Shown: positions 1-64,000 of the stretch, piece after piece
Numbering within the stretch: the stretch's first letter is position 1
Layout of the letters: every line of letters begins with the position of its first letter
Assembly: GCA_965216875.1 (NCBI GenBank)
Contig: OZ244207.1
Span: forward strand, 3,552,001 to 3,616,000
Origin: Rubripirellula sp.
Lineage (GTDB): Bacteria > Planctomycetota > Planctomycetia > Pirellulales > Pirellulaceae
DNA: 64,000 nt
Reading direction: 5' to 3'
Made by a program: the position numbers and the translations under genes
The notes under the pieces: model-generated
The model's input: the letters and a program-made list of their open reading frames with translations, nothing else
The model's database searches: none
What the model was told of the DNA's origin: nothing

Positions 1-188
1 TCGAAACTCTTGACATCCGTGAGCGGATCAAAATTCAGCTCGCTTTTCTTTTCCAACCAAAAGGGGCTGCCCGTCTCTTCGCTAAAGTGCCAGTGCACGG
101 TTTTCAACGTGTGCTCGTTCAACTGGTCGCGTGCTGCGGCGGCCTGCTTGGCGACATCTTCTCCGATGGGGCTGTCGGCCGTGCTCAT
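1..188 (-). CDS. 5' part of a putative EhpF-like / phenylacetate-CoA-ligase-like adenylate-forming protein (runs off window edge)
   Basis: Not in ORF track. Manual translation from ATG at 188: MSTADSPIGEDVAKQAAAARDQLNEHTLKTVHWHFSEETGSPFWLEKKSELNFDPLTDVKSF; the WHFxxxTGSPFW motif is recalled from the N-terminus of EhpF-like ligases. Confidence 0.6.
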   Translation of the reverse strand, partial: MSTADSPIGEDVAKQAAAARDQLNEHTLKTVHWHFSEETGSPFWLEKKSELNFDPLTDVKSF

Positions 189-527
189 CTTCTTTTTCTG
201 CCTGAAGTAACTGGGGTGGGAAAGGGCTGTCCAATCGGACCTTCGACGGACGAAGTACACCGATCTTGTCGGGATGGTCGGTCATGATATCACGATCATG
301 GTTGCTGGCGACGACCAACCCGAAACAATGCTGTCAGGTCATTATCCGACGCAGTAAACACCGGTCGAATCGTTTCGGCCTGCATTGCCCCTACTGCGCC
401 AAGTTGCCCAATCGATACGACTTGGCGTTTTGCAGCGTTTTGCGCATTCGGTCGGATGCGCACCAAAAAACGCCGTGGCAAAATACCACGGCGTCGATGG
501 GTCAAAATTGGTCTGCTGAAGGCAAGA

Positions 528-1682
528 TCAGGGGGTCGCCAAGCTTGCGACTGGTGGGACTGCGATATTGTCTCTCGATCCATTGGAGGCCGCAGCAGCG
601 ATACCAGCGATCGCGGCAACACCCGCTGCTGGTCCCAAGCCGCCCGATCCACCACCGCCGCCGCCGCCACCTGCGACTCCACCGCCACCGGTGCCACCAC
701 CAGCAACAGGAGTTCCGAGGCCTTCCTCAGGAACTTCTTCAATGGGGTTTCCGTCCTCATCAAGCATGGACGAATCTTCTTCCTCGTCTTCGTCTTCGTC
801 TTCTTCCTCACTCTCTTCTTCCTCGAGCACTTCTTCGATCTCTTCGGCGCTCAAAGGAATGACTTCCAATTCAAGTGCTGCATCAGCGGCCTCGTCTTGG
901 ACGGCAACGAGAGTTCGCTCGCCGTTGCTGACCGAAGTCAACGCCGATTCAGAAAGCTCGAATCCAACAGCAGCCAAACCTTGCTGCCCAACGGACACTA
1001 CCGAATAAACACCCGGCTCGAGCCCGCGGAAGTTGTATGTACCCGACGCATCGCTGACACCCCGAGCAACCAGCTTGCGGTTGTTGAACAAGAAAACGTT
1101 CATGTCCGAGGCGGGCTGGCTCGTCACCGAGCTCATCTGAACCGCAACATGGCCGCTTGAATGCGGAACGCTGATTTTGACGTTGCTAACGCGACTGACG
1201 TGCTTGACCAAGACTTGCTCGTCGGCCGTCAGGTTGTCTCGCGTTTGATCGAATGCGAGGTAAGGAGTGATCGTCGACTTGAATTGACGACCTCCGACCA
1301 AGGCACAGGTGATCTCGGCCGAATCGGGGCAGCTTGACGAATCGTCCTGAGCAAGGACGTGCATCGCGTAGCATGCGAATAGACCGTCCGCTTTCGCGGT
1401 CATCGCATACACGCCCGGCATCACATCGTTGATCTTCACGTCACCGTGCAGGTCGGTCTTTCCTTGAAAGGTCAGCCCCTGCTTGCCGTGAAGCGTCACC
1501 TTCGTGTTCGGGACAACCGTGGCACCACCGCGAAATGGCATCACAACCCGAGCTTTGAACTCGCCAGGGGTGGATGGCATCACGCATTGAGCCACAACCA
1601 TTTGGGTGTCAGCCGCGTCTGTGTTGACCGCACCCAATCCTGCCAGTGCTAGCAGGAGTGTCGCAACAAGTAGTCTCATCAT
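528..1682 (-). CDS. Secreted protein with two carboxypeptidase-regulatory/transthyretin-like beta-sandwich repeats, acidic tract and Gly-rich C-terminal tail
   Basis: Signal peptide MMRLLVATLLLALAGLGA after GAGGAA; repeated GKTDLHG..PGVYAM / GVSDASG..PGVYSV motifs; EEEESEEEDEDEDEEED and GGGTGGGGVAGGGGGGGGSGG tracts; start trimmed from ORF 1736. Confidence 0.7.
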   Translation of the reverse strand: MMRLLVATLLLALAGLGAVNTDAADTQMVVAQCVMPSTPGEFKARVVMPFRGGATVVPNTKVTLHGKQGLTFQGKTDLHGDVKINDVMPGVYAMTAKADGLFACYAMHVLAQDDSSSCPDSAEITCALVGGRQFKSTITPYLAFDQTRDNLTADEQVLVKHVSRVSNVKISVPHSSGHVAVQMSSVTSQPASDMNVFLFNNRKLVARGVSDASGTYNFRGLEPGVYSVVSVGQQGLAAVGFELSESALTSVSNGERTLVAVQDEAADAALELEVIPLSAEEIEEVLEEEESEEEDEDEDEEEDSSMLDEDGNPIEEVPEEGLGTPVAGGGTGGGGVAGGGGGGGGSGGLGPAAGVAAIAGIAAAASNGSRDNIAVPPVASLATP

Positions 1683-1988
1683 GTTCCTCGACAGAATCGC
1701 GTCCCAAGGACGCCACCGGCAGAGATCGCCTGTCAAAATAGGTAAACGTTTGCTTGATAGTAGGTAAACAAGGTGGCAGTATCAACGGGCTGACCGGTGT
1801 TTCTAGCCAAACCGGAACAATCACCACCTCAAAACCCCCTCCGCGGAAGTACACGCAGGCGGTGTACACAAACCCAACAAAAACCCCGAGCCCCGGTTGG
1901 CCGAGCGATCTTCTGGCCATTGTCTGGCGTAGTGACTAGCAATCGCGACTTGGAAACGGAATCCAAGCACTCCTCTCGGAAACATTCC

Positions 1989-2342
1989 ATGGTCAACCCC
2001 TTCCAAGCCCCGCCCTCGGTCAACGAAGAAGCTGTCGTCTTTGGCGAAGCCGTTCGAAAACGGGGCGGACTGTTGCATCGTGAAATCGAATTCCGTCAGC
2101 CGGTTGCCGCCAGACTGGTGTACGACGGAAAGTGGTTTCGTCAGAAGATCGAAATCGATGGCCACGTCGTTTGGTACAGGATCAGCTGGCTGACGATTCA
2201 CCGAACGGCCAAGTTCAAGCTTCCTGGTGCCGCCTCGGCCGATCCGGACGCAAGAATGGAAGTCGATTTCACGAAAGGGCTCGGTATCCGCCGTTTTCGA
2301 GTTTGGATGAACGACGAGCTGGCCTACGACGAAATCAATTAG
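1989..2342 (+). CDS. Hypothetical protein
   Basis: Probable start MVNPFQAPP at ATG 1989 within ORF 1797..2342; natural-looking beta-rich composition. Confidence 0.65.
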   Translation: MVNPFQAPPSVNEEAVVFGEAVRKRGGLLHREIEFRQPVAARLVYDGKWFRQKIEIDGHVVWYRISWLTIHRTAKFKLPGAASADPDARMEVDFTKGLGIRRFRVWMNDELAYDEIN

Positions 2343-2376
2343 GCGCCGCAGCGCATTTTTGGAACGTGAGGATTCC

Positions 2377-2552
2377 GTAGCTATCTTCGCCAGAAGGTGG
2401 TCGCGGTGGTGAGAGGCGCGAGAGAAGACTCCGCCTGAAGGCGGTACTACGAACTTGGCTACCGAAGAAAGCCCGGCCGCTTACGCGATCACGGCTCAGA
2501 GGTGAGCGGCTAGGCGCGCGGGAAGATTCCTTCTGAAGGCGGTACTACGAAC
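2377..2552. repeat. REP-like cluster (families A, B-variant, G) between convergent genes
   Basis: GTAGCTATCTTCGCCAGAAGGTGG 2377-2400; CCGCCTGAAGGCGGTACTACGAAC ~2431-2454 and a variant at ~2526-2552; AGCCCGGCCGCTTACGCGATCACGGCTC ~2470-2497; all recur elsewhere in the window. Confidence 0.8.
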
Positions 2553-2567
2553 ATAGCCCGACGCTAA

Positions 2568-3179
2568 CTACCGCGTTTGGCTCACTTCGAGCACCACTCC
2601 GGCCGGGCCACAATTCTGAACTCGGCTCGGGCCGACCGACACTTGCTTTCCCCAGTCATCATGGATGTGACCACAGATGACGAGTTCTGGTTTCTTGGTT
2701 TCGACCGTCGATCGAATCGCTTGGCTTCCCCGCACGCGTCCCGAAGCGTCATGGTCGACCGTATCGATTGGAGGCGAATGAACGACCAGCACGCCACCGT
2801 CCCCGCATCCTTCTAACATCGCCGCGGCTTGTTGTTCATCAAAGTCGTAGCTCCAGTCACCAAAGGGCGTCACCGGTATTCCTCCACCGACGCCCCAAAA
2901 CGAGACACCGTCGAGTTCACATCCGTCACCGTGCAACACGGTCGCGGTCGCCCAAACTTTGGCTGCCTCTTTGAGCTCTTCGGCCGATTCGCCATTGCCC
3001 GGAACAAGCACGGCAGGTTTGTTGATCGCGGCCAGGATATCGAGCGTGTCCGCCAAGCCTGATCGCCGTATCGCAAAATCACCAGCACCGACCACCACGT
3101 CGACATCGGCCGCAAGCTCAACAAGTTTCTCAGCCGCCGATTTGTCGCAATGCAAATCACTAAAACAAAGTAGACGCAC
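2568..3179 (-). CDS. Calcineurin-like metallophosphoesterase (Icc-like)
   Basis: Motifs FSDLH, GAGD, VPGNGE, VHSPP, CGHIH; probable GTG start at 3179 (ORF extends to 3209). Confidence 0.9.
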   Translation of the reverse strand: MRLLCFSDLHCDKSAAEKLVELAADVDVVVGAGDFAIRRSGLADTLDILAAINKPAVLVPGNGESAEELKEAAKVWATATVLHGDGCELDGVSFWGVGGGIPVTPFGDWSYDFDEQQAAAMLEGCGDGGVLVVHSPPIDTVDHDASGRVRGSQAIRSTVETKKPELVICGHIHDDWGKQVSVGPSRVQNCGPAGVVLEVSQTR

Positions 3180-3399
3180 GCCAAAGATCCTTTTGCGCGA
3201 TTCGAACAACCAAAGAGAACGACCGGTAATTTAATGGAATGCGCGTCCGCTTCCCACGGTCGACTCGGTCAAGAAGAGGTGCTTTTGCGCCGATGCCGAA
3301 ACGCGTTGGGCAATGGTTTGCTTGGCGGGTGCCAATCCCCTACCTTTGAAGGAGGCATTCGGCGAACTCTCTTCGCCCGACACTTGTCATAGCGATCAG

Positions 3400-4032
3400 A
3401 TGAACGTCGAATCAACCACACCGCTAGCCGACTTTACACAGTTGCTTCTGGAGGAAGGACGTGCGTTGACTCGTGGTGACCTTCACCTGGAGCGGGCGTC
3501 CGAGGCGGATCGCGAAGCAACGGCAATGTTCCTGGTGACTGCAAACGAGCAAGCCGTCTGGGACGCGCCGTTTGCACCACCCAGCTTCAATGTCGAGGTC
3601 GCGGTGTGGAGCGCCGAGGCGTTTGCGTGGGCGTGTGGCATGCTGATCGATCGCGCGGAAACCGACACCGCCGTCCCCGACTGGCTCGCGAAAAAGGTGC
3701 CGCAACCCAATGATCCTTCCCATCATTGGTCGGTCGACCTGGTGTTTCGATTCGGTCGAGATCTTTTCCAGCGTTCAGCGCGACTGGCTGAAGAGGACGC
3801 GTTCCACAAACACCTTTCAGATCTGCTGTCAGCGTGGCCCCTGGCTTGTGTCGGAACGCCGATCGAGAACCCAAACGCGAGCATTGGTGTCCTTACACAG
3901 CATCCCTGCTTGCGAACCCTTTTCATCGAGCGGATCGTTCTCGTCCATGATTCGGAGCGAGCGGCAATCGAACAACTTGCCGACGAGTTTTCGATGCTCA
4001 TTGGCGCCCATCCAGAGCTAGGCATCCAGTAG
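3400..4032 (+). CDS. bpX4-like protein of MoxR-vWA-beta-propeller ternary system
   Basis: Helical ~210 aa with AVWSAEAFAWAC, WSVDLVFRF, LSAWPLACVG, LFIERIV, LIGAHP; lies directly upstream of MoxR ATPase. Confidence 0.7.
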   Translation: MNVESTTPLADFTQLLLEEGRALTRGDLHLERASEADREATAMFLVTANEQAVWDAPFAPPSFNVEVAVWSAEAFAWACGMLIDRAETDTAVPDWLAKKVPQPNDPSHHWSVDLVFRFGRDLFQRSARLAEEDAFHKHLSDLLSAWPLACVGTPIENPNASIGVLTQHPCLRTLFIERIVLVHDSERAAIEQLADEFSMLIGAHPELGIQ

Positions 4033-4056
4033 CAAGCCGCAACAAGGAGATCACTG

Positions 4057-5217
4057 TTGAGCGAACCCGCGAACCAAACCCCCGAACTTGGCACGCTCGC
4101 ATCTCGGCTACGCGCAAGTGTCTTGGAACCCATCAAACAATCGCTCGTCGGCAAAGACGAGATCGTCGAAGTCCTCGGGGTCGCACTCGCGGCTGGCGAG
4201 AACGCGTTTTTGTTAGGTCCTCCCGGAACCGGAAAAAGCGCACTGGTTCAGGAACTTGCCGCCCGGCTTTCGGGACGTTCGTTCGACTACCTGCTCACCC
4301 GGTTCACCGAACCAAGTGAACTCTTCGGTCCGTTCGACTTGAGGCGGTTGAAAGACGGCGACCTCGTGACCAACACCGAAGGAATGCTCCCGGAAGCGGA
4401 CTTCGTCTTCCTTGACGAATTGCTCAACGCCAATAGTGCCATCTTGAATAGCCTGCTTTTGGCATTGAACGAACGGATCTTTCGGCGCGGTCGCGAAACG
4501 GTTGCCTTACCGATGCTTTTAGCAGTCGGTGCCAGCAATCGGTTGCCCGATGATGATGCGCTCGAGGCGTTGTTTGACCGATTCCTTTTGCGCGTCGTTT
4601 GCGACAATGTGGAAGACGATGGATTGCAGTCTGTTTTGGAAGCAGGCTGGCGGCGCGAGCAAAAGGGAACGATTGATTCGACCATGAGCATCGACGATGT
4701 TCGATCACTCACGCGTCAAACCGGCACGGTCAACCTGACCCCGGTTGGCCCTGCCTACTTGCAGCTCATTCGACAGCTGCGCAAGGCGGGCATGCCGATC
4801 AGCGATCGCCGAGCGGTGAGGTTGCAACGCGTCGTCGCCGCAAGCGCCGTGCTTTGCGGCCGCAGCGTCGCCGACGTTTCCGACCTTTGGATTCTGCGCT
4901 ACATCTGGGACACCCCAGCTCAATCGGAAATGCTTGCCGCCCAGGTTGCGTCAGTGACCGACCAATTCGCCGATTCGGTCGAAACCAAAGAGCAGCAGCG
5001 CCACCCCCTTTGCGACCATCGCGCCGGTGCCGATCCTGAACGCCTCTCTCAAGCAATCGACGCCGTGTTGGAGGAATCGAATCCGGCCGCCGCGTCCGAC
5101 CAACTGTGCTTGCTTGCGGCGCGGATCGAGTGGGTTGAACAAGAACAGAAGCGAGAACACTTGCGCGAACGTATCGAACAAGCTCGCCGCTCGCTGGCCA
5201 AAGACGGTGTCGCGTAG
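4057..5217 (+). CDS. MoxR/RavA-family AAA+ ATPase
   Basis: Walker A GPPGTGKS, YLLTRFTEPSELFGP, Walker B FLDE, NSAILNSLL, GASN, ALFDRFLLR, ISDRR. Confidence 0.95.
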   Translation: MSEPANQTPELGTLASRLRASVLEPIKQSLVGKDEIVEVLGVALAAGENAFLLGPPGTGKSALVQELAARLSGRSFDYLLTRFTEPSELFGPFDLRRLKDGDLVTNTEGMLPEADFVFLDELLNANSAILNSLLLALNERIFRRGRETVALPMLLAVGASNRLPDDDALEALFDRFLLRVVCDNVEDDGLQSVLEAGWRREQKGTIDSTMSIDDVRSLTRQTGTVNLTPVGPAYLQLIRQLRKAGMPISDRRAVRLQRVVAASAVLCGRSVADVSDLWILRYIWDTPAQSEMLAAQVASVTDQFADSVETKEQQRHPLCDHRAGADPERLSQAIDAVLEESNPAAASDQLCLLAARIEWVEQEQKREHLRERIEQARRSLAKDGVA

Positions 5218-5229
5218 GCGAGTCGAGAG

Positions 5230-5973
5230 ATGAACGTTTGGCTTCAACTCGAACCACATGTCACGCCCCAGGACCTGACTTTGTTGTTGTCCACCTCGGC
5301 CGAGTTTGCGGTGGACGATGCAGGTGATCGCTGGGTCCGCGCAACCGCGACCACCGACAACGCCGCATCGCTGCTGAGTCAGATTCCGGGCACGCGTTAC
5401 CGTTGCGACGGCCAATGGTTGATCCAATGGGGTTCGTCGGTGGCAACCCAACGCGTACCGAACAGCCTTAATTGGCAGCCGTTGTCGAAGGTGTTTTCCG
5501 TTCAGTTTCCACCAGCGGCAATGGCGGGATCGTCGTCAACGTTGCCGAAGCAGACGTTGACACTTCGTCGTGGCGGCCAGCCCCAACAACCTGCCGCGGC
5601 AATTGTCGATGTCGCGTTGCTCAAAGCTTGGTGTGACCGAACAAGTAACCTTCGTCTGCGTCGTCTGCGGTGGGCGCTGCGTGAAAGTGAAGGGTTTGCT
5701 GACGAAGGCTTGGTCATGGGATGGCCACTCCCCAACCTCTTACCAGCCAAGTTTTTGTGTGCTCAAAAGCGTGTCCTGATCCCGTCCGGTTTCGAGTGGT
5801 TCCCCAAGCTCGATGCCGACGACGTCCTCGATCTCTTTCAAGTGCCCGAACACTGTTGGTTGGTTTGGGAACGACCACAGCAATGGAGCATCGTTGCCGA
5901 CGATGCGTTGGTTGCGCTGCGGCGAAGCAGCATTCGCAAAGTCTGTAGTGAGCAATCGGTCCAGACCGAATAG
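5230..5973 (+). CDS. bpX2-like protein of ternary system
   Basis: RWVRA..IPGTRY, WQPL..FPPAAMAG, RLRRLRWA, GWPLPNL, IPSGFEWFP motifs; operonic between MoxR and vWA genes. Confidence 0.65.
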   Translation: MNVWLQLEPHVTPQDLTLLLSTSAEFAVDDAGDRWVRATATTDNAASLLSQIPGTRYRCDGQWLIQWGSSVATQRVPNSLNWQPLSKVFSVQFPPAAMAGSSSTLPKQTLTLRRGGQPQQPAAAIVDVALLKAWCDRTSNLRLRRLRWALRESEGFADEGLVMGWPLPNLLPAKFLCAQKRVLIPSGFEWFPKLDADDVLDLFQVPEHCWLVWERPQQWSIVADDALVALRRSSIRKVCSEQSVQTE

Positions 5974-5974
5974 C

Positions 5975-8812
5975 ATGAATCACATTGCCCCAACCATTCC
6001 CGATTACCTTCGACCGCCCTGCGACCAGCTCTGGCGTTGGGAAGACAATGGAGATGCCGCAACCTGGTGCGATGACCATGGAACGATCGCGTTTCGGTCC
6101 CAGCTTGAGCAAGTGCTTCGGCAAGTCGTTTCCGCGCTCGATGGTTTGCCGTCGTTGACCTCGGTAATGCTTGTTGTTGATGCGTGCAACGGGCATGTTG
6201 ATGAAGCGATCGTCCATCGCCTTTGGAATCTGAGCGACGCGAGATCTGAAAGCCTTTCGGTTGTGGTGGGTGATTCCAACGAGATCAGTGAAAGCCTTGA
6301 TTCCATTACGGAGATTCGGAATTGGCTTGAAGCGATCGCGCGGCTGCCGGGCGATTTGCGGAGCGGCGTGTCGGCGCAAGCTTCATTGATCACTTTTTCG
6401 CTCCAAAACGCTCCGCGTTCGACATTCGAAGTCGAACAGCAAGCAGCCGTGTCAATGATCGACCGGCTTGCCGTCCAGGGCGAGCTTCGCGATTCGAATT
6501 GGGCCGATGATGCGGAGGGTTTTCGAAACGGGCATCGCTGTCGTCATGCCATTGCCAATCTGCGATTGATGGCGCAACACCGTGTCGATGCCGATGCCCT
6601 GCGACTTTGGAAATCGGCGGGCACAGATCAAGTGCCCGAGGGACTGGACCCACTCTCGAATCATGACGACGAGCCGACCACACTTCGCCAGACACTTGAG
6701 GAGCTGGCCGGCGATGACCTCTGGGGCAGTGTTGCGCAAACCGCACTCGACGTTGCCAGTTGGTTGTCGCTACCGCGTCGTCCGAGCGATCCTGATGTCC
6801 TGCCCGTCGGTGGCGTTTCGGATGTGACCAACCGCGGTGACCCCGAACGTCTGTTGATGACCGAATTGGCCCAGGAACCACTTGCCATGCTCGCGCGCAT
6901 CGCCTCGGGACAGGCGTTGTACTTGCGACGCGAAACTCCGCCGGGTCCGTCACCCGATTTCCGCCCAGTCTTCCTCGAATCAGGCATCCGCACCTGGGGT
7001 TCACCGCGTTTGGAAATCGCCTCCGTCGGTCTCGGCATCGCTGCTTTGGAAGAGTCGCGCACTGGGATGGAGATCAAAATCTTGAGCGTCGCTGGCGACA
7101 AAGCGACGGTCGAAGATTTCTCCGGTCGTGACGGGATCATCGAGCATCTCGAACGGCTTAACACGGCGCCGCATCCAGGCGAAGCGATGATCCAATGGAT
7201 GGACAAGGCGTGTCAGCTCGATCAACCGATTGCGGACCCGATCATGGTCATCACGGCCGCCACGGACCGCGATGCCGAGTTTCGCCGTGTCACGAGCGAG
7301 CTACCGTCCGGATTCCTTGTCGTTCGTATCGAAAGCGACCACTCGGCAACGCTGCTTCGACGCACGCCCCTGGGCGACGAATCGCTGCAGAGCCTTTCCC
7401 TTCAACGTCAACAGCCAAAGCCACAACCCAAATTGGCGGGTCCTTCGCCCAACCTGCGCATCACCGACTCGTCGTTGGCTTTGTTTTTAAACATGAATCC
7501 GTGCCCTCTGCGATTCGCTGATTCGCTCGAAGGCAAATGGGCGGGAGCCTCAGCCTCGCTCGTCACGCCGGGCCTGTTTTCGATCACTTCGGACAAGCGG
7601 CTCCTTTGGTTCCACGATTCAAACCTCGGAGCAAGGCAATTGGTCGACCGTGTTCCGTCGGACGTCGTCCGCGCACAGGAACTCAATGGCGACGAAGCGT
7701 CTTTGGTTGTCGGCGCGACCGGCGCCCCGCAACATGTGCTCAACGTTTGCGCCACCACCGGCGAGATCACTTGCTTGCAGCTCCCCTCGGCGTCCGGCCC
7801 GGCAACCTACGTGTTTGATCAGGGTTCGCTCTTTCGAATCGGCAACCAGATCGAGCTGATTGACCGCCACACTGGCGAAGTGATCGACAAAAGCAACAAT
7901 CGGCTGACGCACATTGGCGGTCCCGTCTTGGGAAGTTCCCAACTTCACGTGATCGCCAACGGTGGCAATCAAATCGTCACTCATCGGATGACCGATCCCT
8001 TCAAACCGTCTTCATGTGCCTACCTTGCGGTCCGAAACAGCGACGGCGTGCTGGTTGTCATTGACCGCAACATGCAACGGTGTGTTCTCGATGCACAAGC
8101 TTCGACGGAAACCGGCGTGGATCAAACCCACCATCCACTCTTGGGTCCTCTCAAACTTGCTTACCAAAGCTCAAACAAACAGACCGTTGTGATCGAAGGA
8201 TCCCGTTCACCAAACCCTTACACTCCCGATCACCAGCGAGACAATCGGCGAGTTTTGAATCTAACAACGGGGCAGGTCAAGGTTCCCATTGTCCGGAGTT
8301 CCAACCTTCTTCACTTGGTAAGCGAATTCGATCCCGTGCTCTCTGGCCTTCAGCAAACACGCAACCTGCTGATCCGGTTGTCGGGGGTTTCTTTTGAGGG
8401 TGAGGATTTCTTTGTCGTGATGAAGCGTGGTCGACGACGTCAGCTGGTCGCGAAACCGGAGCGGAACCGAATGGTAATCGAGCCTACCGTCGGGTTAGCT
8501 TACCGCTACCATGCGTTCTCGAGAGCGACGCGCATTGAAACTCGGGCTGGTGCAACACAATGGAAGCTGCGCACGACGACCGTCGGTGCCAATCGAATCA
8601 CAGCTGACTCGCGCGGCTTGTTGCATCTTCGCCGCGGCGACGACAGAAGCGAAATCACTTTGATGCTGTACGAATCTTGGTTGAGTGGTTGGACAAGCTG
8701 GGGTGCCAAGTTTGGTGACCCTTACTTTACCGGCGAGCCCCAGTCGGACCTTGATGCCGACGTCGTCCTCTGGCTGAAGGAGTTTGCAAGACAATGCAGC
8801 CAATTGAGCTAA
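5975..8812 (+). CDS. bpX0 / vWA-like / beta-rich / bpX1 core protein of ternary system
   Basis: LPVGGVSDVTNRGDPERLLMTELA, ALYLRRETPP, FLESGIRTWGSPR (vWA-like strand), C-terminal DSRGLLHL..EITL..GWTS.G..FGDPYF; start moved to ATG 5975, 1 nt after the upstream stop. Confidence 0.75.
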   Translation: MNHIAPTIPDYLRPPCDQLWRWEDNGDAATWCDDHGTIAFRSQLEQVLRQVVSALDGLPSLTSVMLVVDACNGHVDEAIVHRLWNLSDARSESLSVVVGDSNEISESLDSITEIRNWLEAIARLPGDLRSGVSAQASLITFSLQNAPRSTFEVEQQAAVSMIDRLAVQGELRDSNWADDAEGFRNGHRCRHAIANLRLMAQHRVDADALRLWKSAGTDQVPEGLDPLSNHDDEPTTLRQTLEELAGDDLWGSVAQTALDVASWLSLPRRPSDPDVLPVGGVSDVTNRGDPERLLMTELAQEPLAMLARIASGQALYLRRETPPGPSPDFRPVFLESGIRTWGSPRLEIASVGLGIAALEESRTGMEIKILSVAGDKATVEDFSGRDGIIEHLERLNTAPHPGEAMIQWMDKACQLDQPIADPIMVITAATDRDAEFRRVTSELPSGFLVVRIESDHSATLLRRTPLGDESLQSLSLQRQQPKPQPKLAGPSPNLRITDSSLALFLNMNPCPLRFADSLEGKWAGASASLVTPGLFSITSDKRLLWFHDSNLGARQLVDRVPSDVVRAQELNGDEASLVVGATGAPQHVLNVCATTGEITCLQLPSASGPATYVFDQGSLFRIGNQIELIDRHTGEVIDKSNNRLTHIGGPVLGSSQLHVIANGGNQIVTHRMTDPFKPSSCAYLAVRNSDGVLVVIDRNMQRCVLDAQASTETGVDQTHHPLLGPLKLAYQSSNKQTVVIEGSRSPNPYTPDHQRDNRRVLNLTTGQVKVPIVRSSNLLHLVSEFDPVLSGLQQTRNLLIRLSGVSFEGEDFFVVMKRGRRRQLVAKPERNRMVIEPTVGLAYRYHAFSRATRIETRAGATQWKLRTTTVGANRITADSRGLLHLRRGDDRSEITLMLYESWLSGWTSWGAKFGDPYFTGEPQSDLDADVVLWLKEFARQCSQLS

Positions 8813-11754
8813 CACTCGCCCCCAACCCTCAGCATCGCGGACAGGACCAAGTCGTCTCCACCTCGTGTGCAGCGATGGTTTTCCGCTCGGCGCACGAGAC
8901 GGTCGGTGCGTTACTTGCAAGGATCATTGCGACCGAGAGCTTGCGTGAGGGCACACTCTATCCGGTCCCGACTAGCCGAGACGATATCACTTGCGCCGGT
9001 ATTGTTTGGATCAACAAGGATGACGAAGCGCGGGTCGACTGTTTACCCGATGCGATCCCTTTGTACAAACCAGCGTCCGATCTCGAGATTTGGTTGCCGC
9101 GGTTAAGTCAAATCGCCCCCGCGTTGCCAAGTGGAATGTTGCGAGATGCCGCGGCCAAGGATCAACTGATCCGCGTCTGGCTACCCCATCTCGGGCTGGT
9201 TGGTTTTGCCAAAGACGATGCGATTTGCGCGCGTGATTGGGTCACCACCGCAGATCGAGGCAGCGCCAGACCTTGGTCGATGCCACCGGAAACGTGGTCG
9301 CCTCCCCAACACCTTTCCGAGCTGTCGATGTTGCAGCCACCATCGCTCGAATCGTTTCTGTCAGGTCTTCAAAGTGAGCTTGGCCCCTCCGACGAGCGTT
9401 TGATCGACGTTGACAGCGATGGAATAGCAGAAACGCCAAACCCCGCCGGAAAAATGCGAGGTTGGGTCCTACGCAAACTCGACCAACTTGCCGAGTTCGG
9501 CCGGTCCAAAAAGAAACCTGACGAAGAAAGCCAATCCTCAGGGAAACTTAGCGAGAAAAACAAAAACCCAGCCTCCGGTGCCGCCGGTGCTGCAGCGGCG
9601 GCCGGTCTGGCAGGCGCCGCTGGCGCTGCCGGTGCGGCGGCAGCCATGGGCAAAATGCTCGGCAAGATATCGGCTCCGATGGCGGCCGCCATGTCACGAA
9701 TGATGCAAGGTGAGCGCGAAGATCAAATCGAGAAGTTGCTCAAGATGATGAGCAAGAATCCTGATGAAGCACTCAAGTACGCGATTCCTCTTAACAGTCT
9801 TGCGGAAACGTTCCGTGGTTTCTCGATGCCCGGCGCAGCACTCACCTCGCGACTGACCGATTTCTCGATGGGGTCGTTGTTTGGTGGCGGCAGCGCGCCT
9901 GCTGATTTTTGGTCGATCAACCACGATCTGCAAATGAAGCTGCAGCAGAAGTATCGCGAGCAAGCCAATCGCGAGATCGCAGCGGGGCGTTATCGTCGTG
10001 CCGCCTACATCTTTGCCCACCTTTTAGCCGACCTGCGCGCCGCCGCTTCGGTACTTGAACGGGGAAAGTTCTATGCCGAGGCTGCAGTGCTTTACCGTGA
10101 CAAATTGCATGACAAACCTTCAGCAGCGCGGTGCTTCGCATCCTGTGGCATGTACGTCGAAGCTTGCGAGCTCTTCCTTTCGATGAATCAATACGAGCGT
10201 GCTGGTGAAATCTGGGTCTCGGCGGAGGAGCCGGACCGGGCTCGCGAGATGTTTGAACAGGCCTTCCGTAATTACAAGAGCCAGGGCGCGATCGTCTCGG
10301 CAGCCAAAGTGCTTGACGCACGATTGCAGCGCCGCGATGAAGCGATCGAACTGCTGTGCGACCAATGGCCGACTGGACCAGATGCCCAACAAGGTGCGCT
10401 GCTCGCGTTTCAATGGATGGGGGAAGACGGTCGTCATGAACAGGCGGATCGCACGATTCGTCAAATGCACGAGTCCTCGGTGCCGCACTACCGAGCCAAC
10501 TTTGCAGCGCTCGCTGCCGATACCGCCAAACGCTACCCTGATCGAACCGTGCGTGAGATCAGCGAAGACCTTTGCCGATTGAGTGCCGCGTCTTCACTCA
10601 AATCGGGCGCTCCGATCGAACGCAATTCCGTGCTTGAGTCCCTTGGCGAGCTCACACCTTCGGACCCTCAGCTCAAACGCGACGCGATCCGGTTTGCAGA
10701 TCAACAGCGCGAGCGGGAAAGAGCCCAACAGTTACCAAGGAAGAAACCTAAACGAGGAGCGCCGCATCATCTTGGTGATTGGGATCTTCCCCCGGACTAT
10801 CGTTACCTTGGTTGTCGCGCAGTCGAGCACTGGAACAGCCAACAACTTGTTGTCATCGCTGCCCGCAACCAAAGTCTTGTACTGCGGCGAATTACGAACA
10901 CAAAGCGATATAGCGTCGGCGAAGTCACGACGCCGATTGCACTGCGTCGAGATGCCGATTCGATATCGGCAAGCGATATCATGTTCGGCAAAGTCGGTGA
11001 CTCGCCGCACGATCGCTCGATATTGCGCGTCGAAGTCTACGCGCCCATCATCGAGAACGGGGTCAGCCAAGCGGCTTCCTTCCCCATTGCTCGACTACAA
11101 GCCAAGCGTAGTGATCAAATCGTTGCCGTCGCCTGCGGCCCCGATGATGAACCATGGGAGCTGAGCTTCGATTCGCAGTCGCTTGAGCTACGTCATCAAC
11201 ACCACCGCACCTATGACCTGACCGAACATCTCGTCGAAGCGGTGACGGCGAACCCGTTTGAGCAAGTTCTTGAAGATGACGACTTGTCCAGCGGCGGAAT
11301 GCGTTTCACTCTCGCCGTCGCGGCGGGCTGGCCAGTGATTGGTATCAATCGCCACCTCTTTGAACTTCGCCGCGGTGAGATTGTGGCTCTCGACGTCATC
11401 ACCGGTGAAATCAACTACCTTGCACCTTCGCCTCGACACAGCCGCAATCGAGTCGCGATTGCACATGATCGCGGATTGGACGTCATGTATTTGGATGTCA
11501 ACGAATCGGTGTCGGTCTGCAGCCACCGATCCTACGAACGAGTGATTTGGGCTGGTCAGGGGCGAATCGTCGCAATCAGTGGAACGACGCTGCACTCCTT
11601 TGAATACGACCAGACGCGTTTCCGCCCAACGGGACGTGCCCACTTGAAACGCCCCGACGGGGAAACGTCTCCGATCGAACTCCTAGCGTTGAACACGGAC
11701 ATTGTGGCGGTCGTCTGGACCAACGGATCGATCGCTCGTTATCTTCTACCGTGA
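8794..11754 (+). CDS. bpX3-like N-terminus + TPR/helical repeat + beta-rich C-terminal domain protein of ternary system
   Basis: REDQIEKLL..NPDEALKYAIPL, YREQANREIAAGRYRRAAYIFAHLLADLRAAASVLERGKFYAEAAVLY, TPR-like helices, beta-rich last ~340 aa; overlaps upstream gene by 19 nt. Confidence 0.7.
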   Translation: MQPIELTLAPNPQHRGQDQVVSTSCAAMVFRSAHETVGALLARIIATESLREGTLYPVPTSRDDITCAGIVWINKDDEARVDCLPDAIPLYKPASDLEIWLPRLSQIAPALPSGMLRDAAAKDQLIRVWLPHLGLVGFAKDDAICARDWVTTADRGSARPWSMPPETWSPPQHLSELSMLQPPSLESFLSGLQSELGPSDERLIDVDSDGIAETPNPAGKMRGWVLRKLDQLAEFGRSKKKPDEESQSSGKLSEKNKNPASGAAGAAAAAGLAGAAGAAGAAAAMGKMLGKISAPMAAAMSRMMQGEREDQIEKLLKMMSKNPDEALKYAIPLNSLAETFRGFSMPGAALTSRLTDFSMGSLFGGGSAPADFWSINHDLQMKLQQKYREQANREIAAGRYRRAAYIFAHLLADLRAAASVLERGKFYAEAAVLYRDKLHDKPSAARCFASCGMYVEACELFLSMNQYERAGEIWVSAEEPDRAREMFEQAFRNYKSQGAIVSAAKVLDARLQRRDEAIELLCDQWPTGPDAQQGALLAFQWMGEDGRHEQADRTIRQMHESSVPHYRANFAALAADTAKRYPDRTVREISEDLCRLSAASSLKSGAPIERNSVLESLGELTPSDPQLKRDAIRFADQQRERERAQQLPRKKPKRGAPHHLGDWDLPPDYRYLGCRAVEHWNSQQLVVIAARNQSLVLRRITNTKRYSVGEVTTPIALRRDADSISASDIMFGKVGDSPHDRSILRVEVYAPIIENGVSQAASFPIARLQAKRSDQIVAVACGPDDEPWELSFDSQSLELRHQHHRTYDLTEHLVEAVTANPFEQVLEDDDLSSGGMRFTLAVAAGWPVIGINRHLFELRRGEIVALDVITGEINYLAPSPRHSRNRVAIAHDRGLDVMYLDVNESVSVCSHRSYERVIWAGQGRIVAISGTTLHSFEYDQTRFRPTGRAHLKRPDGETSPIELLALNTDIVAVVWTNGSIARYLLP

Positions 11755-12107
11755 TGACCGAGCGTTCGAACCCACCCGCCAAAGACCACCGCCGCACGAT
11801 TGTGCTGGTACTGGCTATCGTTCTACTGACCACCTACGTGTTTTCCTCGTGGTCCAATCTTGGTGGCGCTTCGGGAGAATTCACGCGAGCGGCGAGTGGT
11901 CGAATCGGATTGTTATTGATCGCACTCTGGCTAGCGTGGCCATCGCTTCGCCGTCCAGCAAGCTGGTTGCCGCCCGGCATGGCGGTCGCGGGTGTGATCA
12001 CCCTTGCCGTCCTCGCCGCCCAACCCAAGTTGATCATCGCCGCAGTGCCAGCATTCTTGACCCTATTGACCGTCGCCGGGTTTGTGCGAGCGTTCAAACA
12101 GAAATAG
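11751..12107 (+). CDS. Small integral membrane protein (about 4 TM)
   Basis: Hydrophobic segments; GTGA start/stop overlap with upstream gene. Confidence 0.75.
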   Translation: MMTERSNPPAKDHRRTIVLVLAIVLLTTYVFSSWSNLGGASGEFTRAASGRIGLLLIALWLAWPSLRRPASWLPPGMAVAGVITLAVLAAQPKLIIAAVPAFLTLLTVAGFVRAFKQK

Positions 12108-12132
12108 GTTGCTGCGAGAACTGGCGGAGCCA

Positions 12133-12397
12133 GTAGCTACCTTCGCCAGAAGGTGGTTCTTGTGTGACCGTGCCGGATCTGTGTCGCTGTCGCTCCTTGA
12201 TCCGGCCTACGAAAGATTCCGGCTAAAGCTCGGTACTACGAACTGGATCCCGCCCCGTAGCTACCTTCGCCAGAAGGTGGAAGGCGATCACGGACGCCTA
12301 TCACGAAAGTCACGAGAAGGCTTGGTGCGTGCAAGCACACACCCTACGGCCTTTCCTTGCCGGATCTGTGTCGCTGTCGCTCCTTGATCCGGCCTAC
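12133..12397. repeat. REP-like mosaic cluster (families A x2, B, C x2, D)
   Basis: GTAGCTACCTTCGCCAGAAGGTGG at 12133 and 12257; TGCCGGATCTGTGTCGCTGTCGCTCCTTGATCCGGCCTAC at 12171 and 12358; AGATTCCGGCTAAAGCTCGGTACTACGAAC at 12214; GGTGCGTGCAAGCACACACCCTAC at 12324. Confidence 0.9.
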
Positions 12398-12405
12398 GCC
12401 GACGC

Positions 12406-12807
12406 CTACTGAATCAATCGCCAGTTGACTGGGTACTCATAGTGCTGGCCGTCCTTGACCGCCAATGCGGCGATGATTCCAAAGATCACCTGCATCAACA
12501 TGGGGACGAAGATCAGCGGGAACAGCATCCCACAGCTGACGGCGATCAGCACACCACAAACGATTGCGATCAAGAACATGGTGATTTGAAAGTTCAGCGC
12601 CTCTTTCGCCTGCGTTTCGACGTAGGGCGAAGAATCCTTCTTCATCAGATAGATCACCAGCGGGCCGACAAACCCAAGGTAACCGCCGGTGAACAAACCA
12701 ACCAAACCCGACAGGTGTGCAATCAAAGCGAGATTGCGATCATCGCTGGAGGGAGTGAATTCAAGATCGTTCACGGGAGGTGGGTAGGGGTTGGTTGGGT
12801 CGCTCAT
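12406..12807 (-). CDS. DUF4870 (Tic20-like) membrane protein
   Basis: LAHL-like ALIAHLS, GPLVIYLMKKD.SPYVETQAKEALNFQIT, G..YEYP. Confidence 0.9.
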   Translation of the reverse strand: MSDPTNPYPPPVNDLEFTPSSDDRNLALIAHLSGLVGLFTGGYLGFVGPLVIYLMKKDSSPYVETQAKEALNFQITMFLIAIVCGVLIAVSCGMLFPLIFVPMLMQVIFGIIAALAVKDGQHYEYPVNWRLIQ

Positions 12808-13072
12808 CGTTGTTCCTTTTTCTCTTCTTCTATCACGGCAATGCCGGATCTGTCTGTCGGCAATGCCGGGTTTCTCATGCGGCTAAGTCTCTTGGCAGCG
12901 TGAGATTCGGGCGCCAACAAGCTTGCGGTTCTATTTTGGCGGTTTCCGAGGTGGCATGCCAACGCGTCGATTGCGGGATTGAGTTTGTTTTTTCGACCCG
13001 CTCATCATTTGCCTGCCACTTAAAGAGGCTCGAAAAGGTGTTCGTTTTGGCGCGACAACTCTTGGCCCTGCT

Positions 13073-13202
13073 CCCAGAATTGGCGTATTGGCCACTACGG
13101 TTTGGCGTATTGCTTGATGCGATTTGGCGATTGGACCGGTGCAATTTCGCGATTGACCCAGTGCAATTTCGCGATTGGCCCGTGCAATTTTGCGATTGGC
13201 TA
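13073..13202. repeat. Imperfect 21-22 bp tandem direct repeat array in divergent intergenic region
   Basis: GTGCAATTTCGCGATTG at 13139 and 13161, GTGCAATTTTGCGATTG at 13182, ATGCGATTTGGCGATTG at 13117, TTGGCGTATTG at 13080 and 13102. Confidence 0.75.
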
Positions 13203-13477
13203 CGTCGGAATCCCGCGTGTTGCCGCGACCTGGCAAGGCTGGGAGAGTTTGCGGCCGGGAAAAAACGTGAAACACGAGTTCGCCCGTAATCAGCCACAAA
13301 ATCCGAAAAAACCTACCACGTCTCCCTCGGTACGACCGAAACAACCAACAACACCGGTCTGGTTGGACCGTTCGACGATAATCACGACCCGCGGTGATAC
13401 CGTCCTCTCGTGAAGTGCGATTGGATTTCGGATGGCGTTGGGCCCAGAGTGATTTAGGACTGCAGGGAGGCATTTCG

Positions 13478-14731
13478 ATGCGACGCAAGTATTTCGGATT
13501 GGCGATTGCCGCGATCGCTACTCTCGGGCCAATGCAGGCCTGGGGTGGTGACCGTGAGATCGCAGAACAAATCATCAAGCGACTGAAAACCAATCGCGAT
13601 TCAGGTGCTTTGAAGGACTTCACCCTCGACATGAAGGTCGACAAGGGTGTGGTACTTTTCCGCGGCAATGTGGCCAAAGATCAACAGAAAGATCTTGTCC
13701 TCAGTGCTGCCAAAGGCATCGAAGGCATCAGCAAAGTGGTTGACGAAGTGACCGTCACCAAAGCTGAAGCAACGGCCAAAGTATTCAAGCCAAAGGCTGC
13801 GGTTGCTGCAAAAACCGAAGCCAAGCCCGCCAAAGACAAGTTCTCGTTCCGAGAAGCCTTGGCTGCACAGGCTGGCAAAATTCAAGTTGCAAAGCCAGCA
13901 CCGCTGCAAGTGATGCCAGGCGAAGTTCGCACGACAGCGGCCGTCGAGCCTGCTGCCGAGCCACTTCCAGCACCAGCACCGGTTGCTGCACCAGCACCTG
14001 TCGCGACTCCCGCACCAGCACCTGTCGCTGCTGCTCAACCTAGCAGCGACCAAGAGGTCGTTTCGGCAGTCGTTTCGGCTCTCAGCAAAGCACGTGACAA
14101 CGGCCAACTCAAGGGTTTCGGCGTCGACGTCAAGAGCCACAACGGTGTTCTGCAATTGACCGGACGCGCTAGCTCGCCCGCTCAACGCGACACGATCTTG
14201 CGTATCGCAGAAAGCATCCCAGGTGTTTCGGGCGTCCGCGAAGCCATTGCCATTCCAACGGCAGCTCCCGCTTTGCCACCACTTCCGAAGCCACCCGCAC
14301 TGCAAGAAGCTGCGGTTGCTAGCTTGAGCCCCGTTGCGGTTGACCAAGTCAATCGCCCAACTCGCCAAGGAACGCCAGCCGCTTTCGCTGCTGCTCCAAT
14401 GAACATCCCTGGCCAAATGGCTCACTACCGCATGCAAGGTCAAATGCAGGGCCAAGCTGCACCGGTCGCTGGCCAACCCGTCCCAATGGCACCTTATGGA
14501 GCCGCTGGTGCAGGTCCTCGCTACGACACGCCAAACCTGCCCAACTACGCATGGCCAGGCTACGCAGCTTACCCCAACTACGCCGCTGTGACTTACCCAC
14601 AACAGTACAGCCCATCGGCGTTCCCTTACATCGGACCTTTCTACCCCTACCCACAAGTCCCACTGGGATGGCGTAAAGTCTCCCTCGAATGGGATGACGG
14701 TTGGTGGTTCCTCGACTTCACCGACAAGTAG
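13478..14731 (+). CDS. BON-domain protein (two BON domains, Pro/Ala linkers, conserved Tyr/Pro/Trp-rich C-terminus)
   Basis: GGGAGG RBS then MRRKYFGLAIAAIA signal; VDKGVVLFRGNV..IEGISKVVDEV and SHNGVLQLTGRA..IPGVSGVREAI; tail YIGPFYPYPQVPLGWRKVSLEWDDGWWFLDF. Confidence 0.9.
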   Translation: MRRKYFGLAIAAIATLGPMQAWGGDREIAEQIIKRLKTNRDSGALKDFTLDMKVDKGVVLFRGNVAKDQQKDLVLSAAKGIEGISKVVDEVTVTKAEATAKVFKPKAAVAAKTEAKPAKDKFSFREALAAQAGKIQVAKPAPLQVMPGEVRTTAAVEPAAEPLPAPAPVAAPAPVATPAPAPVAAAQPSSDQEVVSAVVSALSKARDNGQLKGFGVDVKSHNGVLQLTGRASSPAQRDTILRIAESIPGVSGVREAIAIPTAAPALPPLPKPPALQEAAVASLSPVAVDQVNRPTRQGTPAAFAAAPMNIPGQMAHYRMQGQMQGQAAPVAGQPVPMAPYGAAGAGPRYDTPNLPNYAWPGYAAYPNYAAVTYPQQYSPSAFPYIGPFYPYPQVPLGWRKVSLEWDDGWWFLDFTDK

Positions 14732-14762
14732 TTGAAGTCGACTCCGATCGAATGAACGATAG

Positions 14763-14796
14763 ACCCGCGAGCAACCCGATTGCTCGCGGGTTTTTT
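14763..14796 (+). terminator. Rho-independent terminator
   Basis: Stem ACCCGCGAGCAA / TTGCTCGCGGGT followed by T run, about 30 nt after BON gene stop. Confidence 0.85.
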
Positions 14797-14815
14797 GTTA
14801 GGGGTCAGGCGGCGC

Positions 14816-14998
14816 CAGGCTTCAGGCTTCAGGCTTCAGGCTTCAGGCTTCAGGCTTCAGACTTCAGGCTTCAGGCTTCAGGGATCAGGGAGCAGGGAGC
14901 AGGGATCAGGTCAGCTTTCAGGGGCCTCAGGGGTCGATTTCCAGTCCTGAATTCTGAAGTCTGAAGCCTGACGCCTGAAGCCTCACCCCTGCCCCCTC
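14816..14998. repeat. Heptanucleotide tandem repeat with inverted counterpart
   Basis: (CAGGCTT)x9 with one CAGACTT at 14816-14878, four CAGGGAK units in register, then AAGCCTG-like units at 14943-14998. Confidence 0.9.
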
Positions 14999-15139
14999 AC
15001 CCGCAATCTGGAAACTTCTGACGGTTATTCCGGATTTACCCGCAAGATCAGCATAAGTTCACACGATACAACTACTACACAAGGCGCTGATCGTGAGCAC
15101 AGTCGGCGCGATAGTTACGAACCATGGAAGGTTGCTCGG

Positions 15140-15781
15140 ATGACCAGCACGCAACGTAGTCGCACAATCGAAGACAAGGCGACGGCCGCTCCGAAAAAAC
15201 GTCTTGTTTACTCTCTCGCCGGTAAGGTGACGTTGGGGGCAATGGCATTGTTGGCCGTCTCCACAACCGGTTGTTATGGGATCGGCGGAACGAACATTAA
15301 CCTTGGCTTCCTCGGATACCCCATTCCGGTAAGCCCTTACTTCCAGCACAAGCAAGAAGAAAAGTTCTGGAAGAACGAACGCTACGAGCGTGTGCCTATC
15401 TTGGGACCAACCACCAAGGGTGGACCCGCTGTGGCACTCGACCCGCCAACCGATGACGAGGTCATGCACGCGTTGGAAGAGGCTCGTCCTGTCCAAGGTG
15501 GCATTCCAATGCTTTGGGAAACCCAACGCAACAACGTTCGCATCATCAAAGAGAAGATCGCGGACTATGTTGACCCGCCACGCTTCTATCCTTTGATCGG
15601 GCCAGCCCAGCTGCACCACGCACACTACAAGTGCACGATCTACTTTGACGAAGAAACGATCGTGGGCTACCCCGTGCCGCACACCAAGCAAGACAACGAA
15701 GTGATTGAGACGATCTACATCGACCACAACCACTTCCACATGGTCGGCGACGTCGAACCTTACACGACACCGAACCTGTAA
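15140..15781 (+). CDS. Conserved Planctomycete hypothetical lipoprotein
   Basis: Lipobox-like LAVSTTGC; DPPTDDEVM, IADYVDPPRFYPLIGPAQLHHAHYKC, YIDHNHFHMVG. Confidence 0.85.
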   Translation: MTSTQRSRTIEDKATAAPKKRLVYSLAGKVTLGAMALLAVSTTGCYGIGGTNINLGFLGYPIPVSPYFQHKQEEKFWKNERYERVPILGPTTKGGPAVALDPPTDDEVMHALEEARPVQGGIPMLWETQRNNVRIIKEKIADYVDPPRFYPLIGPAQLHHAHYKCTIYFDEETIVGYPVPHTKQDNEVIETIYIDHNHFHMVGDVEPYTTPNL

Positions 15782-15811
15782 ACCAAACACCGACACACAC
15801 GTGTGGGCACC

Positions 15812-15846
15812 AAGAAAGCCGGCCTCGAAAGAGGTCGGCTTTTCTT
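15812..15846 (+). terminator. Rho-independent (possibly bidirectional) terminator
   Basis: AAGAAAGCCGGCCTC-GAAA-GAGGTCGGCTTTTCTT. Confidence 0.8.
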
Positions 15847-15945
15847 CGTTAGTGTGGACAGGGCAAATCGATCCGCATCTGGATGCGCAGGACACGCGCG
15901 TGAATCCTCGCGACCCGGTTGCGGGTCAATCGAAGGCATTAAGCG

Positions 15946-18900
15946 TCAAACCTGTTGAAGCTTCTTGGCCTTGCGTTCCATCATCTGCTCGAGCGTCTCG
16001 CTCTTGCCCTTCATTCCCTGCATGATGGTCAGCGGGTCAATCGCTTGCCATGCGGGCAGCTGGGCAAGCACGCCCGAAAGCACAAATCCGCTTCGGATCG
16101 CCCAGGCAACGTACCCAATCGTCACACTCGATGCCGCGGCGCCAGCAAGCCCGACCGCGATGATGTCTTGTTGAATGTGCGACTCAACTTTTGCTCGTTG
16201 TAGGTCCATGCCGTCCCACATTGCCCCAGACTGACTCATCAATTCGAAGTCGAGCTGCTGAAGCGCCGTCATCGCGACCTGCTCCTGAAGCGTAAGCTCA
16301 CTTTGAATGGAACGCGAGCCACCACCCGATTCGGTCGTGAGCGTGGTACGCCATTGATCAGCGATGTCAAAGTCGAAGCTCGTCGAGACCAAGAAGACAT
16401 CTTCGCCAGCCTTCGTCGGCAACAACACGAACAGCTCGTCATCGTCGTCATCGTTGGGAGAGCCAACCGCCCCCGAGCCACCGCTGCTCGAATCGGAACT
16501 GCCACCTGAACCGCTGTCGCTATCGGAATCCGAATCCGAATCGTCATCTGAATCGGAGTCATCATCGGAATCACCGTCGCCGTCGCCGTCGCCGTCATCA
16601 TCGGGATCGGGATCAGGGTCCGGGTCGGGATCAACATCGGGGTCGGGTGTCACAAAGATGGCCGGCTGGACGTCGATCGTGATCGTTCCCGTTCCACTGG
16701 GAACTGTCCCATCAAACGCATTCCACTGGAATGAGTCAGTCCCGACAAAGCCGTCATCAGGCGTGTAGGTAAAGGAACCGTTGCCATTGAGCGTCAACAC
16801 GCCGTTGGCTGTCGTCAGGACCAAACCAGCTGTCAACACATCGCCGTCGACATCCGACGCGAGTGAATTGAACAGGCCGGTGTTGACCGTCAGCGTGTTT
16901 CCGGTGACGACGGTCACCGTCGAGTTGGCAAGGGTCGGAGTGTCATTGGTACCGGTGATGGACGCGCCGAGTGCCCGCATCGCGCCACCGAAGGGACTCG
17001 ATGCGGTCGGTGTCGACGTATCGACCATCTGGCGAACTTGGGCACCCGCCGTAGTCGAGAATGCGCCGGCGTAGGAATCGTCCAGCCCACGCATCGCCAA
17101 TCCGTTCGGAGTGCCTGCAAAATCGGCGACGGGAACGAATCGCACAAGCGAAGCTGCGGCGATCGCAAGCCCATTGCCGCTGTCGTTGACCGAACCGATG
17201 TTGAACCAGTTCGTCCCGCCGTTGCTACTGTATTGCCAAACCCCTTGGCTTGATGCGTTTGCCGTGTTGCCAACCACCACCACTCCGGCAAACGACGCTC
17301 CGGCATCAGGATCCACAAACGAGCCGCCGAAGAGGGCTGCGATGGTGTTGCCGGCTGGATTGAAGTCATCTTCAACGGTGGGTGCTAAACCGGCGTTTCC
17401 AATCGTGGGGGCATCATTGATCGACGCCGCGTCCACCGACGTCCCCGAATTGATCGCCGCGCCACCGTCATCAACGGTGATCGTAAAGGTCGTCAGGACC
17501 GAACCGCCGACCCCCACCTGATTTTCGGTCGGCTCAAAGTTCAGCAGACGGATCGCCGTCTGAGCCGCCGCTGGCGTCGTCGATGCCAACGTGTATTCGC
17601 CGAATCCCGTTTTTGTGAATCCACTTGCAACCAGGGATGCGACGGTGAACCGCCCATTTGCATCACCACTGCTGAGTTGAACCACCACGGAAACATTGTC
17701 GCTCTCGGCGTCATTGATCGTGATCGTCGAAAACGGAGTGATCGTTTGGTTGTCGGCAACCAATTGCCCAGCAACATCTCCGCCAATCGTCGGCGCGGCA
17801 TTGGCCGTCACCGAAGTACTTAAGGTGGTCGTCGGATTACTGAACGCAGCTTGGCCAGTCGGCGTCGAAGTGTCGACCGTTTGCCGCGTCTGAGCACCTG
17901 CTGCGACGGAGAATGCGCCCCCATAGCTGTCGTCGAGACCGCGAACGACCAGGTTGGTGGGAACGCCATTGAAACCAAGCACGGGAACGAAACGAACGTG
18001 TGACGAAGCCGATACCGCCAGTCCGTTACCAACGTCGTCAACGGCTGCAATGTCGTGCCAGTTCGTACCGCCGTCGGTTGAATACTGCCAGCGTCCCTCG
18101 GTGACCGGGTTGGCCGCGTTGCCCACCACAACAATGCCGCTCAAAGATGATGAGGCATCGCCGTCGCTAAACCCACCACCAAACAGACTCGAAACGGTTG
18201 CCCCCGGTCCGTTCTGATCGTTTTGTGCGATCGCGGCAAGTGTCCCGCCCGTCATCGTCGGCGCGTCGTTGACACTCGTGGCCGTCACGTCAGTCGTTGA
18301 GTCGGCCGTTGGTCCCGTGCCATCGTCGACCGTGATCGTGAACGTCGTGACCACGGTTGATCCCGCAGCCACTTGATTCTCGGTTGGATCAAAAACCAAT
18401 TGGCGAATCGCCGTTTGTGCTGCTGCCGTGGTCGTCGATGCGAGCGTGTATTCACCAACGCCGGTCTTTGTGAAACCACTGGCGACCAACGAAGCAGCCG
18501 TGAATTGGCCGTTGGCGTCTCCGCCCGAAAGGGTCACCACCACCGAAACGTTGTCGGCATCGACATCGCCAATCGTCACACTGGCAAACGGAGTCCCCGT
18601 TGCATCGTCGTCGATCGAAATGTCACCGACGCCACCGATGGTCGCCAAGTCGTTTTGGGCGTTGACCGTAGTGGTAATCGTTGCCGTTGGATTACTGAAC
18701 GAAGCGGTCGCTGTCGGCGTCGACGTGTCGAGCATTTGACGCGTTTCTGCACCAGCCGTTGTCGAGAAGGCGCCACCGTAAGTATCGTCTAATCCTCGAA
18801 CGACCAAGTTCGTCGGAGCGCCGTTGAAGTCGCCCACAGGAACAAAGCGAATCATCGAACCAGCTGCGATCACCAAGCCATTGCCAGTGTCGTTGACTGT

Positions 18901-21900
18901 GCCAATGTCAAACCAATTCGCACCACCGTTACTGGAGTATTGCCAGGCGCCTTCGGTCGTCGGATTGGCAGCATTGCCAACCACGGCGATACCCGCGAAG
19001 CTCGACGAGGCATCAGCATCACTGAACGCCGCGCCAAGCAAGTTGGTGACGGTGTCGCCGGCAGGGTTGGTGTTGTCTTCATTGATCGCCGCAAGAGTCC
19101 CGCCTGTCATCGTCGGTGCGTCGTTGACACTCGTGGCCGTCACGTCGGTCGTTGAGTCGGCTGTTTGTCCCGTGCCGTCATCAACCGTAATCGTGAACGT
19201 TGTGACTACGGTTGATCCCGCAGCCACTTGATTCTCGGTTGGATCAAAAACCAGTTGTCGAATCGCAGTTTGAGCTGCTGCCGTGGTCGTCGATGCAAGG
19301 GTGTATTCACCGACGCCCGTCTGAGTGAAGCCACTAGCGACTAGCGAAGCAGCCGTGAATTGCCCGTTGGCGTCGCCTCCAGAAAGCGTTACGACCACCG
19401 AAACGTTATCGGCATCGACATCGCCAATCGTAACACTGGCAAACGGAGTCCCCGTCGCGTCATCGTCAATCGAAATGTCACCGACGCCGCCGATGGTCGC
19501 CAAGTCATTTTGGGCGTTGACGGTTGTTGTAATCGTCGCCGTTGGATTACTGAACGAAGAGGTCGCCGTTGGAGTCGACGTGTCGAGCATTTGCCGCGTT
19601 TCTGCACCAGCCGTTGTCGAGAAGGCGCCACCGTAAGTATCGTCTAATCCTCGAACGACCAAGTTCGTCGGAGCGCCGTTGAAGTCGCCCACAGGAACAA
19701 AGCGAATCATCGAACCAGCTGCGATCACCAAGCCATTGCCAGTGTCGTTGACTGTGCCAATGTCAAACCAATTCGCACCACCGTTACTGGAGTATTGCCA
19801 GGCGCCTTCGGTCGTCGGATTGGCAGCATTGCCAACCACGGCGATACCCGCGAAGCTCGACGAGGCATCAGCATCACTGAACGCCGCGCCAAGCAAGTTG
19901 GTGACGGTGTCGCCGGCAGGGTTGGTGTTGTCTTCATTGATCGCCGCAAGAGTCCCGCCTGTCATCGTCGGTGCGTCGTTGACACTCGTGGCCGTCACGT
20001 CGGTCGTTGAGTCGGCTGTTTGTCCCGTGCCGTCATCAACCGTAATCGTGAACGTTGTGACTACGGTTGATCCCGCAGCCACTTGATTCTCGGTTGGATC
20101 AAAAACCAGTTGTCGAATCGCAGTTTGAGCTGCTGCCGTGGTCGTCGATGCAAGGGTGTATTCACCGACGCCCGTCTGAGTGAAGCCACTAGCGACTAGC
20201 GAAGCAGCCGTGAATTGCCCGTTGGCGTCTCCGCCCGAAAGGGTCACCACCACCGAAACGTTATCGGCATCAACGTCGCCAATCGTCACGCTGGCAAACG
20301 GAGTCCCCGTTGCATCATCGTCGATCGAAATGTCACCGACGCCGCCGATTGTGGGCAACGTGTTTCCTGCCGCGTTGACGGTGGTCGACAGCGTATTGGT
20401 CGCGTTGCCAAACGGCGAAGTCGCAAGTGGAGTGGACGTGTCGACCGTTTGACGAGTTTCTGCGCCGGCTGTGGTGGAAAAGGCGCCGGCAAAGGAATCA
20501 TCGAGGACGCGAATGACGAGTGCTGGCGGGTTTCCGTTGTAACCCGTAACTGGCAGAAATCGAACGAGGGTTGCGGCCGAGATTGACAGACCATTGCCAG
20601 CGTCATCGACCGTACCGATGTCGAACCAGTTCGTGCCACCGTTGCTTGAATATTGCCACGCACCTTCGGTCACGGGATTGGCCGTATTCCCGACGACCAC
20701 CATGCCGCTCAAGCTCGCCGCCGTGTCGCTGTCGGTGAGTGTGCCACTAAAGAGCGAGTCGACGCTCGCCCCTGGCGGATTGGTATCGTCCTGGTTGATG
20801 GCAGCAAGGTTTGCATTGCTGGCCGAGGGTGCATCGTTGACACTCGCAACCGTCACGTCCGTGTTGCTGTTGCCCACGCCACCAGTGCCATCGTCCGCGA
20901 TGATCGTGAACGTGCTAACAACGTTTTGTCCTGATGCGACTTGGTTCTCAGTTGGGTCGAACACAAGCGCACGAATCGAAGCCTGAGCGACCGACGTGGT
21001 ACTTGATCCAAGGTCGTAGACACCGGCGCCTGTTTTCGTGAAACCGCTCGCGATCAGCGAAGCGGCTGTGAATTGCCCGTTCGCGTCACCGCCGCTAATG
21101 ATGACTTGAAGCGTGACGTTTTCGCCGTCAGCCTCGCCGATAGTGACTGTCGAGAACGGGTTTAGCGTCGCATTGTCGTCGATATTCGCATCCGCTGTGT
21201 TATCGATTGCGGCTGGGTCGTTGACAGGCGTGATGGTGGTCGACAGGTTGACTGTCGAATTGCTAAATGAGCTGGTCGCTGTTGGGGTCGATGTGTCAAA
21301 CGTTTGACGGACCTCGGCTCCCGAAGTTGTCGAAAAACTACCGCCATAAGTATCGTCCAAACCTCGAACGACAAGGTCTGCAGGTGCTCCGTTGAAGTCT
21401 TCGACAGACAGAAAACGCAACGACGAACCTGCCGCGATCACGAGGGCGTTGCCGGTGTCGTCGACGCTGCCGATATCCCGCCAACTCGTGCCGCCATCGC
21501 TGGAGTATTGCCAGACACCTTGAGTGGTCGGGTTGGCAGTGTTTCCAACCACGGCGATTCCCAAAAAGCTTGACGTCGCATCGGCATCCGCAAAACCTGC
21601 GCCGAACAGATTGGTCACCGTTTCGCCAAAGGAATTGGTCGTATCCTCGAGTACCGCAGCAAGCACCGCACCGGTCATCGTCGGGGCGTCATTGATACTC
21701 GTGGCCGTAACATCGGTCTGGCTGTCGCCCGTGTTGCTCGTGCCATCGCCAACGGTCAAGGCGAACTTCGTCGCGACGTTGCTTCCCGCGGCAACTTGAT
21801 TTTCGGTTGGATCAAAGACGAGCTGACGAATCGCTGCTTGGGCGGTGGCAGCGTCTGTCGAGGCGAGGCTGTATTGCCCAACTCCGGTCTTCGTAAAGCC

Positions 21901-24900
21901 ACTTGCCACTAAGGAAGCGCTGGTGAACAGACCGTTGTCGTCACCGCCGATCAGGTTGATCACGATCGAGACGTTGTCGCCGTCGGCATCATCGATCGTC
22001 ACCGACGTAAAGGGAGCGACGGTCGCGTTGTCATCAACAGCCGAGTCGCCCGTCCCACCGATTTGCGGCAGATCGTTTTGGGCGGTGATCGATGTCGAGA
22101 GCGTCGTCGTGGCAACGCTAAACGCCCCGCTCGCCGTTGGCGTCGACGTGTCAAGCATCTGACGGGTCTCGGCACCCGCTGTCGTCGAAAAGCTGCCTGC
22201 ATAGGTGTTGTCCAAAGCACGCAGGGTCAAGTCGGTCGACGTTCCATTGAAATTGGCGACGGGCAAAAAACGAACCAAGGTGCTGGCGGACAAAGTCAAC
22301 GCATTGCCGGAATCATTGACCGACCCGATCGCGAACCAGTTCGTCCCGCCATTACTCGAGTACTGCCACGCTCCCTCGGTTGTCGGATTCGCAGTATTTC
22401 CAACCACCGCCACACCGCTCATGCTTGACGTCATGTCGGCGTCAGAAAACCCGCCGCCAAACAAGTTGCTGATCGTGTCGCCGGCGGGATCGGTATCGTC
22501 TTCATTGACCGCCGTCAGATTGCCTGTCGTCACGGTTGGCGCGTCATTCACACTGGTCGCCGTCAAGTCGGTCGAGTTGTCGTTGACCGGACCGCCCCCA
22601 TCATCAACGCTGATCGTAAACGTGGTGAAGACGTTCGAACCGACCGTGACTTGGTTTTCCGTCGGATCAAAGACGAGCTGACGAATGGCGGTTTGAGCCG
22701 AAGCTGCCGTCGTCGAACTGAGCGTGTATTGGCCGAGCCCGGTTTTCGAAAAACCACTCGCAACCAAAGACGCGGCCGAGAATTGGCCGTTGCTGTCACC
22801 ACTGCTGACGGTGACCACGACCGTCACGTTGTCGCCATCGGCATCTGCAATCGTGACCGCGGAAAAGAGCGTTGAGGTTTCGTTGTCATTGATCGCGTCG
22901 TCCGCTGCGCCACCAATCACGGGCGCGTCGTTTTGCGCCGTCACGCTGGTTCCCAAAGTCACCGCAGGGTTGCTAAAAGGCGATGTCGCTGCCGGCGTTC
23001 CCGTATCAAGCGTTTGGCGCACCTCGGCGCCAGCGGTCGTTGAAAAGGAGCCCGCATAGCTGTCGTCTAACCCGCGGACCGAAATCTGTGTCGGTGTGCC
23101 GTTGAAATGTTCGGCCGGTAAAAACCGAATCGACGATGCCGCGGCGATCACCAATCCGCTGCCCGAGTCATTGACCGTCCCAATGTCAAACCAGTTGGTG
23201 CCGCCATTGCTGGTGTATTGCCAAAGCCCCTCGGTTGTCGGATTTGCGGTGTTGGCGACCACCACGACTCCGCTAAGCGAAGAGGACGTATCGGCGTCGC
23301 TGAAGCCACCACCGAACAGACTTGTGATGGTTGCTCCGGGTGGATTGGTCGCGTCTTCCAAGATCGAAGCAAGGTTGTTTGCCGTGATCGTCGGCGCGTC
23401 GTTGACGCTGTTGACCGTAAGATTCAGCGAATCGAATGCCGGTGCCGTTCCGTCGTTGACGGAAACGGTAAAGGTGGTGACGACATTGGATCCGGCTGCG
23501 GCTTGGTTTTCGGTGGGGTCAAACACGAGTTGGCGGATCGCCGATTGTGCTGCCGCTGGCAGCGCCCCGGTCAGGCTGTATTGGCCGGCGCCCACCTTGG
23601 AAAAACCACTCGCACTCAACGACGCCGCAGTGAAGACTCCGTTGGCGTCACCACCGGAAAGGCTGATGTTGACCGTCAGGTTGTCGTTGTTCCCGTCGGT
23701 CAGTGTGGTTGCAGCAAAAGGATTGACCGTCGCGTTGTCGCCGATCGTGTCGTCCGGCATTCCCCCAATGACCGGTGCAACATTTGGCGGCGCGCCGTCG
23801 TGCTCGATTTGCACGTTGTCAATGAAGAGGTAGTCGTTGCCCTGATTAAAACCGCTGGTGTTAAAACGCAAACGCGTGTCGTTGTCGATGTAGGCGGTCA
23901 AGTCAATGTTGCCGCTGCCGGTCATCACACCATCGGCGCCAAGGTTATTCAAAACGCCTGGCCCCACTTCGTTCCAAACGCCGCCCCCGTCGGTCGAAAT
24001 CTCGATCATCGCTGTGTCACCAGCTTCGGTATCGATCCGAGCGAAGTCGAAGGTCAACGTTGCGTACGTAGCACCGGTCAGGTCCACTTCCCGCCAGATC
24101 GTATTGGTGCGTCCGATGAAAAGGCCATCATTGCCCAACGTGTTCCCAACATAAATCGTTCCAACCGTCGGCCCATTTCCCTCCGTATCTTCTTGCCAGT
24201 CGTTCGCCCAGTTCTGCGTTCCGTCGTTGTTGTCAAAGGCCGTTGCATTGAACTCATCGCGAACCGTTTCAATCGGCAGCAGGTTGACCCAATTGGCCTG
24301 GAGCGTCTGAGAAAAAGCGATTTCCGTTTCGATCGAACCAACGGCGAATTCAAGATCCCAGTCGCCACCCAACGTTGCGTGCCCGGTGTCGTCCGAACTG
24401 GCCGCGACATCCGCCCCAGTCAGTGCAGCCAGCGAGTGGGTGAATTGTTGCCCGGATGGAGTCTCCGCGAAGTCGCAACCGTAAATCAGAATGTCGGCAC
24501 TCGCGGTTAGCGCTGATTGCCAACTCGCGATCTGGCCGGCATAGCCATCCAATTGGCCGTCGCCGAGCAACGTGTTGCCGAGCTTGAGCGAGTCGCCAGT
24601 CGAGTGCGAAACGAGATGCAGTGAAGCGATGTCGCTGCGTCCGTCCAAGATCTCGGTGATCTGGTCGACGCCGTCGCGATCCGAATCGAGTACGAAGACT
24701 TCGAGGTTGCGAGTCGACGCATGCAGGTCATCGAGCAGTTGCTCGAGGTCGTTGACCGATCCATCGATGACCACAAGCTCTTTCGGGGCAACTTGCACGA
24801 GTGTAGGGGTTTGCCCTGAGAAGTCGACGTCCGAATCCTCTGGCGGCGCAATCGCCTCGTCAGCAACACCAAGGGCTCCGTCACCGCCAGCCATCATCGC

Positions 24901-25065
24901 CGGGTCGATTGGCGTGGCACTAAAGAGGATGCGTGGCTCGAGTGCGTCGAGTTCAAGCGAATCGGAAGGTCCGGGGGCACTTCGCAAGGCGCGCACCGCG
25001 ATCGTTGTCACGGCATCGGCCGAGATCAAACAGTGTTGCCAGAGATTGTGTGCCCAGTTGCGCAT
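15946..25065 (-). CDS. Giant surface adhesin-like protein: LEPR-XLL motif, DUF4347, 8 two-domain Ig/cadherin-like repeats, Big_9-like domain, acidic linker, conserved hydrophobic C-terminal module
   Basis: LEPRILFSATP; ADILIYGCDFA..LTGADVAASSDDTG..GGDWDLE (DUF4347); 8 copies of F(D/E)PTENQ and NDAP motifs; SDVDGDVL..GSFTYTP; GYVAWAIRSG..LPAWQAIDPL. Confidence 0.92.
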   Translation of the reverse strand: MRNWAHNLWQHCLISADAVTTIAVRALRSAPGPSDSLELDALEPRILFSATPIDPAMMAGGDGALGVADEAIAPPEDSDVDFSGQTPTLVQVAPKELVVIDGSVNDLEQLLDDLHASTRNLEVFVLDSDRDGVDQITEILDGRSDIASLHLVSHSTGDSLKLGNTLLGDGQLDGYAGQIASWQSALTASADILIYGCDFAETPSGQQFTHSLAALTGADVAASSDDTGHATLGGDWDLEFAVGSIETEIAFSQTLQANWVNLLPIETVRDEFNATAFDNNDGTQNWANDWQEDTEGNGPTVGTIYVGNTLGNDGLFIGRTNTIWREVDLTGATYATLTFDFARIDTEAGDTAMIEISTDGGGVWNEVGPGVLNNLGADGVMTGSGNIDLTAYIDNDTRLRFNTSGFNQGNDYLFIDNVQIEHDGAPPNVAPVIGGMPDDTIGDNATVNPFAATTLTDGNNDNLTVNISLSGGDANGVFTAASLSASGFSKVGAGQYSLTGALPAAAQSAIRQLVFDPTENQAAAGSNVVTTFTVSVNDGTAPAFDSLNLTVNSVNDAPTITANNLASILEDATNPPGATITSLFGGGFSDADTSSSLSGVVVVANTANPTTEGLWQYTSNGGTNWFDIGTVNDSGSGLVIAAASSIRFLPAEHFNGTPTQISVRGLDDSYAGSFSTTAGAEVRQTLDTGTPAATSPFSNPAVTLGTSVTAQNDAPVIGGAADDAINDNETSTLFSAVTIADADGDNVTVVVTVSSGDSNGQFSAASLVASGFSKTGLGQYTLSSTTAASAQTAIRQLVFDPTENQVTVGSNVFTTFTISVDDGGGPVNDNSTDLTATSVNDAPTVTTGNLTAVNEDDTDPAGDTISNLFGGGFSDADMTSSMSGVAVVGNTANPTTEGAWQYSSNGGTNWFAIGSVNDSGNALTLSASTLVRFLPVANFNGTSTDLTLRALDNTYAGSFSTTAGAETRQMLDTSTPTASGAFSVATTTLSTSITAQNDLPQIGGTGDSAVDDNATVAPFTSVTIDDADGDNVSIVINLIGGDDNGLFTSASLVASGFTKTGVGQYSLASTDAATAQAAIRQLVFDPTENQVAAGSNVATKFALTVGDGTSNTGDSQTDVTATSINDAPTMTGAVLAAVLEDTTNSFGETVTNLFGAGFADADATSSFLGIAVVGNTANPTTQGVWQYSSDGGTSWRDIGSVDDTGNALVIAAGSSLRFLSVEDFNGAPADLVVRGLDDTYGGSFSTTSGAEVRQTFDTSTPTATSSFSNSTVNLSTTITPVNDPAAIDNTADANIDDNATLNPFSTVTIGEADGENVTLQVIISGGDANGQFTAASLIASGFTKTGAGVYDLGSSTTSVAQASIRALVFDPTENQVASGQNVVSTFTIIADDGTGGVGNSNTDVTVASVNDAPSASNANLAAINQDDTNPPGASVDSLFSGTLTDSDTAASLSGMVVVGNTANPVTEGAWQYSSNGGTNWFDIGTVDDAGNGLSISAATLVRFLPVTGYNGNPPALVIRVLDDSFAGAFSTTAGAETRQTVDTSTPLATSPFGNATNTLSTTVNAAGNTLPTIGGVGDISIDDDATGTPFASVTIGDVDADNVSVVVTLSGGDANGQFTAASLVASGFTQTGVGEYTLASTTTAAAQTAIRQLVFDPTENQVAAGSTVVTTFTITVDDGTGQTADSTTDVTATSVNDAPTMTGGTLAAINEDNTNPAGDTVTNLLGAAFSDADASSSFAGIAVVGNAANPTTEGAWQYSSNGGANWFDIGTVNDTGNGLVIAAGSMIRFVPVGDFNGAPTNLVVRGLDDTYGGAFSTTAGAETRQMLDTSTPTATSSFSNPTATITTTVNAQNDLATIGGVGDISIDDDATGTPFASVTIGDVDADNVSVVVTLSGGDANGQFTAASLVASGFTQTGVGEYTLASTTTAAAQTAIRQLVFDPTENQVAAGSTVVTTFTITVDDGTGQTADSTTDVTATSVNDAPTMTGGTLAAINEDNTNPAGDTVTNLLGAAFSDADASSSFAGIAVVGNAANPTTEGAWQYSSNGGANWFDIGTVNDTGNGLVIAAGSMIRFVPVGDFNGAPTNLVVRGLDDTYGGAFSTTAGAETRQMLDTSTPTATASFSNPTATITTTVNAQNDLATIGGVGDISIDDDATGTPFASVTIGDVDADNVSVVVTLSGGDANGQFTAASLVASGFTKTGVGEYTLASTTTAAAQTAIRQLVFDPTENQVAAGSTVVTTFTITVDDGTGPTADSTTDVTATSVNDAPTMTGGTLAAIAQNDQNGPGATVSSLFGGGFSDGDASSSLSGIVVVGNAANPVTEGRWQYSTDGGTNWHDIAAVDDVGNGLAVSASSHVRFVPVLGFNGVPTNLVVRGLDDSYGGAFSVAAGAQTRQTVDTSTPTGQAAFSNPTTTLSTSVTANAAPTIGGDVAGQLVADNQTITPFSTITINDAESDNVSVVVQLSSGDANGRFTVASLVASGFTKTGFGEYTLASTTPAAAQTAIRLLNFEPTENQVGVGGSVLTTFTITVDDGGAAINSGTSVDAASINDAPTIGNAGLAPTVEDDFNPAGNTIAALFGGSFVDPDAGASFAGVVVVGNTANASSQGVWQYSSNGGTNWFNIGSVNDSGNGLAIAAASLVRFVPVADFAGTPNGLAMRGLDDSYAGAFSTTAGAQVRQMVDTSTPTASSPFGGAMRALGASITGTNDTPTLANSTVTVVTGNTLTVNTGLFNSLASDVDGDVLTAGLVLTTANGVLTLNGNGSFTYTPDDGFVGTDSFQWNAFDGTVPSGTGTITIDVQPAIFVTPDPDVDPDPDPDPDPDDDGDGDGDGDSDDDSDSDDDSDSDSDSDSGSGGSSDSSSGGSGAVGSPNDDDDDELFVLLPTKAGEDVFLVSTSFDFDIADQWRTTLTTESGGGSRSIQSELTLQEQVAMTALQQLDFELMSQSGAMWDGMDLQRAKVESHIQQDIIAVGLAGAAASSVTIGYVAWAIRSGFVLSGVLAQLPAWQAIDPLTIMQGMKGKSETLEQMMERKAKKLQQV
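18740..20229 (-). repeat. Near-identical intragenic tandem duplication, 855-bp period
   Basis: 18740-19374 appears identical to 19595-20229; off-frame ORFs 18824/19679, 18870/19725 and 18940/19795 translate identically. Confidence 0.9.
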
Positions 25066-25275
25066 TGGGGAAATCGCAATAAAAACGGGGACTTTTGCCC
25101 ACCGTTGAAACGTACGACATTCGGGTGGCTCGCGAGGTCACCGGTGGGATGGCAAGAGTGACAAACCGAATCGGTTGTTCCGATCGAATCGATTTCAGCG
25201 ACAACTGCCCATCCACAGGATGGGATCAAAACGATTGAGTAATGCCCATTCCTATGAGACTAGGCTTCGAAAACA

Positions 25276-25380
25276 CTCTCCCTTGGGAGAGTCGGGCTCT
25301 AAGGCCCGGAGAGGGTCTTTTGCAACGGTTCATTCCCTCCCCGGACTTTGCGTCCGACCCTCCCGCAAGCGGGAGGGTGA
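25276..25380. repeat. Pair of inverted CTCTCCC..GGGAGAG-type palindromic repeats (REP-like family H)
   Basis: CTCTCCCTTGGGAGAGTCGGGCTCTAAGGCCCGGAGAGGG and CCCTCCCCGGACTTTGCGTCCGACCCTCCCGCAAGCGGGAGGGTGA. Confidence 0.7.
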
Positions 25381-25440
25381 TTGTTGGAGCGCGCGTTAAC
25401 CTGGGCAAGCACTTCACCGTAACTCCAATCCGTGGCGTCA

Positions 25441-25522
25441 GCCGCCGGTACTGCGACAGTCCGCCGAGTTCATAGAGCCGGGAATTCGAGTACGAGTACC
25501 GCTCTGCTGAGTACGAGCACGA
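25441..25522 (+). repeat. 82-bp direct repeat, copy 1 (contains REP-like family E)
   Basis: Aligns ungapped with 28410-28491 (11 mismatches by eye); core GAGTACGAGTACCGCTCTGCTGAGTACGAGCACGA identical. Confidence 0.85.
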
Positions 25523-25865
25523 GCTCGAGAAAGAACCAATAGGCACGAACCACAAACATGAGCGGCTTCGACGCTCACCGCCAGTACTACGAGCGTCGTG
25601 CCCCGCTCCTTTGCGCATCAACATCGCCACCTCGCGCGACGCGAATCATCCGCATAACCCGAATGCATCCAGTGGCTTTAGCGAGCCCCCTAAGTGGCCA
25701 TTTGTAAACGACCGCTACAACCGTCACCAATGACTATTAAGAAAACCCGATTTTCGCAAAGTGGTTTTGCCAACACTCTTTTTGCGCGCACTCAGGGTTT
25801 TCTCCCATAGAGTTCGTTCTGTCGAGTCAGGCCAGCAGGCCGATTCGCGCGTAACTTTATCCCGG

Positions 25866-25943
25866 ATGATAAAGGCAAACCGCATGTGAGTGCGGGACGC
25901 AAAGCCATGGGTCCGATGAATGTCGGATCGCCAGGTTGCCGCG
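25866..25943 (+). ncRNA. Cyclic di-GMP-I (GEMM) riboswitch
   Basis: AAAGGCAAACCGCAT-GTGA-GTGCGGGACGCAAAGCCATGGGTCCGA..TCGGATCGCCAGGTTGCCG matches the GGCAAACC/GNRA/GGGACGCAAAGC/GGTTGCC consensus; ends ~55 nt upstream of ATG 25999. Confidence 0.9.
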
Positions 25944-25998
25944 TGAGTGAGCTTTCTGACTTCGACACTCGTCCGCTACTCAAATCCGGGAAAGTCTG

Positions 25999-26640
25999 AT
26001 GAAGATCGCTACCGTTGCGCGCATGTCGAATCTGCGTGCTCACTGTGTCCGTGCCGCTGTTCTTTTCGCAACGGTTTCATGTTCGGTTTGCTTCGCGAGC
26101 GAACCTCAAATCTATTTGATCGAAGAAGATTGGGAGTTGACGGTCAACGACCCCGATCCCATTTGTAACTCACCGCAAATCACCTTCTTCACTTCGCCGA
26201 CCGCGTCGGAATCCGATTACTTCCAACTGCAAATCAACTACGCCGCCGATGACGAGTTCTCCAGCGGCGGGTTTCATGTCGCTGCGTTTCGCCACGACGC
26301 GATGGTCGATGAAGCTCGCAGCTATACACGCAAAGTCCTTTCCACCGATGGCGATTTGATTCGTTGGACCAACGTGATGGCGGTCTTTGATCACAAACTT
26401 CACTTCGCCGTTTCCAATGGCGATGGCCAGGAATGGGGAAGCTTTGGCGGACCGGAATACCTGGTCCGTATGCATGCCGAAAACGTTTCGAATCTCTCGC
26501 AGTACCATCCGCAAAAGAGCCTCGATGCCGTTGACATTGGTTTTGGCGCCAACCGCGTCGAATCCTTGGTGCTGGCACGTGTGCGATTGGTCTATACCGA
26601 TGGCAACATCGTCACGATCCCCGTCAACATGAGTCCTTGA
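25999..26640 (+). CDS. Secreted hypothetical beta-sandwich protein
   Basis: Signal-like AAVLFATVSCSVCFA; IEEDWELTVNDPD..PQIT; start could be 25999 or 26023. Confidence 0.75.
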   Translation: MKIATVARMSNLRAHCVRAAVLFATVSCSVCFASEPQIYLIEEDWELTVNDPDPICNSPQITFFTSPTASESDYFQLQINYAADDEFSSGGFHVAAFRHDAMVDEARSYTRKVLSTDGDLIRWTNVMAVFDHKLHFAVSNGDGQEWGSFGGPEYLVRMHAENVSNLSQYHPQKSLDAVDIGFGANRVESLVLARVRLVYTDGNIVTIPVNMSP

Positions 26641-26696
26641 GTCGCCGCGTCTGGCTTCACTCATCGACTTGCGAAACACCCAAGGGAGACTTCGTG

Positions 26697-27845
26697 ATGC
26701 ACTCGAAACAACCACAACTGAGCCGATTCACAAAAGGCAAACAGCGTCAGGGGGCTGCCGCCGTCTTTGGCGTCGTGCTCATGCTAAGCCTGATCGCGTT
26801 GATGGCGTTCACACTCGATTACGGCAACATCTACGTTGCCCAAACCGAACTGCGCCGCTCTGCCGATTCGTCCGCGATGGCCGCCTGCTGGGAACTCTTT
26901 GACGGCCAAGTCGAAGACGATCCCATGTCGGTCATTGAATGCGAAGTCGCGGTGGCCGCCAACCAAATGGCGACCGCCAACACCGTCGGCAGCGACGAAC
27001 TTTCGTTCGCAACCAATGACGTGGAACTGGGGACCTACGACGCCAGCCAGCCGGGTGATTTTGACACCACCGACCCGTCCACCTTCAACGCCGTTCGCGT
27101 GACGTTGCGGCGGCAAACCGGATCCAACGGTGAATTGCCGCTGTTCTTCGGTGACATCACTGGAGTCGACAGCCAATCGCTGCACATTTCGGCAACCGCA
27201 GCGATGCTCAACACGGTCGAAGGCTTTTACGATCCGGCACAGACCAATTCGAACATTGAATTGTTGCCAATCGCGTTGGACCTGCCGAGTTGGCTCGACG
27301 CCCTCGCCAATGCGACCGACGATGACTACGCCTATGCCGACGGCGTCGTCTCCAATGGTTCGGACGGCATCTTTGAAACCAACCTTTATCCAAAGGGGAC
27401 CGGTCTGCCGGGCAACCGAGGCACCGTCGATATTGGTGGCGCCAACAACAGTACCGCCGACCTTGCTCGCCAAATTCTTCATGGCATTTCAGCGCAAGAC
27501 TATGTCGACCTCGGGAAGCCGCTTCAATTGGATGAGAACGGTGAACTTGAACTCAACGGTGACACAGGAATCAGCGCCGGCATCAAAGACGAACTGGCGA
27601 CCCTGATTGGCAAGACGCGGATCATCCCGATCTATTCATCCGCCTCGGGCAACGGCAACAACGCGATGTTCACCATCGTCCGTTTCGAAGGCGTTCGCAT
27701 CTTGGATGTGAAGCTCACCGGCAAGAAAGACCAAAAGCGCGTCATAATCCAGCCCGCAAAGGTGCTGGCCCGCGGCGCGATCATCGACTACACCGGCACG
27801 CGCACAAGCAGCCACCTCGTGACCCCCGTCATGCTCGTCCAGTAG
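26697..27845 (+). CDS. TadG-like pilus assembly / Tad-domain protein
   Basis: Prepilin-like RQGAAAVFGVVLMLSLIALMAFTLDYG..ELRRSADSSAMAA; NAVRVT, LPLFFG, ATAA; GGGAG RBS before 26694/26697. Confidence 0.85.
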   Translation: MHSKQPQLSRFTKGKQRQGAAAVFGVVLMLSLIALMAFTLDYGNIYVAQTELRRSADSSAMAACWELFDGQVEDDPMSVIECEVAVAANQMATANTVGSDELSFATNDVELGTYDASQPGDFDTTDPSTFNAVRVTLRRQTGSNGELPLFFGDITGVDSQSLHISATAAMLNTVEGFYDPAQTNSNIELLPIALDLPSWLDALANATDDDYAYADGVVSNGSDGIFETNLYPKGTGLPGNRGTVDIGGANNSTADLARQILHGISAQDYVDLGKPLQLDENGELELNGDTGISAGIKDELATLIGKTRIIPIYSSASGNGNNAMFTIVRFEGVRILDVKLTGKKDQKRVIIQPAKVLARGAIIDYTGTRTSSHLVTPVMLVQ

Positions 27846-27875
27846 CGAGTCCACCCTTTCAACGAAGGCAAAATC

Positions 27876-28286
27876 ATGTTTCGCAAACACCAACAACGAC
27901 AGCGTGGGGTCGCGGCCGTCGAATTCGCAATGATCGCACCGCTGATGATCCTGTTTACCTTTGCCATGGTCGAAATCGGCAGGTTCATGATCGTCAAAGA
28001 AGCAGCCACGCACGCGAGCCGTGAGGGAGCCAGAATGGCGGTGCGACCCGCGGCGACGGTCGACGAAGTGATCTCGCGAGTCAATGACGAACTTGCGGTC
28101 CTCTCGATCAACGAAGCGACCATCACCATCGACCCGCCGCAACTCGAAAACGCGCAGCCAGGCGAGATGGTGACCGTCTCGATTTCGATAGCGCCCGAAA
28201 CGATCAGTTGGACCTCGGGCGTTTTTGAGCTCGAGATCGCACAAATCGTCGCCGAATCGACCATGCGCCGCGAAAGCACTAATTGA
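27876..28286 (+). CDS. tadE: TadE/TadG family pseudopilin
   Basis: RGVAAVEFAMIAPLMILFTFAMVEIGR..ASREGARMA; C-terminal STMRRE. Confidence 0.9.
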   Translation: MFRKHQQRQRGVAAVEFAMIAPLMILFTFAMVEIGRFMIVKEAATHASREGARMAVRPAATVDEVISRVNDELAVLSINEATITIDPPQLENAQPGEMVTVSISIAPETISWTSGVFELEIAQIVAESTMRRESTN

Positions 28287-28409
28287 ACTTCACAGGTTCT
28301 AGTCGAGAGGGGATCACCTCGCGCGAAGACGCTCGAAACGCAAAGTTTGAATAGGGGCTTTGCACTTCGGCGCCTTCGCGTGAGGATCCCTTCACGAGCC
28401 CTGTGAGCG

Positions 28410-28608
28410 GCCGCCGGATCTGCGACAGCCCGTCGAACTCTCCGAGCCGGAAACTCGAGTACGAGTACCGCTCTGCTGAGTACGAGCACGATCCATTGCC
28501 TCGCGCCACGCCCTATTCTCAGTCTCCTCGGTGTCCTCTTTGGCTCCTTCCATAGTCTGGAGTTCACAGACTGAGCGACCTGTGGCTCCGCAGGAGCGTC
28601 GCCCTCCC
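28410..28608. repeat. REP-like cluster: 82-bp direct repeat copy 2 (family E) plus family F
   Basis: 28410-28491 matches 25441-25522; 28522-28608 ending GGCTCCGCAGGAGCGTCGCCCTCCC matches 29120-29194. Confidence 0.85.
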
Positions 28609-28709
28609 ATTGTCGGCCTCGTGCTTTTCTTCGCGCAGTAGCAATCGACCGTTGGGCTCTTGCATTGGAGAAACAGCTACCTCTCCTACTCGCGCCGAGA
28701 ATCAACCGA

Positions 28710-29048
28710 ATGTCTCTCCCACCGATCATTGGCTACATCCTCGTGGCAGCATTTGGCGCTGGACTCATGCTGCCAATTGCATTGGCTGCCAGAGGCCAAC
28801 GGCATCGCCCAGGGGCAATTGCCGGCCTGATCGTCGGAATGGGATTGAGTGTTCCAGCAGGACTAGTTGCCGGGATCTTTTTGTGGAGTCTCTTTGAAGA
28901 GGCGACCTCCCTGCCGTTAGCATTCTTGATCTTCTACTGTCCACTGATCGGCTCTTTTGTGGGCACCTACGCAGTCGCCATCCTCACGCGAGAGGCGGGT
29001 GCAGTGATTGCGGTAGCGAGCGACCGAATCCAACGGCGTGCGAGATAA
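28710..29048 (+). CDS. Small membrane protein (about 3 TM)
   Basis: Three hydrophobic stretches; probable start MSLPPII at 28710. Confidence 0.6.
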   Translation: MSLPPIIGYILVAAFGAGLMLPIALAARGQRHRPGAIAGLIVGMGLSVPAGLVAGIFLWSLFEEATSLPLAFLIFYCPLIGSFVGTYAVAILTREAGAVIAVASDRIQRRAR

Positions 29049-29075
29049 TACCCGCCTTGGATGAGGACGCTTGTT

Positions 29076-29194
29076 CCTACTCGTACTCAGCAGAGCGGTA
29101 CTCGTACTCGAATTTCCGTCTCGGTGTCCTCTGTGGCTCCGTCTGGAGCTCACAGACCGAGCGACTGGAGTCTCCGCAGGAGCGTCGCCCTCCC
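29076..29194. repeat. REP-like cluster (family E inverted, family F)
   Basis: CTCGTACTCAGCAGAGCGGTACTCGTACTCG and CTCGGTGTCCTCT..CTCCGCAGGAGCGTCGCCCTCCC. Confidence 0.85.
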
Positions 29195-29403
29195 GAAATC
29201 GCGCGTCCCGCTTGTCTCGCGCGTCTTCCGCTCACTTTCACTTTGACTTGACGCACAGGTGTGCGGGGCTGACACGCCTTGAGTGGCAAATCCGATTCAT
29301 TCGGAGTCGGATTGGGGCCGAAGTGGTTTGGTACGAGCCTTGCACGCAATTCGTCGTGCACAACGACCTCGGAAGCAACCATCCATTCATGCGAGGTGGC
29401 ACG

Positions 29404-30237
29404 ATGAAGACGGCATCCAACAACACTCGTCGTTATGAAATCGTTCATTGGCTTTGGCTTTGGGTTTTGGCCGCCATGGCGATCACGGCACTCGTCCGGC
29501 ACGCATCCGGCTCGCCGCCGCCACTGCCGATGCTTCCCAAAGGGGATGCCGATGCGGTCACCCCGATGCCGATTCCCATGCCCAACGTCGATCGGCCTGA
29601 TCTGTTTCGCTTCCCGACCGTTGTGGCGCCCATCGCAATCGACGACGTGTTGGACATGAACCGAAGAGGTCAATGGACCGATGCGATCGATGCCTGGGAT
29701 CAAGTCCCCGTTACCGACGATTCGGTGGTGTGGAAAGAGGTCGGCGTGGCAGTCGCCTTTCTAAGACTCAACCAACCCGAGTCGGCTCACCATCACCTCA
29801 ACTTGGCGATGCAGCAAGAAACCGACAACGCTGTCGTGCATTACTTGCTGGGCCGCGTCTACCAAGCGAAGAGTCGCCAAGTCCCCTTCTGGTATGACAT
29901 CGATGATAAGAATCCGTTCCGCTTTGCGGTCGCGGGCTCAAACGAAGTGATCGTGCCGCCCACGCGCGAGCCAAGTGAACGCGGAGGCGTCTTCCTGCCA
30001 CAACTACGGTACCTGCAGTACGACAAACAGGCTCACCGTCACTTCCAACGAGCCGCCGAACTGGCGCCCAAGTTCCGCATGGACCGCGTCATTCATGTCA
30101 TTCCAACCCCCATGACGATGATTGACTCGCCATCGGCCTTCACCGGTCCCGTCACGGTTTACCAACTCCTCGACTCAGTCGGTGAAACCGACTTCGAGAC
30201 CAAGATCGAACGAGAGATTGTCGGAGTATCAATCTAG
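29404..30237 (+). CDS. TPR-containing exported/membrane-anchored protein
   Basis: GAGGTGG RBS before ATG 29404; TM segment WLWLWVLAAMAITALV; TPR-like VAVAFLRLNQPESAHHHLNLAMQQETDNAVVHYLLGRVY. Confidence 0.7.
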   Translation: MKTASNNTRRYEIVHWLWLWVLAAMAITALVRHASGSPPPLPMLPKGDADAVTPMPIPMPNVDRPDLFRFPTVVAPIAIDDVLDMNRRGQWTDAIDAWDQVPVTDDSVVWKEVGVAVAFLRLNQPESAHHHLNLAMQQETDNAVVHYLLGRVYQAKSRQVPFWYDIDDKNPFRFAVAGSNEVIVPPTREPSERGGVFLPQLRYLQYDKQAHRHFQRAAELAPKFRMDRVIHVIPTPMTMIDSPSAFTGPVTVYQLLDSVGETDFETKIEREIVGVSI

Positions 30238-30263
30238 GCAGTCGCGCGGTCACCCCGTTCGCT

Positions 30264-30412
30264 CCACCTTCTGGCGAAGGTAGCTACGGTTGCCGTACCG
30301 CCTTCAGGGGCTCGTGAGCCGAACGCGCTAGCGTCGGGCCTCGAGGTCATGATTCATCGTCACCATGCTCGCCAGACCGCGAAGATTCCGGCTAAAGCTC
30401 GGTACTACGAAC
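30264..30412. repeat. REP-like cluster (families A inverted, G-like, B)
   Basis: CCACCTTCTGGCGAAGGTAGCTAC 30264-30287; AGATTCCGGCTAAAGCTCGGTACTACGAAC 30383-30412. Confidence 0.85.
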
Positions 30413-30426
30413 TTGCTGGCGAGAAT

Positions 30427-31647
30427 TCATCTCAACGATTCGACGACGCCTCGCAGAACGAGTTGCCGGATCCAGCGATCGTCCCAGGCAAACATCAACT
30501 TCGAAAGCGGATCGACCAAACCCTCTAGCCAATCGATCTCGGGGCGAATCACCAACACGTCGGCCGACGCACCCGCTTTGAGTTGACCGACATCATGCCA
30601 ACCCATCGCGCGCGCATTCCCCGTGGTGATCGTGTGCCAGGCGGTGGCGGCATCGGGGTAGCCTTCATCGATTGTCGACGCCGCCTCGATCATTGCTCGC
30701 GCGACGCGCACCATTGAACGTTCGTAGCCTGCGCCAATGTCACTTCCGAGTGTGATGCCGAGGCCTTCCTCGATCCAGCGCCGGCGGGGCATCGTCCCGC
30801 TTCGCAGAAACGTGTTTGCCGTCGGACAGTGCGCGATCATTGACTGGGATCGCTTGAGTCGTTGGCGTTCGTCTTCGCAAAGATGGATGCCATGCCCCAG
30901 CACGGTACGTGGTCCAAGCAACCCCGCATCGTCATAGACCGACGTGTAGTTTTTTGAATCGGGAAACGTGCGTTTGACCAATTCACATTCCGCAACCGTC
31001 TCGGCCAAATGCGTTTGCACCACAGCGCCGGTCTGTCGAGCAATCTCACCACATTGCTCGAGTAGCGTTGGGGTACAAGACACGGCAAACCGGGGCGTGA
31101 CGGCAGCAGACATCCGCGCGTCCGGTGGAAACTGACTCAACAGCTCGTGCGTCTGATCGACGAGCCGGGCTTCTTCGAAACAAAGCGGCTCGGGAGCTTC
31201 ACGATTGATCAGCGTTTGACCGATCACGCCCCGCATTCCCGCTGCGCCAGCCACTTCGATCGCCGCCAACGTCGCCTCGAAGTGTGCGGTCGCATAGGCT
31301 GCGATCGCCGTGGTTCCAACCGACTTCAACTCTGCAATCACTCGACGGGTCATGGCGCGAGCATACTCCGTATCGCCCCACTTTATCTCCGCAGGAAACG
31401 TCACCTCGTGAAGCCATTTCAAGAGCGGCATCCCGTGGGCGCCAATGATCTCGAACTGTGGCAAATGCAAATGCGTGTCAACAAAACCGGGCGTGATCAA
31501 ACAATCGTGTCCGCCCAAATCGGCTCCTTCCGCAATCGTTCCTTCCACGACCTCGGCGATCACGTCATCGTCGATTCGCACGTACCCAGGGACAAGTCGA
31601 CATCGATTGCCGACCTCTTCAACCAGCAATTGGCCCGTAATGATCAT
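30427..31647 (-). CDS. guaD: Guanine deaminase (amidohydrolase family)
   Basis: PGFVDTHLHLPQ, LLKWL..TFPAE, AVTPRFAVSCT, QTHLAE, GHGIHL, AHCPTAN.FL.SG, GSDIGAG; strong RBS before ATG 31647. Confidence 0.88.
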   Translation of the reverse strand: MIITGQLLVEEVGNRCRLVPGYVRIDDDVIAEVVEGTIAEGADLGGHDCLITPGFVDTHLHLPQFEIIGAHGMPLLKWLHEVTFPAEIKWGDTEYARAMTRRVIAELKSVGTTAIAAYATAHFEATLAAIEVAGAAGMRGVIGQTLINREAPEPLCFEEARLVDQTHELLSQFPPDARMSAAVTPRFAVSCTPTLLEQCGEIARQTGAVVQTHLAETVAECELVKRTFPDSKNYTSVYDDAGLLGPRTVLGHGIHLCEDERQRLKRSQSMIAHCPTANTFLRSGTMPRRRWIEEGLGITLGSDIGAGYERSMVRVARAMIEAASTIDEGYPDAATAWHTITTGNARAMGWHDVGQLKAGASADVLVIRPEIDWLEGLVDPLSKLMFAWDDRWIRQLVLRGVVESLR

Positions 31648-31669
31648 CGTCGCCTCTCCCTCCTTGGAC

Positions 31670-32032
31670 TCAAGTCGCGTCGCCACGAGGCCCGTCATTC
31701 TCCTTGGCAACCAATCGGCTGCGATACCAAAGATTGATCGCAACCAGAACGACTCCCACCACGCCACCAAACACGCATCCCTGTGTTAGGCCCAGTCCAA
31801 TTCCGACCGCAACCGGATTGACCGCGGTTCCCGAGCCACCGAAAACCGCTTCGTAGTAGCCCGGCACGAACACGCCCAAGGCGCCACCGATCGCCAGCCC
31901 AATCAGCCCACCGACGGCCGCGCAGCCAAACACACATCCGGCGCACCAGACGAAAAGTCGTGTGCTGGGCGGTGGCGTCTCACTCGTAGCGCCAGGCGTT
32001 TGGTACGGATTGTCCTGGTCGTCAGTCATCAC
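31670..32032 (-). CDS. Small Gly-rich membrane protein
   Basis: Two long Gly-rich hydrophobic segments; N-terminal NPYQTP motif; coupled to upstream gene. Confidence 0.75.
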   Translation of the reverse strand: MMTDDQDNPYQTPGATSETPPPSTRLFVWCAGCVFGCAAVGGLIGLAIGGALGVFVPGYYEAVFGGSGTAVNPVAVGIGLGLTQGCVFGGVVGVVLVAINLWYRSRLVAKENDGPRGDAT

Positions 32033-32973
32033 TAGCGCAACGATTTGCCGGAGACGTCAAGCAGTAGGGAATTGGAGACATTGTTGCCGAAATCGGCAAA
32101 CCGATTGAACGTCCACACGACTTTCTTGGACTTTGGTTCAATCTCAATCAACAACGGTTGCTCCGGTCCCGCGTGGCAGTTGCCAATCACGTAGTTTCCA
32201 TTCGGTAAGACCTCAAGCGTGGTCACCCAAGCGAGTCGAATCCCTGGCAGATCGTTTTGGTGAATCTGCCAGACGACTTTCTTGTCCGGCGTGACTTCGA
32301 TCACGCTGTGCCCGTTACCGGTTGCGATCAATGTGTTGCCATTGCCCAGACGCAACGCGGCGAAACACTTGTCGCCGAACGCTTCCGGACCGTGACCACC
32401 CGCCGCCTGCTTGCCAAACAGGGGTACATCGTATTCCCAGACCACCTCGCCCGTCTTCGCGTCGTATTCGCGAACCATTCCATCAGCTTCATGGGCGACC
32501 AAGTAGTTACCTCCCGCCAGCGTTCGCACCAAGCGAGTGTCGGAATGTGCGTTGGGGTTGTTGGTCACCAACTTCGTCTCGCGTGAGAGCTTTCCTTCGC
32601 GATCGACTTCGATGATGCGCGCCGTTCCCGATTCAGCAATCATCGTCAAGCCATTGGGCAATCGCTCAAACGCGTGAATCTCGACGCGTTTCCCTTTGTT
32701 TCCGTTTTGGGTTGCCGAGTCGTATTTCCACACAACCTCTTTCGAATCACGATCAATCTCGACCACCGCAGTGCGACCTTGGCGAGTCAGAATGTTGCCG
32801 TTTTTCAGAACGTGAATGTCATGGATGCCACCCCAAGGCATTTCCCAGCTGACCGTTCCATCCGATTCGACGATGGCCAACCGTTTTCCGCCCTGCAAGA
32901 GAACTCGATGATCGGCCTGGGCAACCGCCGCCAAACAAACGACGGCCAAAAGGGGCAGGGAAGTGCGAGACAT
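32032..32973 (-). CDS. Secreted PQQ-like / arylsulfotransferase-like beta-propeller protein
   Basis: Signal peptide; repeated LxNGNxL..V.E.D...VVW blades. Confidence 0.85.
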   Translation of the reverse strand: MSRTSLPLLAVVCLAAVAQADHRVLLQGGKRLAIVESDGTVSWEMPWGGIHDIHVLKNGNILTRQGRTAVVEIDRDSKEVVWKYDSATQNGNKGKRVEIHAFERLPNGLTMIAESGTARIIEVDREGKLSRETKLVTNNPNAHSDTRLVRTLAGGNYLVAHEADGMVREYDAKTGEVVWEYDVPLFGKQAAGGHGPEAFGDKCFAALRLGNGNTLIATGNGHSVIEVTPDKKVVWQIHQNDLPGIRLAWVTTLEVLPNGNYVIGNCHAGPEQPLLIEIEPKSKKVVWTFNRFADFGNNVSNSLLLDVSGKSLR

Positions 32974-33211
32974 GTTTTTCCGAAGGGGTATGTGTGGTGG
33001 TTCGCAAAAGGCGTCCGACCATCATACCCCAGCCCACTGAAAACGTTCTCCAATCGCAGGCAAAGCCAACGCCCAAATGAAAAAATGTCTGCCAACAAGA
33101 CGTGACAAGGTACGAAGCTCAAAAGACAGACAAACGTTCTCAAACAACCGGCTCAAGAAGAGGGACTCGTGGCCTCGTCCACTACTTCAGCCGTTACGGC
33201 GATGGATCTCG

Positions 33212-34507
33212 CTACGACGCGGCGGGCGCCGCCGGTGCAGCTGATTGGTTGAGGCACTTGCCGATTTGGCGTACCGCTTGACGCAAGCGATGTTCGTTTT
33301 CGACAAGCGACATTCGCAAGAAGCCTTCGCCAGCAGTACCGAACCCGCTGCCTGGACTGACGGCAACGTTGCCTTCTTCGAGCAACTTCATTGCAAAGTC
33401 CATCGTGCTCATCGAGCTGCGCCATGGTTCCGGCACAGGCGCCCAAACGAACATACCGGCCTTAGGGGCGTCGACTTCCCAACCGAGCCGGCGCAAGCCG
33501 TTGACCAACACGTCACGTCGACCTTGATAGATCTCCGATTGTTTCGCAACGGTCGCCTCGGTCTCGCGCAGCGCGACGATTGCCGCGATCTGGATCGCTT
33601 GGAACATGCCGTAGTCGTAATAACCCTTGATCGTGCCGAGTCCACGAATCATGTCGGCATTGCCGGCGCAGAATCCGACACGCCAACCGGCCATGTTGTA
33701 TCCCTTGCTCATCGTCGTGAATTCAACACCAACATCCTTGGCACCAGGCGCGGCCAAGAAACTTGGCGGTTGGTACCCGTCGAACGCAACGTCGGCATAG
33801 GCAAAGTCATGGATCACCATGAAGCCGTACTTCTTGGCAAGCCGAACCACTTCGACAAAGAAGTCGGGTTCAATGACGGCGGCCGATGGATTGTGTGGGT
33901 AGTTGATGATCAACAACTTTGGTCGCGGCGCGAGATGCTCGCACGTGTAGGCGACGTTGTGCAGGAACTTGTCCGGATCGGCCACGTCCAACGAGACGAC
34001 GTTGCCTGAGGCGAGGATGACGCCATACATGTGAACGGGGAAATAGGGCGACGGGATCATCGCCGTGTCGCCCGGCCCCATCAGCGCCAGACACATATGC
34101 GAGAAACCTTCCTTGCTTCCCAAGCAGGCGATGATCTCGGTATCGGGGTCGAGCCGGACGCCATACTTGCGATGGTATTTTCCAGCGACCTCGCGGCGAA
34201 GGTTGGCGATCCCGTTTGATTTGCTGTAGCCGTGATTGCCCACATCGGCGGCCGCATCGGCGAGTTTGGAGACCACGACTGGATCAGGCGGGTCGGACGG
34301 GTTGCCCATTCCCAAGTCAATCACGTCATCACCCGCACGTCGCTTTTGGTAAAGCGAGTTATTGATGCGACCAAACATGTAGGGCGGCAGTCGATCGACA
34401 CGCGACGCAAATTGAACCTCAAAGGGTTCCTTGACGGGGTCGGTCGTCGGAGGCTCGATGGCGGGAGCATCGATATTGGGCGTGTCGACGTTGAACGGTT
34501 CGCTCAT
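33212..34507 (-). CDS. PLP-dependent class I/II aminotransferase (AlaC / LL-DAP aminotransferase-like)
   Basis: [62 protein letters not shown]. Confidence 0.92.
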
Positions 34508-34651
34508 GATGTTGTTGGTCCGCGGCAGCGGCGATCGAGAAGGGTATTTGCTGTGAATATTGTCGATAAGACCCTGCAAAAAGCCCAGGGGTTATCTGAA
34601 AAGTCTCGTTATTTCGCCCCTGGGGTGACTTTAACGGTTACGTCGGGACCC

Positions 34652-34684
34652 AAAAAAAGCCCGGCCATCACTGACCGGGCTTTC
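34652..34684 (-). terminator. Rho-independent terminator after PPIase gene
   Basis: Stem GCCCGGCCA / TGACCGGGC with A7 on + strand (U-tract on - strand). Confidence 0.75.
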
Positions 34685-34710
34685 GACGCGAATTCTGCCC
34701 CGCGCACGTA

Positions 34711-36519
34711 TCACTTGCGTGGCTGAGGTTTCTCGCCAGCGATTCGTGTGGATTCTTTTGACGCGGCCAAGAAATTGTCGATCTCGGCATTGTCGATCAT
34801 GGCTTCGAACTGCCGGGTCATCGCCCGGTTGAGCTTCTTTTCATGGAGGTCACGCAGCAGCTCGTCACGGACGTCGGACAAGTCGGTCACGATTGGCTCG
34901 GTGTACCCTTGGCATCGCAAGACGATGTACTTGTCACCAGCGACGATGATTCCGCTCAAGTCGCCTGGCTTCAATTGAAACGCTTCGCGTTCAATCGCTG
35001 GCTGACCGCTGAACTTGCGAATCGGCGGAACCTTGCCGCGATTGCTGGCCGAGGCCGGTTCGATACTGTACTGCTCGGCAAGTTGACCAAAGAACTCGTC
35101 GGTCGGGTTGTCACGAGCCATCTCCCAGATCTTCTGAGCGCTCCGTTGGTCGCCCAACACGATCGCCAACACTTCAACCCGAGGTCCATACGACGATTCG
35201 AATCCTTCCTTCAAATCGTCCGCCGTCACTTTGACAGAGTCTTCAACCAACTTGCGAAGGGCAACGCTCGGCCAAACAGCATCGTCAAAGTAAAGTTGAC
35301 GTGTCATCATGCCGTCAGCGGTGACCGACTCGAGCCACCCCTCGACGTCTGGCGAACCATCGCCACGCACGTAGCCAACCTTGACGGCGGCCGACGCCAC
35401 TTCTTGATTGACATCGTCTTGAGTGATGGTCTTGCCAACCGAACGCAATGCTTGGTTCAGCAGCTTGCGATTGATTTCGCCTTCGAGCACATCGAGACCG
35501 TGACGCTTGATGCATTCCGCAGCCACGATGTCGATCATCACCTTTTCGCCGTTAATGATTGCAGCGACGCCAGGGTGTTGTTTGGAAAGTTCTTCATTGC
35601 CGAGCACCAAGACGACACGAGCGTCTTTTTGCAGTTTCGAAAACAGCTCGGTCGCTGCGTTGCGCATTTTCTGGTCGCGAAGTTGATCGTTGATCTGATC
35701 GCGGATCACAGGCATCGCTTGTGCACTTGGTGTCGACGCTGGGATACGGCGGACGGCTTGCAAGACAATCCATTGATCACCAAGCTGCAACACGTCCGAG
35801 ACGCCGCCGTCTTTCAGACCGAAGGCGGCTTCTTCGAGTCGCGAGTCGCCGCTGTTGCGACGAATTGGCGGAATCAATCCACCAACGCTGGCACTTGCCG
35901 GATCTTCACTGTGTTTTTTTGCCAGCGCCGAGAAACTCTCGGGATCAGCGGTCGCTTGTTGCTGAAGCGATAGCGCCTTTTCGCGTTTCGCCGTCATGAT
36001 CAAACGGCACTTCACGGCTTCGCCGTATTGAGCCGAGAAGGCTTTATTGAATTCATCCTGCGTCACTTGGACCTTGTCGGCAACAAGCTGTCGCAACGCG
36101 AGCATGGGCCAAATGATCTCGCGACTGTATTGGTCAGGAGCGATGTCGCGTTCCTTTTCCAACAAGCCCAAGTAGGATTCCATCGTCAGGCCAAACTTTT
36201 TGGCGACACGATCAATTTCTTCACGGACTTCTTTCTCCGTGATGTTGATTCCATGGCTTTGGCAAGCTTGCAAAATCAAATGGCGGTTGACCATGTTTTC
36301 CAACACGTCTTTGCCAAACCGAACAACACACGCGTCAGCGAGTGTTTTGCGTGTGATCGGGTCGGCGTTGACCACGGCCACGATGTTGTTGCGTTCTTGA
36401 GCTGCCGATTGCGAGGGAGCCGAAATCGCAACGAAGGTCATTGCGAAAGCCATCGTCAACGCCAATGGCTTTGCCCAACTCAATTGGGGCATCGTTTGTA
36501 GGCGGGGCATTGCGGTCAC
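34711..36519 (-). CDS. PrsA/SurA-like foldase with two parvulin (PpiC) domains
   Basis: Signal peptide; VAVVNADPIT; FSALAKKHSEDPASASVGG and FGQLAEQYSIEPASASNRG; EAAFGL / EAFQLKPGDLS. Confidence 0.9.
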   Translation of the reverse strand: MTAMPRLQTMPQLSWAKPLALTMAFAMTFVAISAPSQSAAQERNNIVAVVNADPITRKTLADACVVRFGKDVLENMVNRHLILQACQSHGINITEKEVREEIDRVAKKFGLTMESYLGLLEKERDIAPDQYSREIIWPMLALRQLVADKVQVTQDEFNKAFSAQYGEAVKCRLIMTAKREKALSLQQQATADPESFSALAKKHSEDPASASVGGLIPPIRRNSGDSRLEEAAFGLKDGGVSDVLQLGDQWIVLQAVRRIPASTPSAQAMPVIRDQINDQLRDQKMRNAATELFSKLQKDARVVLVLGNEELSKQHPGVAAIINGEKVMIDIVAAECIKRHGLDVLEGEINRKLLNQALRSVGKTITQDDVNQEVASAAVKVGYVRGDGSPDVEGWLESVTADGMMTRQLYFDDAVWPSVALRKLVEDSVKVTADDLKEGFESSYGPRVEVLAIVLGDQRSAQKIWEMARDNPTDEFFGQLAEQYSIEPASASNRGKVPPIRKFSGQPAIEREAFQLKPGDLSGIIVAGDKYIVLRCQGYTEPIVTDLSDVRDELLRDLHEKKLNRAMTRQFEAMIDNAEIDNFLAASKESTRIAGEKPQPRK

Positions 36520-36994
36520 TCCTTTGAACCGAATGGGTCGGGTTGCCCTGAAAGGCTAGATTCCTGTGCGGTAGCGGCCGCGCCGCCCAACAGGGCGAGA
36601 CGGCGACACGAGGAAAAAATAGGAAAGTTGCCATTTCGACTCAAGATGAATCGAGCAACGCCTCTTCGAAACGCTTCGCGAACGACCGTTGTTTGGCGTT
36701 CCCCTGGCACACCGCCGCCTGCGACATTGGTGCTAGCAAATGAAACCTTGTTGCACGCAGGTTGTAACTTTTTCCGTTTGTGGCATTCGTTTCGACGCTC
36801 CATCCAACGGGCAAAAAAGAATTCGCCCACGATTTACGAGACGAACGCGCCTTCTTGAGTTTTGCAGCGTGCCTTTGGCACAGGGCGTGCTCTAGTTGCC
36901 CTCCATCAAGAAAAGACTTGCCGCCCTGGCAAACTGCCTGTGACGGCCAAAACGTCAACCTCTCGAACATCGATTAAAAGGCGAAGGAGAAGCC

Positions 36995-37393
36995 ATGCTT
37001 GTTTTGTCCCGTAAGGCCAAGGAACAGATTTTGATCGGCCAAGATATTCGCGTCACTCTGTTGCGAATTGATGGCAATAAAGTCCGTATCGGTATCGAAG
37101 CCCCCGATGAGGTGCGTGTGATTCGCGGCGAACTCGCTGGCACCGAAAAACCACAACCGAGCGACGACAAAGACGACGAGCAAGGACAAGTGAGCCCTCG
37201 CGAAGAAGCGTTCGCCCATCCTCGTGTCGCCAGCAAAACGGCCCCCAACAAAACCAAACCACGCCGGGCTGTCACCAATCGGTTGCCCGTCCAGGACAAG
37301 CCGCAGTTGTTCGTCGGCAGCGTCGATCGCGATGGCGAATCACCTGAGATTAAGCCCGCGCCCCTGGCTGGCTACATGACCACTGCAAGCTAG
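36995..37393 (+). CDS. csrA: Carbon storage regulator CsrA-family protein with C-terminal extension
   Basis: MLVLSRK..EQILIG.DIRVT..RIDGNKVRIGIEAPDEVRVIRGEL; AAGGAG RBS. Confidence 0.9.
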   Translation: MLVLSRKAKEQILIGQDIRVTLLRIDGNKVRIGIEAPDEVRVIRGELAGTEKPQPSDDKDDEQGQVSPREEAFAHPRVASKTAPNKTKPRRAVTNRLPVQDKPQLFVGSVDRDGESPEIKPAPLAGYMTTAS

Positions 37394-37432
37394 TCTCGAA
37401 GAAAAGGGGTTCTCTCTTTTCTCTTCCGACAA

Positions 37433-39541
37433 TCACCGCTCGATGACGACGGGGGCGAAAACACCCGACTCCTGCTCGTCGCTGAGGTGATCTGGCACGG
37501 TTGCGATCCGCTGACCTGGTTGAGTGGCGACTCGGTCGTTGGCATCGACTTCCTGCAGGTGTGCCATCAAAATCCGCCGGACTTCATAGATGGTTGTGCC
37601 ATTCATGTGAATGGTTGTGTGAGGGGCGTCGACGCGCAGTTCGCTTTCGACGTCGTCCATCACCGCGCTATCGATATTGACCACGCCATCACCGGGACCA
37701 ATCTTGCGTTGCAAGAAAGACGGTTCCTTCAATTCGCCGATGATGTTGTGATACTTGACGTTGGGTGCGCGCTTCGCATGCATCATGACCGGAAAGATCG
37801 GTGATTCGGGCGCGAGAGAATCAATTGCATTGGCAACGGTCAAGAGTTGCGTGTGCTTGAACAGTTGAGGGTTTTCCTCGGCCAGGCGATGACCAGTGGT
37901 GACGGCCATTTGCGGAAGCTTGATGATCTTACGTGCCAGCCAGCGAGTCACATCATTGGCAAATTCGCTGCCCCGATGCGGAGTCCCGATGGTGATCACG
38001 CGCCGAACCGACTCGCTCGGTTTGAAGTACAACGTGCTAACCAGTTTGTGAACGTCTTCGTTCGAGCCGCGAATCTGAGCGACCGCCTCTTGAGGCGACT
38101 GGGCGGGATGATCACTGACAATCTTCCAGAACTCATCGCCACTATCGATCGTCTGCATTCGGCTAACCAAGCCGCCCATACTGTGACCAACCAGGACCAT
38201 CTGATCCATGTTCTTGTCGCGATGGCTCGGATCAAACACCTCGCGCATCTCTCTTAGGTCAGCGCGCAAATGCGTCGCACTGGTCCAGAACGGTTGTCCG
38301 GTGGGATAAAGGTAGAACCAAAACTGATAGCGTTCGCGCACTTCGGGAAAGCTACGCAGGTCGTTGAACATGTCCATCCAGGTCATCGGACTCGACCAAA
38401 GACCATGGACCATCAACACGGGAATACGATCAGGGTCGTACGGTTCCAACATGTACAAGCCGCGTTTGGCCTGGTAGTCGTTCGGGTTGATCAAACCTTC
38501 GGTGGCCAGATTCCGTTTGCGAAACTCGGGACTGTCCAAAAAGAACGCCAGTGGCGTTGTCAGGTCGGTTTCGAGCGGGACCCATTGGTTGGCCAATTCG
38601 ATTTGATTGGCCGTCAGCGGGTCGAAGAACTCGAGGATGCAGGTGCCGGCTTCGCCAGCACGTGCACCGTTGGGCTTCACACAGCGCATCATCGCCGTGA
38701 CGCTATAGCTGAGCCCCTCGGGGTAATATCCCTCGCGGTTTTCGCTGTCGCCTGATGGGCGTCGAACGGCGATCAGTGGGACGCCGAGACCATAGGTGGT
38801 GTGGCGATTGCGAAGCGTTTCGATCTCGTAGTCACTGACAAACTCGTAGTGATCAAACTCATCGGGTTTCCACTGGCCACGCATTTCGGTGCGGACAAGG
38901 AATTCTCGGTTCGGCGTGCTGATCGTGTAGGTTTGCCCTGGCTCGATCTTGTTTTCGCTGCACAACAATCGCAGCGTGTCTTCGAGCGATTCGTTGTACA
39001 GGTCGCACGCATCGCGAAATTGAGGGTCGTACGGGTTGCGCGTGATCTTGAGATCTTCGCTGAACAGATAGTCGTACGCGTTGGTCAGCGCAACGCCGTA
39101 TTGATTCAACGCAGCGTACACATCGCCGCGGCGTTCCGCTTTTTTTCCTTCGACGTAAGACAGTTCACTGAGGGCGTAGATCAATTCGCCATCAGGCGTG
39201 TTGGCAACGGTCTCACGTATGTGTTCAAAGCAGACGTTGTGATCGTCTTTGTAACTCCCTTCCAGGCCGAATCGACGGAGGGTGTCCCAGGTCCGCTCAC
39301 TAATCTCGGGGCCTTGGCGGCCGGTCAGTTTGAGCTGGGCGGTGAGCGCGTTTTCGCGAATGGAACGGGGTGCGAGGTAGTTTGTCGTTGCGCAGCCGCC
39401 ACCACACAGCAAGGCAACACACGTCCACATCGCTCGCATCGACAAAGTTCGCCAATGCAAGGGTGAAGTGGTGTGGGAAGGCTGCGGTATTCGCTTTGAT
39501 TCGTTTCCTAGTTGCTCGTCCATCGCTTGTTCGCTGCGCAC
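37433..39541 (-). CDS. Alpha/beta-hydrolase (esterase/lipase family), probable lipoprotein
   Basis: PVLMVHGLWSSP, LVGHSMGGL nucleophile elbow, IGTPHRGS, GDGVV; lipobox-like LCGGGC; start uncertain. Confidence 0.9.
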   Translation of the reverse strand: MRSEQAMDEQLGNESKRIPQPSHTTSPLHWRTLSMRAMWTCVALLCGGGCATTNYLAPRSIRENALTAQLKLTGRQGPEISERTWDTLRRFGLEGSYKDDHNVCFEHIRETVANTPDGELIYALSELSYVEGKKAERRGDVYAALNQYGVALTNAYDYLFSEDLKITRNPYDPQFRDACDLYNESLEDTLRLLCSENKIEPGQTYTISTPNREFLVRTEMRGQWKPDEFDHYEFVSDYEIETLRNRHTTYGLGVPLIAVRRPSGDSENREGYYPEGLSYSVTAMMRCVKPNGARAGEAGTCILEFFDPLTANQIELANQWVPLETDLTTPLAFFLDSPEFRKRNLATEGLINPNDYQAKRGLYMLEPYDPDRIPVLMVHGLWSSPMTWMDMFNDLRSFPEVRERYQFWFYLYPTGQPFWTSATHLRADLREMREVFDPSHRDKNMDQMVLVGHSMGGLVSRMQTIDSGDEFWKIVSDHPAQSPQEAVAQIRGSNEDVHKLVSTLYFKPSESVRRVITIGTPHRGSEFANDVTRWLARKIIKLPQMAVTTGHRLAEENPQLFKHTQLLTVANAIDSLAPESPIFPVMMHAKRAPNVKYHNIIGELKEPSFLQRKIGPGDGVVNIDSAVMDDVESELRVDAPHTTIHMNGTTIYEVRRILMAHLQEVDANDRVATQPGQRIATVPDHLSDEQESGVFAPVVIER

Positions 39542-40153
39542 GTTGATCCGTGTCGGTCAGAGAATCAGTGCGGACGGTAGGAATTCGCAGTGGGGAGTGT
39601 CAACGTTATCTCGGCGCGAATTGGCTCGAAACGTTGCCCGCGAACTGGACAGCGCCTATCGTGAAAAGTGGAAGCCACGACGATCTCTATTCGCGATAAG
39701 TGAAACGTGTTTCACGCGAATGTTTCTTCGTCACTCGCGCCAGGATGCGCACGCGGCCGCAGAGCCGCCCGAAAGCCATGCCGGTTTCGAGAGAAACCGA
39801 ACCGGTTTTAAGAATGGAAGCACCTGGTTTGTCTGCACAAAGTCTGCGCGGTGGATGGCCGCCGTCGTTGTGATCTCAGCCAGCGTGAATTCTTAAAAAA
39901 CCAAGCGGGTTTTCGAGCGTTCTTTGCTCATCAGGACCGGACCAACCGGCGTGATTGATTCTCGACCTGACGGTCTGGGTTGGTCACACCAGTTATCCCG
40001 AATTACCGCCGCAACAGTTTTTTGACCAGGCACCCTTTGTGACCTATATTCCCGTGGCCGCCCGTATTGAGCATCTTGAGCGGCCTCGCTGCATTGCCTC
40101 CTCCCGGCACGTGTGGAACCTCCCAATCGATGCTCGCCATGGAAACTCTGCGC

Positions 40154-41821
40154 ATGGATTTTATTGCCCGCGTCGTGATCAAGCCCCTCGCAGCTGGCAT
40201 TGTTGCAACGGTCGTCACCCTCTCTGGCAACCTCGCGACCCTCAACCACGTCTCGGCACAGTCGCCAAGCGAAGCGGGTGTGGTCGATGCGGAATCAGCC
40301 TCGGTCCAGTCTGGCCTCGAGTTGGAACGAAATCGCCAATGGGCGGAAGCGGTCCGACACTACGAGGACGCGACAAAGAAACATCCATCAAGCAAGACGT
40401 TGTATCAACGGCTTGTCATCAGTCGCATCCATTACGATGTCAATCGACGTTATCGCGACGACAGCTATTTGCAATCGGTGCGTGAACTCGGAACGAGCCA
40501 AGCGCTCGACCTGTACGCCGAAATGCTGGCGAACCTCGAAACACACTATGTCGAAAACGTCGACTGGTCGCGTGTGCTCGTGCATGGCACCGCTGCGTTG
40601 GAAGTCGCATTGACCGAGGACAGCTTCGTGCAACGTTTGCTCGCCGACGTTGATCCTGAAGCAATCGAGCGATTCCGTCTCAACATCCATCACCGCCTCA
40701 GCAATCGCAGCACCGCGACACGCTTCGATTTGCGTGCAACGGTCGCCTATGTGGCTGGTGCCGCGCAAACCGAGTTGGGACTATCGGCAACGGCAACCGT
40801 GCTGGAGTATCTGAGCGGAGCGGTTTCGACACTCGACCCGTACACACGCCTTCTGTCGCCGAGCCAGTTGGACGAGATGTTCTCAAACATCGAAGGCAAC
40901 TTCGTCGGCCTGGGAATCGAGTTGAAAGCAGAATCGGATCACCTGCAAATCTTGTCGGTGATCCCCAACGGTCCGGCCGAAGAGGCTGGCATCCTTGCTG
41001 GCGAGAGGATCGTCCGTGTTGAGTCGGCCTTCACCGACGCGACCGACCCCGACCACGCCGCCGACTTGCTTCGCGGCCCCGAGCACACCTACGTTTCGAT
41101 CGCTGTCACGAACGCTCAAGGCGAGCAACGGGACTTGAAGGTCCAACGTCGACGCGTCGAAGTTCCTTGTGTTGAAAACGTTCACTTCATCGACGTCGAC
41201 AACCGCGTTGGTTACATGCGGCTGACGAACTTCCAAAAAACAACCACCCGTGACGTCGAACGAGCCCTGTGGCAGTTGCACCGCCAAGGCATGCGTTCGC
41301 TGGTCATCGATGTGCGTGGCAATCCCGGTGGACTGCTGTCGGCGGCCGTTGAAGTGGCCGACCGTTTCCTTGGCACAGGACGCATTGTCACCACACGTGG
41401 CCGCAATGCTCGCGAGAATTTTGACTACATCGCGCATCGTCCCAACACTTGGAATGTGCCGCTTGCTGTCCTCATTGACCGCGACAGCGCAAGTGCCAGC
41501 GAGATCTTTGCTGGTGCCATCGCTGACTCGAAGCGAGGAGCAATCATTGGCGAGACAAGCTACGGCAAAGGAAGCGTGCAAGGCATCTTCCGCATGCAAA
41601 CCGCCAAGTTTGGACTCTGTCTGACCACCGCCAAGTTCTATTCGCCGAGTGGTCGTGCCATCAGCCGCCGCGGCGTCACGCCAAGCATCGAGGTGGAGCC
41701 GACTTACATTGCCGCTCGCCCGAATGCAGAAGGGAAAGTGACCCTCGACGCAGAAGACGCCGTCTTGCAACGAGCGGTAGAGCACTTCGGCGGCGAGCAA
41801 AAGATCTCACGCCGTCCCTAG
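40154..41821 (+). CDS. S41 family C-terminal processing peptidase (CtpA-like) with PDZ domain
   Basis: LDPYT, GNFVGLGIE, GPAEEAGI, VGYMRLTNF, DVRGNPGGLL, SASASEIFAGA, GETSYGKGSVQ, TTAKFYSPSG; start could be 40130/40139/40154. Confidence 0.93.
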   Translation: MDFIARVVIKPLAAGIVATVVTLSGNLATLNHVSAQSPSEAGVVDAESASVQSGLELERNRQWAEAVRHYEDATKKHPSSKTLYQRLVISRIHYDVNRRYRDDSYLQSVRELGTSQALDLYAEMLANLETHYVENVDWSRVLVHGTAALEVALTEDSFVQRLLADVDPEAIERFRLNIHHRLSNRSTATRFDLRATVAYVAGAAQTELGLSATATVLEYLSGAVSTLDPYTRLLSPSQLDEMFSNIEGNFVGLGIELKAESDHLQILSVIPNGPAEEAGILAGERIVRVESAFTDATDPDHAADLLRGPEHTYVSIAVTNAQGEQRDLKVQRRRVEVPCVENVHFIDVDNRVGYMRLTNFQKTTTRDVERALWQLHRQGMRSLVIDVRGNPGGLLSAAVEVADRFLGTGRIVTTRGRNARENFDYIAHRPNTWNVPLAVLIDRDSASASEIFAGAIADSKRGAIIGETSYGKGSVQGIFRMQTAKFGLCLTTAKFYSPSGRAISRRGVTPSIEVEPTYIAARPNAEGKVTLDAEDAVLQRAVEHFGGEQKISRRP

Positions 41822-41862
41822 TCACAAGTGCCACGCGGCACCTGGCACGAGACAACACAAAA

Positions 41863-41900
41863 AACAACGCCCATCCGTTTGGATGGGCGTTGTTCGTTTT
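41863..41900. terminator. Bidirectional terminator between convergent genes
   Basis: AACAACGCCCATCC-GTTT-GGATGGGCGTTGTT flanked by A and T runs. Confidence 0.85.
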
Positions 41901-41919
41901 GCAATGGATCGATTCGACT

Positions 41920-42210
41920 CTAGTCAGTCGGTTGTGTCACGAATCGAGCCGAGGTGGTTGTGGCTTGCTGAGCTTTGGCGGCCGCTTGTTTGGCTGGCTT
42001 CGTCTCGCGAACCAAGATGCTTGGGCCAAAGACTTCCGTCATCTTTTCCGGAGTCATTTGCAGCACGCGACTGGCCCGGTAGTTACCACCGCGAGTCGAT
42101 TGTGTTTTTGGTTGGCTGTAACTTCGACGACCAAAGCGTCCGAACTGGGCTTCGGCTGTCGAGAATGCAGAAAGGACCAGGGTCACAGCAACGATGGCTC
42201 GAAAGGTCAC
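41920..42210 (-). CDS. Small secreted hypothetical protein
   Basis: Clear signal peptide MTFRAIVAVTLVLSAFSTAEA followed by basic mature region. Confidence 0.65.
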   Translation of the reverse strand: MTFRAIVAVTLVLSAFSTAEAQFGRFGRRSYSQPKTQSTRGGNYRASRVLQMTPEKMTEVFGPSILVRETKPAKQAAAKAQQATTTSARFVTQPTD

Positions 42211-42395
42211 GGTGTCATCCTATGTGGCGATCATCATCAACAAGGACGACGCCACAGCTCCGGCTGGATGTCGGTCCCGATCATTAACTTTTGTTCCCAG
42301 AACTCTTGCATATTTTTTGCCACGGGGCGGTCAAAAAAGACCAGTGCGATTGTATCGGTCAACGCCGTTGTGACACTGCGGCGATCGCACAATCG

Positions 42396-42773
42396 CTAGG
42401 GTTGGTACAACGCGACGCAAGCGCCAGCCGGATCTTCGATCACCGCGCATCGGCCTCCGCCGGCCGAACGTGGACCATGAAGCAATTTGCCGCCACTCTC
42501 GTTGCAACGGGCGATGCATGCGTCCAGATCTTCGACATTGATGTACAGCAACCATTGCGGTGGAAGACCAACGTTTTCTCCGCGGGCGTGACAGATTCCG
42601 GCCACCGTCGCGCCATCACCCGCGATCATGCAGTGATCTTCGTATTGCCCCATGGGCACAGGCGAGCTCGTCCAGCCGACGACCTTCTCGTAAAACTCTC
42701 GGATCTCGTTGGCATTGTCGATCGTTAGGTCGGCCCATCCGATCTGTCCCGGAGATGGAGTTGGCTCGTTCAT
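42396..42773 (-). CDS. VOC / glyoxalase-bleomycin-resistance family protein
   Basis: GQIGWADLT, FYEKVVGW, WLLYINVEDLD, GGKLL, AVIEDPAG. Confidence 0.92.
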   Translation of the reverse strand: MNEPTPSPGQIGWADLTIDNANEIREFYEKVVGWTSSPVPMGQYEDHCMIAGDGATVAGICHARGENVGLPPQWLLYINVEDLDACIARCNESGGKLLHGPRSAGGGRCAVIEDPAGACVALYQP

Positions 42774-43009
42774 ACTTTGTTGCTCGCTGACTTGTTGGTT
42801 GAAATGGGTGCTCACCAAGACCTATTCGTCTTAACCGAAAGAACCGTTCCATTGAGACAAAAAGGCCGATACCGAACCCCTTTTTTTACCGCGCCAGCCC
42901 GGTTTGTGGTCAAAACTTTTGCAGGAACGGTAGCGCCAATCTTCTCCGCGCACACCGATTCCAAAGAACTGTTGATGGAATACAAGACGAACGAGCACGA
43001 GGTGCAACC

Positions 43010-43759
43010 ATGTCCCACCGCATCATCCTTGCAGCACTATTGGTTGGATTTGTCGCGAGCCACGCTGACGCCCAAAACCGTTTCCACCGCCGCCGCGGAG
43101 CGATCTTTGGTGGCCTGGCCGGCGCCGCCGTTGGCGCAGCGATCGGCGACAAGGGAGACAACGAAACAGCCGGCGCATTGATCGGCGGAGCCGTTGGGGC
43201 CATTGCTGGCGGTGCCATCGGCGATCAAAAAGATCGTCGCATCGAAGAGCGGCACCACCACGCCTATCAAACTCACAAATACCAACAGCAATTGCATCAC
43301 ACGCAAGCGCAGGCCGATTGGCAAGCACAGCAGTTTGCTGCAGAACTCGAACGGGCCGAACAAGCACAAGCCCAACAAGCTCAAGCCGCTCGCGCGCTTT
43401 CCAATGCGGACGTCATTGATTTGGTCCGTCGCGGTGTCGCCGAATCAACCATCGTGCAGTACATCAAGATCAATGGTGTGGCGCGTCAATTGGGCGTTCG
43501 CGACATCATCAGCCTGCACGAACAGGGTATCTCCGAATCGATTATCAACGCCATGCAAACGGCGCCGGTCGCTCAACAACCCGCAATCTTTGACGAAACG
43601 CCTCACCGATCGGGTGCTCCCGTCTTGGCGCCGCCGGTCACCTCGGCCGCGCCAGAAGTGATCTACGACGACTCGAGCATCGGCGTGAAAACGGTCAAGC
43701 CACCACGCAATCTGCCGCCGCTGGTTGACCCCACCAAGCCCTACGTGTTCCCACAGTAG
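43010..43759 (+). CDS. Glycine-zipper domain exported protein
   Basis: Signal peptide; GAIFGGLAGAAVGAAIG..GALIGGAVGAIAGGAIG; LSNADVIDLVRRGVAESTIV..LHEQGISESIINAM. Confidence 0.85.
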   Translation: MSHRIILAALLVGFVASHADAQNRFHRRRGAIFGGLAGAAVGAAIGDKGDNETAGALIGGAVGAIAGGAIGDQKDRRIEERHHHAYQTHKYQQQLHHTQAQADWQAQQFAAELERAEQAQAQQAQAARALSNADVIDLVRRGVAESTIVQYIKINGVARQLGVRDIISLHEQGISESIINAMQTAPVAQQPAIFDETPHRSGAPVLAPPVTSAAPEVIYDDSSIGVKTVKPPRNLPPLVDPTKPYVFPQ

Positions 43760-43769
43760 GATTGAGCCC

Positions 43770-43883
43770 GTTCGTAGTACCGAGCTTTAGCCGGAATCTT
43801 CAGCCCCCGCCGCCCAAAGGCGGGGCGAACGGACACTCGATCATGCCGGATCTGCATCGCTGTCGCTTCTTGATCCGGCCTAC
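43770..43883. repeat. REP-like cluster (families B, C)
   Basis: GTTCGTAGTACCGAGCTTTAGCCGGAATCT 43770-43799; TGCCGGATCTGCATCGCTGTCGCTTCTTGATCCGGCCTAC 43844-43883. Confidence 0.85.
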
Positions 43884-43885
43884 CT

Positions 43886-45265
43886 TCACGCCAGGATCTC
43901 ATTCACGACACGACCACTGACATCGGTCAAACGAAAGTCGCGCCCGGCGTAGCGGTAGGTCAGTTTTTCGTGGTCGATTCCCAGCAAGTGCAAAATCGTG
44001 GCATGCAAATCATGCATGTGCACGCGGTCGCGTCGGGCATAGTATCCGTAATCGTCGGTTTCGCCATGAGTGATGCCGCCCTTGAGTCCACCGCCTCCCA
44101 AGACCATCGAGAAACCTTGTGGGTTGTGGTCGCGTCCGTTCGATCCTTGCACGACGGGCGTGCGACCGAATTCGCCTCCCCACACAATCAACGTGTCTTC
44201 CCAAAGGCCGCGTTGTTGCAAGTCTTGGATCAGCGCGCCGACCGGTTGGTCGGTCGCGAGTGCATTCTTGTTGTGCCCTGATTCAAGGTTGCCATGTTGG
44301 TCCCACACCTGTCCACTGCTGACGGTGATGAACCGCACGCCAGCTTCGGCCAAGCGGCGTGCGAGCAGGCAACCGCGGCCATACGAATCCGTTGCCTTCT
44401 GGCCGATCCCGTACAACGAGTGCGTCGCCTCAGTCTCCTGATCAAGATCGAAAATCTCGGGAGCGGCCAATCGCATCCGCGAGGCAAGGTCAACCGCTTC
44501 GATCGCTCCTTCGATTTCACGATCGGGGCCCGTTGCCTCGAGGTGTCTCTGGTTCAGTTGCTGGACTAGCGAAAACCGACGCTCGATTCGGTCAGCGTCG
44601 ACCGGCCCATCAAGGTTGGCAATCTTTCCATCGCCGAACCTCCCATTGCTGCCGATCACCGTCGCTTGATGCGCGGCCGGCAGAAACGCGGCGCCGTAGT
44701 TTCGTGGTCCTCCGTGGGCAGTCGCCGGTCCAATTGCCACATGAGCTGGCAGGTCGGGGTGACCACTTCCCAATGCGTAGCTAATCCAAGCCCCAACGCT
44801 GGGGCGAACCAAGTTATCGCTACCCGTGTTGACCATGCCAACCGCTTGGCCGTGCGATTGGCCTTTGGTGTGCATGCTGCGAATCACGGTAAGAGAATCG
44901 GCCTGCTCGGCCATGTGCGGCAAGAGATCGCTCACCCACATTCCTGATTCACCGCGCTGCTTGAACTTCCAAGGACCGTTCATCAACTTCGGGACGGCGT
45001 CGATGTTGGGCGGAAGTGCAAACGGTAGCGGTTTGCCGTCATCCCGTTTCAGCAGCGGCTTGTAGTCGAACGTGTCAACATGACTGGGGCCACCATGCAT
45101 GAACAGGAAGATCACCCGCTTAACGCGGGGCTTCACGTGAAAGCCATCAATCGTAGGCGCGCCAAATAGCGACCTTGTCGGGGCCATCGCCGAAACAGCA
45201 AGTGAACCGAGCGTAAAGCTACTGACAGAGCCAAACTGGCGGCGGGTAACTTGCGTGCGTTTCAT
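43886..45265 (-). CDS. DUF1501 domain protein (sulfatase-like fold, Tat-type signal)
   Basis: [65 protein letters not shown]. Confidence 0.95.
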
Positions 45266-45333
45266 GGACTGGGCCTGAAGGTGTGGGCGCTAGATACTTG
45301 GTTGATGTGCGAGGGTGTGAACTCAAGAAACAC

Positions 45334-48207
45334 TTACTCGAGTAAACGGAATTCGGTGCTGGCGATCATCGCCGCCACATACTCATGCCAGGCATCCAAT
45401 GAGTCTTGTCCGCCCTTGGACGCCTCGAAAAACTTCATCGCGATCTCGATATCTCCCGCCGTTGGCTGACGATGAAACAATGTGACATAGGCGTGGCGCA
45501 GCCGATCATCGAAATGCGCTGCGTTGGACATCACATCACTCGCCGCCTGCTTGGCCCATTCATTGACCACGGGACTGTTCACAAGGGCCAAAGCTTGAGC
45601 AGGCACATTGGTGGTCGGTCGTCTGCCAACCAACAAGTCGGGTTCGGCCGCGTCAAGGTTCTTCATCAGCGACGGCACGTAGCCGCGGACAACCGGCAAG
45701 TAGACCGAACGACACGGCTCGCCAACGCCCTTGAATTTAGCCTTGCTATCGGCGTTATTACTCGACACCAATGTCCCGCGCCCCTTCATCGGTTCGAACC
45801 GAGGCTGACGATCAAGTTGGCCAGCCGCGACAAGCATCGAATCGCGAATCGATTCGGCTGGAAGTCGACGTCGATGGGCACGCCAAACAAGACGGTTCTC
45901 TGGATCAATCTCGCTGGCGGTTGCGTTGTATTCCGACGACCTCTGGTAAGCTGCTGAGAGCACGATTTTGCGAACCAAGCTCTTTGTTCGCCAACCGTTG
46001 CGAACAAAGTCGGTCGCTAACGCATCGAGCATCTCGGGATGCGAAGGACGGTCACCCTGGATACCAAAGTTATCGACGGTGCGAACCAAACCTTCGCCCA
46101 TCAAATGCATCCAAACGCGGTTAACGTAAACGCGCGCCACAACGGGGTTGTCCGGATCGGTTAACCAATCGGCAAGCTCCACCCGGCCGCTGCCAGTTGG
46201 GTTGGCGATCGAGACGTCACCACTTCCACAGACTTGCAAGAACCCTCGCGGCACGACCTCACCAAGGTTCTTCACTTCGCCGCGAATATGCACCGGTGAG
46301 TCGGAAATGGAAGCACTCGAACGGTCCGACGGCGCCATCGCTTCGGGAAGCGGCGGCGGAGCGTTCTTTTTCAATCGATCCAGATCGGATTTGAGCGAAG
46401 CAACCGTTTCCTCGGCCTTGTCGATCGCGCGTTGATTGGCGGCAACCTGTTTGGCATTTTCCTTGGACGATGAATCTGAATCCGAATCGAGCGGCAAGAA
46501 CTGAACGGCATCCGCAATCACATAGCCACTGGTCCCTTCGTTTCGCAAAGTGACCGCGACCTCGCGATCCGCGTCAAATTCAAACTCGCCGATCGGTGAC
46601 CACATCGGTTGAATGCGAACCTTACGCATATCGACTGTCAGCTCAATGGTTTCTTCACCATTGCTGATCGTGACCGGGACAGCCTTTGCACGATTGGACC
46701 CGGGCGAATGCGAAAGCCGAACCTCGTAGCGTCCTGTCGCGGGTAATTTGGTGGTGAACGTAATCGACGCGTCACCTTTGCCGCTATTGTTGTCGTGAAT
46801 GTAGCCGACGCCGAAAAAGCTCTTGTAGATCGTCGACGCTTTCCAATAGCCCTTCTTCTCGGCCTCGGAATCATCGACCACGATGCCTTCGTAGCTTCCC
46901 GATTGTTTTTCCTTGACCGCCTTCAAGTTCGTTTCGGCTTGCTTGATTTCCTCTTGCAACCTTTTCATCGCGTCACGATGTTCTTTGACCTGTGCGACGT
47001 GCGCAGCGGTGGTTGGCAACTTCACACGATTCCAAGTGCTAACGTACTTCTGACTCTCGCCATTGAGTGTCATGGTGCTGCGAAAGATGCCCGCCAATGC
47101 GTAATAGTCTTCGGTCGGAATGGGATCGAACTTGTGGTCATGACATCGTGCACAACCGAGCGTCAATCCAAGGAAGGCTCGTCCGACCGTGTCGATCTGT
47201 TCGTCGACAACATCAAGCACAAGCTTTGGTTTGTCCCGTTCGCTGAGCATTTTTGTGCCGAGCATCAAGAAGGTGCTGGCGACAATGTTGTCGTGACGTT
47301 GTGCATCGTTCGAAAAGGGGAGTTGATCGCCCGCAATCTGCTGGCGAATCATCTGGTCAAACGGGGTATCTGCCGCAAAGGCGCGAATCAGATAGTCACG
47401 ATAACGCCACGCTTCGTGGTGGGTCGCATTGAAGTCGGCACCATTGCTGTCGGCATAGCGTGCGACGTCCATCCAATGGCGAGCCCAATGTTCGCCAAAG
47501 CCGGGAGTCGCGAGGAGTTGATCCACGATCCGGCGCCAATGTCGCGGCGAGGGATCGGACAACCACTGCTGGACCAGATTCGGATCGGGCGGCAGGCCAG
47601 TCAGGTCGTAGGCGAGACGACGAAGTCTCGCAGCCGGGGGCGCGGGACCATTGGCAACCACGCCGCTGGCATCAAGCTTGTCCGACAAGAACTGATCAAT
47701 CACGCCTCGCGATTCACGCGACGCATGCTTCGGGACGGAGTGAAAACCGACCGGTTGGAATGCCCAAAATTCACGGCCAGCCTCGATGTCGATTTGTGAT
47801 GCCATCGACGGCGGCCGCACCGTGCCGCGCCGCGGGTCGACCGCGCCCGCGTCGATCCACTTCTGAAAGTCGTCGATCACATGGTCAGGCAATTTGCCTT
47901 CCGGCGGCATTTCGGTCGATTCATAGCGAATCGCCGAGATGAGAACGCTTGCCTCGGCATCCCCTTTGACCAGCGACGGACCACTGTCACCACCGCTCAT
48001 CATGCCATCGGACGAATCAAGTAACAGCGATCCGCCAATTTCGTCGGCGTCAGACGAATGGCATTGGTAGCAATGTTCGACCAGCACCGGGCGAATGCGG
48101 TTTTCAAAGAATGCAACCGAACCGGGTTCGTCCGCAAAGCAACCGCGGCCAGAATCCAGGAGAGGGCAGAATAGGAAAAAGAGAAGGAGCAGCCGAATCG
48201 TTCGCAC
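45334..48207 (-). CDS. PSD1 / DUF1549-DUF1553 planctomycete cytochrome c protein with inserted golvesin/CBM-like domain
   Basis: FFENRIRPVL..CYQCH, WIDAGA, WAFQP, GEHWARHWMDVARYADS, CARCHDHKFDP, NRVW..LMG.GLV.T.DNFG, PSHPE; insert GIVVDDSEA..GRYEVR..ADAVQF. Confidence 0.93.
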   Translation of the reverse strand: MRTIRLLLLFFLFCPLLDSGRGCFADEPGSVAFFENRIRPVLVEHCYQCHSSDADEIGGSLLLDSSDGMMSGGDSGPSLVKGDAEASVLISAIRYESTEMPPEGKLPDHVIDDFQKWIDAGAVDPRRGTVRPPSMASQIDIEAGREFWAFQPVGFHSVPKHASRESRGVIDQFLSDKLDASGVVANGPAPPAARLRRLAYDLTGLPPDPNLVQQWLSDPSPRHWRRIVDQLLATPGFGEHWARHWMDVARYADSNGADFNATHHEAWRYRDYLIRAFAADTPFDQMIRQQIAGDQLPFSNDAQRHDNIVASTFLMLGTKMLSERDKPKLVLDVVDEQIDTVGRAFLGLTLGCARCHDHKFDPIPTEDYYALAGIFRSTMTLNGESQKYVSTWNRVKLPTTAAHVAQVKEHRDAMKRLQEEIKQAETNLKAVKEKQSGSYEGIVVDDSEAEKKGYWKASTIYKSFFGVGYIHDNNSGKGDASITFTTKLPATGRYEVRLSHSPGSNRAKAVPVTISNGEETIELTVDMRKVRIQPMWSPIGEFEFDADREVAVTLRNEGTSGYVIADAVQFLPLDSDSDSSSKENAKQVAANQRAIDKAEETVASLKSDLDRLKKNAPPPLPEAMAPSDRSSASISDSPVHIRGEVKNLGEVVPRGFLQVCGSGDVSIANPTGSGRVELADWLTDPDNPVVARVYVNRVWMHLMGEGLVRTVDNFGIQGDRPSHPEMLDALATDFVRNGWRTKSLVRKIVLSAAYQRSSEYNATASEIDPENRLVWRAHRRRLPAESIRDSMLVAAGQLDRQPRFEPMKGRGTLVSSNNADSKAKFKGVGEPCRSVYLPVVRGYVPSLMKNLDAAEPDLLVGRRPTTNVPAQALALVNSPVVNEWAKQAASDVMSNAAHFDDRLRHAYVTLFHRQPTAGDIEIAMKFFEASKGGQDSLDAWHEYVAAMIASTEFRLLE

Positions 48208-48360
48208 GAGCAAATCCGGGGCTGAGTGTGGTGGGTAGGTGGGAGGCGGGGCCTCTATCCTAACACAGCGGAACGCCCAACGCCGCAAACTTTAGGGCGA
48301 CAAGGCGTTGGATTGGACATCGATTCAACGAAATCGATCGAAAAAAGCACCCGTTCTCAC

Positions 48361-48558
48361 GTAGGGTGCGTGCTTGCACGCACCACTCAATCTAGAAGCA
48401 GCACCCCAGCGAACAGCCCGCAACTGAAGTGCTTGAGCGCTACTTTCGACGGAGCGAAAGGCGACGATGGCCCGTAGGGTGCGTGCTTGCACGCACCAAG
48501 ATCGAGGGCATCGGGATTGCGTTAGGGGTGGTGCGTGCGAGCACACACCCTACGTCGT
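48361..48558. repeat. REP family D cluster including 119-bp direct repeat copy 1 (48440-48558)
   Basis: GTAGGGTGCGTGCTTGCACGCACC at 48361 and 48474, inverted copy at 48530-48553. Confidence 0.9.
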
Positions 48559-48657
48559 CTAGATAGTGCCGAGGCCCCGGTGCGTCTCGATTTGGAATTG
48601 GTGACCTTAGGCGATAAGATCGCTCAATCACTGGATAGAAGCCGAGGAAGGTGATCG

Positions 48658-49680
48658 ATGAAGCGACTGCTGAGTGTAACTGCCGTGCTCTGCTTGATGA
48701 CTTCGGTGGGAATGAGCGACGACGATCGAGCCAAAGATCACGTCTTTGATTCGATCGACCAAATGCTGAGCGAACGCCAAACGATGAACAAGAAGTTCGC
48801 AGCCGTTTACCGGGGCGAGCTCATTCGCTTTGGTGATCGACCAGCGACCATGGCTCTCGTTTTCTATGCCCGCGCGGTGGACGCGAAACGCAAGTTGGAC
48901 CTTCAGGCATCATTCAATCCGGTCCCCAGCCCCAATGGGGATATCGAATCGGGGATTGAATATGTGCGCGAGGGAACGACGTGGAAAGCACGCCGAAGCG
49001 GAGAGCTCTTTGTGCACCCCTATTCTCTCAAGCCCAAAGGGGCTTCTGTCAAAGGCTGGGAGGAAGGATTCCATTCTGCCAATGTGATTGACCCCTATGA
49101 CGACTTCATGCTTGGCTACACCGGTCTCGAGGGCCCGTCGGACTACCAGGGTATTGAAATGCTTTACCTGGGCCGAGCACGTCTGATCGACGCGAAACGC
49201 GGATTGGCGAACCGACTTGTTTCGCGCTGGGACGTTCCCAATCCGCTGGGAAAGATGATCACGACCGTCGAGCAGAGTCCCAAGCATGGCATGCCACTTC
49301 GCGTGTCGACCAAGGTCCAAAACCGGAAAAACACGTTTTGGGACATGAAGATCGAGTGGCAAGACCACAAGGATCGGTGGTTGCCACACCGGATCAAAGC
49401 GTCAAAGGGCGATATCAACAATGGCCCCAAGAGGACCGAGCAAACCCTGCTCTGCCGTTGGCTGGTGGGGGACGAGGTGCCGGATGCTGTGTTCGAAAGC
49501 GACGACCATCTCGCCGCGTTATTCGAAGCTCTCAATCTTCCGAACAGTCTCGTTGTTGAGGGTGTGGTCGTGCGCGGCCAGTACACGCTTCCCAAGAATC
49601 TTATCGAGGATCGTGATCGAAGCCCAAGTAGACGCAAGCCCACTACTTTCGACGGAGCGAAACGCGACGATGGCCCGTAG
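48658..49680 (+). CDS. Secreted hypothetical protein
   Basis: AGGTG RBS, signal peptide MKRLLSVTAVLCLMTSVG; beta-rich; stop codon lies inside downstream repeat. Confidence 0.75.
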   Translation: MKRLLSVTAVLCLMTSVGMSDDDRAKDHVFDSIDQMLSERQTMNKKFAAVYRGELIRFGDRPATMALVFYARAVDAKRKLDLQASFNPVPSPNGDIESGIEYVREGTTWKARRSGELFVHPYSLKPKGASVKGWEEGFHSANVIDPYDDFMLGYTGLEGPSDYQGIEMLYLGRARLIDAKRGLANRLVSRWDVPNPLGKMITTVEQSPKHGMPLRVSTKVQNRKNTFWDMKIEWQDHKDRWLPHRIKASKGDINNGPKRTEQTLLCRWLVGDEVPDAVFESDDHLAALFEALNLPNSLVVEGVVVRGQYTLPKNLIEDRDRSPSRRKPTTFDGAKRDDGP

Positions 49681-49761
49681 GGTGCGTGCTTGCACGCACC
49701 AAGATCAAGGGTATCGGGATTGCGTTAGGGGTGGTGCGTGCGAGCACACACCCAACGTCGT
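49643..49761 (+). repeat. 119-bp direct repeat copy 2 (REPIN-like inverted REP pair)
   Basis: Matches 48440-48558 with 4 mismatches by eye. Confidence 0.9.
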
Positions 49762-50427
49762 TTAGTAGTTGCTCGCGTGTGGCGGGCCTTCGACAACGCT
49801 TGGTCGGGCGCGGAAGATCTTTCGCGTGCGGCTGGGACGATACGGCGGCTCGGCGGGGCTGATTTCAACCACCTCTGCCGCTGGCGTTGGAACGGCACCG
49901 GTGTGCATGTAGTGGCCTCCGCAGGCATCACAGCCATCACACGATTCGACGCCACAGCCGACTTCGACACCACACCCGGCCTCAACGCCGCAACCTACTT
50001 CGACGCCGCAGCCCACTTCGACTTCGGTGCAGCAGCTATCACAGCCGGCGTCACAGCCTGAGCAACCAACGGTATCGCAGGTGTTGCAACCGGTGTCGCC
50101 GCAACGGTAGCCCCAGAGACTTGCTACGCCCGAAAAGACGGAGCGGCATTTGCCACAGGATTGGCCGTTGTAGTTACCGCATTGGTCGCATGGATCGCAA
50201 ATGTCGGCGCGATGGTTGATCCAAGGATCAACATACAGTTCGCCACACCCGCCGCATTCGCCGCAGGAATCGCATTCACCACATCCACCGCAAGCGGATG
50301 GCAACGCAATCGGCCCGCGAGGACCACAGGGGCCACATGACATTGGCCCGACGCAACCGGTCGCACAAATGATGGAAAGGGCAGCGATCGCAAGTGCTGC
50401 TTTGGGAATCAGGGAAACAGTCGCCAT
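49762..50427 (-). CDS. Cys-rich putative lipoprotein with GCGVE(V/A) repeats
   Basis: Lipobox ICATGC; many CxxC/CGxC; GCGELYVDPWINH..CDPCDQCGN; 18-bp tandem repeats. Confidence 0.8.
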   Translation of the reverse strand: MATVSLIPKAALAIAALSIICATGCVGPMSCGPCGPRGPIALPSACGGCGECDSCGECGGCGELYVDPWINHRADICDPCDQCGNYNGQSCGKCRSVFSGVASLWGYRCGDTGCNTCDTVGCSGCDAGCDSCCTEVEVGCGVEVGCGVEAGCGVEVGCGVESCDGCDACGGHYMHTGAVPTPAAEVVEISPAEPPYRPSRTRKIFRARPSVVEGPPHASNY

Positions 50428-50542
50428 GATTGGAATCCTGCGTTTGAATGGGTGGACACAATCGGTATCGGCGACCTAACCGGAAAAATTGAATCGAATT
50501 ACATAATCGGAAAAGTTTCACAGCCAGAAGCTGGCTACCCCC

Positions 50543-50582
50543 GAAGGCCGGATCAAAGAGCGACAGCGACGCGGATCCGGCA
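50543..50582 (+). repeat. REP-like family C single copy
   Basis: GAAGGCCGGATCAAAGAGCGACAGCGACGCGGATCCGGCA, reverse of copies at 12171, 12358 and 43844. Confidence 0.8.
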
Positions 50583-50760
50583 AAATCCCTGTCCATGGGG
50601 CACCCCCACTTTCTGCCAAAACAGCGACGAATTTGCGAATCAGAAACGCGTGGACCTAACGTGTCAGTTGCCTCCTCGATGATCCTTCTGTCAGCCGAGA
50701 GCTGGCAAAACAAACCGGACATTCAAAGTTCCACATCATCCCAATCAAGGAGGATTTCCG

Positions 50761-51144
50761 ATGCCAAAGTTCTACGTCCAGTGTGGCCCCATTCACGTTG
50801 TGTTGCTTGCCGAGTCGGTCGAGAACGCTGCCATGGCAGGTCTCGATCGGTCACTTCAAAACCATCTCTGGATCTATGATGACCCACGTCTGAGCGAGCA
50901 AGATTGCCAAGATCATTTGATGATCGAAGCTCTGCTGCACCTCGAACCGACTGTACGCGTCAGTGAAATTGGCTTCGACCGCAAGGATGCATCCCAGGTG
51001 AACGTCCCCGAGCTGATCGTTCGCTGGCATGAAATGATGGTCGGGATGAACCAGCTTTTCGCGCTCGCCGGATTAGGGCCGCGGTCGATGCAAAGCCTCG
51101 AAGAAGAGCGTGAACCGATGCCGCAACCTCGACAACCTCGTTAG
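50761..51144 (+). CDS. Hypothetical protein
   Basis: Strong AAGGAGG RBS; MPKFYVQCG..VSEIGFDR. Confidence 0.8.
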   Translation: MPKFYVQCGPIHVVLLAESVENAAMAGLDRSLQNHLWIYDDPRLSEQDCQDHLMIEALLHLEPTVRVSEIGFDRKDASQVNVPELIVRWHEMMVGMNQLFALAGLGPRSMQSLEEEREPMPQPRQPR

Positions 51145-51166
51145 GCCACTCCGTGTGGTCAACGCC

Positions 51167-51236
51167 GTTCGTAGTCCCGCCATTGGGCGGATTATGGGAA
51201 GCGAGAAGATTCCGGCCAAAGCTCGGCACCACGAAC
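51167..51236. repeat. REP-like inverted pair (family B variants)
   Basis: GTTCGTAGTCCCGCCATTGGGCGGATT and AGATTCCGGCCAAAGCTCGGCACCACGAAC. Confidence 0.75.
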
Positions 51237-51268
51237 TGCCGGCTTGAAAAAACACAGGCTCGCCGCAT

Positions 51269-54200
51269 CTAATCCCGCGACTCTTCCAGCAAGCGTTCGT
51301 ACTCTTCGATCTCTGCAGGTGTTGCCGGCTCGGCTTGCCCCTGGGCGTCGTCTTTGGCGGCGTCTTGCCTGACAAAGCGATAGGTCAACAGTTCGCCGCC
51401 GATTTGAACGATGACTCTCGACAACCCTGACTGAATGGTTTGACGAGTCTGCAAGATGTTCATTCGGCTACGGATCTGCCGGTCGAGTGCCTTGCTTAAC
51501 TCTTTGCCATCACGCACATCCAAGGCAAGCACATCGAGTTTGAGTTGGCGGCTTGTCGATGGGGCACCGTAGGTCGAGCGACTACGGCTCAGGGTAATGA
51601 TCGGCGTCCCCGCAGGATGGTGAATCGTGCAGCCCCAAGGTTCCTCGAAATCCTTGCTCCAATTCAAATCACCACTCTCCAAATCGATCGCGTACATCCC
51701 GTGGGTTGTCACGTGATACTTACTGTCGCCCGTTTGCAATCCACCAGCAGCCAGGCGTGGTCGTTGATCGCGACGTTTGGGCAGCAGCACGATTTGACCA
51801 TCAAGCACCATTGCCTGAAGACCAAGCAGGTTCTGGTAGGCGGGCAACTCAGGCGTGGAAACTTCACGTGCTTCTTTTAAGTCCCACACGGCTGCCTTCC
51901 CTGTACTCTGCAGCGTCACCAAGTAGCGTCCATTGACCACACGACCGTAGCCGCAGGGAATGTCGGCGTTGGTGCGGTTGGATCCCAAGCAGTTCATCTC
52001 CAGCTTGACCTCACCGGTAAACGCATCCACCAGGCGAATCACATACACACGTTTTTCATCAGTCTTGGCGTAACAGAGAACATTTCGGCCCGCTGCAGCC
52101 CACCTGTCGCCATGTGTCCAAGGTTTTGACTCAAGCTTGCGACCATCAAGCAAATTGAAGTAGTCCACTTTTTTACTTGACGGCGAAACGACTGCGACCC
52201 TTCCGTCTTGTTCCAAAATCGCACCGCTACTTGGCGCATCCGAATTCCGCCAAAGCGGCTCTTTGGTTTCCAAATCGAGAGCAATCAACTCGCTTCCTTG
52301 CCCCATAATGATCCTGTCACCAAGGACGGGACCGAGACGGAATTCAGCGTTGTCGTTGATGGAACTCGTGTTGACCATCGCGTACTTGATGATCTGAGCT
52401 TCAAACGGATTCGTATCGCTTCGACGGCGAGCAATCGCCCCTCCGTCGCCACTGAGCGAGCGACGCCAAACCACAGCCTCGCCATCGGCAGCAACCACGC
52501 TGCGAAGATTCACTCCGATCAATTCGGTCGGCAGGACAATGACCATGAAGGAACCACAGACAATGGCTTCTTTGTCGGTATCAAGTGATCGGTCAACACT
52601 TTCAAGCACGATCTGGCGAATCGATCCCTTGTTCGGATCACGCATCGCCAGCGGGCTTGACCCTTCACCCAACAACACCCAGTTCTCGAACTGTTTGCCC
52701 GCAATGTGTCGAGTCGCTGCAAAACGCTGCGCAGGCACATTGAAGCCCGTCGAAATGATCTGCTGCGAGACCCAAGACAGGTTTACCTCATTGCTCCATT
52801 GAGGCTTGGACGGAACGCGTTTGGAAAGCGTTTCCATATCGTCAACAAGCTTCGATGTCTTGTCATCGAGGTCGCGTGAGCGAAGTGCTGTGATCACCTC
52901 GGCGGCATCGGCGGTGTAACGACTTTCGGCGAAAACGCTCGCCAGTGACAGCAAGCGTTCATCGGACATCTGTGCATAATGCTCCGCGGTCGGCAGTTTC
53001 TGGCCCAGCGACAAACGTTCGAGCGCAAACCACGATCCCGATTGGGCGAGTCGCCGCGAAAGCTCGGAACGTAGCCCTTCAATTCCCTCGAGCGGGCCGA
53101 AATGCCTGATCAGCCGGGCGAGCGATTTATTGGGGCCAAGTCGCAGCGGTTCAACCGCCTCGGTCACAAGCCGATTGACCGTCTCCAATTGCTGTGCATC
53201 GCATTGATCGAGAATCTCGACCACACGGCCAGCAATCCAACTGTTCAATGAACAGTAGCGACCGCGGTCGGAGAGCAACTCTTCGGTGCGCGGGTCAAGC
53301 TCCGGAACGCTGCCGAGCAACTGCGACAAGCTCAACAGATGCGTGATCGCCATCGCGTAGTCACCGTCTTGGACGGCCGCTTCAACACGCAGAGCCAAAA
53401 AGTCAGCACGCTGTTCGTCTCGCTCGATCAAACGGTCAAGCGTATCCACAAGTTCGGGATCGATTTGCAAGTCATCGCGAAAAGCACCCAACATCGCGGT
53501 CACACTCAGCATGTGTACTTCGGCGTTCGCTGGCTCGATCGCCCGCGCTTTGGCAAGCAACTCGAGTGCCTCGCGGCGTTTGCGGTGCTGAATCAACAAT
53601 TCTGATTTTCGAACGAGTGCTTCAAGATCGTTGGGATCCTTTTGCAACATTTTGTCGACGAGCGGTTCAAGCGACTCTTCGCCGTAGGCCACCGAGATTG
53701 CGGAAACGCCCTGGGCGATGATCTCTCCTCCAGCCGCAATCAGGTTGCCAAGCGAATAGCGCGTTGTACGCCGCTGTAAGACTTCACCCGTTTCTAGCGA
53801 GATGCGAACCAATTGGTTCGACGTTATCGGAATCAGGTAATCGTCGTCACCAAACACACCGCGGCCGATGATCTGCTGGCCAGCCGACAGCATGTCGCTT
53901 GGACTCGTCCAAAGCAGGTCCCCGTTTTGAATATCGAACGCGCGAACCTGGTCCGCACTGACGATGTAAAACCGGTTGTCGCGTGCGCCGGCCAAATAAC
54001 GCAGATGCACGCGGTTCTTTTCTTTGAACCGTGGCTTTCCCGTTACCAGGTCAATACCGTAAAGCCGATCCGATTCGATGGGTGTCACCAACACGGTATC
54101 ACCGTGAGCGATTGCGTTGCCGCTGTGCCAACGCTGCATCAATTGCGACGCATCGTACGCGTTGCGACTGTTCATCGATCGTCCAATCGGGCTGGCCCGA

Positions 54201-55813
54201 TCAAACCCGAATCCCCAACGCAACATTCGATCATGCAGGTCGAGTGCGACAACGGCACCTGCGCCGGTGGGACAAATCAGAACGCCTTCGTGATACGTGG
54301 GCGTTGCACCGGCGATGCGCCGGATTGGATCATTGCTAACGTTCCCCGATTCCACGGCGACCAACTGTTGACGCCAAAGTTCCGATCCGGTGTTTGGATC
54401 CAAACAAAACAGACTGATGTCGCCAGCCAGTTCGGCCATCACATAAAGTCGACCATCCAGCGGCAGCGGAGGCCCCAGGAAAAAGGCGTTCGACAACTCC
54501 GATTCAACGTAAGCACCAGCCCCCAATCGCCATTGCAACTTCCCTTCGGTCGAAAGTTCCAACGCCACCAAGGTATTGGTCTTGGTATCCGCAGGCCGGG
54601 TGCCACCAAATCCCATCCCACCAATCCGCGCCATCTCGACTTCGCCAAGATTGTCGACGATGTAAACGCGTTCGCCATCGGTGGTCATTTGGCCGTAGGG
54701 CAGGTCGTTCCAAACACGTTGGCTGAGTAGATCGCCGGGTCCATCGCTGTCGGCCGTTTCTTGAAACGACGCTCGTTCTTCATTGAATTCGGGCGAGAAC
54801 CATGGGTAGGTCCAAATGCGTTTGCCCGTTCGATAATCAACACCGACAACACGTTCGGTCGTTCGCATGATCAGTTGATCGCCAACCAACAACGGCATCC
54901 AACTTGGCGGCGGCAATTTGCCTGCGGACGCAAGCTCGGACGAGACCTTTTGCAAGGCACGATCTTGTCGCGTCCGTCCGGTGGTTGGCAACGACCAACG
55001 CTCGTTCGTCAAAGGCATCTCGCCCGCTGACGACTCGTTGCGATCAAGGCCGCCGCCGAAAAACGGATAGTCGGGTGAATCGCCACCCGCTTTTTCGAAA
55101 GACCGATCATATTGTTTGGCACGTGCCGATTGCCCCGCGTCCGAATCGGTCTCTGGGCGCTTCGCCATCCGCGAGGCGACTGCGTGCATTTCAACGACAG
55201 CATCCCCAAGATGATCACGGGCACGCTGCATCGACACGACATCATCAAGCAACAACGAAGCCGCAAGCGGATGCCCGCCATAAAGTTCTTTCTGAGCAAG
55301 CAGGTACGACGCTCGGTAGCCAGCCAATGTGTGAAAGTACTGACGACGGACCTGACGCAGCATTTCCCAATCACGAGCGAGCGAAGCATCTTCGAGCATC
55401 TTGTTGGCCAGCGCGCCGTTGCGCAACTCGTAAGTCTCGAGCTCCTTGGCCGACAGTTCACCAATCCGATCTCGAGCCTGTCGCAATAGACTGTTGCGAA
55501 CCAAGCGCGGCGACCTTTGCGAATCTTCGATGTCGACGAAGAAATCCTGCGCCCTCAGATCCGAGTCGATCGGTGTGCTGCGAGCCAAGAGATCGCCAAG
55601 TCGAACAACGGCATCGCTTCCTTCGCCCTTTTCGAGCGACCGCTGCGCTTCACGCAGTTGTTGCTGAAGATTTCGAGGCGCCTCGATAAACCGCCCCGAT
55701 CGCGGCGTCTGCCGAAACGACAACGCTTGCCCCAAACAGGGCGACGACGGATACAGAAGACTGGCAGCAGAAACGGCAAACGCGAAAAGCTGCAAGTGAA
55801 GAAGACGATTCAC
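51269..55813 (-). CDS. Large exported PQQ-like (BamB-type) beta-propeller + TPR/helical repeat protein
   Basis: Signal peptide; repeated vD..TG..lW blades; FFLGPPLPLDGRLY, LICPTGAGAVVALD; central TPR-like helices; second propeller at C-terminus. Confidence 0.88.
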   Translation of the reverse strand: MNRLLHLQLFAFAVSAASLLYPSSPCLGQALSFRQTPRSGRFIEAPRNLQQQLREAQRSLEKGEGSDAVVRLGDLLARSTPIDSDLRAQDFFVDIEDSQRSPRLVRNSLLRQARDRIGELSAKELETYELRNGALANKMLEDASLARDWEMLRQVRRQYFHTLAGYRASYLLAQKELYGGHPLAASLLLDDVVSMQRARDHLGDAVVEMHAVASRMAKRPETDSDAGQSARAKQYDRSFEKAGGDSPDYPFFGGGLDRNESSAGEMPLTNERWSLPTTGRTRQDRALQKVSSELASAGKLPPPSWMPLLVGDQLIMRTTERVVGVDYRTGKRIWTYPWFSPEFNEERASFQETADSDGPGDLLSQRVWNDLPYGQMTTDGERVYIVDNLGEVEMARIGGMGFGGTRPADTKTNTLVALELSTEGKLQWRLGAGAYVESELSNAFFLGPPLPLDGRLYVMAELAGDISLFCLDPNTGSELWRQQLVAVESGNVSNDPIRRIAGATPTYHEGVLICPTGAGAVVALDLHDRMLRWGFGFDRASPIGRSMNSRNAYDASQLMQRWHSGNAIAHGDTVLVTPIESDRLYGIDLVTGKPRFKEKNRVHLRYLAGARDNRFYIVSADQVRAFDIQNGDLLWTSPSDMLSAGQQIIGRGVFGDDDYLIPITSNQLVRISLETGEVLQRRTTRYSLGNLIAAGGEIIAQGVSAISVAYGEESLEPLVDKMLQKDPNDLEALVRKSELLIQHRKRREALELLAKARAIEPANAEVHMLSVTAMLGAFRDDLQIDPELVDTLDRLIERDEQRADFLALRVEAAVQDGDYAMAITHLLSLSQLLGSVPELDPRTEELLSDRGRYCSLNSWIAGRVVEILDQCDAQQLETVNRLVTEAVEPLRLGPNKSLARLIRHFGPLEGIEGLRSELSRRLAQSGSWFALERLSLGQKLPTAEHYAQMSDERLLSLASVFAESRYTADAAEVITALRSRDLDDKTSKLVDDMETLSKRVPSKPQWSNEVNLSWVSQQIISTGFNVPAQRFAATRHIAGKQFENWVLLGEGSSPLAMRDPNKGSIRQIVLESVDRSLDTDKEAIVCGSFMVIVLPTELIGVNLRSVVAADGEAVVWRRSLSGDGGAIARRRSDTNPFEAQIIKYAMVNTSSINDNAEFRLGPVLGDRIIMGQGSELIALDLETKEPLWRNSDAPSSGAILEQDGRVAVVSPSSKKVDYFNLLDGRKLESKPWTHGDRWAAAGRNVLCYAKTDEKRVYVIRLVDAFTGEVKLEMNCLGSNRTNADIPCGYGRVVNGRYLVTLQSTGKAAVWDLKEAREVSTPELPAYQNLLGLQAMVLDGQIVLLPKRRDQRPRLAAGGLQTGDSKYHVTTHGMYAIDLESGDLNWSKDFEEPWGCTIHHPAGTPIITLSRSRSTYGAPSTSRQLKLDVLALDVRDGKELSKALDRQIRSRMNILQTRQTIQSGLSRVIVQIGGELLTYRFVRQDAAKDDAQGQAEPATPAEIEEYERLLEESRD

Positions 55814-55959
55814 ACCGACATCCTAGGTAACGACTCGAAATGGACATCCGTCGTCTGGCCAAACGGGCGCTGTCGACCGTCAGAGGATGGATCCATTGTA
55901 GTGGGTTTTGCAAATGCGCTCTCGACCAGAAAGATCGGCCGTGATTCTCTGGAACGCGA

Positions 55960-56155
55960 GTTCGTCGTACCGAGCTTTAGCCGGAATCTTCTCATCAGCC
56001 GCTGAGCGATAGCTCGCGGTTTCTGACCTTTTGAACGGTGAGCCGCGATCGCGTCAGCGGCCGGGCTGCGATTCTCGTGAGCGGCGAGTTCGTAGTACCG
56101 AGCTTTAGCCGGAATCTTCTTCGGCGATTCCGCCTGAAGGCGGGGACGACAAACG
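55960..56155. repeat. REP-like cluster (family B x2, G, B-variant)
   Basis: GTTCGT(C/A)GTACCGAGCTTTAGCCGGAATCT at 55960 and 56088; GTGAGCCGCGATCGCGTCAGCGGCCGGGCT at 56038; GATTCCGCCTGAAGGCGGGGACGAC at ~56126. Confidence 0.85.
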
Positions 56156-56158
56156 GTG

Positions 56159-56731
56159 TCACTCCCCGTTGCGGGCGTCAACCGCGGCGCGAATTTGATC
56201 AAAGACTTCGTCGGGCGATTGCATCCCGTCAATCCGCTCGACCAATCCCTGGTTGCGGTAATAATCGAGCACCGGCGCGGTCAGCTCGCGAAAGATCTTC
56301 AGTCGTTCGGCGATCGTTGTCGTCGTATCATCGGCGCGATGTTCGATCTCGGCCCGCTTGAGCAAACGTTGGATCAATTCACCTTCGTCCGCTGCGAGGT
56401 CCAGCACCAAATCAAGTCGCTGCTCACCCCCGAGAAGGTGTTCGTCAAGCATCTGTGCCTGGACGAGCGTGCGTGGGAAACCGTCGAACAAACAACCTTG
56501 CCCACAGTCATCGGCCGTGAGACGTTTGGTGACGATGCGCATCACCAGATAATCGGGGGCAAGACGCCCCGCATCAATGTAGCTGGCAACCAAACGACCA
56601 AGCGCAGATTCGCCGCGCGTTTGACGCAGCATGTCGCCGGTCGACAGGTGAGGGATACCGAGGTAATCGGTCAGACGCTTACATTGCGTCCCTTTACCCG
56701 CCCCGGGCGGGCCAATGAAGACAATGCGCAT
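56159..56731 (-). CDS. adk: Adenylate kinase (short LID type)
   Basis: GPPGAGKGTQ, HLSTGDMLR, DGFPRT, RADD. Confidence 0.97.
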   Translation of the reverse strand: MRIVFIGPPGAGKGTQCKRLTDYLGIPHLSTGDMLRQTRGESALGRLVASYIDAGRLAPDYLVMRIVTKRLTADDCGQGCLFDGFPRTLVQAQMLDEHLLGGEQRLDLVLDLAADEGELIQRLLKRAEIEHRADDTTTTIAERLKIFRELTAPVLDYYRNQGLVERIDGMQSPDEVFDQIRAAVDARNGE

Positions 56732-56823
56732 TGTTTGGCATCTCTCCTGACCCAGCAGCCTTGCCAGCTATTTCAACACGGCCGACATTCCATCGCGATG
56801 TCGGCCAAACAAAGACCAGGCCT

Positions 56824-58221
56824 CTAAACCACTGGCGAGACACCGCCGCCAGCACCTTCAAGCAGGCCGCGATAGTTTCGCATCACCAAGTGGCTGTCGA
56901 TCTTTTGGACCAAGTCAAACGCGACGCTCACGGCAATCAGCAGACCTGTACCACCGTAGAAACCGGCGATCGAGTAAGGCACGCCGAGCGACCCGTAAAC
57001 GATCGTTGGAACAATCGCCACGATCGAAAGGAAGCCCGCACCCACGTACGTGATTCGAACCATCACCTTTTCAAGGTAATCGGTCGTTCGCTTACCTGGG
57101 CGATAGCCGGGAATGAACGTTCCGCTGTCACGCAGGTTGTCCGACATTTCCTTCGGGTTGAAGGTGATCGCCGTCCAGAAGTAGCAGAAGAAGAAAATCA
57201 ATCCGACGTACAACATGTTGAACACGTACGACGATTGATCGCTCAGTGTGAGCGAGAACAAGTTCAGTGGCTTGAACAGTGCACTTTCGCTGCCGGCATA
57301 GCTCGCCAAACCGGCGAACAGCATGCCGGGGATCATCAACAAGCTGCTGGCGAAAATAATCGGCATCACGCCGGCTTGATTGATTCGCAGTGGCAAGTGT
57401 TGTCGCGTTCCGCCGTAGACTCGGCGACCGCGGGTGAACTTTGCGGATTGAGTCGGAATCTTTCGTTGACCGAGGGTAATGAACACCACCCCAAAGACGA
57501 CGCCGACAAAGAGCACCACAAGCAGGATGAGCGTTTCGATACCAACATCGCCACGCGACAGACCGGTCAATTCGGTCTTCATGTTGCGGATCAACTCGTA
57601 AAGAGCCTTCGGCATCTGAGCGAGAATACCGGCCATGATCAACAAACTGATCCCGTTACCGATCCCGTATTCGTCGATCTGTTCGCCGAGCCACATCAGG
57701 AAGACGGTACCGCAAGTCATCACCATCACGGCGACGATCTGCCATCCCCAGTAAAGCCCCGTGCCGTCGGCATTGAGGAAGTTCGGATTGATGTTCCCGT
57801 AGCCGCCCGGGCCACCCGACATCAACATGAACCTCAGGTACATGTAACTTTGCACCAAACAAATCACGACCGTCAGGTAACGCGTGTATTCGTTCAGTTT
57901 CTTGCGGCCTGCTTCGCCTTCCTTTTTCAATTCCTCGAGCGGCTTATAAACGCTGCCGAGCAATTGGAAGATAATCGAAGCCGAAATATAGGGCATGATG
58001 CCGAGACCAAAGATCGTTGCTTGACGCAGATCGCTGGCGGCAAAAACAGTGATTCGCTCGAAGAATTCGCCCGCGGTTCCGCCCGTTTCACTCAGGTTGG
58101 TCGCAACCATTGGAAGGGGGATGTGGAAACCGATGCGATAGACGGCCAGCAGACCGATGGTCAGCATCACCTTCTTGCGCAGTTCCGGGATCGAAAAAAT
58201 GATGCGCAGCTTTTCAAACAT
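56824..58221 (-). CDS. secY: Preprotein translocase subunit SecY
   Basis: IFGLGIMPYISASII, WLGEQI..GIGNGISL, NQAGVMPIIFASS, FIPGYRPG, GGTGLLIAV. Confidence 0.99.
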   Translation of the reverse strand: MFEKLRIIFSIPELRKKVMLTIGLLAVYRIGFHIPLPMVATNLSETGGTAGEFFERITVFAASDLRQATIFGLGIMPYISASIIFQLLGSVYKPLEELKKEGEAGRKKLNEYTRYLTVVICLVQSYMYLRFMLMSGGPGGYGNINPNFLNADGTGLYWGWQIVAVMVMTCGTVFLMWLGEQIDEYGIGNGISLLIMAGILAQMPKALYELIRNMKTELTGLSRGDVGIETLILLVVLFVGVVFGVVFITLGQRKIPTQSAKFTRGRRVYGGTRQHLPLRINQAGVMPIIFASSLLMIPGMLFAGLASYAGSESALFKPLNLFSLTLSDQSSYVFNMLYVGLIFFFCYFWTAITFNPKEMSDNLRDSGTFIPGYRPGKRTTDYLEKVMVRITYVGAGFLSIVAIVPTIVYGSLGVPYSIAGFYGGTGLLIAVSVAFDLVQKIDSHLVMRNYRGLLEGAGGGVSPVV

Positions 58222-58502
58222 GCGTCGGTCCGTCGTTGGATCGTGCCTGGGGATTCATCAGGGGCGGATCGTGCCAATGAACGAATATGGTAAAGACCGG
58301 GAGTTTAGCGGAGAGAGAGCGATTGAGCGATAGGAATCAATTTGGCTTTTGAGGCGGCGCCCAAGGTGTTGGGTTTGCCCTTGCTTGGCCATTCCTATGC
58401 GAGTCTCCTCAGCCAGCCGGGATTCGAACATTCACCAATCAAAACGGGGCAAACCACCTCGATACTGGAAGCTCACCCCGCGGCAATGTTCTCGTCAATT
58501 GG

Positions 58503-59003
58503 CTACGATTTCTTCTCCGCCTTCAGGGCAGCCACCCGCTCCTCGGGGGTACGTTTGCGGACGACGACATTGATTGTCCCGCCAGCCTTGGTGATCTTTT
58601 CTTCGGCCGACTTGCTGAAGCGATGAGCCGACACGGTCAACTTCTTGGTCAACTCGCCATCGCCAAGCACCTTCACTTCGTCGAAGTGTCCCTTTGCCAA
58701 GTCTTTGGCAGCGAGAGCTTCGAGGGTGACTTCGGCGCCGTCTTCGAACGCATCGTTGAGGCGACCGACGTTGACAGCGAAGACCTTCACAGCCCAGCGG
58801 TTGTTGAAACCACGCTTCGGGATGCGACGGAACATCGGCATCGCACCGCCTTGGAAGCTCGGCTTGCGGCTGTAACCACTACGGCTCTTGTGGCCCTTGT
58901 GACCACGACCGGAGGTTTTTCCGTGTCCGCTACCAGGACCGCGTCCAATTCGTTTGCGTTTGCGGTACTTTTGAATGCCGCGATGGACATCGTTCAGGTT
59001 CAT
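58503..59003 (-). CDS. rplO: 50S ribosomal protein L15
   Basis: [35 protein letters not shown]. Confidence 0.98.
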
Positions 59004-59100
59004 GTCGAAACCTACGTTGCTAATTCAATACTTGAGTTGTGATGACGTGTTTGTCGGTCTCGTCAAAGGATCGACGAGACTTTCGGGAGCAGCCTTGAAA

Positions 59101-59634
59101 CTAGTGGGCTGCCAACTCGTCGGCATCCAATCCACGCAAAGCAGCGACTTGATCGCGAGTTCGCAGCTTCGAAAGCGCGTCGACGGTTGCCTTGACCAAG
59201 GTCACAGGATTATTGGTGCCGTAGGACTTGGTCAAAATGTCGTGAATTCCAGTTGCTTCACAAACGGCACGCACCGCTTGGCCAGCGATGATACCGGTAC
59301 CAGCACCGGCTGGAATCAAAAGCACCTTGGCCGCACCGTACTTGCCCCAAACTTGGTGGGGGATGGTGCCTTCGACCAATGGCACTTCGACCATACTTCG
59401 GCTCGCTTGCTTTTGAGCCTTTTGAACGCTTGGGGGCACTTCGTTGGCTTTGCCGTATCCCCAGCCAACTTTGCCTTTTCCATCACCGACGACCACCATC
59501 GCAGCAAAACTGAAACGGCGTCCACCCTTGACCACGGCGGCACAACGTTTGATTTTGACCACGCGGTCGAGCATGTCGCTGCCGACGCCGGATTCTTCTT
59601 GCTTACGCGGCTTGCGAGATTGTGCGTTACTAAT
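59101..59634 (-). CDS. rpsE: 30S ribosomal protein S5 (start uncertain: ATG 59574 or non-canonical ATT 59634)
   Basis: [33 protein letters not shown]. Confidence 0.97.
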
Positions 59635-59681
59635 GATTCAGTCCCCCGATGGAGGGTATGTGTGATGATGTTTTGTTTCGT

Positions 59682-60050
59682 TTAGAACTTCAAGCCGCCT
59701 TCGCGGGCAGCATCAGCAAACGCTTTGACGCGCCCGTGATACTTGTTGTGGCCACGGTCGAATTTGACCGTTTCGACGCCAGCTGCTTTGGCCTTTTCGG
59801 CAATGATCGCACCGAGTTTGGCAGCCGCTTCGCAGTTTCCGCCGTTGGCGACGTCACCGCGAACCGCTTTGTCTCGCGAGCTGACGCTGACGATCGTCTT
59901 GCCGACTTCATCGTCGATCAATTGACAGCTGAAGTGCTTGAGCGATCGTTGAACCGACATGCGCGGTTGTGCAGCCGTACCACGTCCCTTATTGCGGACG
60001 TGTTGGCGTCGACGAAGTCGCTTCTTTTGAAGTTGCTTGTTTTTATCCAT
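59682..60050 (-). CDS. rplR: 50S ribosomal protein L18
   Basis: PRMSVQRSLKH..QLIDD, FDRG..YHGRVKAFADAAREGGLKF. Confidence 0.98.
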   Translation of the reverse strand: MDKNKQLQKKRLRRRQHVRNKGRGTAAQPRMSVQRSLKHFSCQLIDDEVGKTIVSVSSRDKAVRGDVANGGNCEAAAKLGAIIAEKAKAAGVETVKFDRGHNKYHGRVKAFADAAREGGLKF

Positions 60051-60128
60051 TTGAATACCGACCAGTTAGCGATTCGCACCGCCGAGTGAATTCTTGGCAA
60101 AGGAATCGATTGAGTCTTAGATGGGCGA

Positions 60129-60671
60129 TTACTTGGTAGCCGACTTACCGGGTTTGATTTTGACCTGTTCGCCTTGGTAGCGAACGCCTTTGCCCTTGTA
60201 GGGGTCGGGCTTGCGAAGGGCACGGACTTCGGCGGCGAACTGGCCAACCTTTTGCTTGTCGCAACCCTGAACCACGATGTGGGTCTGGTCGGGACAGGTG
60301 ACGTCCAATTCCTTCGGAATCTTTTTGTGTAGTTCGTTGGCGAAACCGACACGCAATTGCAGCGTGTCTCCTTGGATGGCGGCCAGGTAACCGACACCTT
60401 GGATTTCGAGTTTCTTTTCGTAGCCCTTGGTCACACCTTCGACCATGTTTGCGATCAGGGCGCGTGTTAGGCCGTGGTATTCACGTGAAGAACGATCGTC
60501 GCCGCCGCGGGTCACAACCACTTCGTTGGCATCGTTAACAGCCACGGTCACTTCGGGGCGATGCTCGTAGGACAATTTGCCTTTGGGGCCTTCAATCTCG
60601 ACCACGCGGCCGTTGACCGCCACTTTGGCGCCACCGGCGATCGGTACAGGCTTGTTTCCAATACGACTCAT
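60129..60671 (-). CDS. rplF: 50S ribosomal protein L6
   Basis: MSRIGNKP, GPKGKL, GVGY, RKPDPYKGKGVRY. Confidence 0.99.
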   Translation of the reverse strand: MSRIGNKPVPIAGGAKVAVNGRVVEIEGPKGKLSYEHRPEVTVAVNDANEVVVTRGGDDRSSREYHGLTRALIANMVEGVTKGYEKKLEIQGVGYLAAIQGDTLQLRVGFANELHKKIPKELDVTCPDQTHIVVQGCDKQKVGQFAAEVRALRKPDPYKGKGVRYQGEQVKIKPGKSATK

Positions 60672-60712
60672 TTCAAATCACTTTGGTGAAAAATATGCTG
60701 CTGCCGTCAGGA

Positions 60713-61111
60713 TCAGGCCACTTCACACAACACTTCGCCGCCGACGTTATCACGTCGAGCTTCGCGGTCGCTGATCACGCCTTTGCTGGAACTGATGATG
60801 CTAATGCCAAGACCGCCAAGGACGGGCTTGAGTTCCTTGCCGCGGATGTACAAACGACGGCCAGGCTTGCTCACGCGTTTGATCGTTTGGATCACGCGTT
60901 CGCCGTTGGGGCCATACTTGAGTTCCAAACGCAAGGTTGCGGTTGGGTTCTCTTCGTCAACTTCTTTCCAATCCCAAATGAAACCTTCGCGCTTGAGCAC
61001 GTCGGCGATGCCACGTTTGAAGCGGCTGGTCGGGATATCGACAAAAGGCTTCTCCACCCGCACGGCGTTGCGGATTCGGGTCAGCATGTCGGCTACTGGG
61101 TCTGTCATCAT
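60713..61111 (-). CDS. rpsH: 30S ribosomal protein S8
   Basis: TDPVADMLTRIRNA, RVSKPGRR, GLGISIISSSKG. Confidence 0.99.
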   Translation of the reverse strand: MMTDPVADMLTRIRNAVRVEKPFVDIPTSRFKRGIADVLKREGFIWDWKEVDEENPTATLRLELKYGPNGERVIQTIKRVSKPGRRLYIRGKELKPVLGGLGISIISSSKGVISDREARRDNVGGEVLCEVA

Positions 61112-61135
61112 GGTATTGTCTGCTCCCCTACTCAA

Positions 61136-61321
61136 TCACCAGCTAGCCTTGCGAACGCCTGGGATCAGTCCCAAGTTGGCGTTTTCGCGGAAACAGATTC
61201 GGCAAAGGCCGAATTTGCGATAAACAGCACGCGGACGACCGCAGAACTTGCAACGGTTCTCGCGTCGAGTGCTGAATTTTGGCTGTCGGTTAGCCTTGGC
61301 GACTTTCGATTTGCTTGCCAC
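61136..61321 (-). CDS. rpsN: 30S ribosomal protein S14, zinc-binding type Z
   Basis: GTG start [41 protein letters not shown] (61 aa). Confidence 0.97.
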
Positions 61322-61397
61322 GGGGTGACTTTCAATGAATGGATGTTCGAACCAAAAATATGTTGGTGCGGTTGGCTTCGAGCCAGCCGCGAACGGA

Positions 61398-61973
61398 TTA
61401 CGCTGCGTCGTTCTTCTTGGCGGGCTGTTGGAAGGGCATTCCAAACAGTTCCAACAAGTCACGTCCTTCGTCGTTTGACTTTGCGGTCGTCACGATGGTG
61501 ATGTTCATCCCTTGCGGGCGGGTGAACTTATCCGGATTCAATTCCGGAAACACCAGTTGCTCGGTCAAACCAAGCGTGTAGTTCCCGTTGCCATCGAACG
61601 CCTTACGGCTAATTCCGCGAAAGTCACGGACACGAGGCAGGACGATCGCAACCAGGCGATCGAGGAACTCGTACATGCGCTGACGCCGAAGCGTAACCAT
61701 GCATCCGATTGGCATTCCTTCACGTAGGCGGAAGTTTGCAATCGACTTACGAGCGGTGGTGATCACAGGCTTTTGGCCGGCAATCTGCGTCATTGCTTCA
61801 AACGCGGTGTCAAGGATCTTCTTGTCACCGATTGCGCTGCCCACGCCCATGTTCATCGTGATCTTTTCGACCCGAGGAATCTGGTGTGGATTGGTGTAGC
61901 CATGCTTTTCCACCATCGCTTGACGGATGGACTCTTCATAGCGTTGTTGCAGTCGTGGTTTGGTGTCAGACAT
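61398..61973 (-). CDS. rplE: 50S ribosomal protein L5
   Basis: [45 protein letters not shown]. Confidence 0.99.
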
Positions 61974-62044
61974 TTTCGTTGGTAACCGTCTGTGCTAGCT
62001 GTGCCGCCGATGCTCTTTGGCTGCTGTGACTTATTTCGCAGTGA

Positions 62045-62392
62045 CTATTTCTTTGCGTACTGTGCTCGAGCTGGAGCGATTTCGCCGAGGCTCGTGCCAC
62101 TCTTCTTGGCGTAGCGTTCCTTGCTGCCGTTTTCGAGGTAGCGAACACCAACGCGGGTTGGCTTTCCGGTACCTGGATCGACCAGCATCACGTTGCTGGC
62201 ACTGATTGGCATTTCTTTGTTCAGTCGGCCGCCCTGCGGGTTCTTTTGGCTGCGGCGAACGTGCTTCCAGACTCGGCCTGCACCTTCGACAACCACTTTG
62301 TTCTTCTTGCGGTCGACTTTAAGGATCTTGCCACGATGCCCTTTGTCAGCACCGGCGACCACTTCGACTTCGTCATTGATGCGAAACAACAT
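62045..62392 (-). CDS. rplX: 50S ribosomal protein L24
   Basis: DEVEVVAGADKG..VVVEG..KH..GG...KEMPISASNV. Confidence 0.97.
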   Translation of the reverse strand: MLFRINDEVEVVAGADKGHRGKILKVDRKKNKVVVEGAGRVWKHVRRSQKNPQGGRLNKEMPISASNVMLVDPGTGKPTRVGVRYLENGSKERYAKKSGTSLGEIAPARAQYAKK

Positions 62393-62451
62393 GGTTTACT
62401 ATCGTGTACAAATGGGTGGTGTTTGTTTTGTTCTGTCTGATCGGTAATCAA

Positions 62452-62820
62452 TCAAACCACTTCGTTTGCCAAGCTGACGATCTTCATGAAGCTGCGATCA
62501 CGCAATTCGCGAGCGACCGCACCGAAGATACGTGTGCCACGAGGTGCTTTGTCCTTGTCGATCAACACCACAGCGTTGGAATCGAAACGGATGTAGCTTC
62601 CATCGGGACGACGCGTCGGTTGCTTGGTTCGCACGATCACGGCGCGAACAATCGACTTCTTCTTGATGTCGCTGCCAGGGATCACACTTTTGACCGAGCA
62701 GACGATGACGTCGCCCACCCCGGCAAAACGGCGACGGCTACCGCCGAGCACCTTGATGCACATCACTTCACGGGCGCCGGTGTTGTCGGCAACGTCAAGT
62801 CGGGATTCTTGTTGGATCAT
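62452..62820 (-). CDS. rplN: 50S ribosomal protein L14
   Basis: [37 protein letters not shown]. Confidence 0.99.
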
Positions 62821-62900
62821 CTTTGCAAACTTGTTTGGTTGGTTTGGCCAGCCTTTGCTTGGCGGGCTTCATCATCGATTGGTGAGTGCAACGGCCGAAC

Positions 62901-63266
62901 TCACTCGGCGGCTGCGTCACCTTCTGTCTTGTTCTCTTCGCCAGCGTGAGCCGCTTCGATCGCCTCGGATTCGGCTTGGGTGGCACCCTTGCGAGCGGCA
63001 CGCAGTGCGGCCAAGTCGACTTCGGTGCTCTTTTCCAAGACGCGAACCAGCCGCCATCGCTTCAACTTGCTCAGCGGTTCCGATTCGATGATCTCGACGC
63101 GGTCACCAGCACCCGACTCGTTCTGCTCATCATGGGCATAACAGACGGTTCGGCGACGAACGTATTTCTTGTACTTCGGGTGTTTGACCAGGCGGTTGAT
63201 CTCGACGCGACGAGTCTTGCTCATCTTGTCGCTGGTCACGATTCCGGATACGACGCGCTTCGGCAT
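62901..63266 (-). CDS. rpsQ: 30S ribosomal protein S17 with acidic C-terminal extension
   Basis: GIVTSDKMSKT..HPKYKKY..AHDE..GDRV.I.E..PLSKLKRW. Confidence 0.98.
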   Translation of the reverse strand: MPKRVVSGIVTSDKMSKTRRVEINRLVKHPKYKKYVRRRTVCYAHDEQNESGAGDRVEIIESEPLSKLKRWRLVRVLEKSTEVDLAALRAARKGATQAESEAIEAAHAGEENKTEGDAAAE

Positions 63267-63292
63267 GTAGTCGGCTCGGGTTTCTTTGGGGG

Positions 63293-63502
63293 TTAGTTAC
63301 TGGCTGCCGCGGCCTTAACTCGCTCGGTTTGGATCGTTTTGATCCGAGCAATCAGGCGGCGGTTCTTTCGGATTTCGCTGGGCGTATTCAAACGCTCGGA
63401 CTGCGATTGGAAACGAAGACGGAACAGGGTGTGCGAAGCTTCCTTGATGGTCGCTTCGAGCTGTTCGTCGCTCATTTCACGAAGTTCAGTCGTGGTGCTC
63501 AT
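63293..63502 (-). CDS. rpmC: 50S ribosomal protein L29
   Basis: ELREMSDEQL..LFRLRFQ..IARIKT. Confidence 0.97.
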   Translation of the reverse strand: MSTTTELREMSDEQLEATIKEASHTLFRLRFQSQSERLNTPSEIRKNRRLIARIKTIQTERVKAAAASN

Positions 63503-63587
63503 GGCGTTGCCTTAACGTCAAGTCAACTCTTGTCTGGTTTGTCAGGTCATCTGCCCGATCAAGTCGATCGGGCTCAGACCAAAAAGG

Positions 63588-64000
63588 TCAGGCGGGGCGT
63601 CGTTCTACAAAACGGACCTTCACCGGCAGTTTGCTGGCCAAACGGGCGAAGCAAACTTTGGCTTGTTGTTCGGTCACACCGCCAAGTTCGTAAAGGATCG
63701 TGCCCGGCTTAACGACCGCGGCCCAGAAGTCAGGCTCACCCTTACCTTTACCCATTCGAGTTTCCAGCGGGGTGCTGGTCACCGACTTGTCTGGGAAGAT
63801 ACGAATGTAAAGCTTGCCTTCACCGCGAACGTATTGCTGGGCGGCGATACGCCCGGCTTCGATCGTCGTTGCTTTGACCCAACCTGGCTCCAATGCTTGG
63901 ATACCGTAGTCACCAAAGACGACCGTGTTGCCGCGCGTCGCGCTACCTTTTATACGACCTCTTTGGCTTTTTCGATGCTTGACCCGCTTGGGCATCAGAG
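63588..64000 (-). CDS. rplP: 50S ribosomal protein L16 (true start may be a few nt beyond window)
   Basis: [33 protein letters not shown]. Confidence 0.98.

Follow-up and report, generated by a model that had tools for sequence, protein, structure and literature searches.

Six co-directional open reading frames lie on the forward strand at positions 3400 to 12107 of the window (the whole 64,000-nucleotide stretch of Rubripirellula sp. DNA that was analysed), and their coordinates and spacing (24, 12, 1, -19 and -4 nt) agree with the order and gaps given in a preliminary description of this DNA. Five of the six genes match Pfam families above the curated cut-off (bpX4, bpMoxR, bpX2, bpX0 with bpX1, and bpX3), which bears out both the family call and the order bpX4-MoxR-bpX2-bpX0/vWA/bpX1-bpX3/TPR proposed there, bpX0 to bpX4 all being matched in the Pfam comparison that it had suggested. 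The genes and features discussed below are:

2568..3209, minus strand: calcineurin-like metallophosphoesterase (PF00149), the divergent left flank, outside the system, marking the insertion site
3400..4032, plus strand: bpX4, all-helical accessory protein, 210 aa (PF19920, 130 bits)
4057..5217, plus strand: MoxR AAA+ ATPase of the bpMoxR clade, 386 aa (PF20030, 315 bits)
5230..5973, plus strand: bpX2, alpha+beta accessory protein, 247 aa (PF19918, 142 bits)
5975..8812, plus strand: vWA adaptor protein, 945 aa (PF19915, bpX0; PF19917, bpX1)
6764..6958, plus strand: putative MoxR-engaging "finger", adaptor residues 264-328, immediately preceding the first strand of the vWA (from conservation)
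6959..7399, plus strand: vWA-like domain with remodelled metal site and predicted bpX3-binding face (from conservation and complex prediction)
8794..11754, plus strand: bpX3 scaffold, 986 aa (PF19919, 52 bits)
10555..10704, plus strand: predicted docking site for the vWA face, bpX3 residues 588-637 with D624, L627 and D630 (from complex prediction)
11751..12107, plus strand: resident planctomycete membrane protein, 118 aa, outside the system (from distribution and empty sites)

Judged by its sequence, the stretch 3400-11754 is an intact five-gene copy of the known MoxR-vWA-beta-propeller ternary class (Kaur et al., 2020, PMC7159879). The locus is an ordinary one, of a class already catalogued in 2020, when its discoverers called it enigmatic and predicted an anti-invader activity for it (PMC7159879); as the preliminary description had stated, no experimental characterisation was found in the literature searched. 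The core genes present keep their order on one strand at all 80 related loci, and the arrangement is therefore not due to chance; all five genes occur at 54 of the 80, most of the remaining loci stopping at a contig edge. bpX2 is found at 73 loci and bpX4 at 69, and as bpX4 is missing at about eight loci with room for it, it appears dispensable. bpX3 never stands without the vWA gene (0 of 59 loci), the vWA gene stands without bpX3 despite room at 1 of 65, and within the DNA retrieved MoxR occurs without vWA or bpX3 at about 6 of 80 loci, in five cases accompanied by bpX2. Among clusters at 50% identity, 1,266 relatives of the vWA core are found at E 1e-30. Positions 2568-12157 are also present, on a single contig, in a second strain from an independent study, where they show 162 differences but not one gap. 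A promoter and terminator scan gave no excess over shuffled sequences, and an upstream ATG at 3313 is a possible alternative start for bpX4. No nuclease, peptidase or TIR family was found among the Pfam matches of the six frames, no PADLOC model matched them at E 1e-10, and no FtsH-type AAA+ or fvmX gene was detected in the cassette by Pfam scan. The earlier claim that no effector is recognisable thus holds for the Pfam and PADLOC scans; however, the lack of a conventional effector is a published trait of the whole class rather than a discovery at this locus (PMC7159879).

The MoxR protein, with its 315 bits, is well separated on PF20030 from the FtsH-type paralog of the genome (204 bits) and from the other ATPases (at most 61). 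Its catalytic set is intact, with GPPGTGKS as Walker A, FLDE as Walker B, N161 as sensor 1, R175 as the Arg finger and SDRR as sensor 2, and these residues are invariant in 58 of 58 relatives except for a Gly/Ala position in Walker A (16 G, 42 A). RavA is the best solved relative (E 1e-45, residues 24-295). The sequences of bpX2 and bpX4 had no PDB match better than E 0.07, and bpX4 showed no resemblance to the vWA adaptor; a DndB-like fold for bpX4, a weak Atlas lead from one relative, was rejected as unsupported by a Pfam scan of 59 members, and for bpX2 the Atlas yielded no lead. Profile-profile comparison finds a resemblance between the second half of bpX2 and the bpX3 N-terminal domain (E 8e-5 and 5e-5 over about 116 columns, at a probability of 60-68%), which connects two families listed separately in Pfam.

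In AlphaFold models the beta-rich parts of the two large proteins are propellers and the repeat part is a solenoid, and the fold comparison of the beta-rich regions proposed in the preliminary description returned propellers in both cases. No Pfam VWA or TPR model was matched by the window's own proteins. The adaptor (mean pLDDT 84.7 in the AF2 model; 51 bits to PF19915 and 38 to PF19917 against a cut-off of 27) comprises a helical bpX0 region (1-263), a conserved flexible segment (264-328), a vWA-like alpha/beta domain (329-475), a beta-propeller (513-792; Z 13.6, rmsd 4.1, 246 aligned) and bpX1 (800-945). Segment 264-328 is its most conserved stretch (mean column identity 0.58), is 97% identical to the nearest relative as against 35-59% for the other adaptor domains, has low pLDDT when the adaptor is modelled alone, and shares its pre-vWA motif with the ivWA protein of the FtsH system (E 3e-6). 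The strand and helix order of residues 329-475 in the model fits a truncated vWA fold, and 11 of 54 adaptor relatives weakly match ivWA (best E 0.009); fold searches gave no direct structural match to a vWA fold, propellers filling both lists, and the vWA region matched neither PDB sequences up to E 10 nor the ViaA family in NCBIfam and Pfam. At its metal site E-S-G-I-R replaces DxSxS and is followed by W341-G342-x-x-R345. Among 54 adaptors W341, G342 and R345 are invariant, position 335 is Asp or Glu (35 and 19), and Gly at 337 and Arg at 339 are kept in 50 and 51; WGxxR recurs in 149 of 150 further representatives, preceded by D/E-x-G-x-R in 147. bpX3 (mean pLDDT 78.8) consists of an alpha/beta N-terminal domain (1-150), a disordered, variable linker (151-299; mean family identity 0.15), a TPR-like solenoid (300-645) and a beta-propeller (652-986; Z 23.8, rmsd 2.7, 271 aligned) that shows weak mutual resemblance to that of the adaptor. 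Some relatives have a transmembrane linker, others one that forms a basic amphipathic helix. In this copy the linker holds an uncharged Ala/Gly-rich stretch of marginal hydropathy (1.45 over 19 residues), and its amphipathicity (0.45) is below the shuffled level (0.60).

The adaptor and bpX3 were picked as a pair from conservation before any model was viewed. Prediction with adaptor residues 1-480 and bpX3 residues 295-645 gave a complex score of 0.73, whereas the best of 3 controls reached 0.00; the score mark was attained in 116 of 157 solved complexes, as compared with 2 of 215 mismatched pairs, and both counts are approximate here since own alignments were used. The runs share at least 93% of contacts, with partner pLDDT of at least 81, and place the metal-site face of the vWA-like domain (W341, G342, R345) on the last helices of the bpX3 solenoid. 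D630 is conserved in 47 of 47 bpX3 members, D624 and L627 each in 45 of 47, and the two sides of the interface are more conserved than background (0.56 vs 0.30 and 0.49 vs 0.26, in the model's own alignments and with surface and core together as background). The predicted docking site stands directly before the bpX3 propeller. Client binding through the MIDAS face is textbook vWA geometry, and likeness to it may explain part of the complex score. As the vWA face is docked on bpX3 in the prediction, MoxR likely remodels its own scaffold, and the modelled contact makes bpX3 the probable client of the MoxR/vWA pair. What is new here is the remodelled metal site together with the predicted, and likely, grip of the adaptor on the cassette's own scaffold, and not on a host or phage target; the predicted latch of W341/G342/R345 against D624/L627/D630 offers a residue-level hypothesis for an enigmatic class. 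Neither the latch nor the bpX2/bpX3 resemblance was found in print, the source data of Figure 1 in the 2020 paper lying outside the search.

The presence/absence comparison suggested in the preliminary description returned a patchy distribution, the cassette occurring in 44 of 301 genomes of the family, in single copy in each match, and in 24 of 401 of the phylum. An enrichment in multicellular bacteria, also put forward there, is significant for the class (p=0.0094) but modest (44/118; PMC7159879). The cassettes occupy unrelated sites, and some are partial. Identity to the nearest relative is 42-52% for the non-ATPase genes, whereas it is 66-89% for most flanks (one flank gene 51%). Composition is fully genome-like (66th percentile of 300 random genome windows), which indicates long residence; recent transfer was rejected on this ground, and a quick tree, in which this copy falls among Pirellulaceae-titled loci, gives no proof of transfer. 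Phage carriage was also rejected, no cassette relative being found on viral contigs; plasmid records gave a partial match in 2 of 72,556. Both propellers vary fast, with mean family identities of 0.16 and 0.15 as against 0.35 for the solenoid and the 0.58 of the finger, and positive selection is without proof: dN/dS is below 1 in every domain with measurable dS (in the closest pair, 0.45 and 0.67 for the propellers), and no positive selection was detected in 9 pairs, dS being saturated in most. A defence-island context was rejected: of 227 flanking ORFs (taken as the longest ORFs, so that some are spurious, and truncated to 600 aa where long), about 2 look defence-specific, one a retron-like RT and one methyltransferase-like, the rest being generic kinases and enzymes.

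Taken together, the data allow a model in which the five genes form a self-contained, ATP-driven switch whose propellers detect a ligand that is foreign or linked to stress, most probably in response to threats; we favour this reading tentatively, and give a role in defence or threat sensing in general an even chance. The MoxR ring would pull on the vWA adaptor. According to the prediction, the adaptor in turn grips bpX3, the scaffold encoded in the same cassette, through Trp, Gly and Arg set against Asp and Leu, a contact that would replace the Mg bridge between vWA face and client. By analogy with NorQ-NorD, segment 264-328 may insert into the MoxR pore, so that ATP hydrolysis would be levered onto bpX3, while the two fast-changing propellers may sense the ligand. 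Remodelling may then free the bpX3 N-terminal domain and linker for action at the inner membrane, and bpX2 may serve as a paralogous partner or cap; these are the weakest steps. If the latch holds, the question of the "missing effector" moves from a gene in trans to the effect of ATP-driven bpX3 release. A stronger version, which we consider unlikely, proposes a closed AAA+ machine in which the metal site has been swapped for a Trp/Arg latch on its own scaffold, and in which the scaffold would itself be the weapon: upon contact of the propellers with an invader it would be released onto the inner membrane as a coat-like polymer, with bpX2 as the paralogous cap. If true, bacteria would here have an immune mechanism that needs no enzymatic effector, and a MoxR/vWA pair whose client is encoded in its own operon.

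The preliminary description had instead counted six genes and looked to the 118-aa membrane protein as a possible output of the family. This gene overlaps the bpX3 stop by 4 nt, a position kept in one other genome (G002), and is therefore probably co-transcribed here. However, it occurs in 31 of 61 genomes, 27 of which lack a full-length match of this MoxR clade; in two cassette-bearing genomes it lies on another contig, and in two more it was not found with this query. At empty sites it stands 88 nt from the metallophosphoesterase ORF (same-genus genome G001) or adjoins it (G016), and each of these two genes neighbours the cassette at a single one of the 80 loci. It is thus ruled out as a component, the system has five genes, and a six-gene system with this protein as effector is extremely improbable. 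DUF1501, PSD1 and sulfatase-like genes recur near related loci and were rejected as partners, being common planctomycete genes at varying positions. No conserved sixth gene was found across the related loci, so that no external client is co-inherited. It is also improbable that the cassette is a sensor-only module with its output in trans, for example the FtsH ternary system elsewhere in the genome or one of its 97 Ser/Thr kinases. The genome does carry an FtsH ternary system, 4 Mb from the cassette, the two classes overlap by 17% (PMC7159879), and the Esr pathway signals through a kinase (bioRxiv 10.64898/2026.09.08.750141). However, no FtsH-type MoxR match is present in 4 of the 6 genomes that have this MoxR clade, and an effector from that system is therefore not obligatory. 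The kinase density of this genome would place kinases near about 8 of the 80 loci and they are seen near 9, which is chance level, and a linked kinase was rejected as a component.

An alternate scenario, somewhat unlikely in our estimation, is a niche-specific chaperone or assembly machine like RavA-ViaA or NorQD, with bpX3 as a permanent co-adaptor, a membrane or enzyme complex of the host remodelled under stress, and relaxed selection on the propellers. It would account for RavA being the closest solved relative, for the assembly-chaperone role of the tested MoxR/vWA pairs, for the single copy in each of the 44 matching genomes, and for ameliorated composition, dN/dS never above 1 and flanks that form no defence island. 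However, no gene for a client is inherited along with the cassette, bpX3 is predicted to occupy the client-binding face, and the patchy presence at unrelated sites, the partial cassettes and the divergence of the non-ATPase genes relative to most flanks speak against it. Distinctly unlikely is a coat-like scaffold, in which bpX3 would use an IFT-A/Gemin5-type TPR module to polymerise on the inner membrane and MoxR-vWA would be a disassembly motor for membrane repair or containment. The best natural matches of the solenoid profile are indeed IFT144/WDR19 (E 5e-8 to 1e-5; weaker, Elp1 and IFT122), TPR_GEMI5 is matched by 5 of 47 members, and of the 47 linkers 6 have a clear TM helix (hydropathy 2.4 or more) and 17 are strongly amphipathic, against about 2 expected. 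However, the profile also matches many TPR proteins, generic TPR and designed repeat proteins scoring almost equally, and the order of solenoid then propeller is the reverse of that in protocoatomers.

Among characterised pairs, RavA-ViaA, NorQ-NorD and CbbQ-CbbO likewise couple a MoxR ring to a vWA adaptor, and the finger in the pore and the client at the MIDAS face may be common to all; the cassette differs in its remodelled MIDAS and in a predicted client that is operon-encoded, where theirs is a host enzyme. RavA binds LdcI through a C-terminal region, and its ViaA-type partner has a canonical MIDAS. The MoxR here has 386 aa to the roughly 500 of RavA, its RavA match ends at residue 295, and with no ViaA family match the cassette falls outside RavA-ViaA. 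For NorQD, the MIDAS face is described as binding the client and a finger as plugging the ring pore (PMC9976466). In the literature searched, Esr of Actinomycetales was alone among related pathways in having an experimentally shown threat-sensing phenotype, namely epibiont sensing (bioRxiv 10.64898/2026.09.08.750141); it shares MoxR, vWA and a variable propeller with the cassette, but adds a secreted Ig-stalked propeller, a transglutaminase, kinase, phosphatase and FHA output, all absent from the cassette, and the Pfam scan of cassette and flanks found no linked Ser/Thr kinase, FHA protein, transglutaminase or secreted propeller sensor. The FtsH ternary system, represented in this genome by a 33% identical MoxR paralog of the sister clade, has the same pre-vWA motif, but also FtsH, fvmX and ubiquitin-like genes that this cassette lacks. 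The closest counterpart is vWA-MoxR subsystem 4 (PMC7159879), with the same MoxR clade, a planctomycete host, extra helical and alpha+beta genes, a divergent vWA (a vWA-like domain here), no conventional effector, an adaptor of the type found in 62% of vWA components (N-terminal helical domain, propeller, C-terminal beta domain) and a third component with a variable N-terminus followed by TPR and propeller. For the variable region of that component a membrane-spanning segment was described, whereas bpX3 here has no clear transmembrane helix; the adaptor propeller of the cassette aligns over about 246 residues where "about four blades" were described, and the contact modelled with adaptor 1-480 and bpX3 295-645 is between vWA face and solenoid, whereas the paper suggests one between propellers. 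Walker A is GPPGTGKS here, where subsystem 4 frequently has GxxxTAKS.

The six open reading frames of the block were recovered with the lengths and spacing (24, 12, 1, -19 and -4 nt) given in the preliminary description, and its assignment to the MoxR-vWA-beta-propeller ternary family is correct, as the Pfam matches to bpX4, bpMoxR, bpX2, bpX0 with bpX1, and bpX3 each exceed the curated cut-off. The genes and the left flank are as follows.

2568..3209, minus strand: metallophosphoesterase ORF, left flank
3400..4032, plus strand: bpX4
4057..5217, plus strand: MoxR
5230..5973, plus strand: bpX2
5975..8812, plus strand: adaptor, a 945-aa vWA protein
8794..11754, plus strand: bpX3, a 986-aa scaffold
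11751..12107, plus strand: 118-aa membrane protein

The cassette genes are real and intact, since the whole block is also present without gaps in another strain, which comes from a separate study (162 differences across 9.6 kb). The locus is an additional member of a class already described, which the available portion of Kaur et al. 2020 (PMC7159879) defines by a propeller fused downstream of a vWA domain, and in which multicellular organisms make up 44 of the 118 carriers (p=0.0094). The lack of an effector, presented earlier as a surprise, is in the same portion of that paper a published trait of the class. Records of the nearest related loci are titled Pirellulaceae or Planctomycetota. No experimental work on the class was found in the literature searched; the nearest experiment is a preprint on the Esr pathway (bioRxiv 10.64898/2026.09.08.750141), the architecture of which differs, in the part available, from that of the bpX cassette.

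However, the system comprises five genes rather than the six originally counted, as the membrane gene lies outside it. This gene, whose product matched no family over cut-off in a Pfam scan, occurs in 31 of 61 genomes, versus 6 of the same 61 for the cassette-type MoxR clade. In a genome of the same genus (G001, 84% complete), 88 nt separate the metallophosphoesterase ORF from the membrane gene and the remaining flanks are in order, and the two genes are likewise neighbours in a genome of another genus (G016). Because these two sites are without the cassette, it was probably inserted at a site that was empty in the ancestor. A further genome (G002) has the same layout as the window; among 80 related loci the membrane gene adjoins the cassette at L104 alone, which shares one layout with G002 and was scored with it as a single case. 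At these 80 loci no further neighbour gene recurs above background, kinases lying near the cassette at 9 against about 8 expected. The 118-aa membrane protein (window 11751-12107; L069-L071) is encoded near genes for a BON-domain and a 213-aa protein in several genomes of the family Pirellulaceae, and possibly belongs to a conserved envelope locus; the BON-domain gene of G001 (L068:13711-15089) is broken into two frames, perhaps by an assembly error. Intergenic repeat elements at window 2377-2567 and 12133-12400, parts of which have exact copies in the genome (a 25-mer 107 times, a 40-mer 22 times), bracket a wider block, beyond the insertion limits of the cassette.

MoxR retains the full set of catalytic motifs, and its best solved relative is RavA. 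The adaptor is modelled (pLDDT 84.7, pTM 0.56) as a helical region, a flexible conserved segment (264-328), a vWA-like core (329-475), a propeller (fold match Z 13.6, rmsd 4.1, 246 aligned) and bpX1, the vWA fold being suggested by topology and weak homology. The DxSxS position of this core reads D/E-x-G-x-R, followed by an invariant W-G-x-x-R (WGxxR in 149 of 150 further adaptor representatives), so that canonical Mg binding appears unlikely from the motif. In the bpX3 model (pLDDT 78.8, pTM 0.50), a disordered linker joins the alpha/beta head to a TPR-like solenoid, which leads into a propeller (fold match Z 23.8, rmsd 2.7, 271 aligned). The bpX3 head has a suggestive counterpart in bpX2, whose second half can be aligned with it at the level of sequence (E 5e-5, probability 68%).

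The value of the locus lies mainly in a predicted, testable latch between vWA domain and bpX3. A MIDAS face whose rebuilt residues are invariant would be expected to recognise an unvarying partner, and bpX3 was therefore modelled as that partner (adaptor 1-480 with bpX3 295-645). The predicted complex scored 0.73, the best of three controls 0.00; the score mark, reached by 116/157 solved complexes and 2/215 mismatched pairs, is only a rough guide for these values, which come from our own alignments. Runs shared at least 93% of contacts, with partner pLDDT of at least 81. The model thus supports binding of the adaptor vWA face to the end of the bpX3 solenoid, with predicted contacts between adaptor 337-346, 395-399, 429 and 454 and bpX3 588-637, where W341 and G342 would sit on L627 and D630. 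Both predicted surfaces are conserved above their surroundings, in a test that uses the same alignments as the model. In NorQD, according to the available part of the report (PMC9976466), client binding takes place on the MIDAS face, and force is proposed to pass through a finger that occupies the ring pore. By analogy, MoxR may lever the end of the bpX3 solenoid, beside the bpX3 propeller; what a release step would release, and against what, we can only infer.

The chance that the cassette serves defence or threat sensing is about even, a niche chaperone role being the next candidate and a coat-like membrane scaffold a bold reading. Among 47 members, the bpX3 linker includes a clear transmembrane helix in 6 and forms a strongly amphipathic helix in 17; in the linker of the window neither is clear. 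The locus is accessory and fast-changing. Its vWA core occurs in 44 of 301 genomes of the family, with a single match per genome, and bpX2 in 24 of 401 of the phylum; identity to the nearest relative is 76% for MoxR and 42-52% for the four other proteins, the flanks being mostly 66-89% identical (one 51%). Patchy presence and low identity therefore rule out a universal, low-divergence housekeeping chaperone, the alternative named in the preliminary description. Within the large proteins conservation is lowest in the propellers and highest in the pre-vWA segment. Direct signs of an arms race were absent from the features examined: dN/dS is below 1 everywhere measurable, composition is genome-like, no relatives were found in viral contigs, and no defence-island context in the flanks.

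Gene order is kept at 80/80 loci; bpX3 without vWA was seen at 0/59, vWA without bpX3 despite room to spare at 1/65, and bpX4 is absent from about 8 loci with room for it. Partial cassettes (L110, L116, L118, L127, L155 and L169) hold MoxR, with bpX2 in five and bpX4 in some, and no vWA or bpX3 remnants were found within the DNA fetched at about six such loci; either decay or a split system may account for them. At 3 of the 80 loci a reverse transcriptase is encoded close to the cassette (L160:8300-9340, L103:14190-15206 and the upstream flank of L133), the retron-like enzyme of L160 stopping 30 nt ahead of bpX4 on the same strand. The adaptors of L145 and L151 are 88% identical though their records are titled as distant planctomycete groups, which may reflect either misbinning or recent transfer.

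The genome also carries a second ternary system, of FtsH type (L043:335-12983; G000:C1 about 7,548,300-7,561,000), in the order fvmX6, FtsH with M41 peptidase, fvmX7, MoxR, ivWA, an unknown 257-aa ORF and a WGR-domain protein. In the window, 15946-25065 (minus strand) encodes a 3039-aa protein, probably an adhesin at the cell surface, that combines DUF4347 with long internal repeats and cadherin-like/Ig domains.
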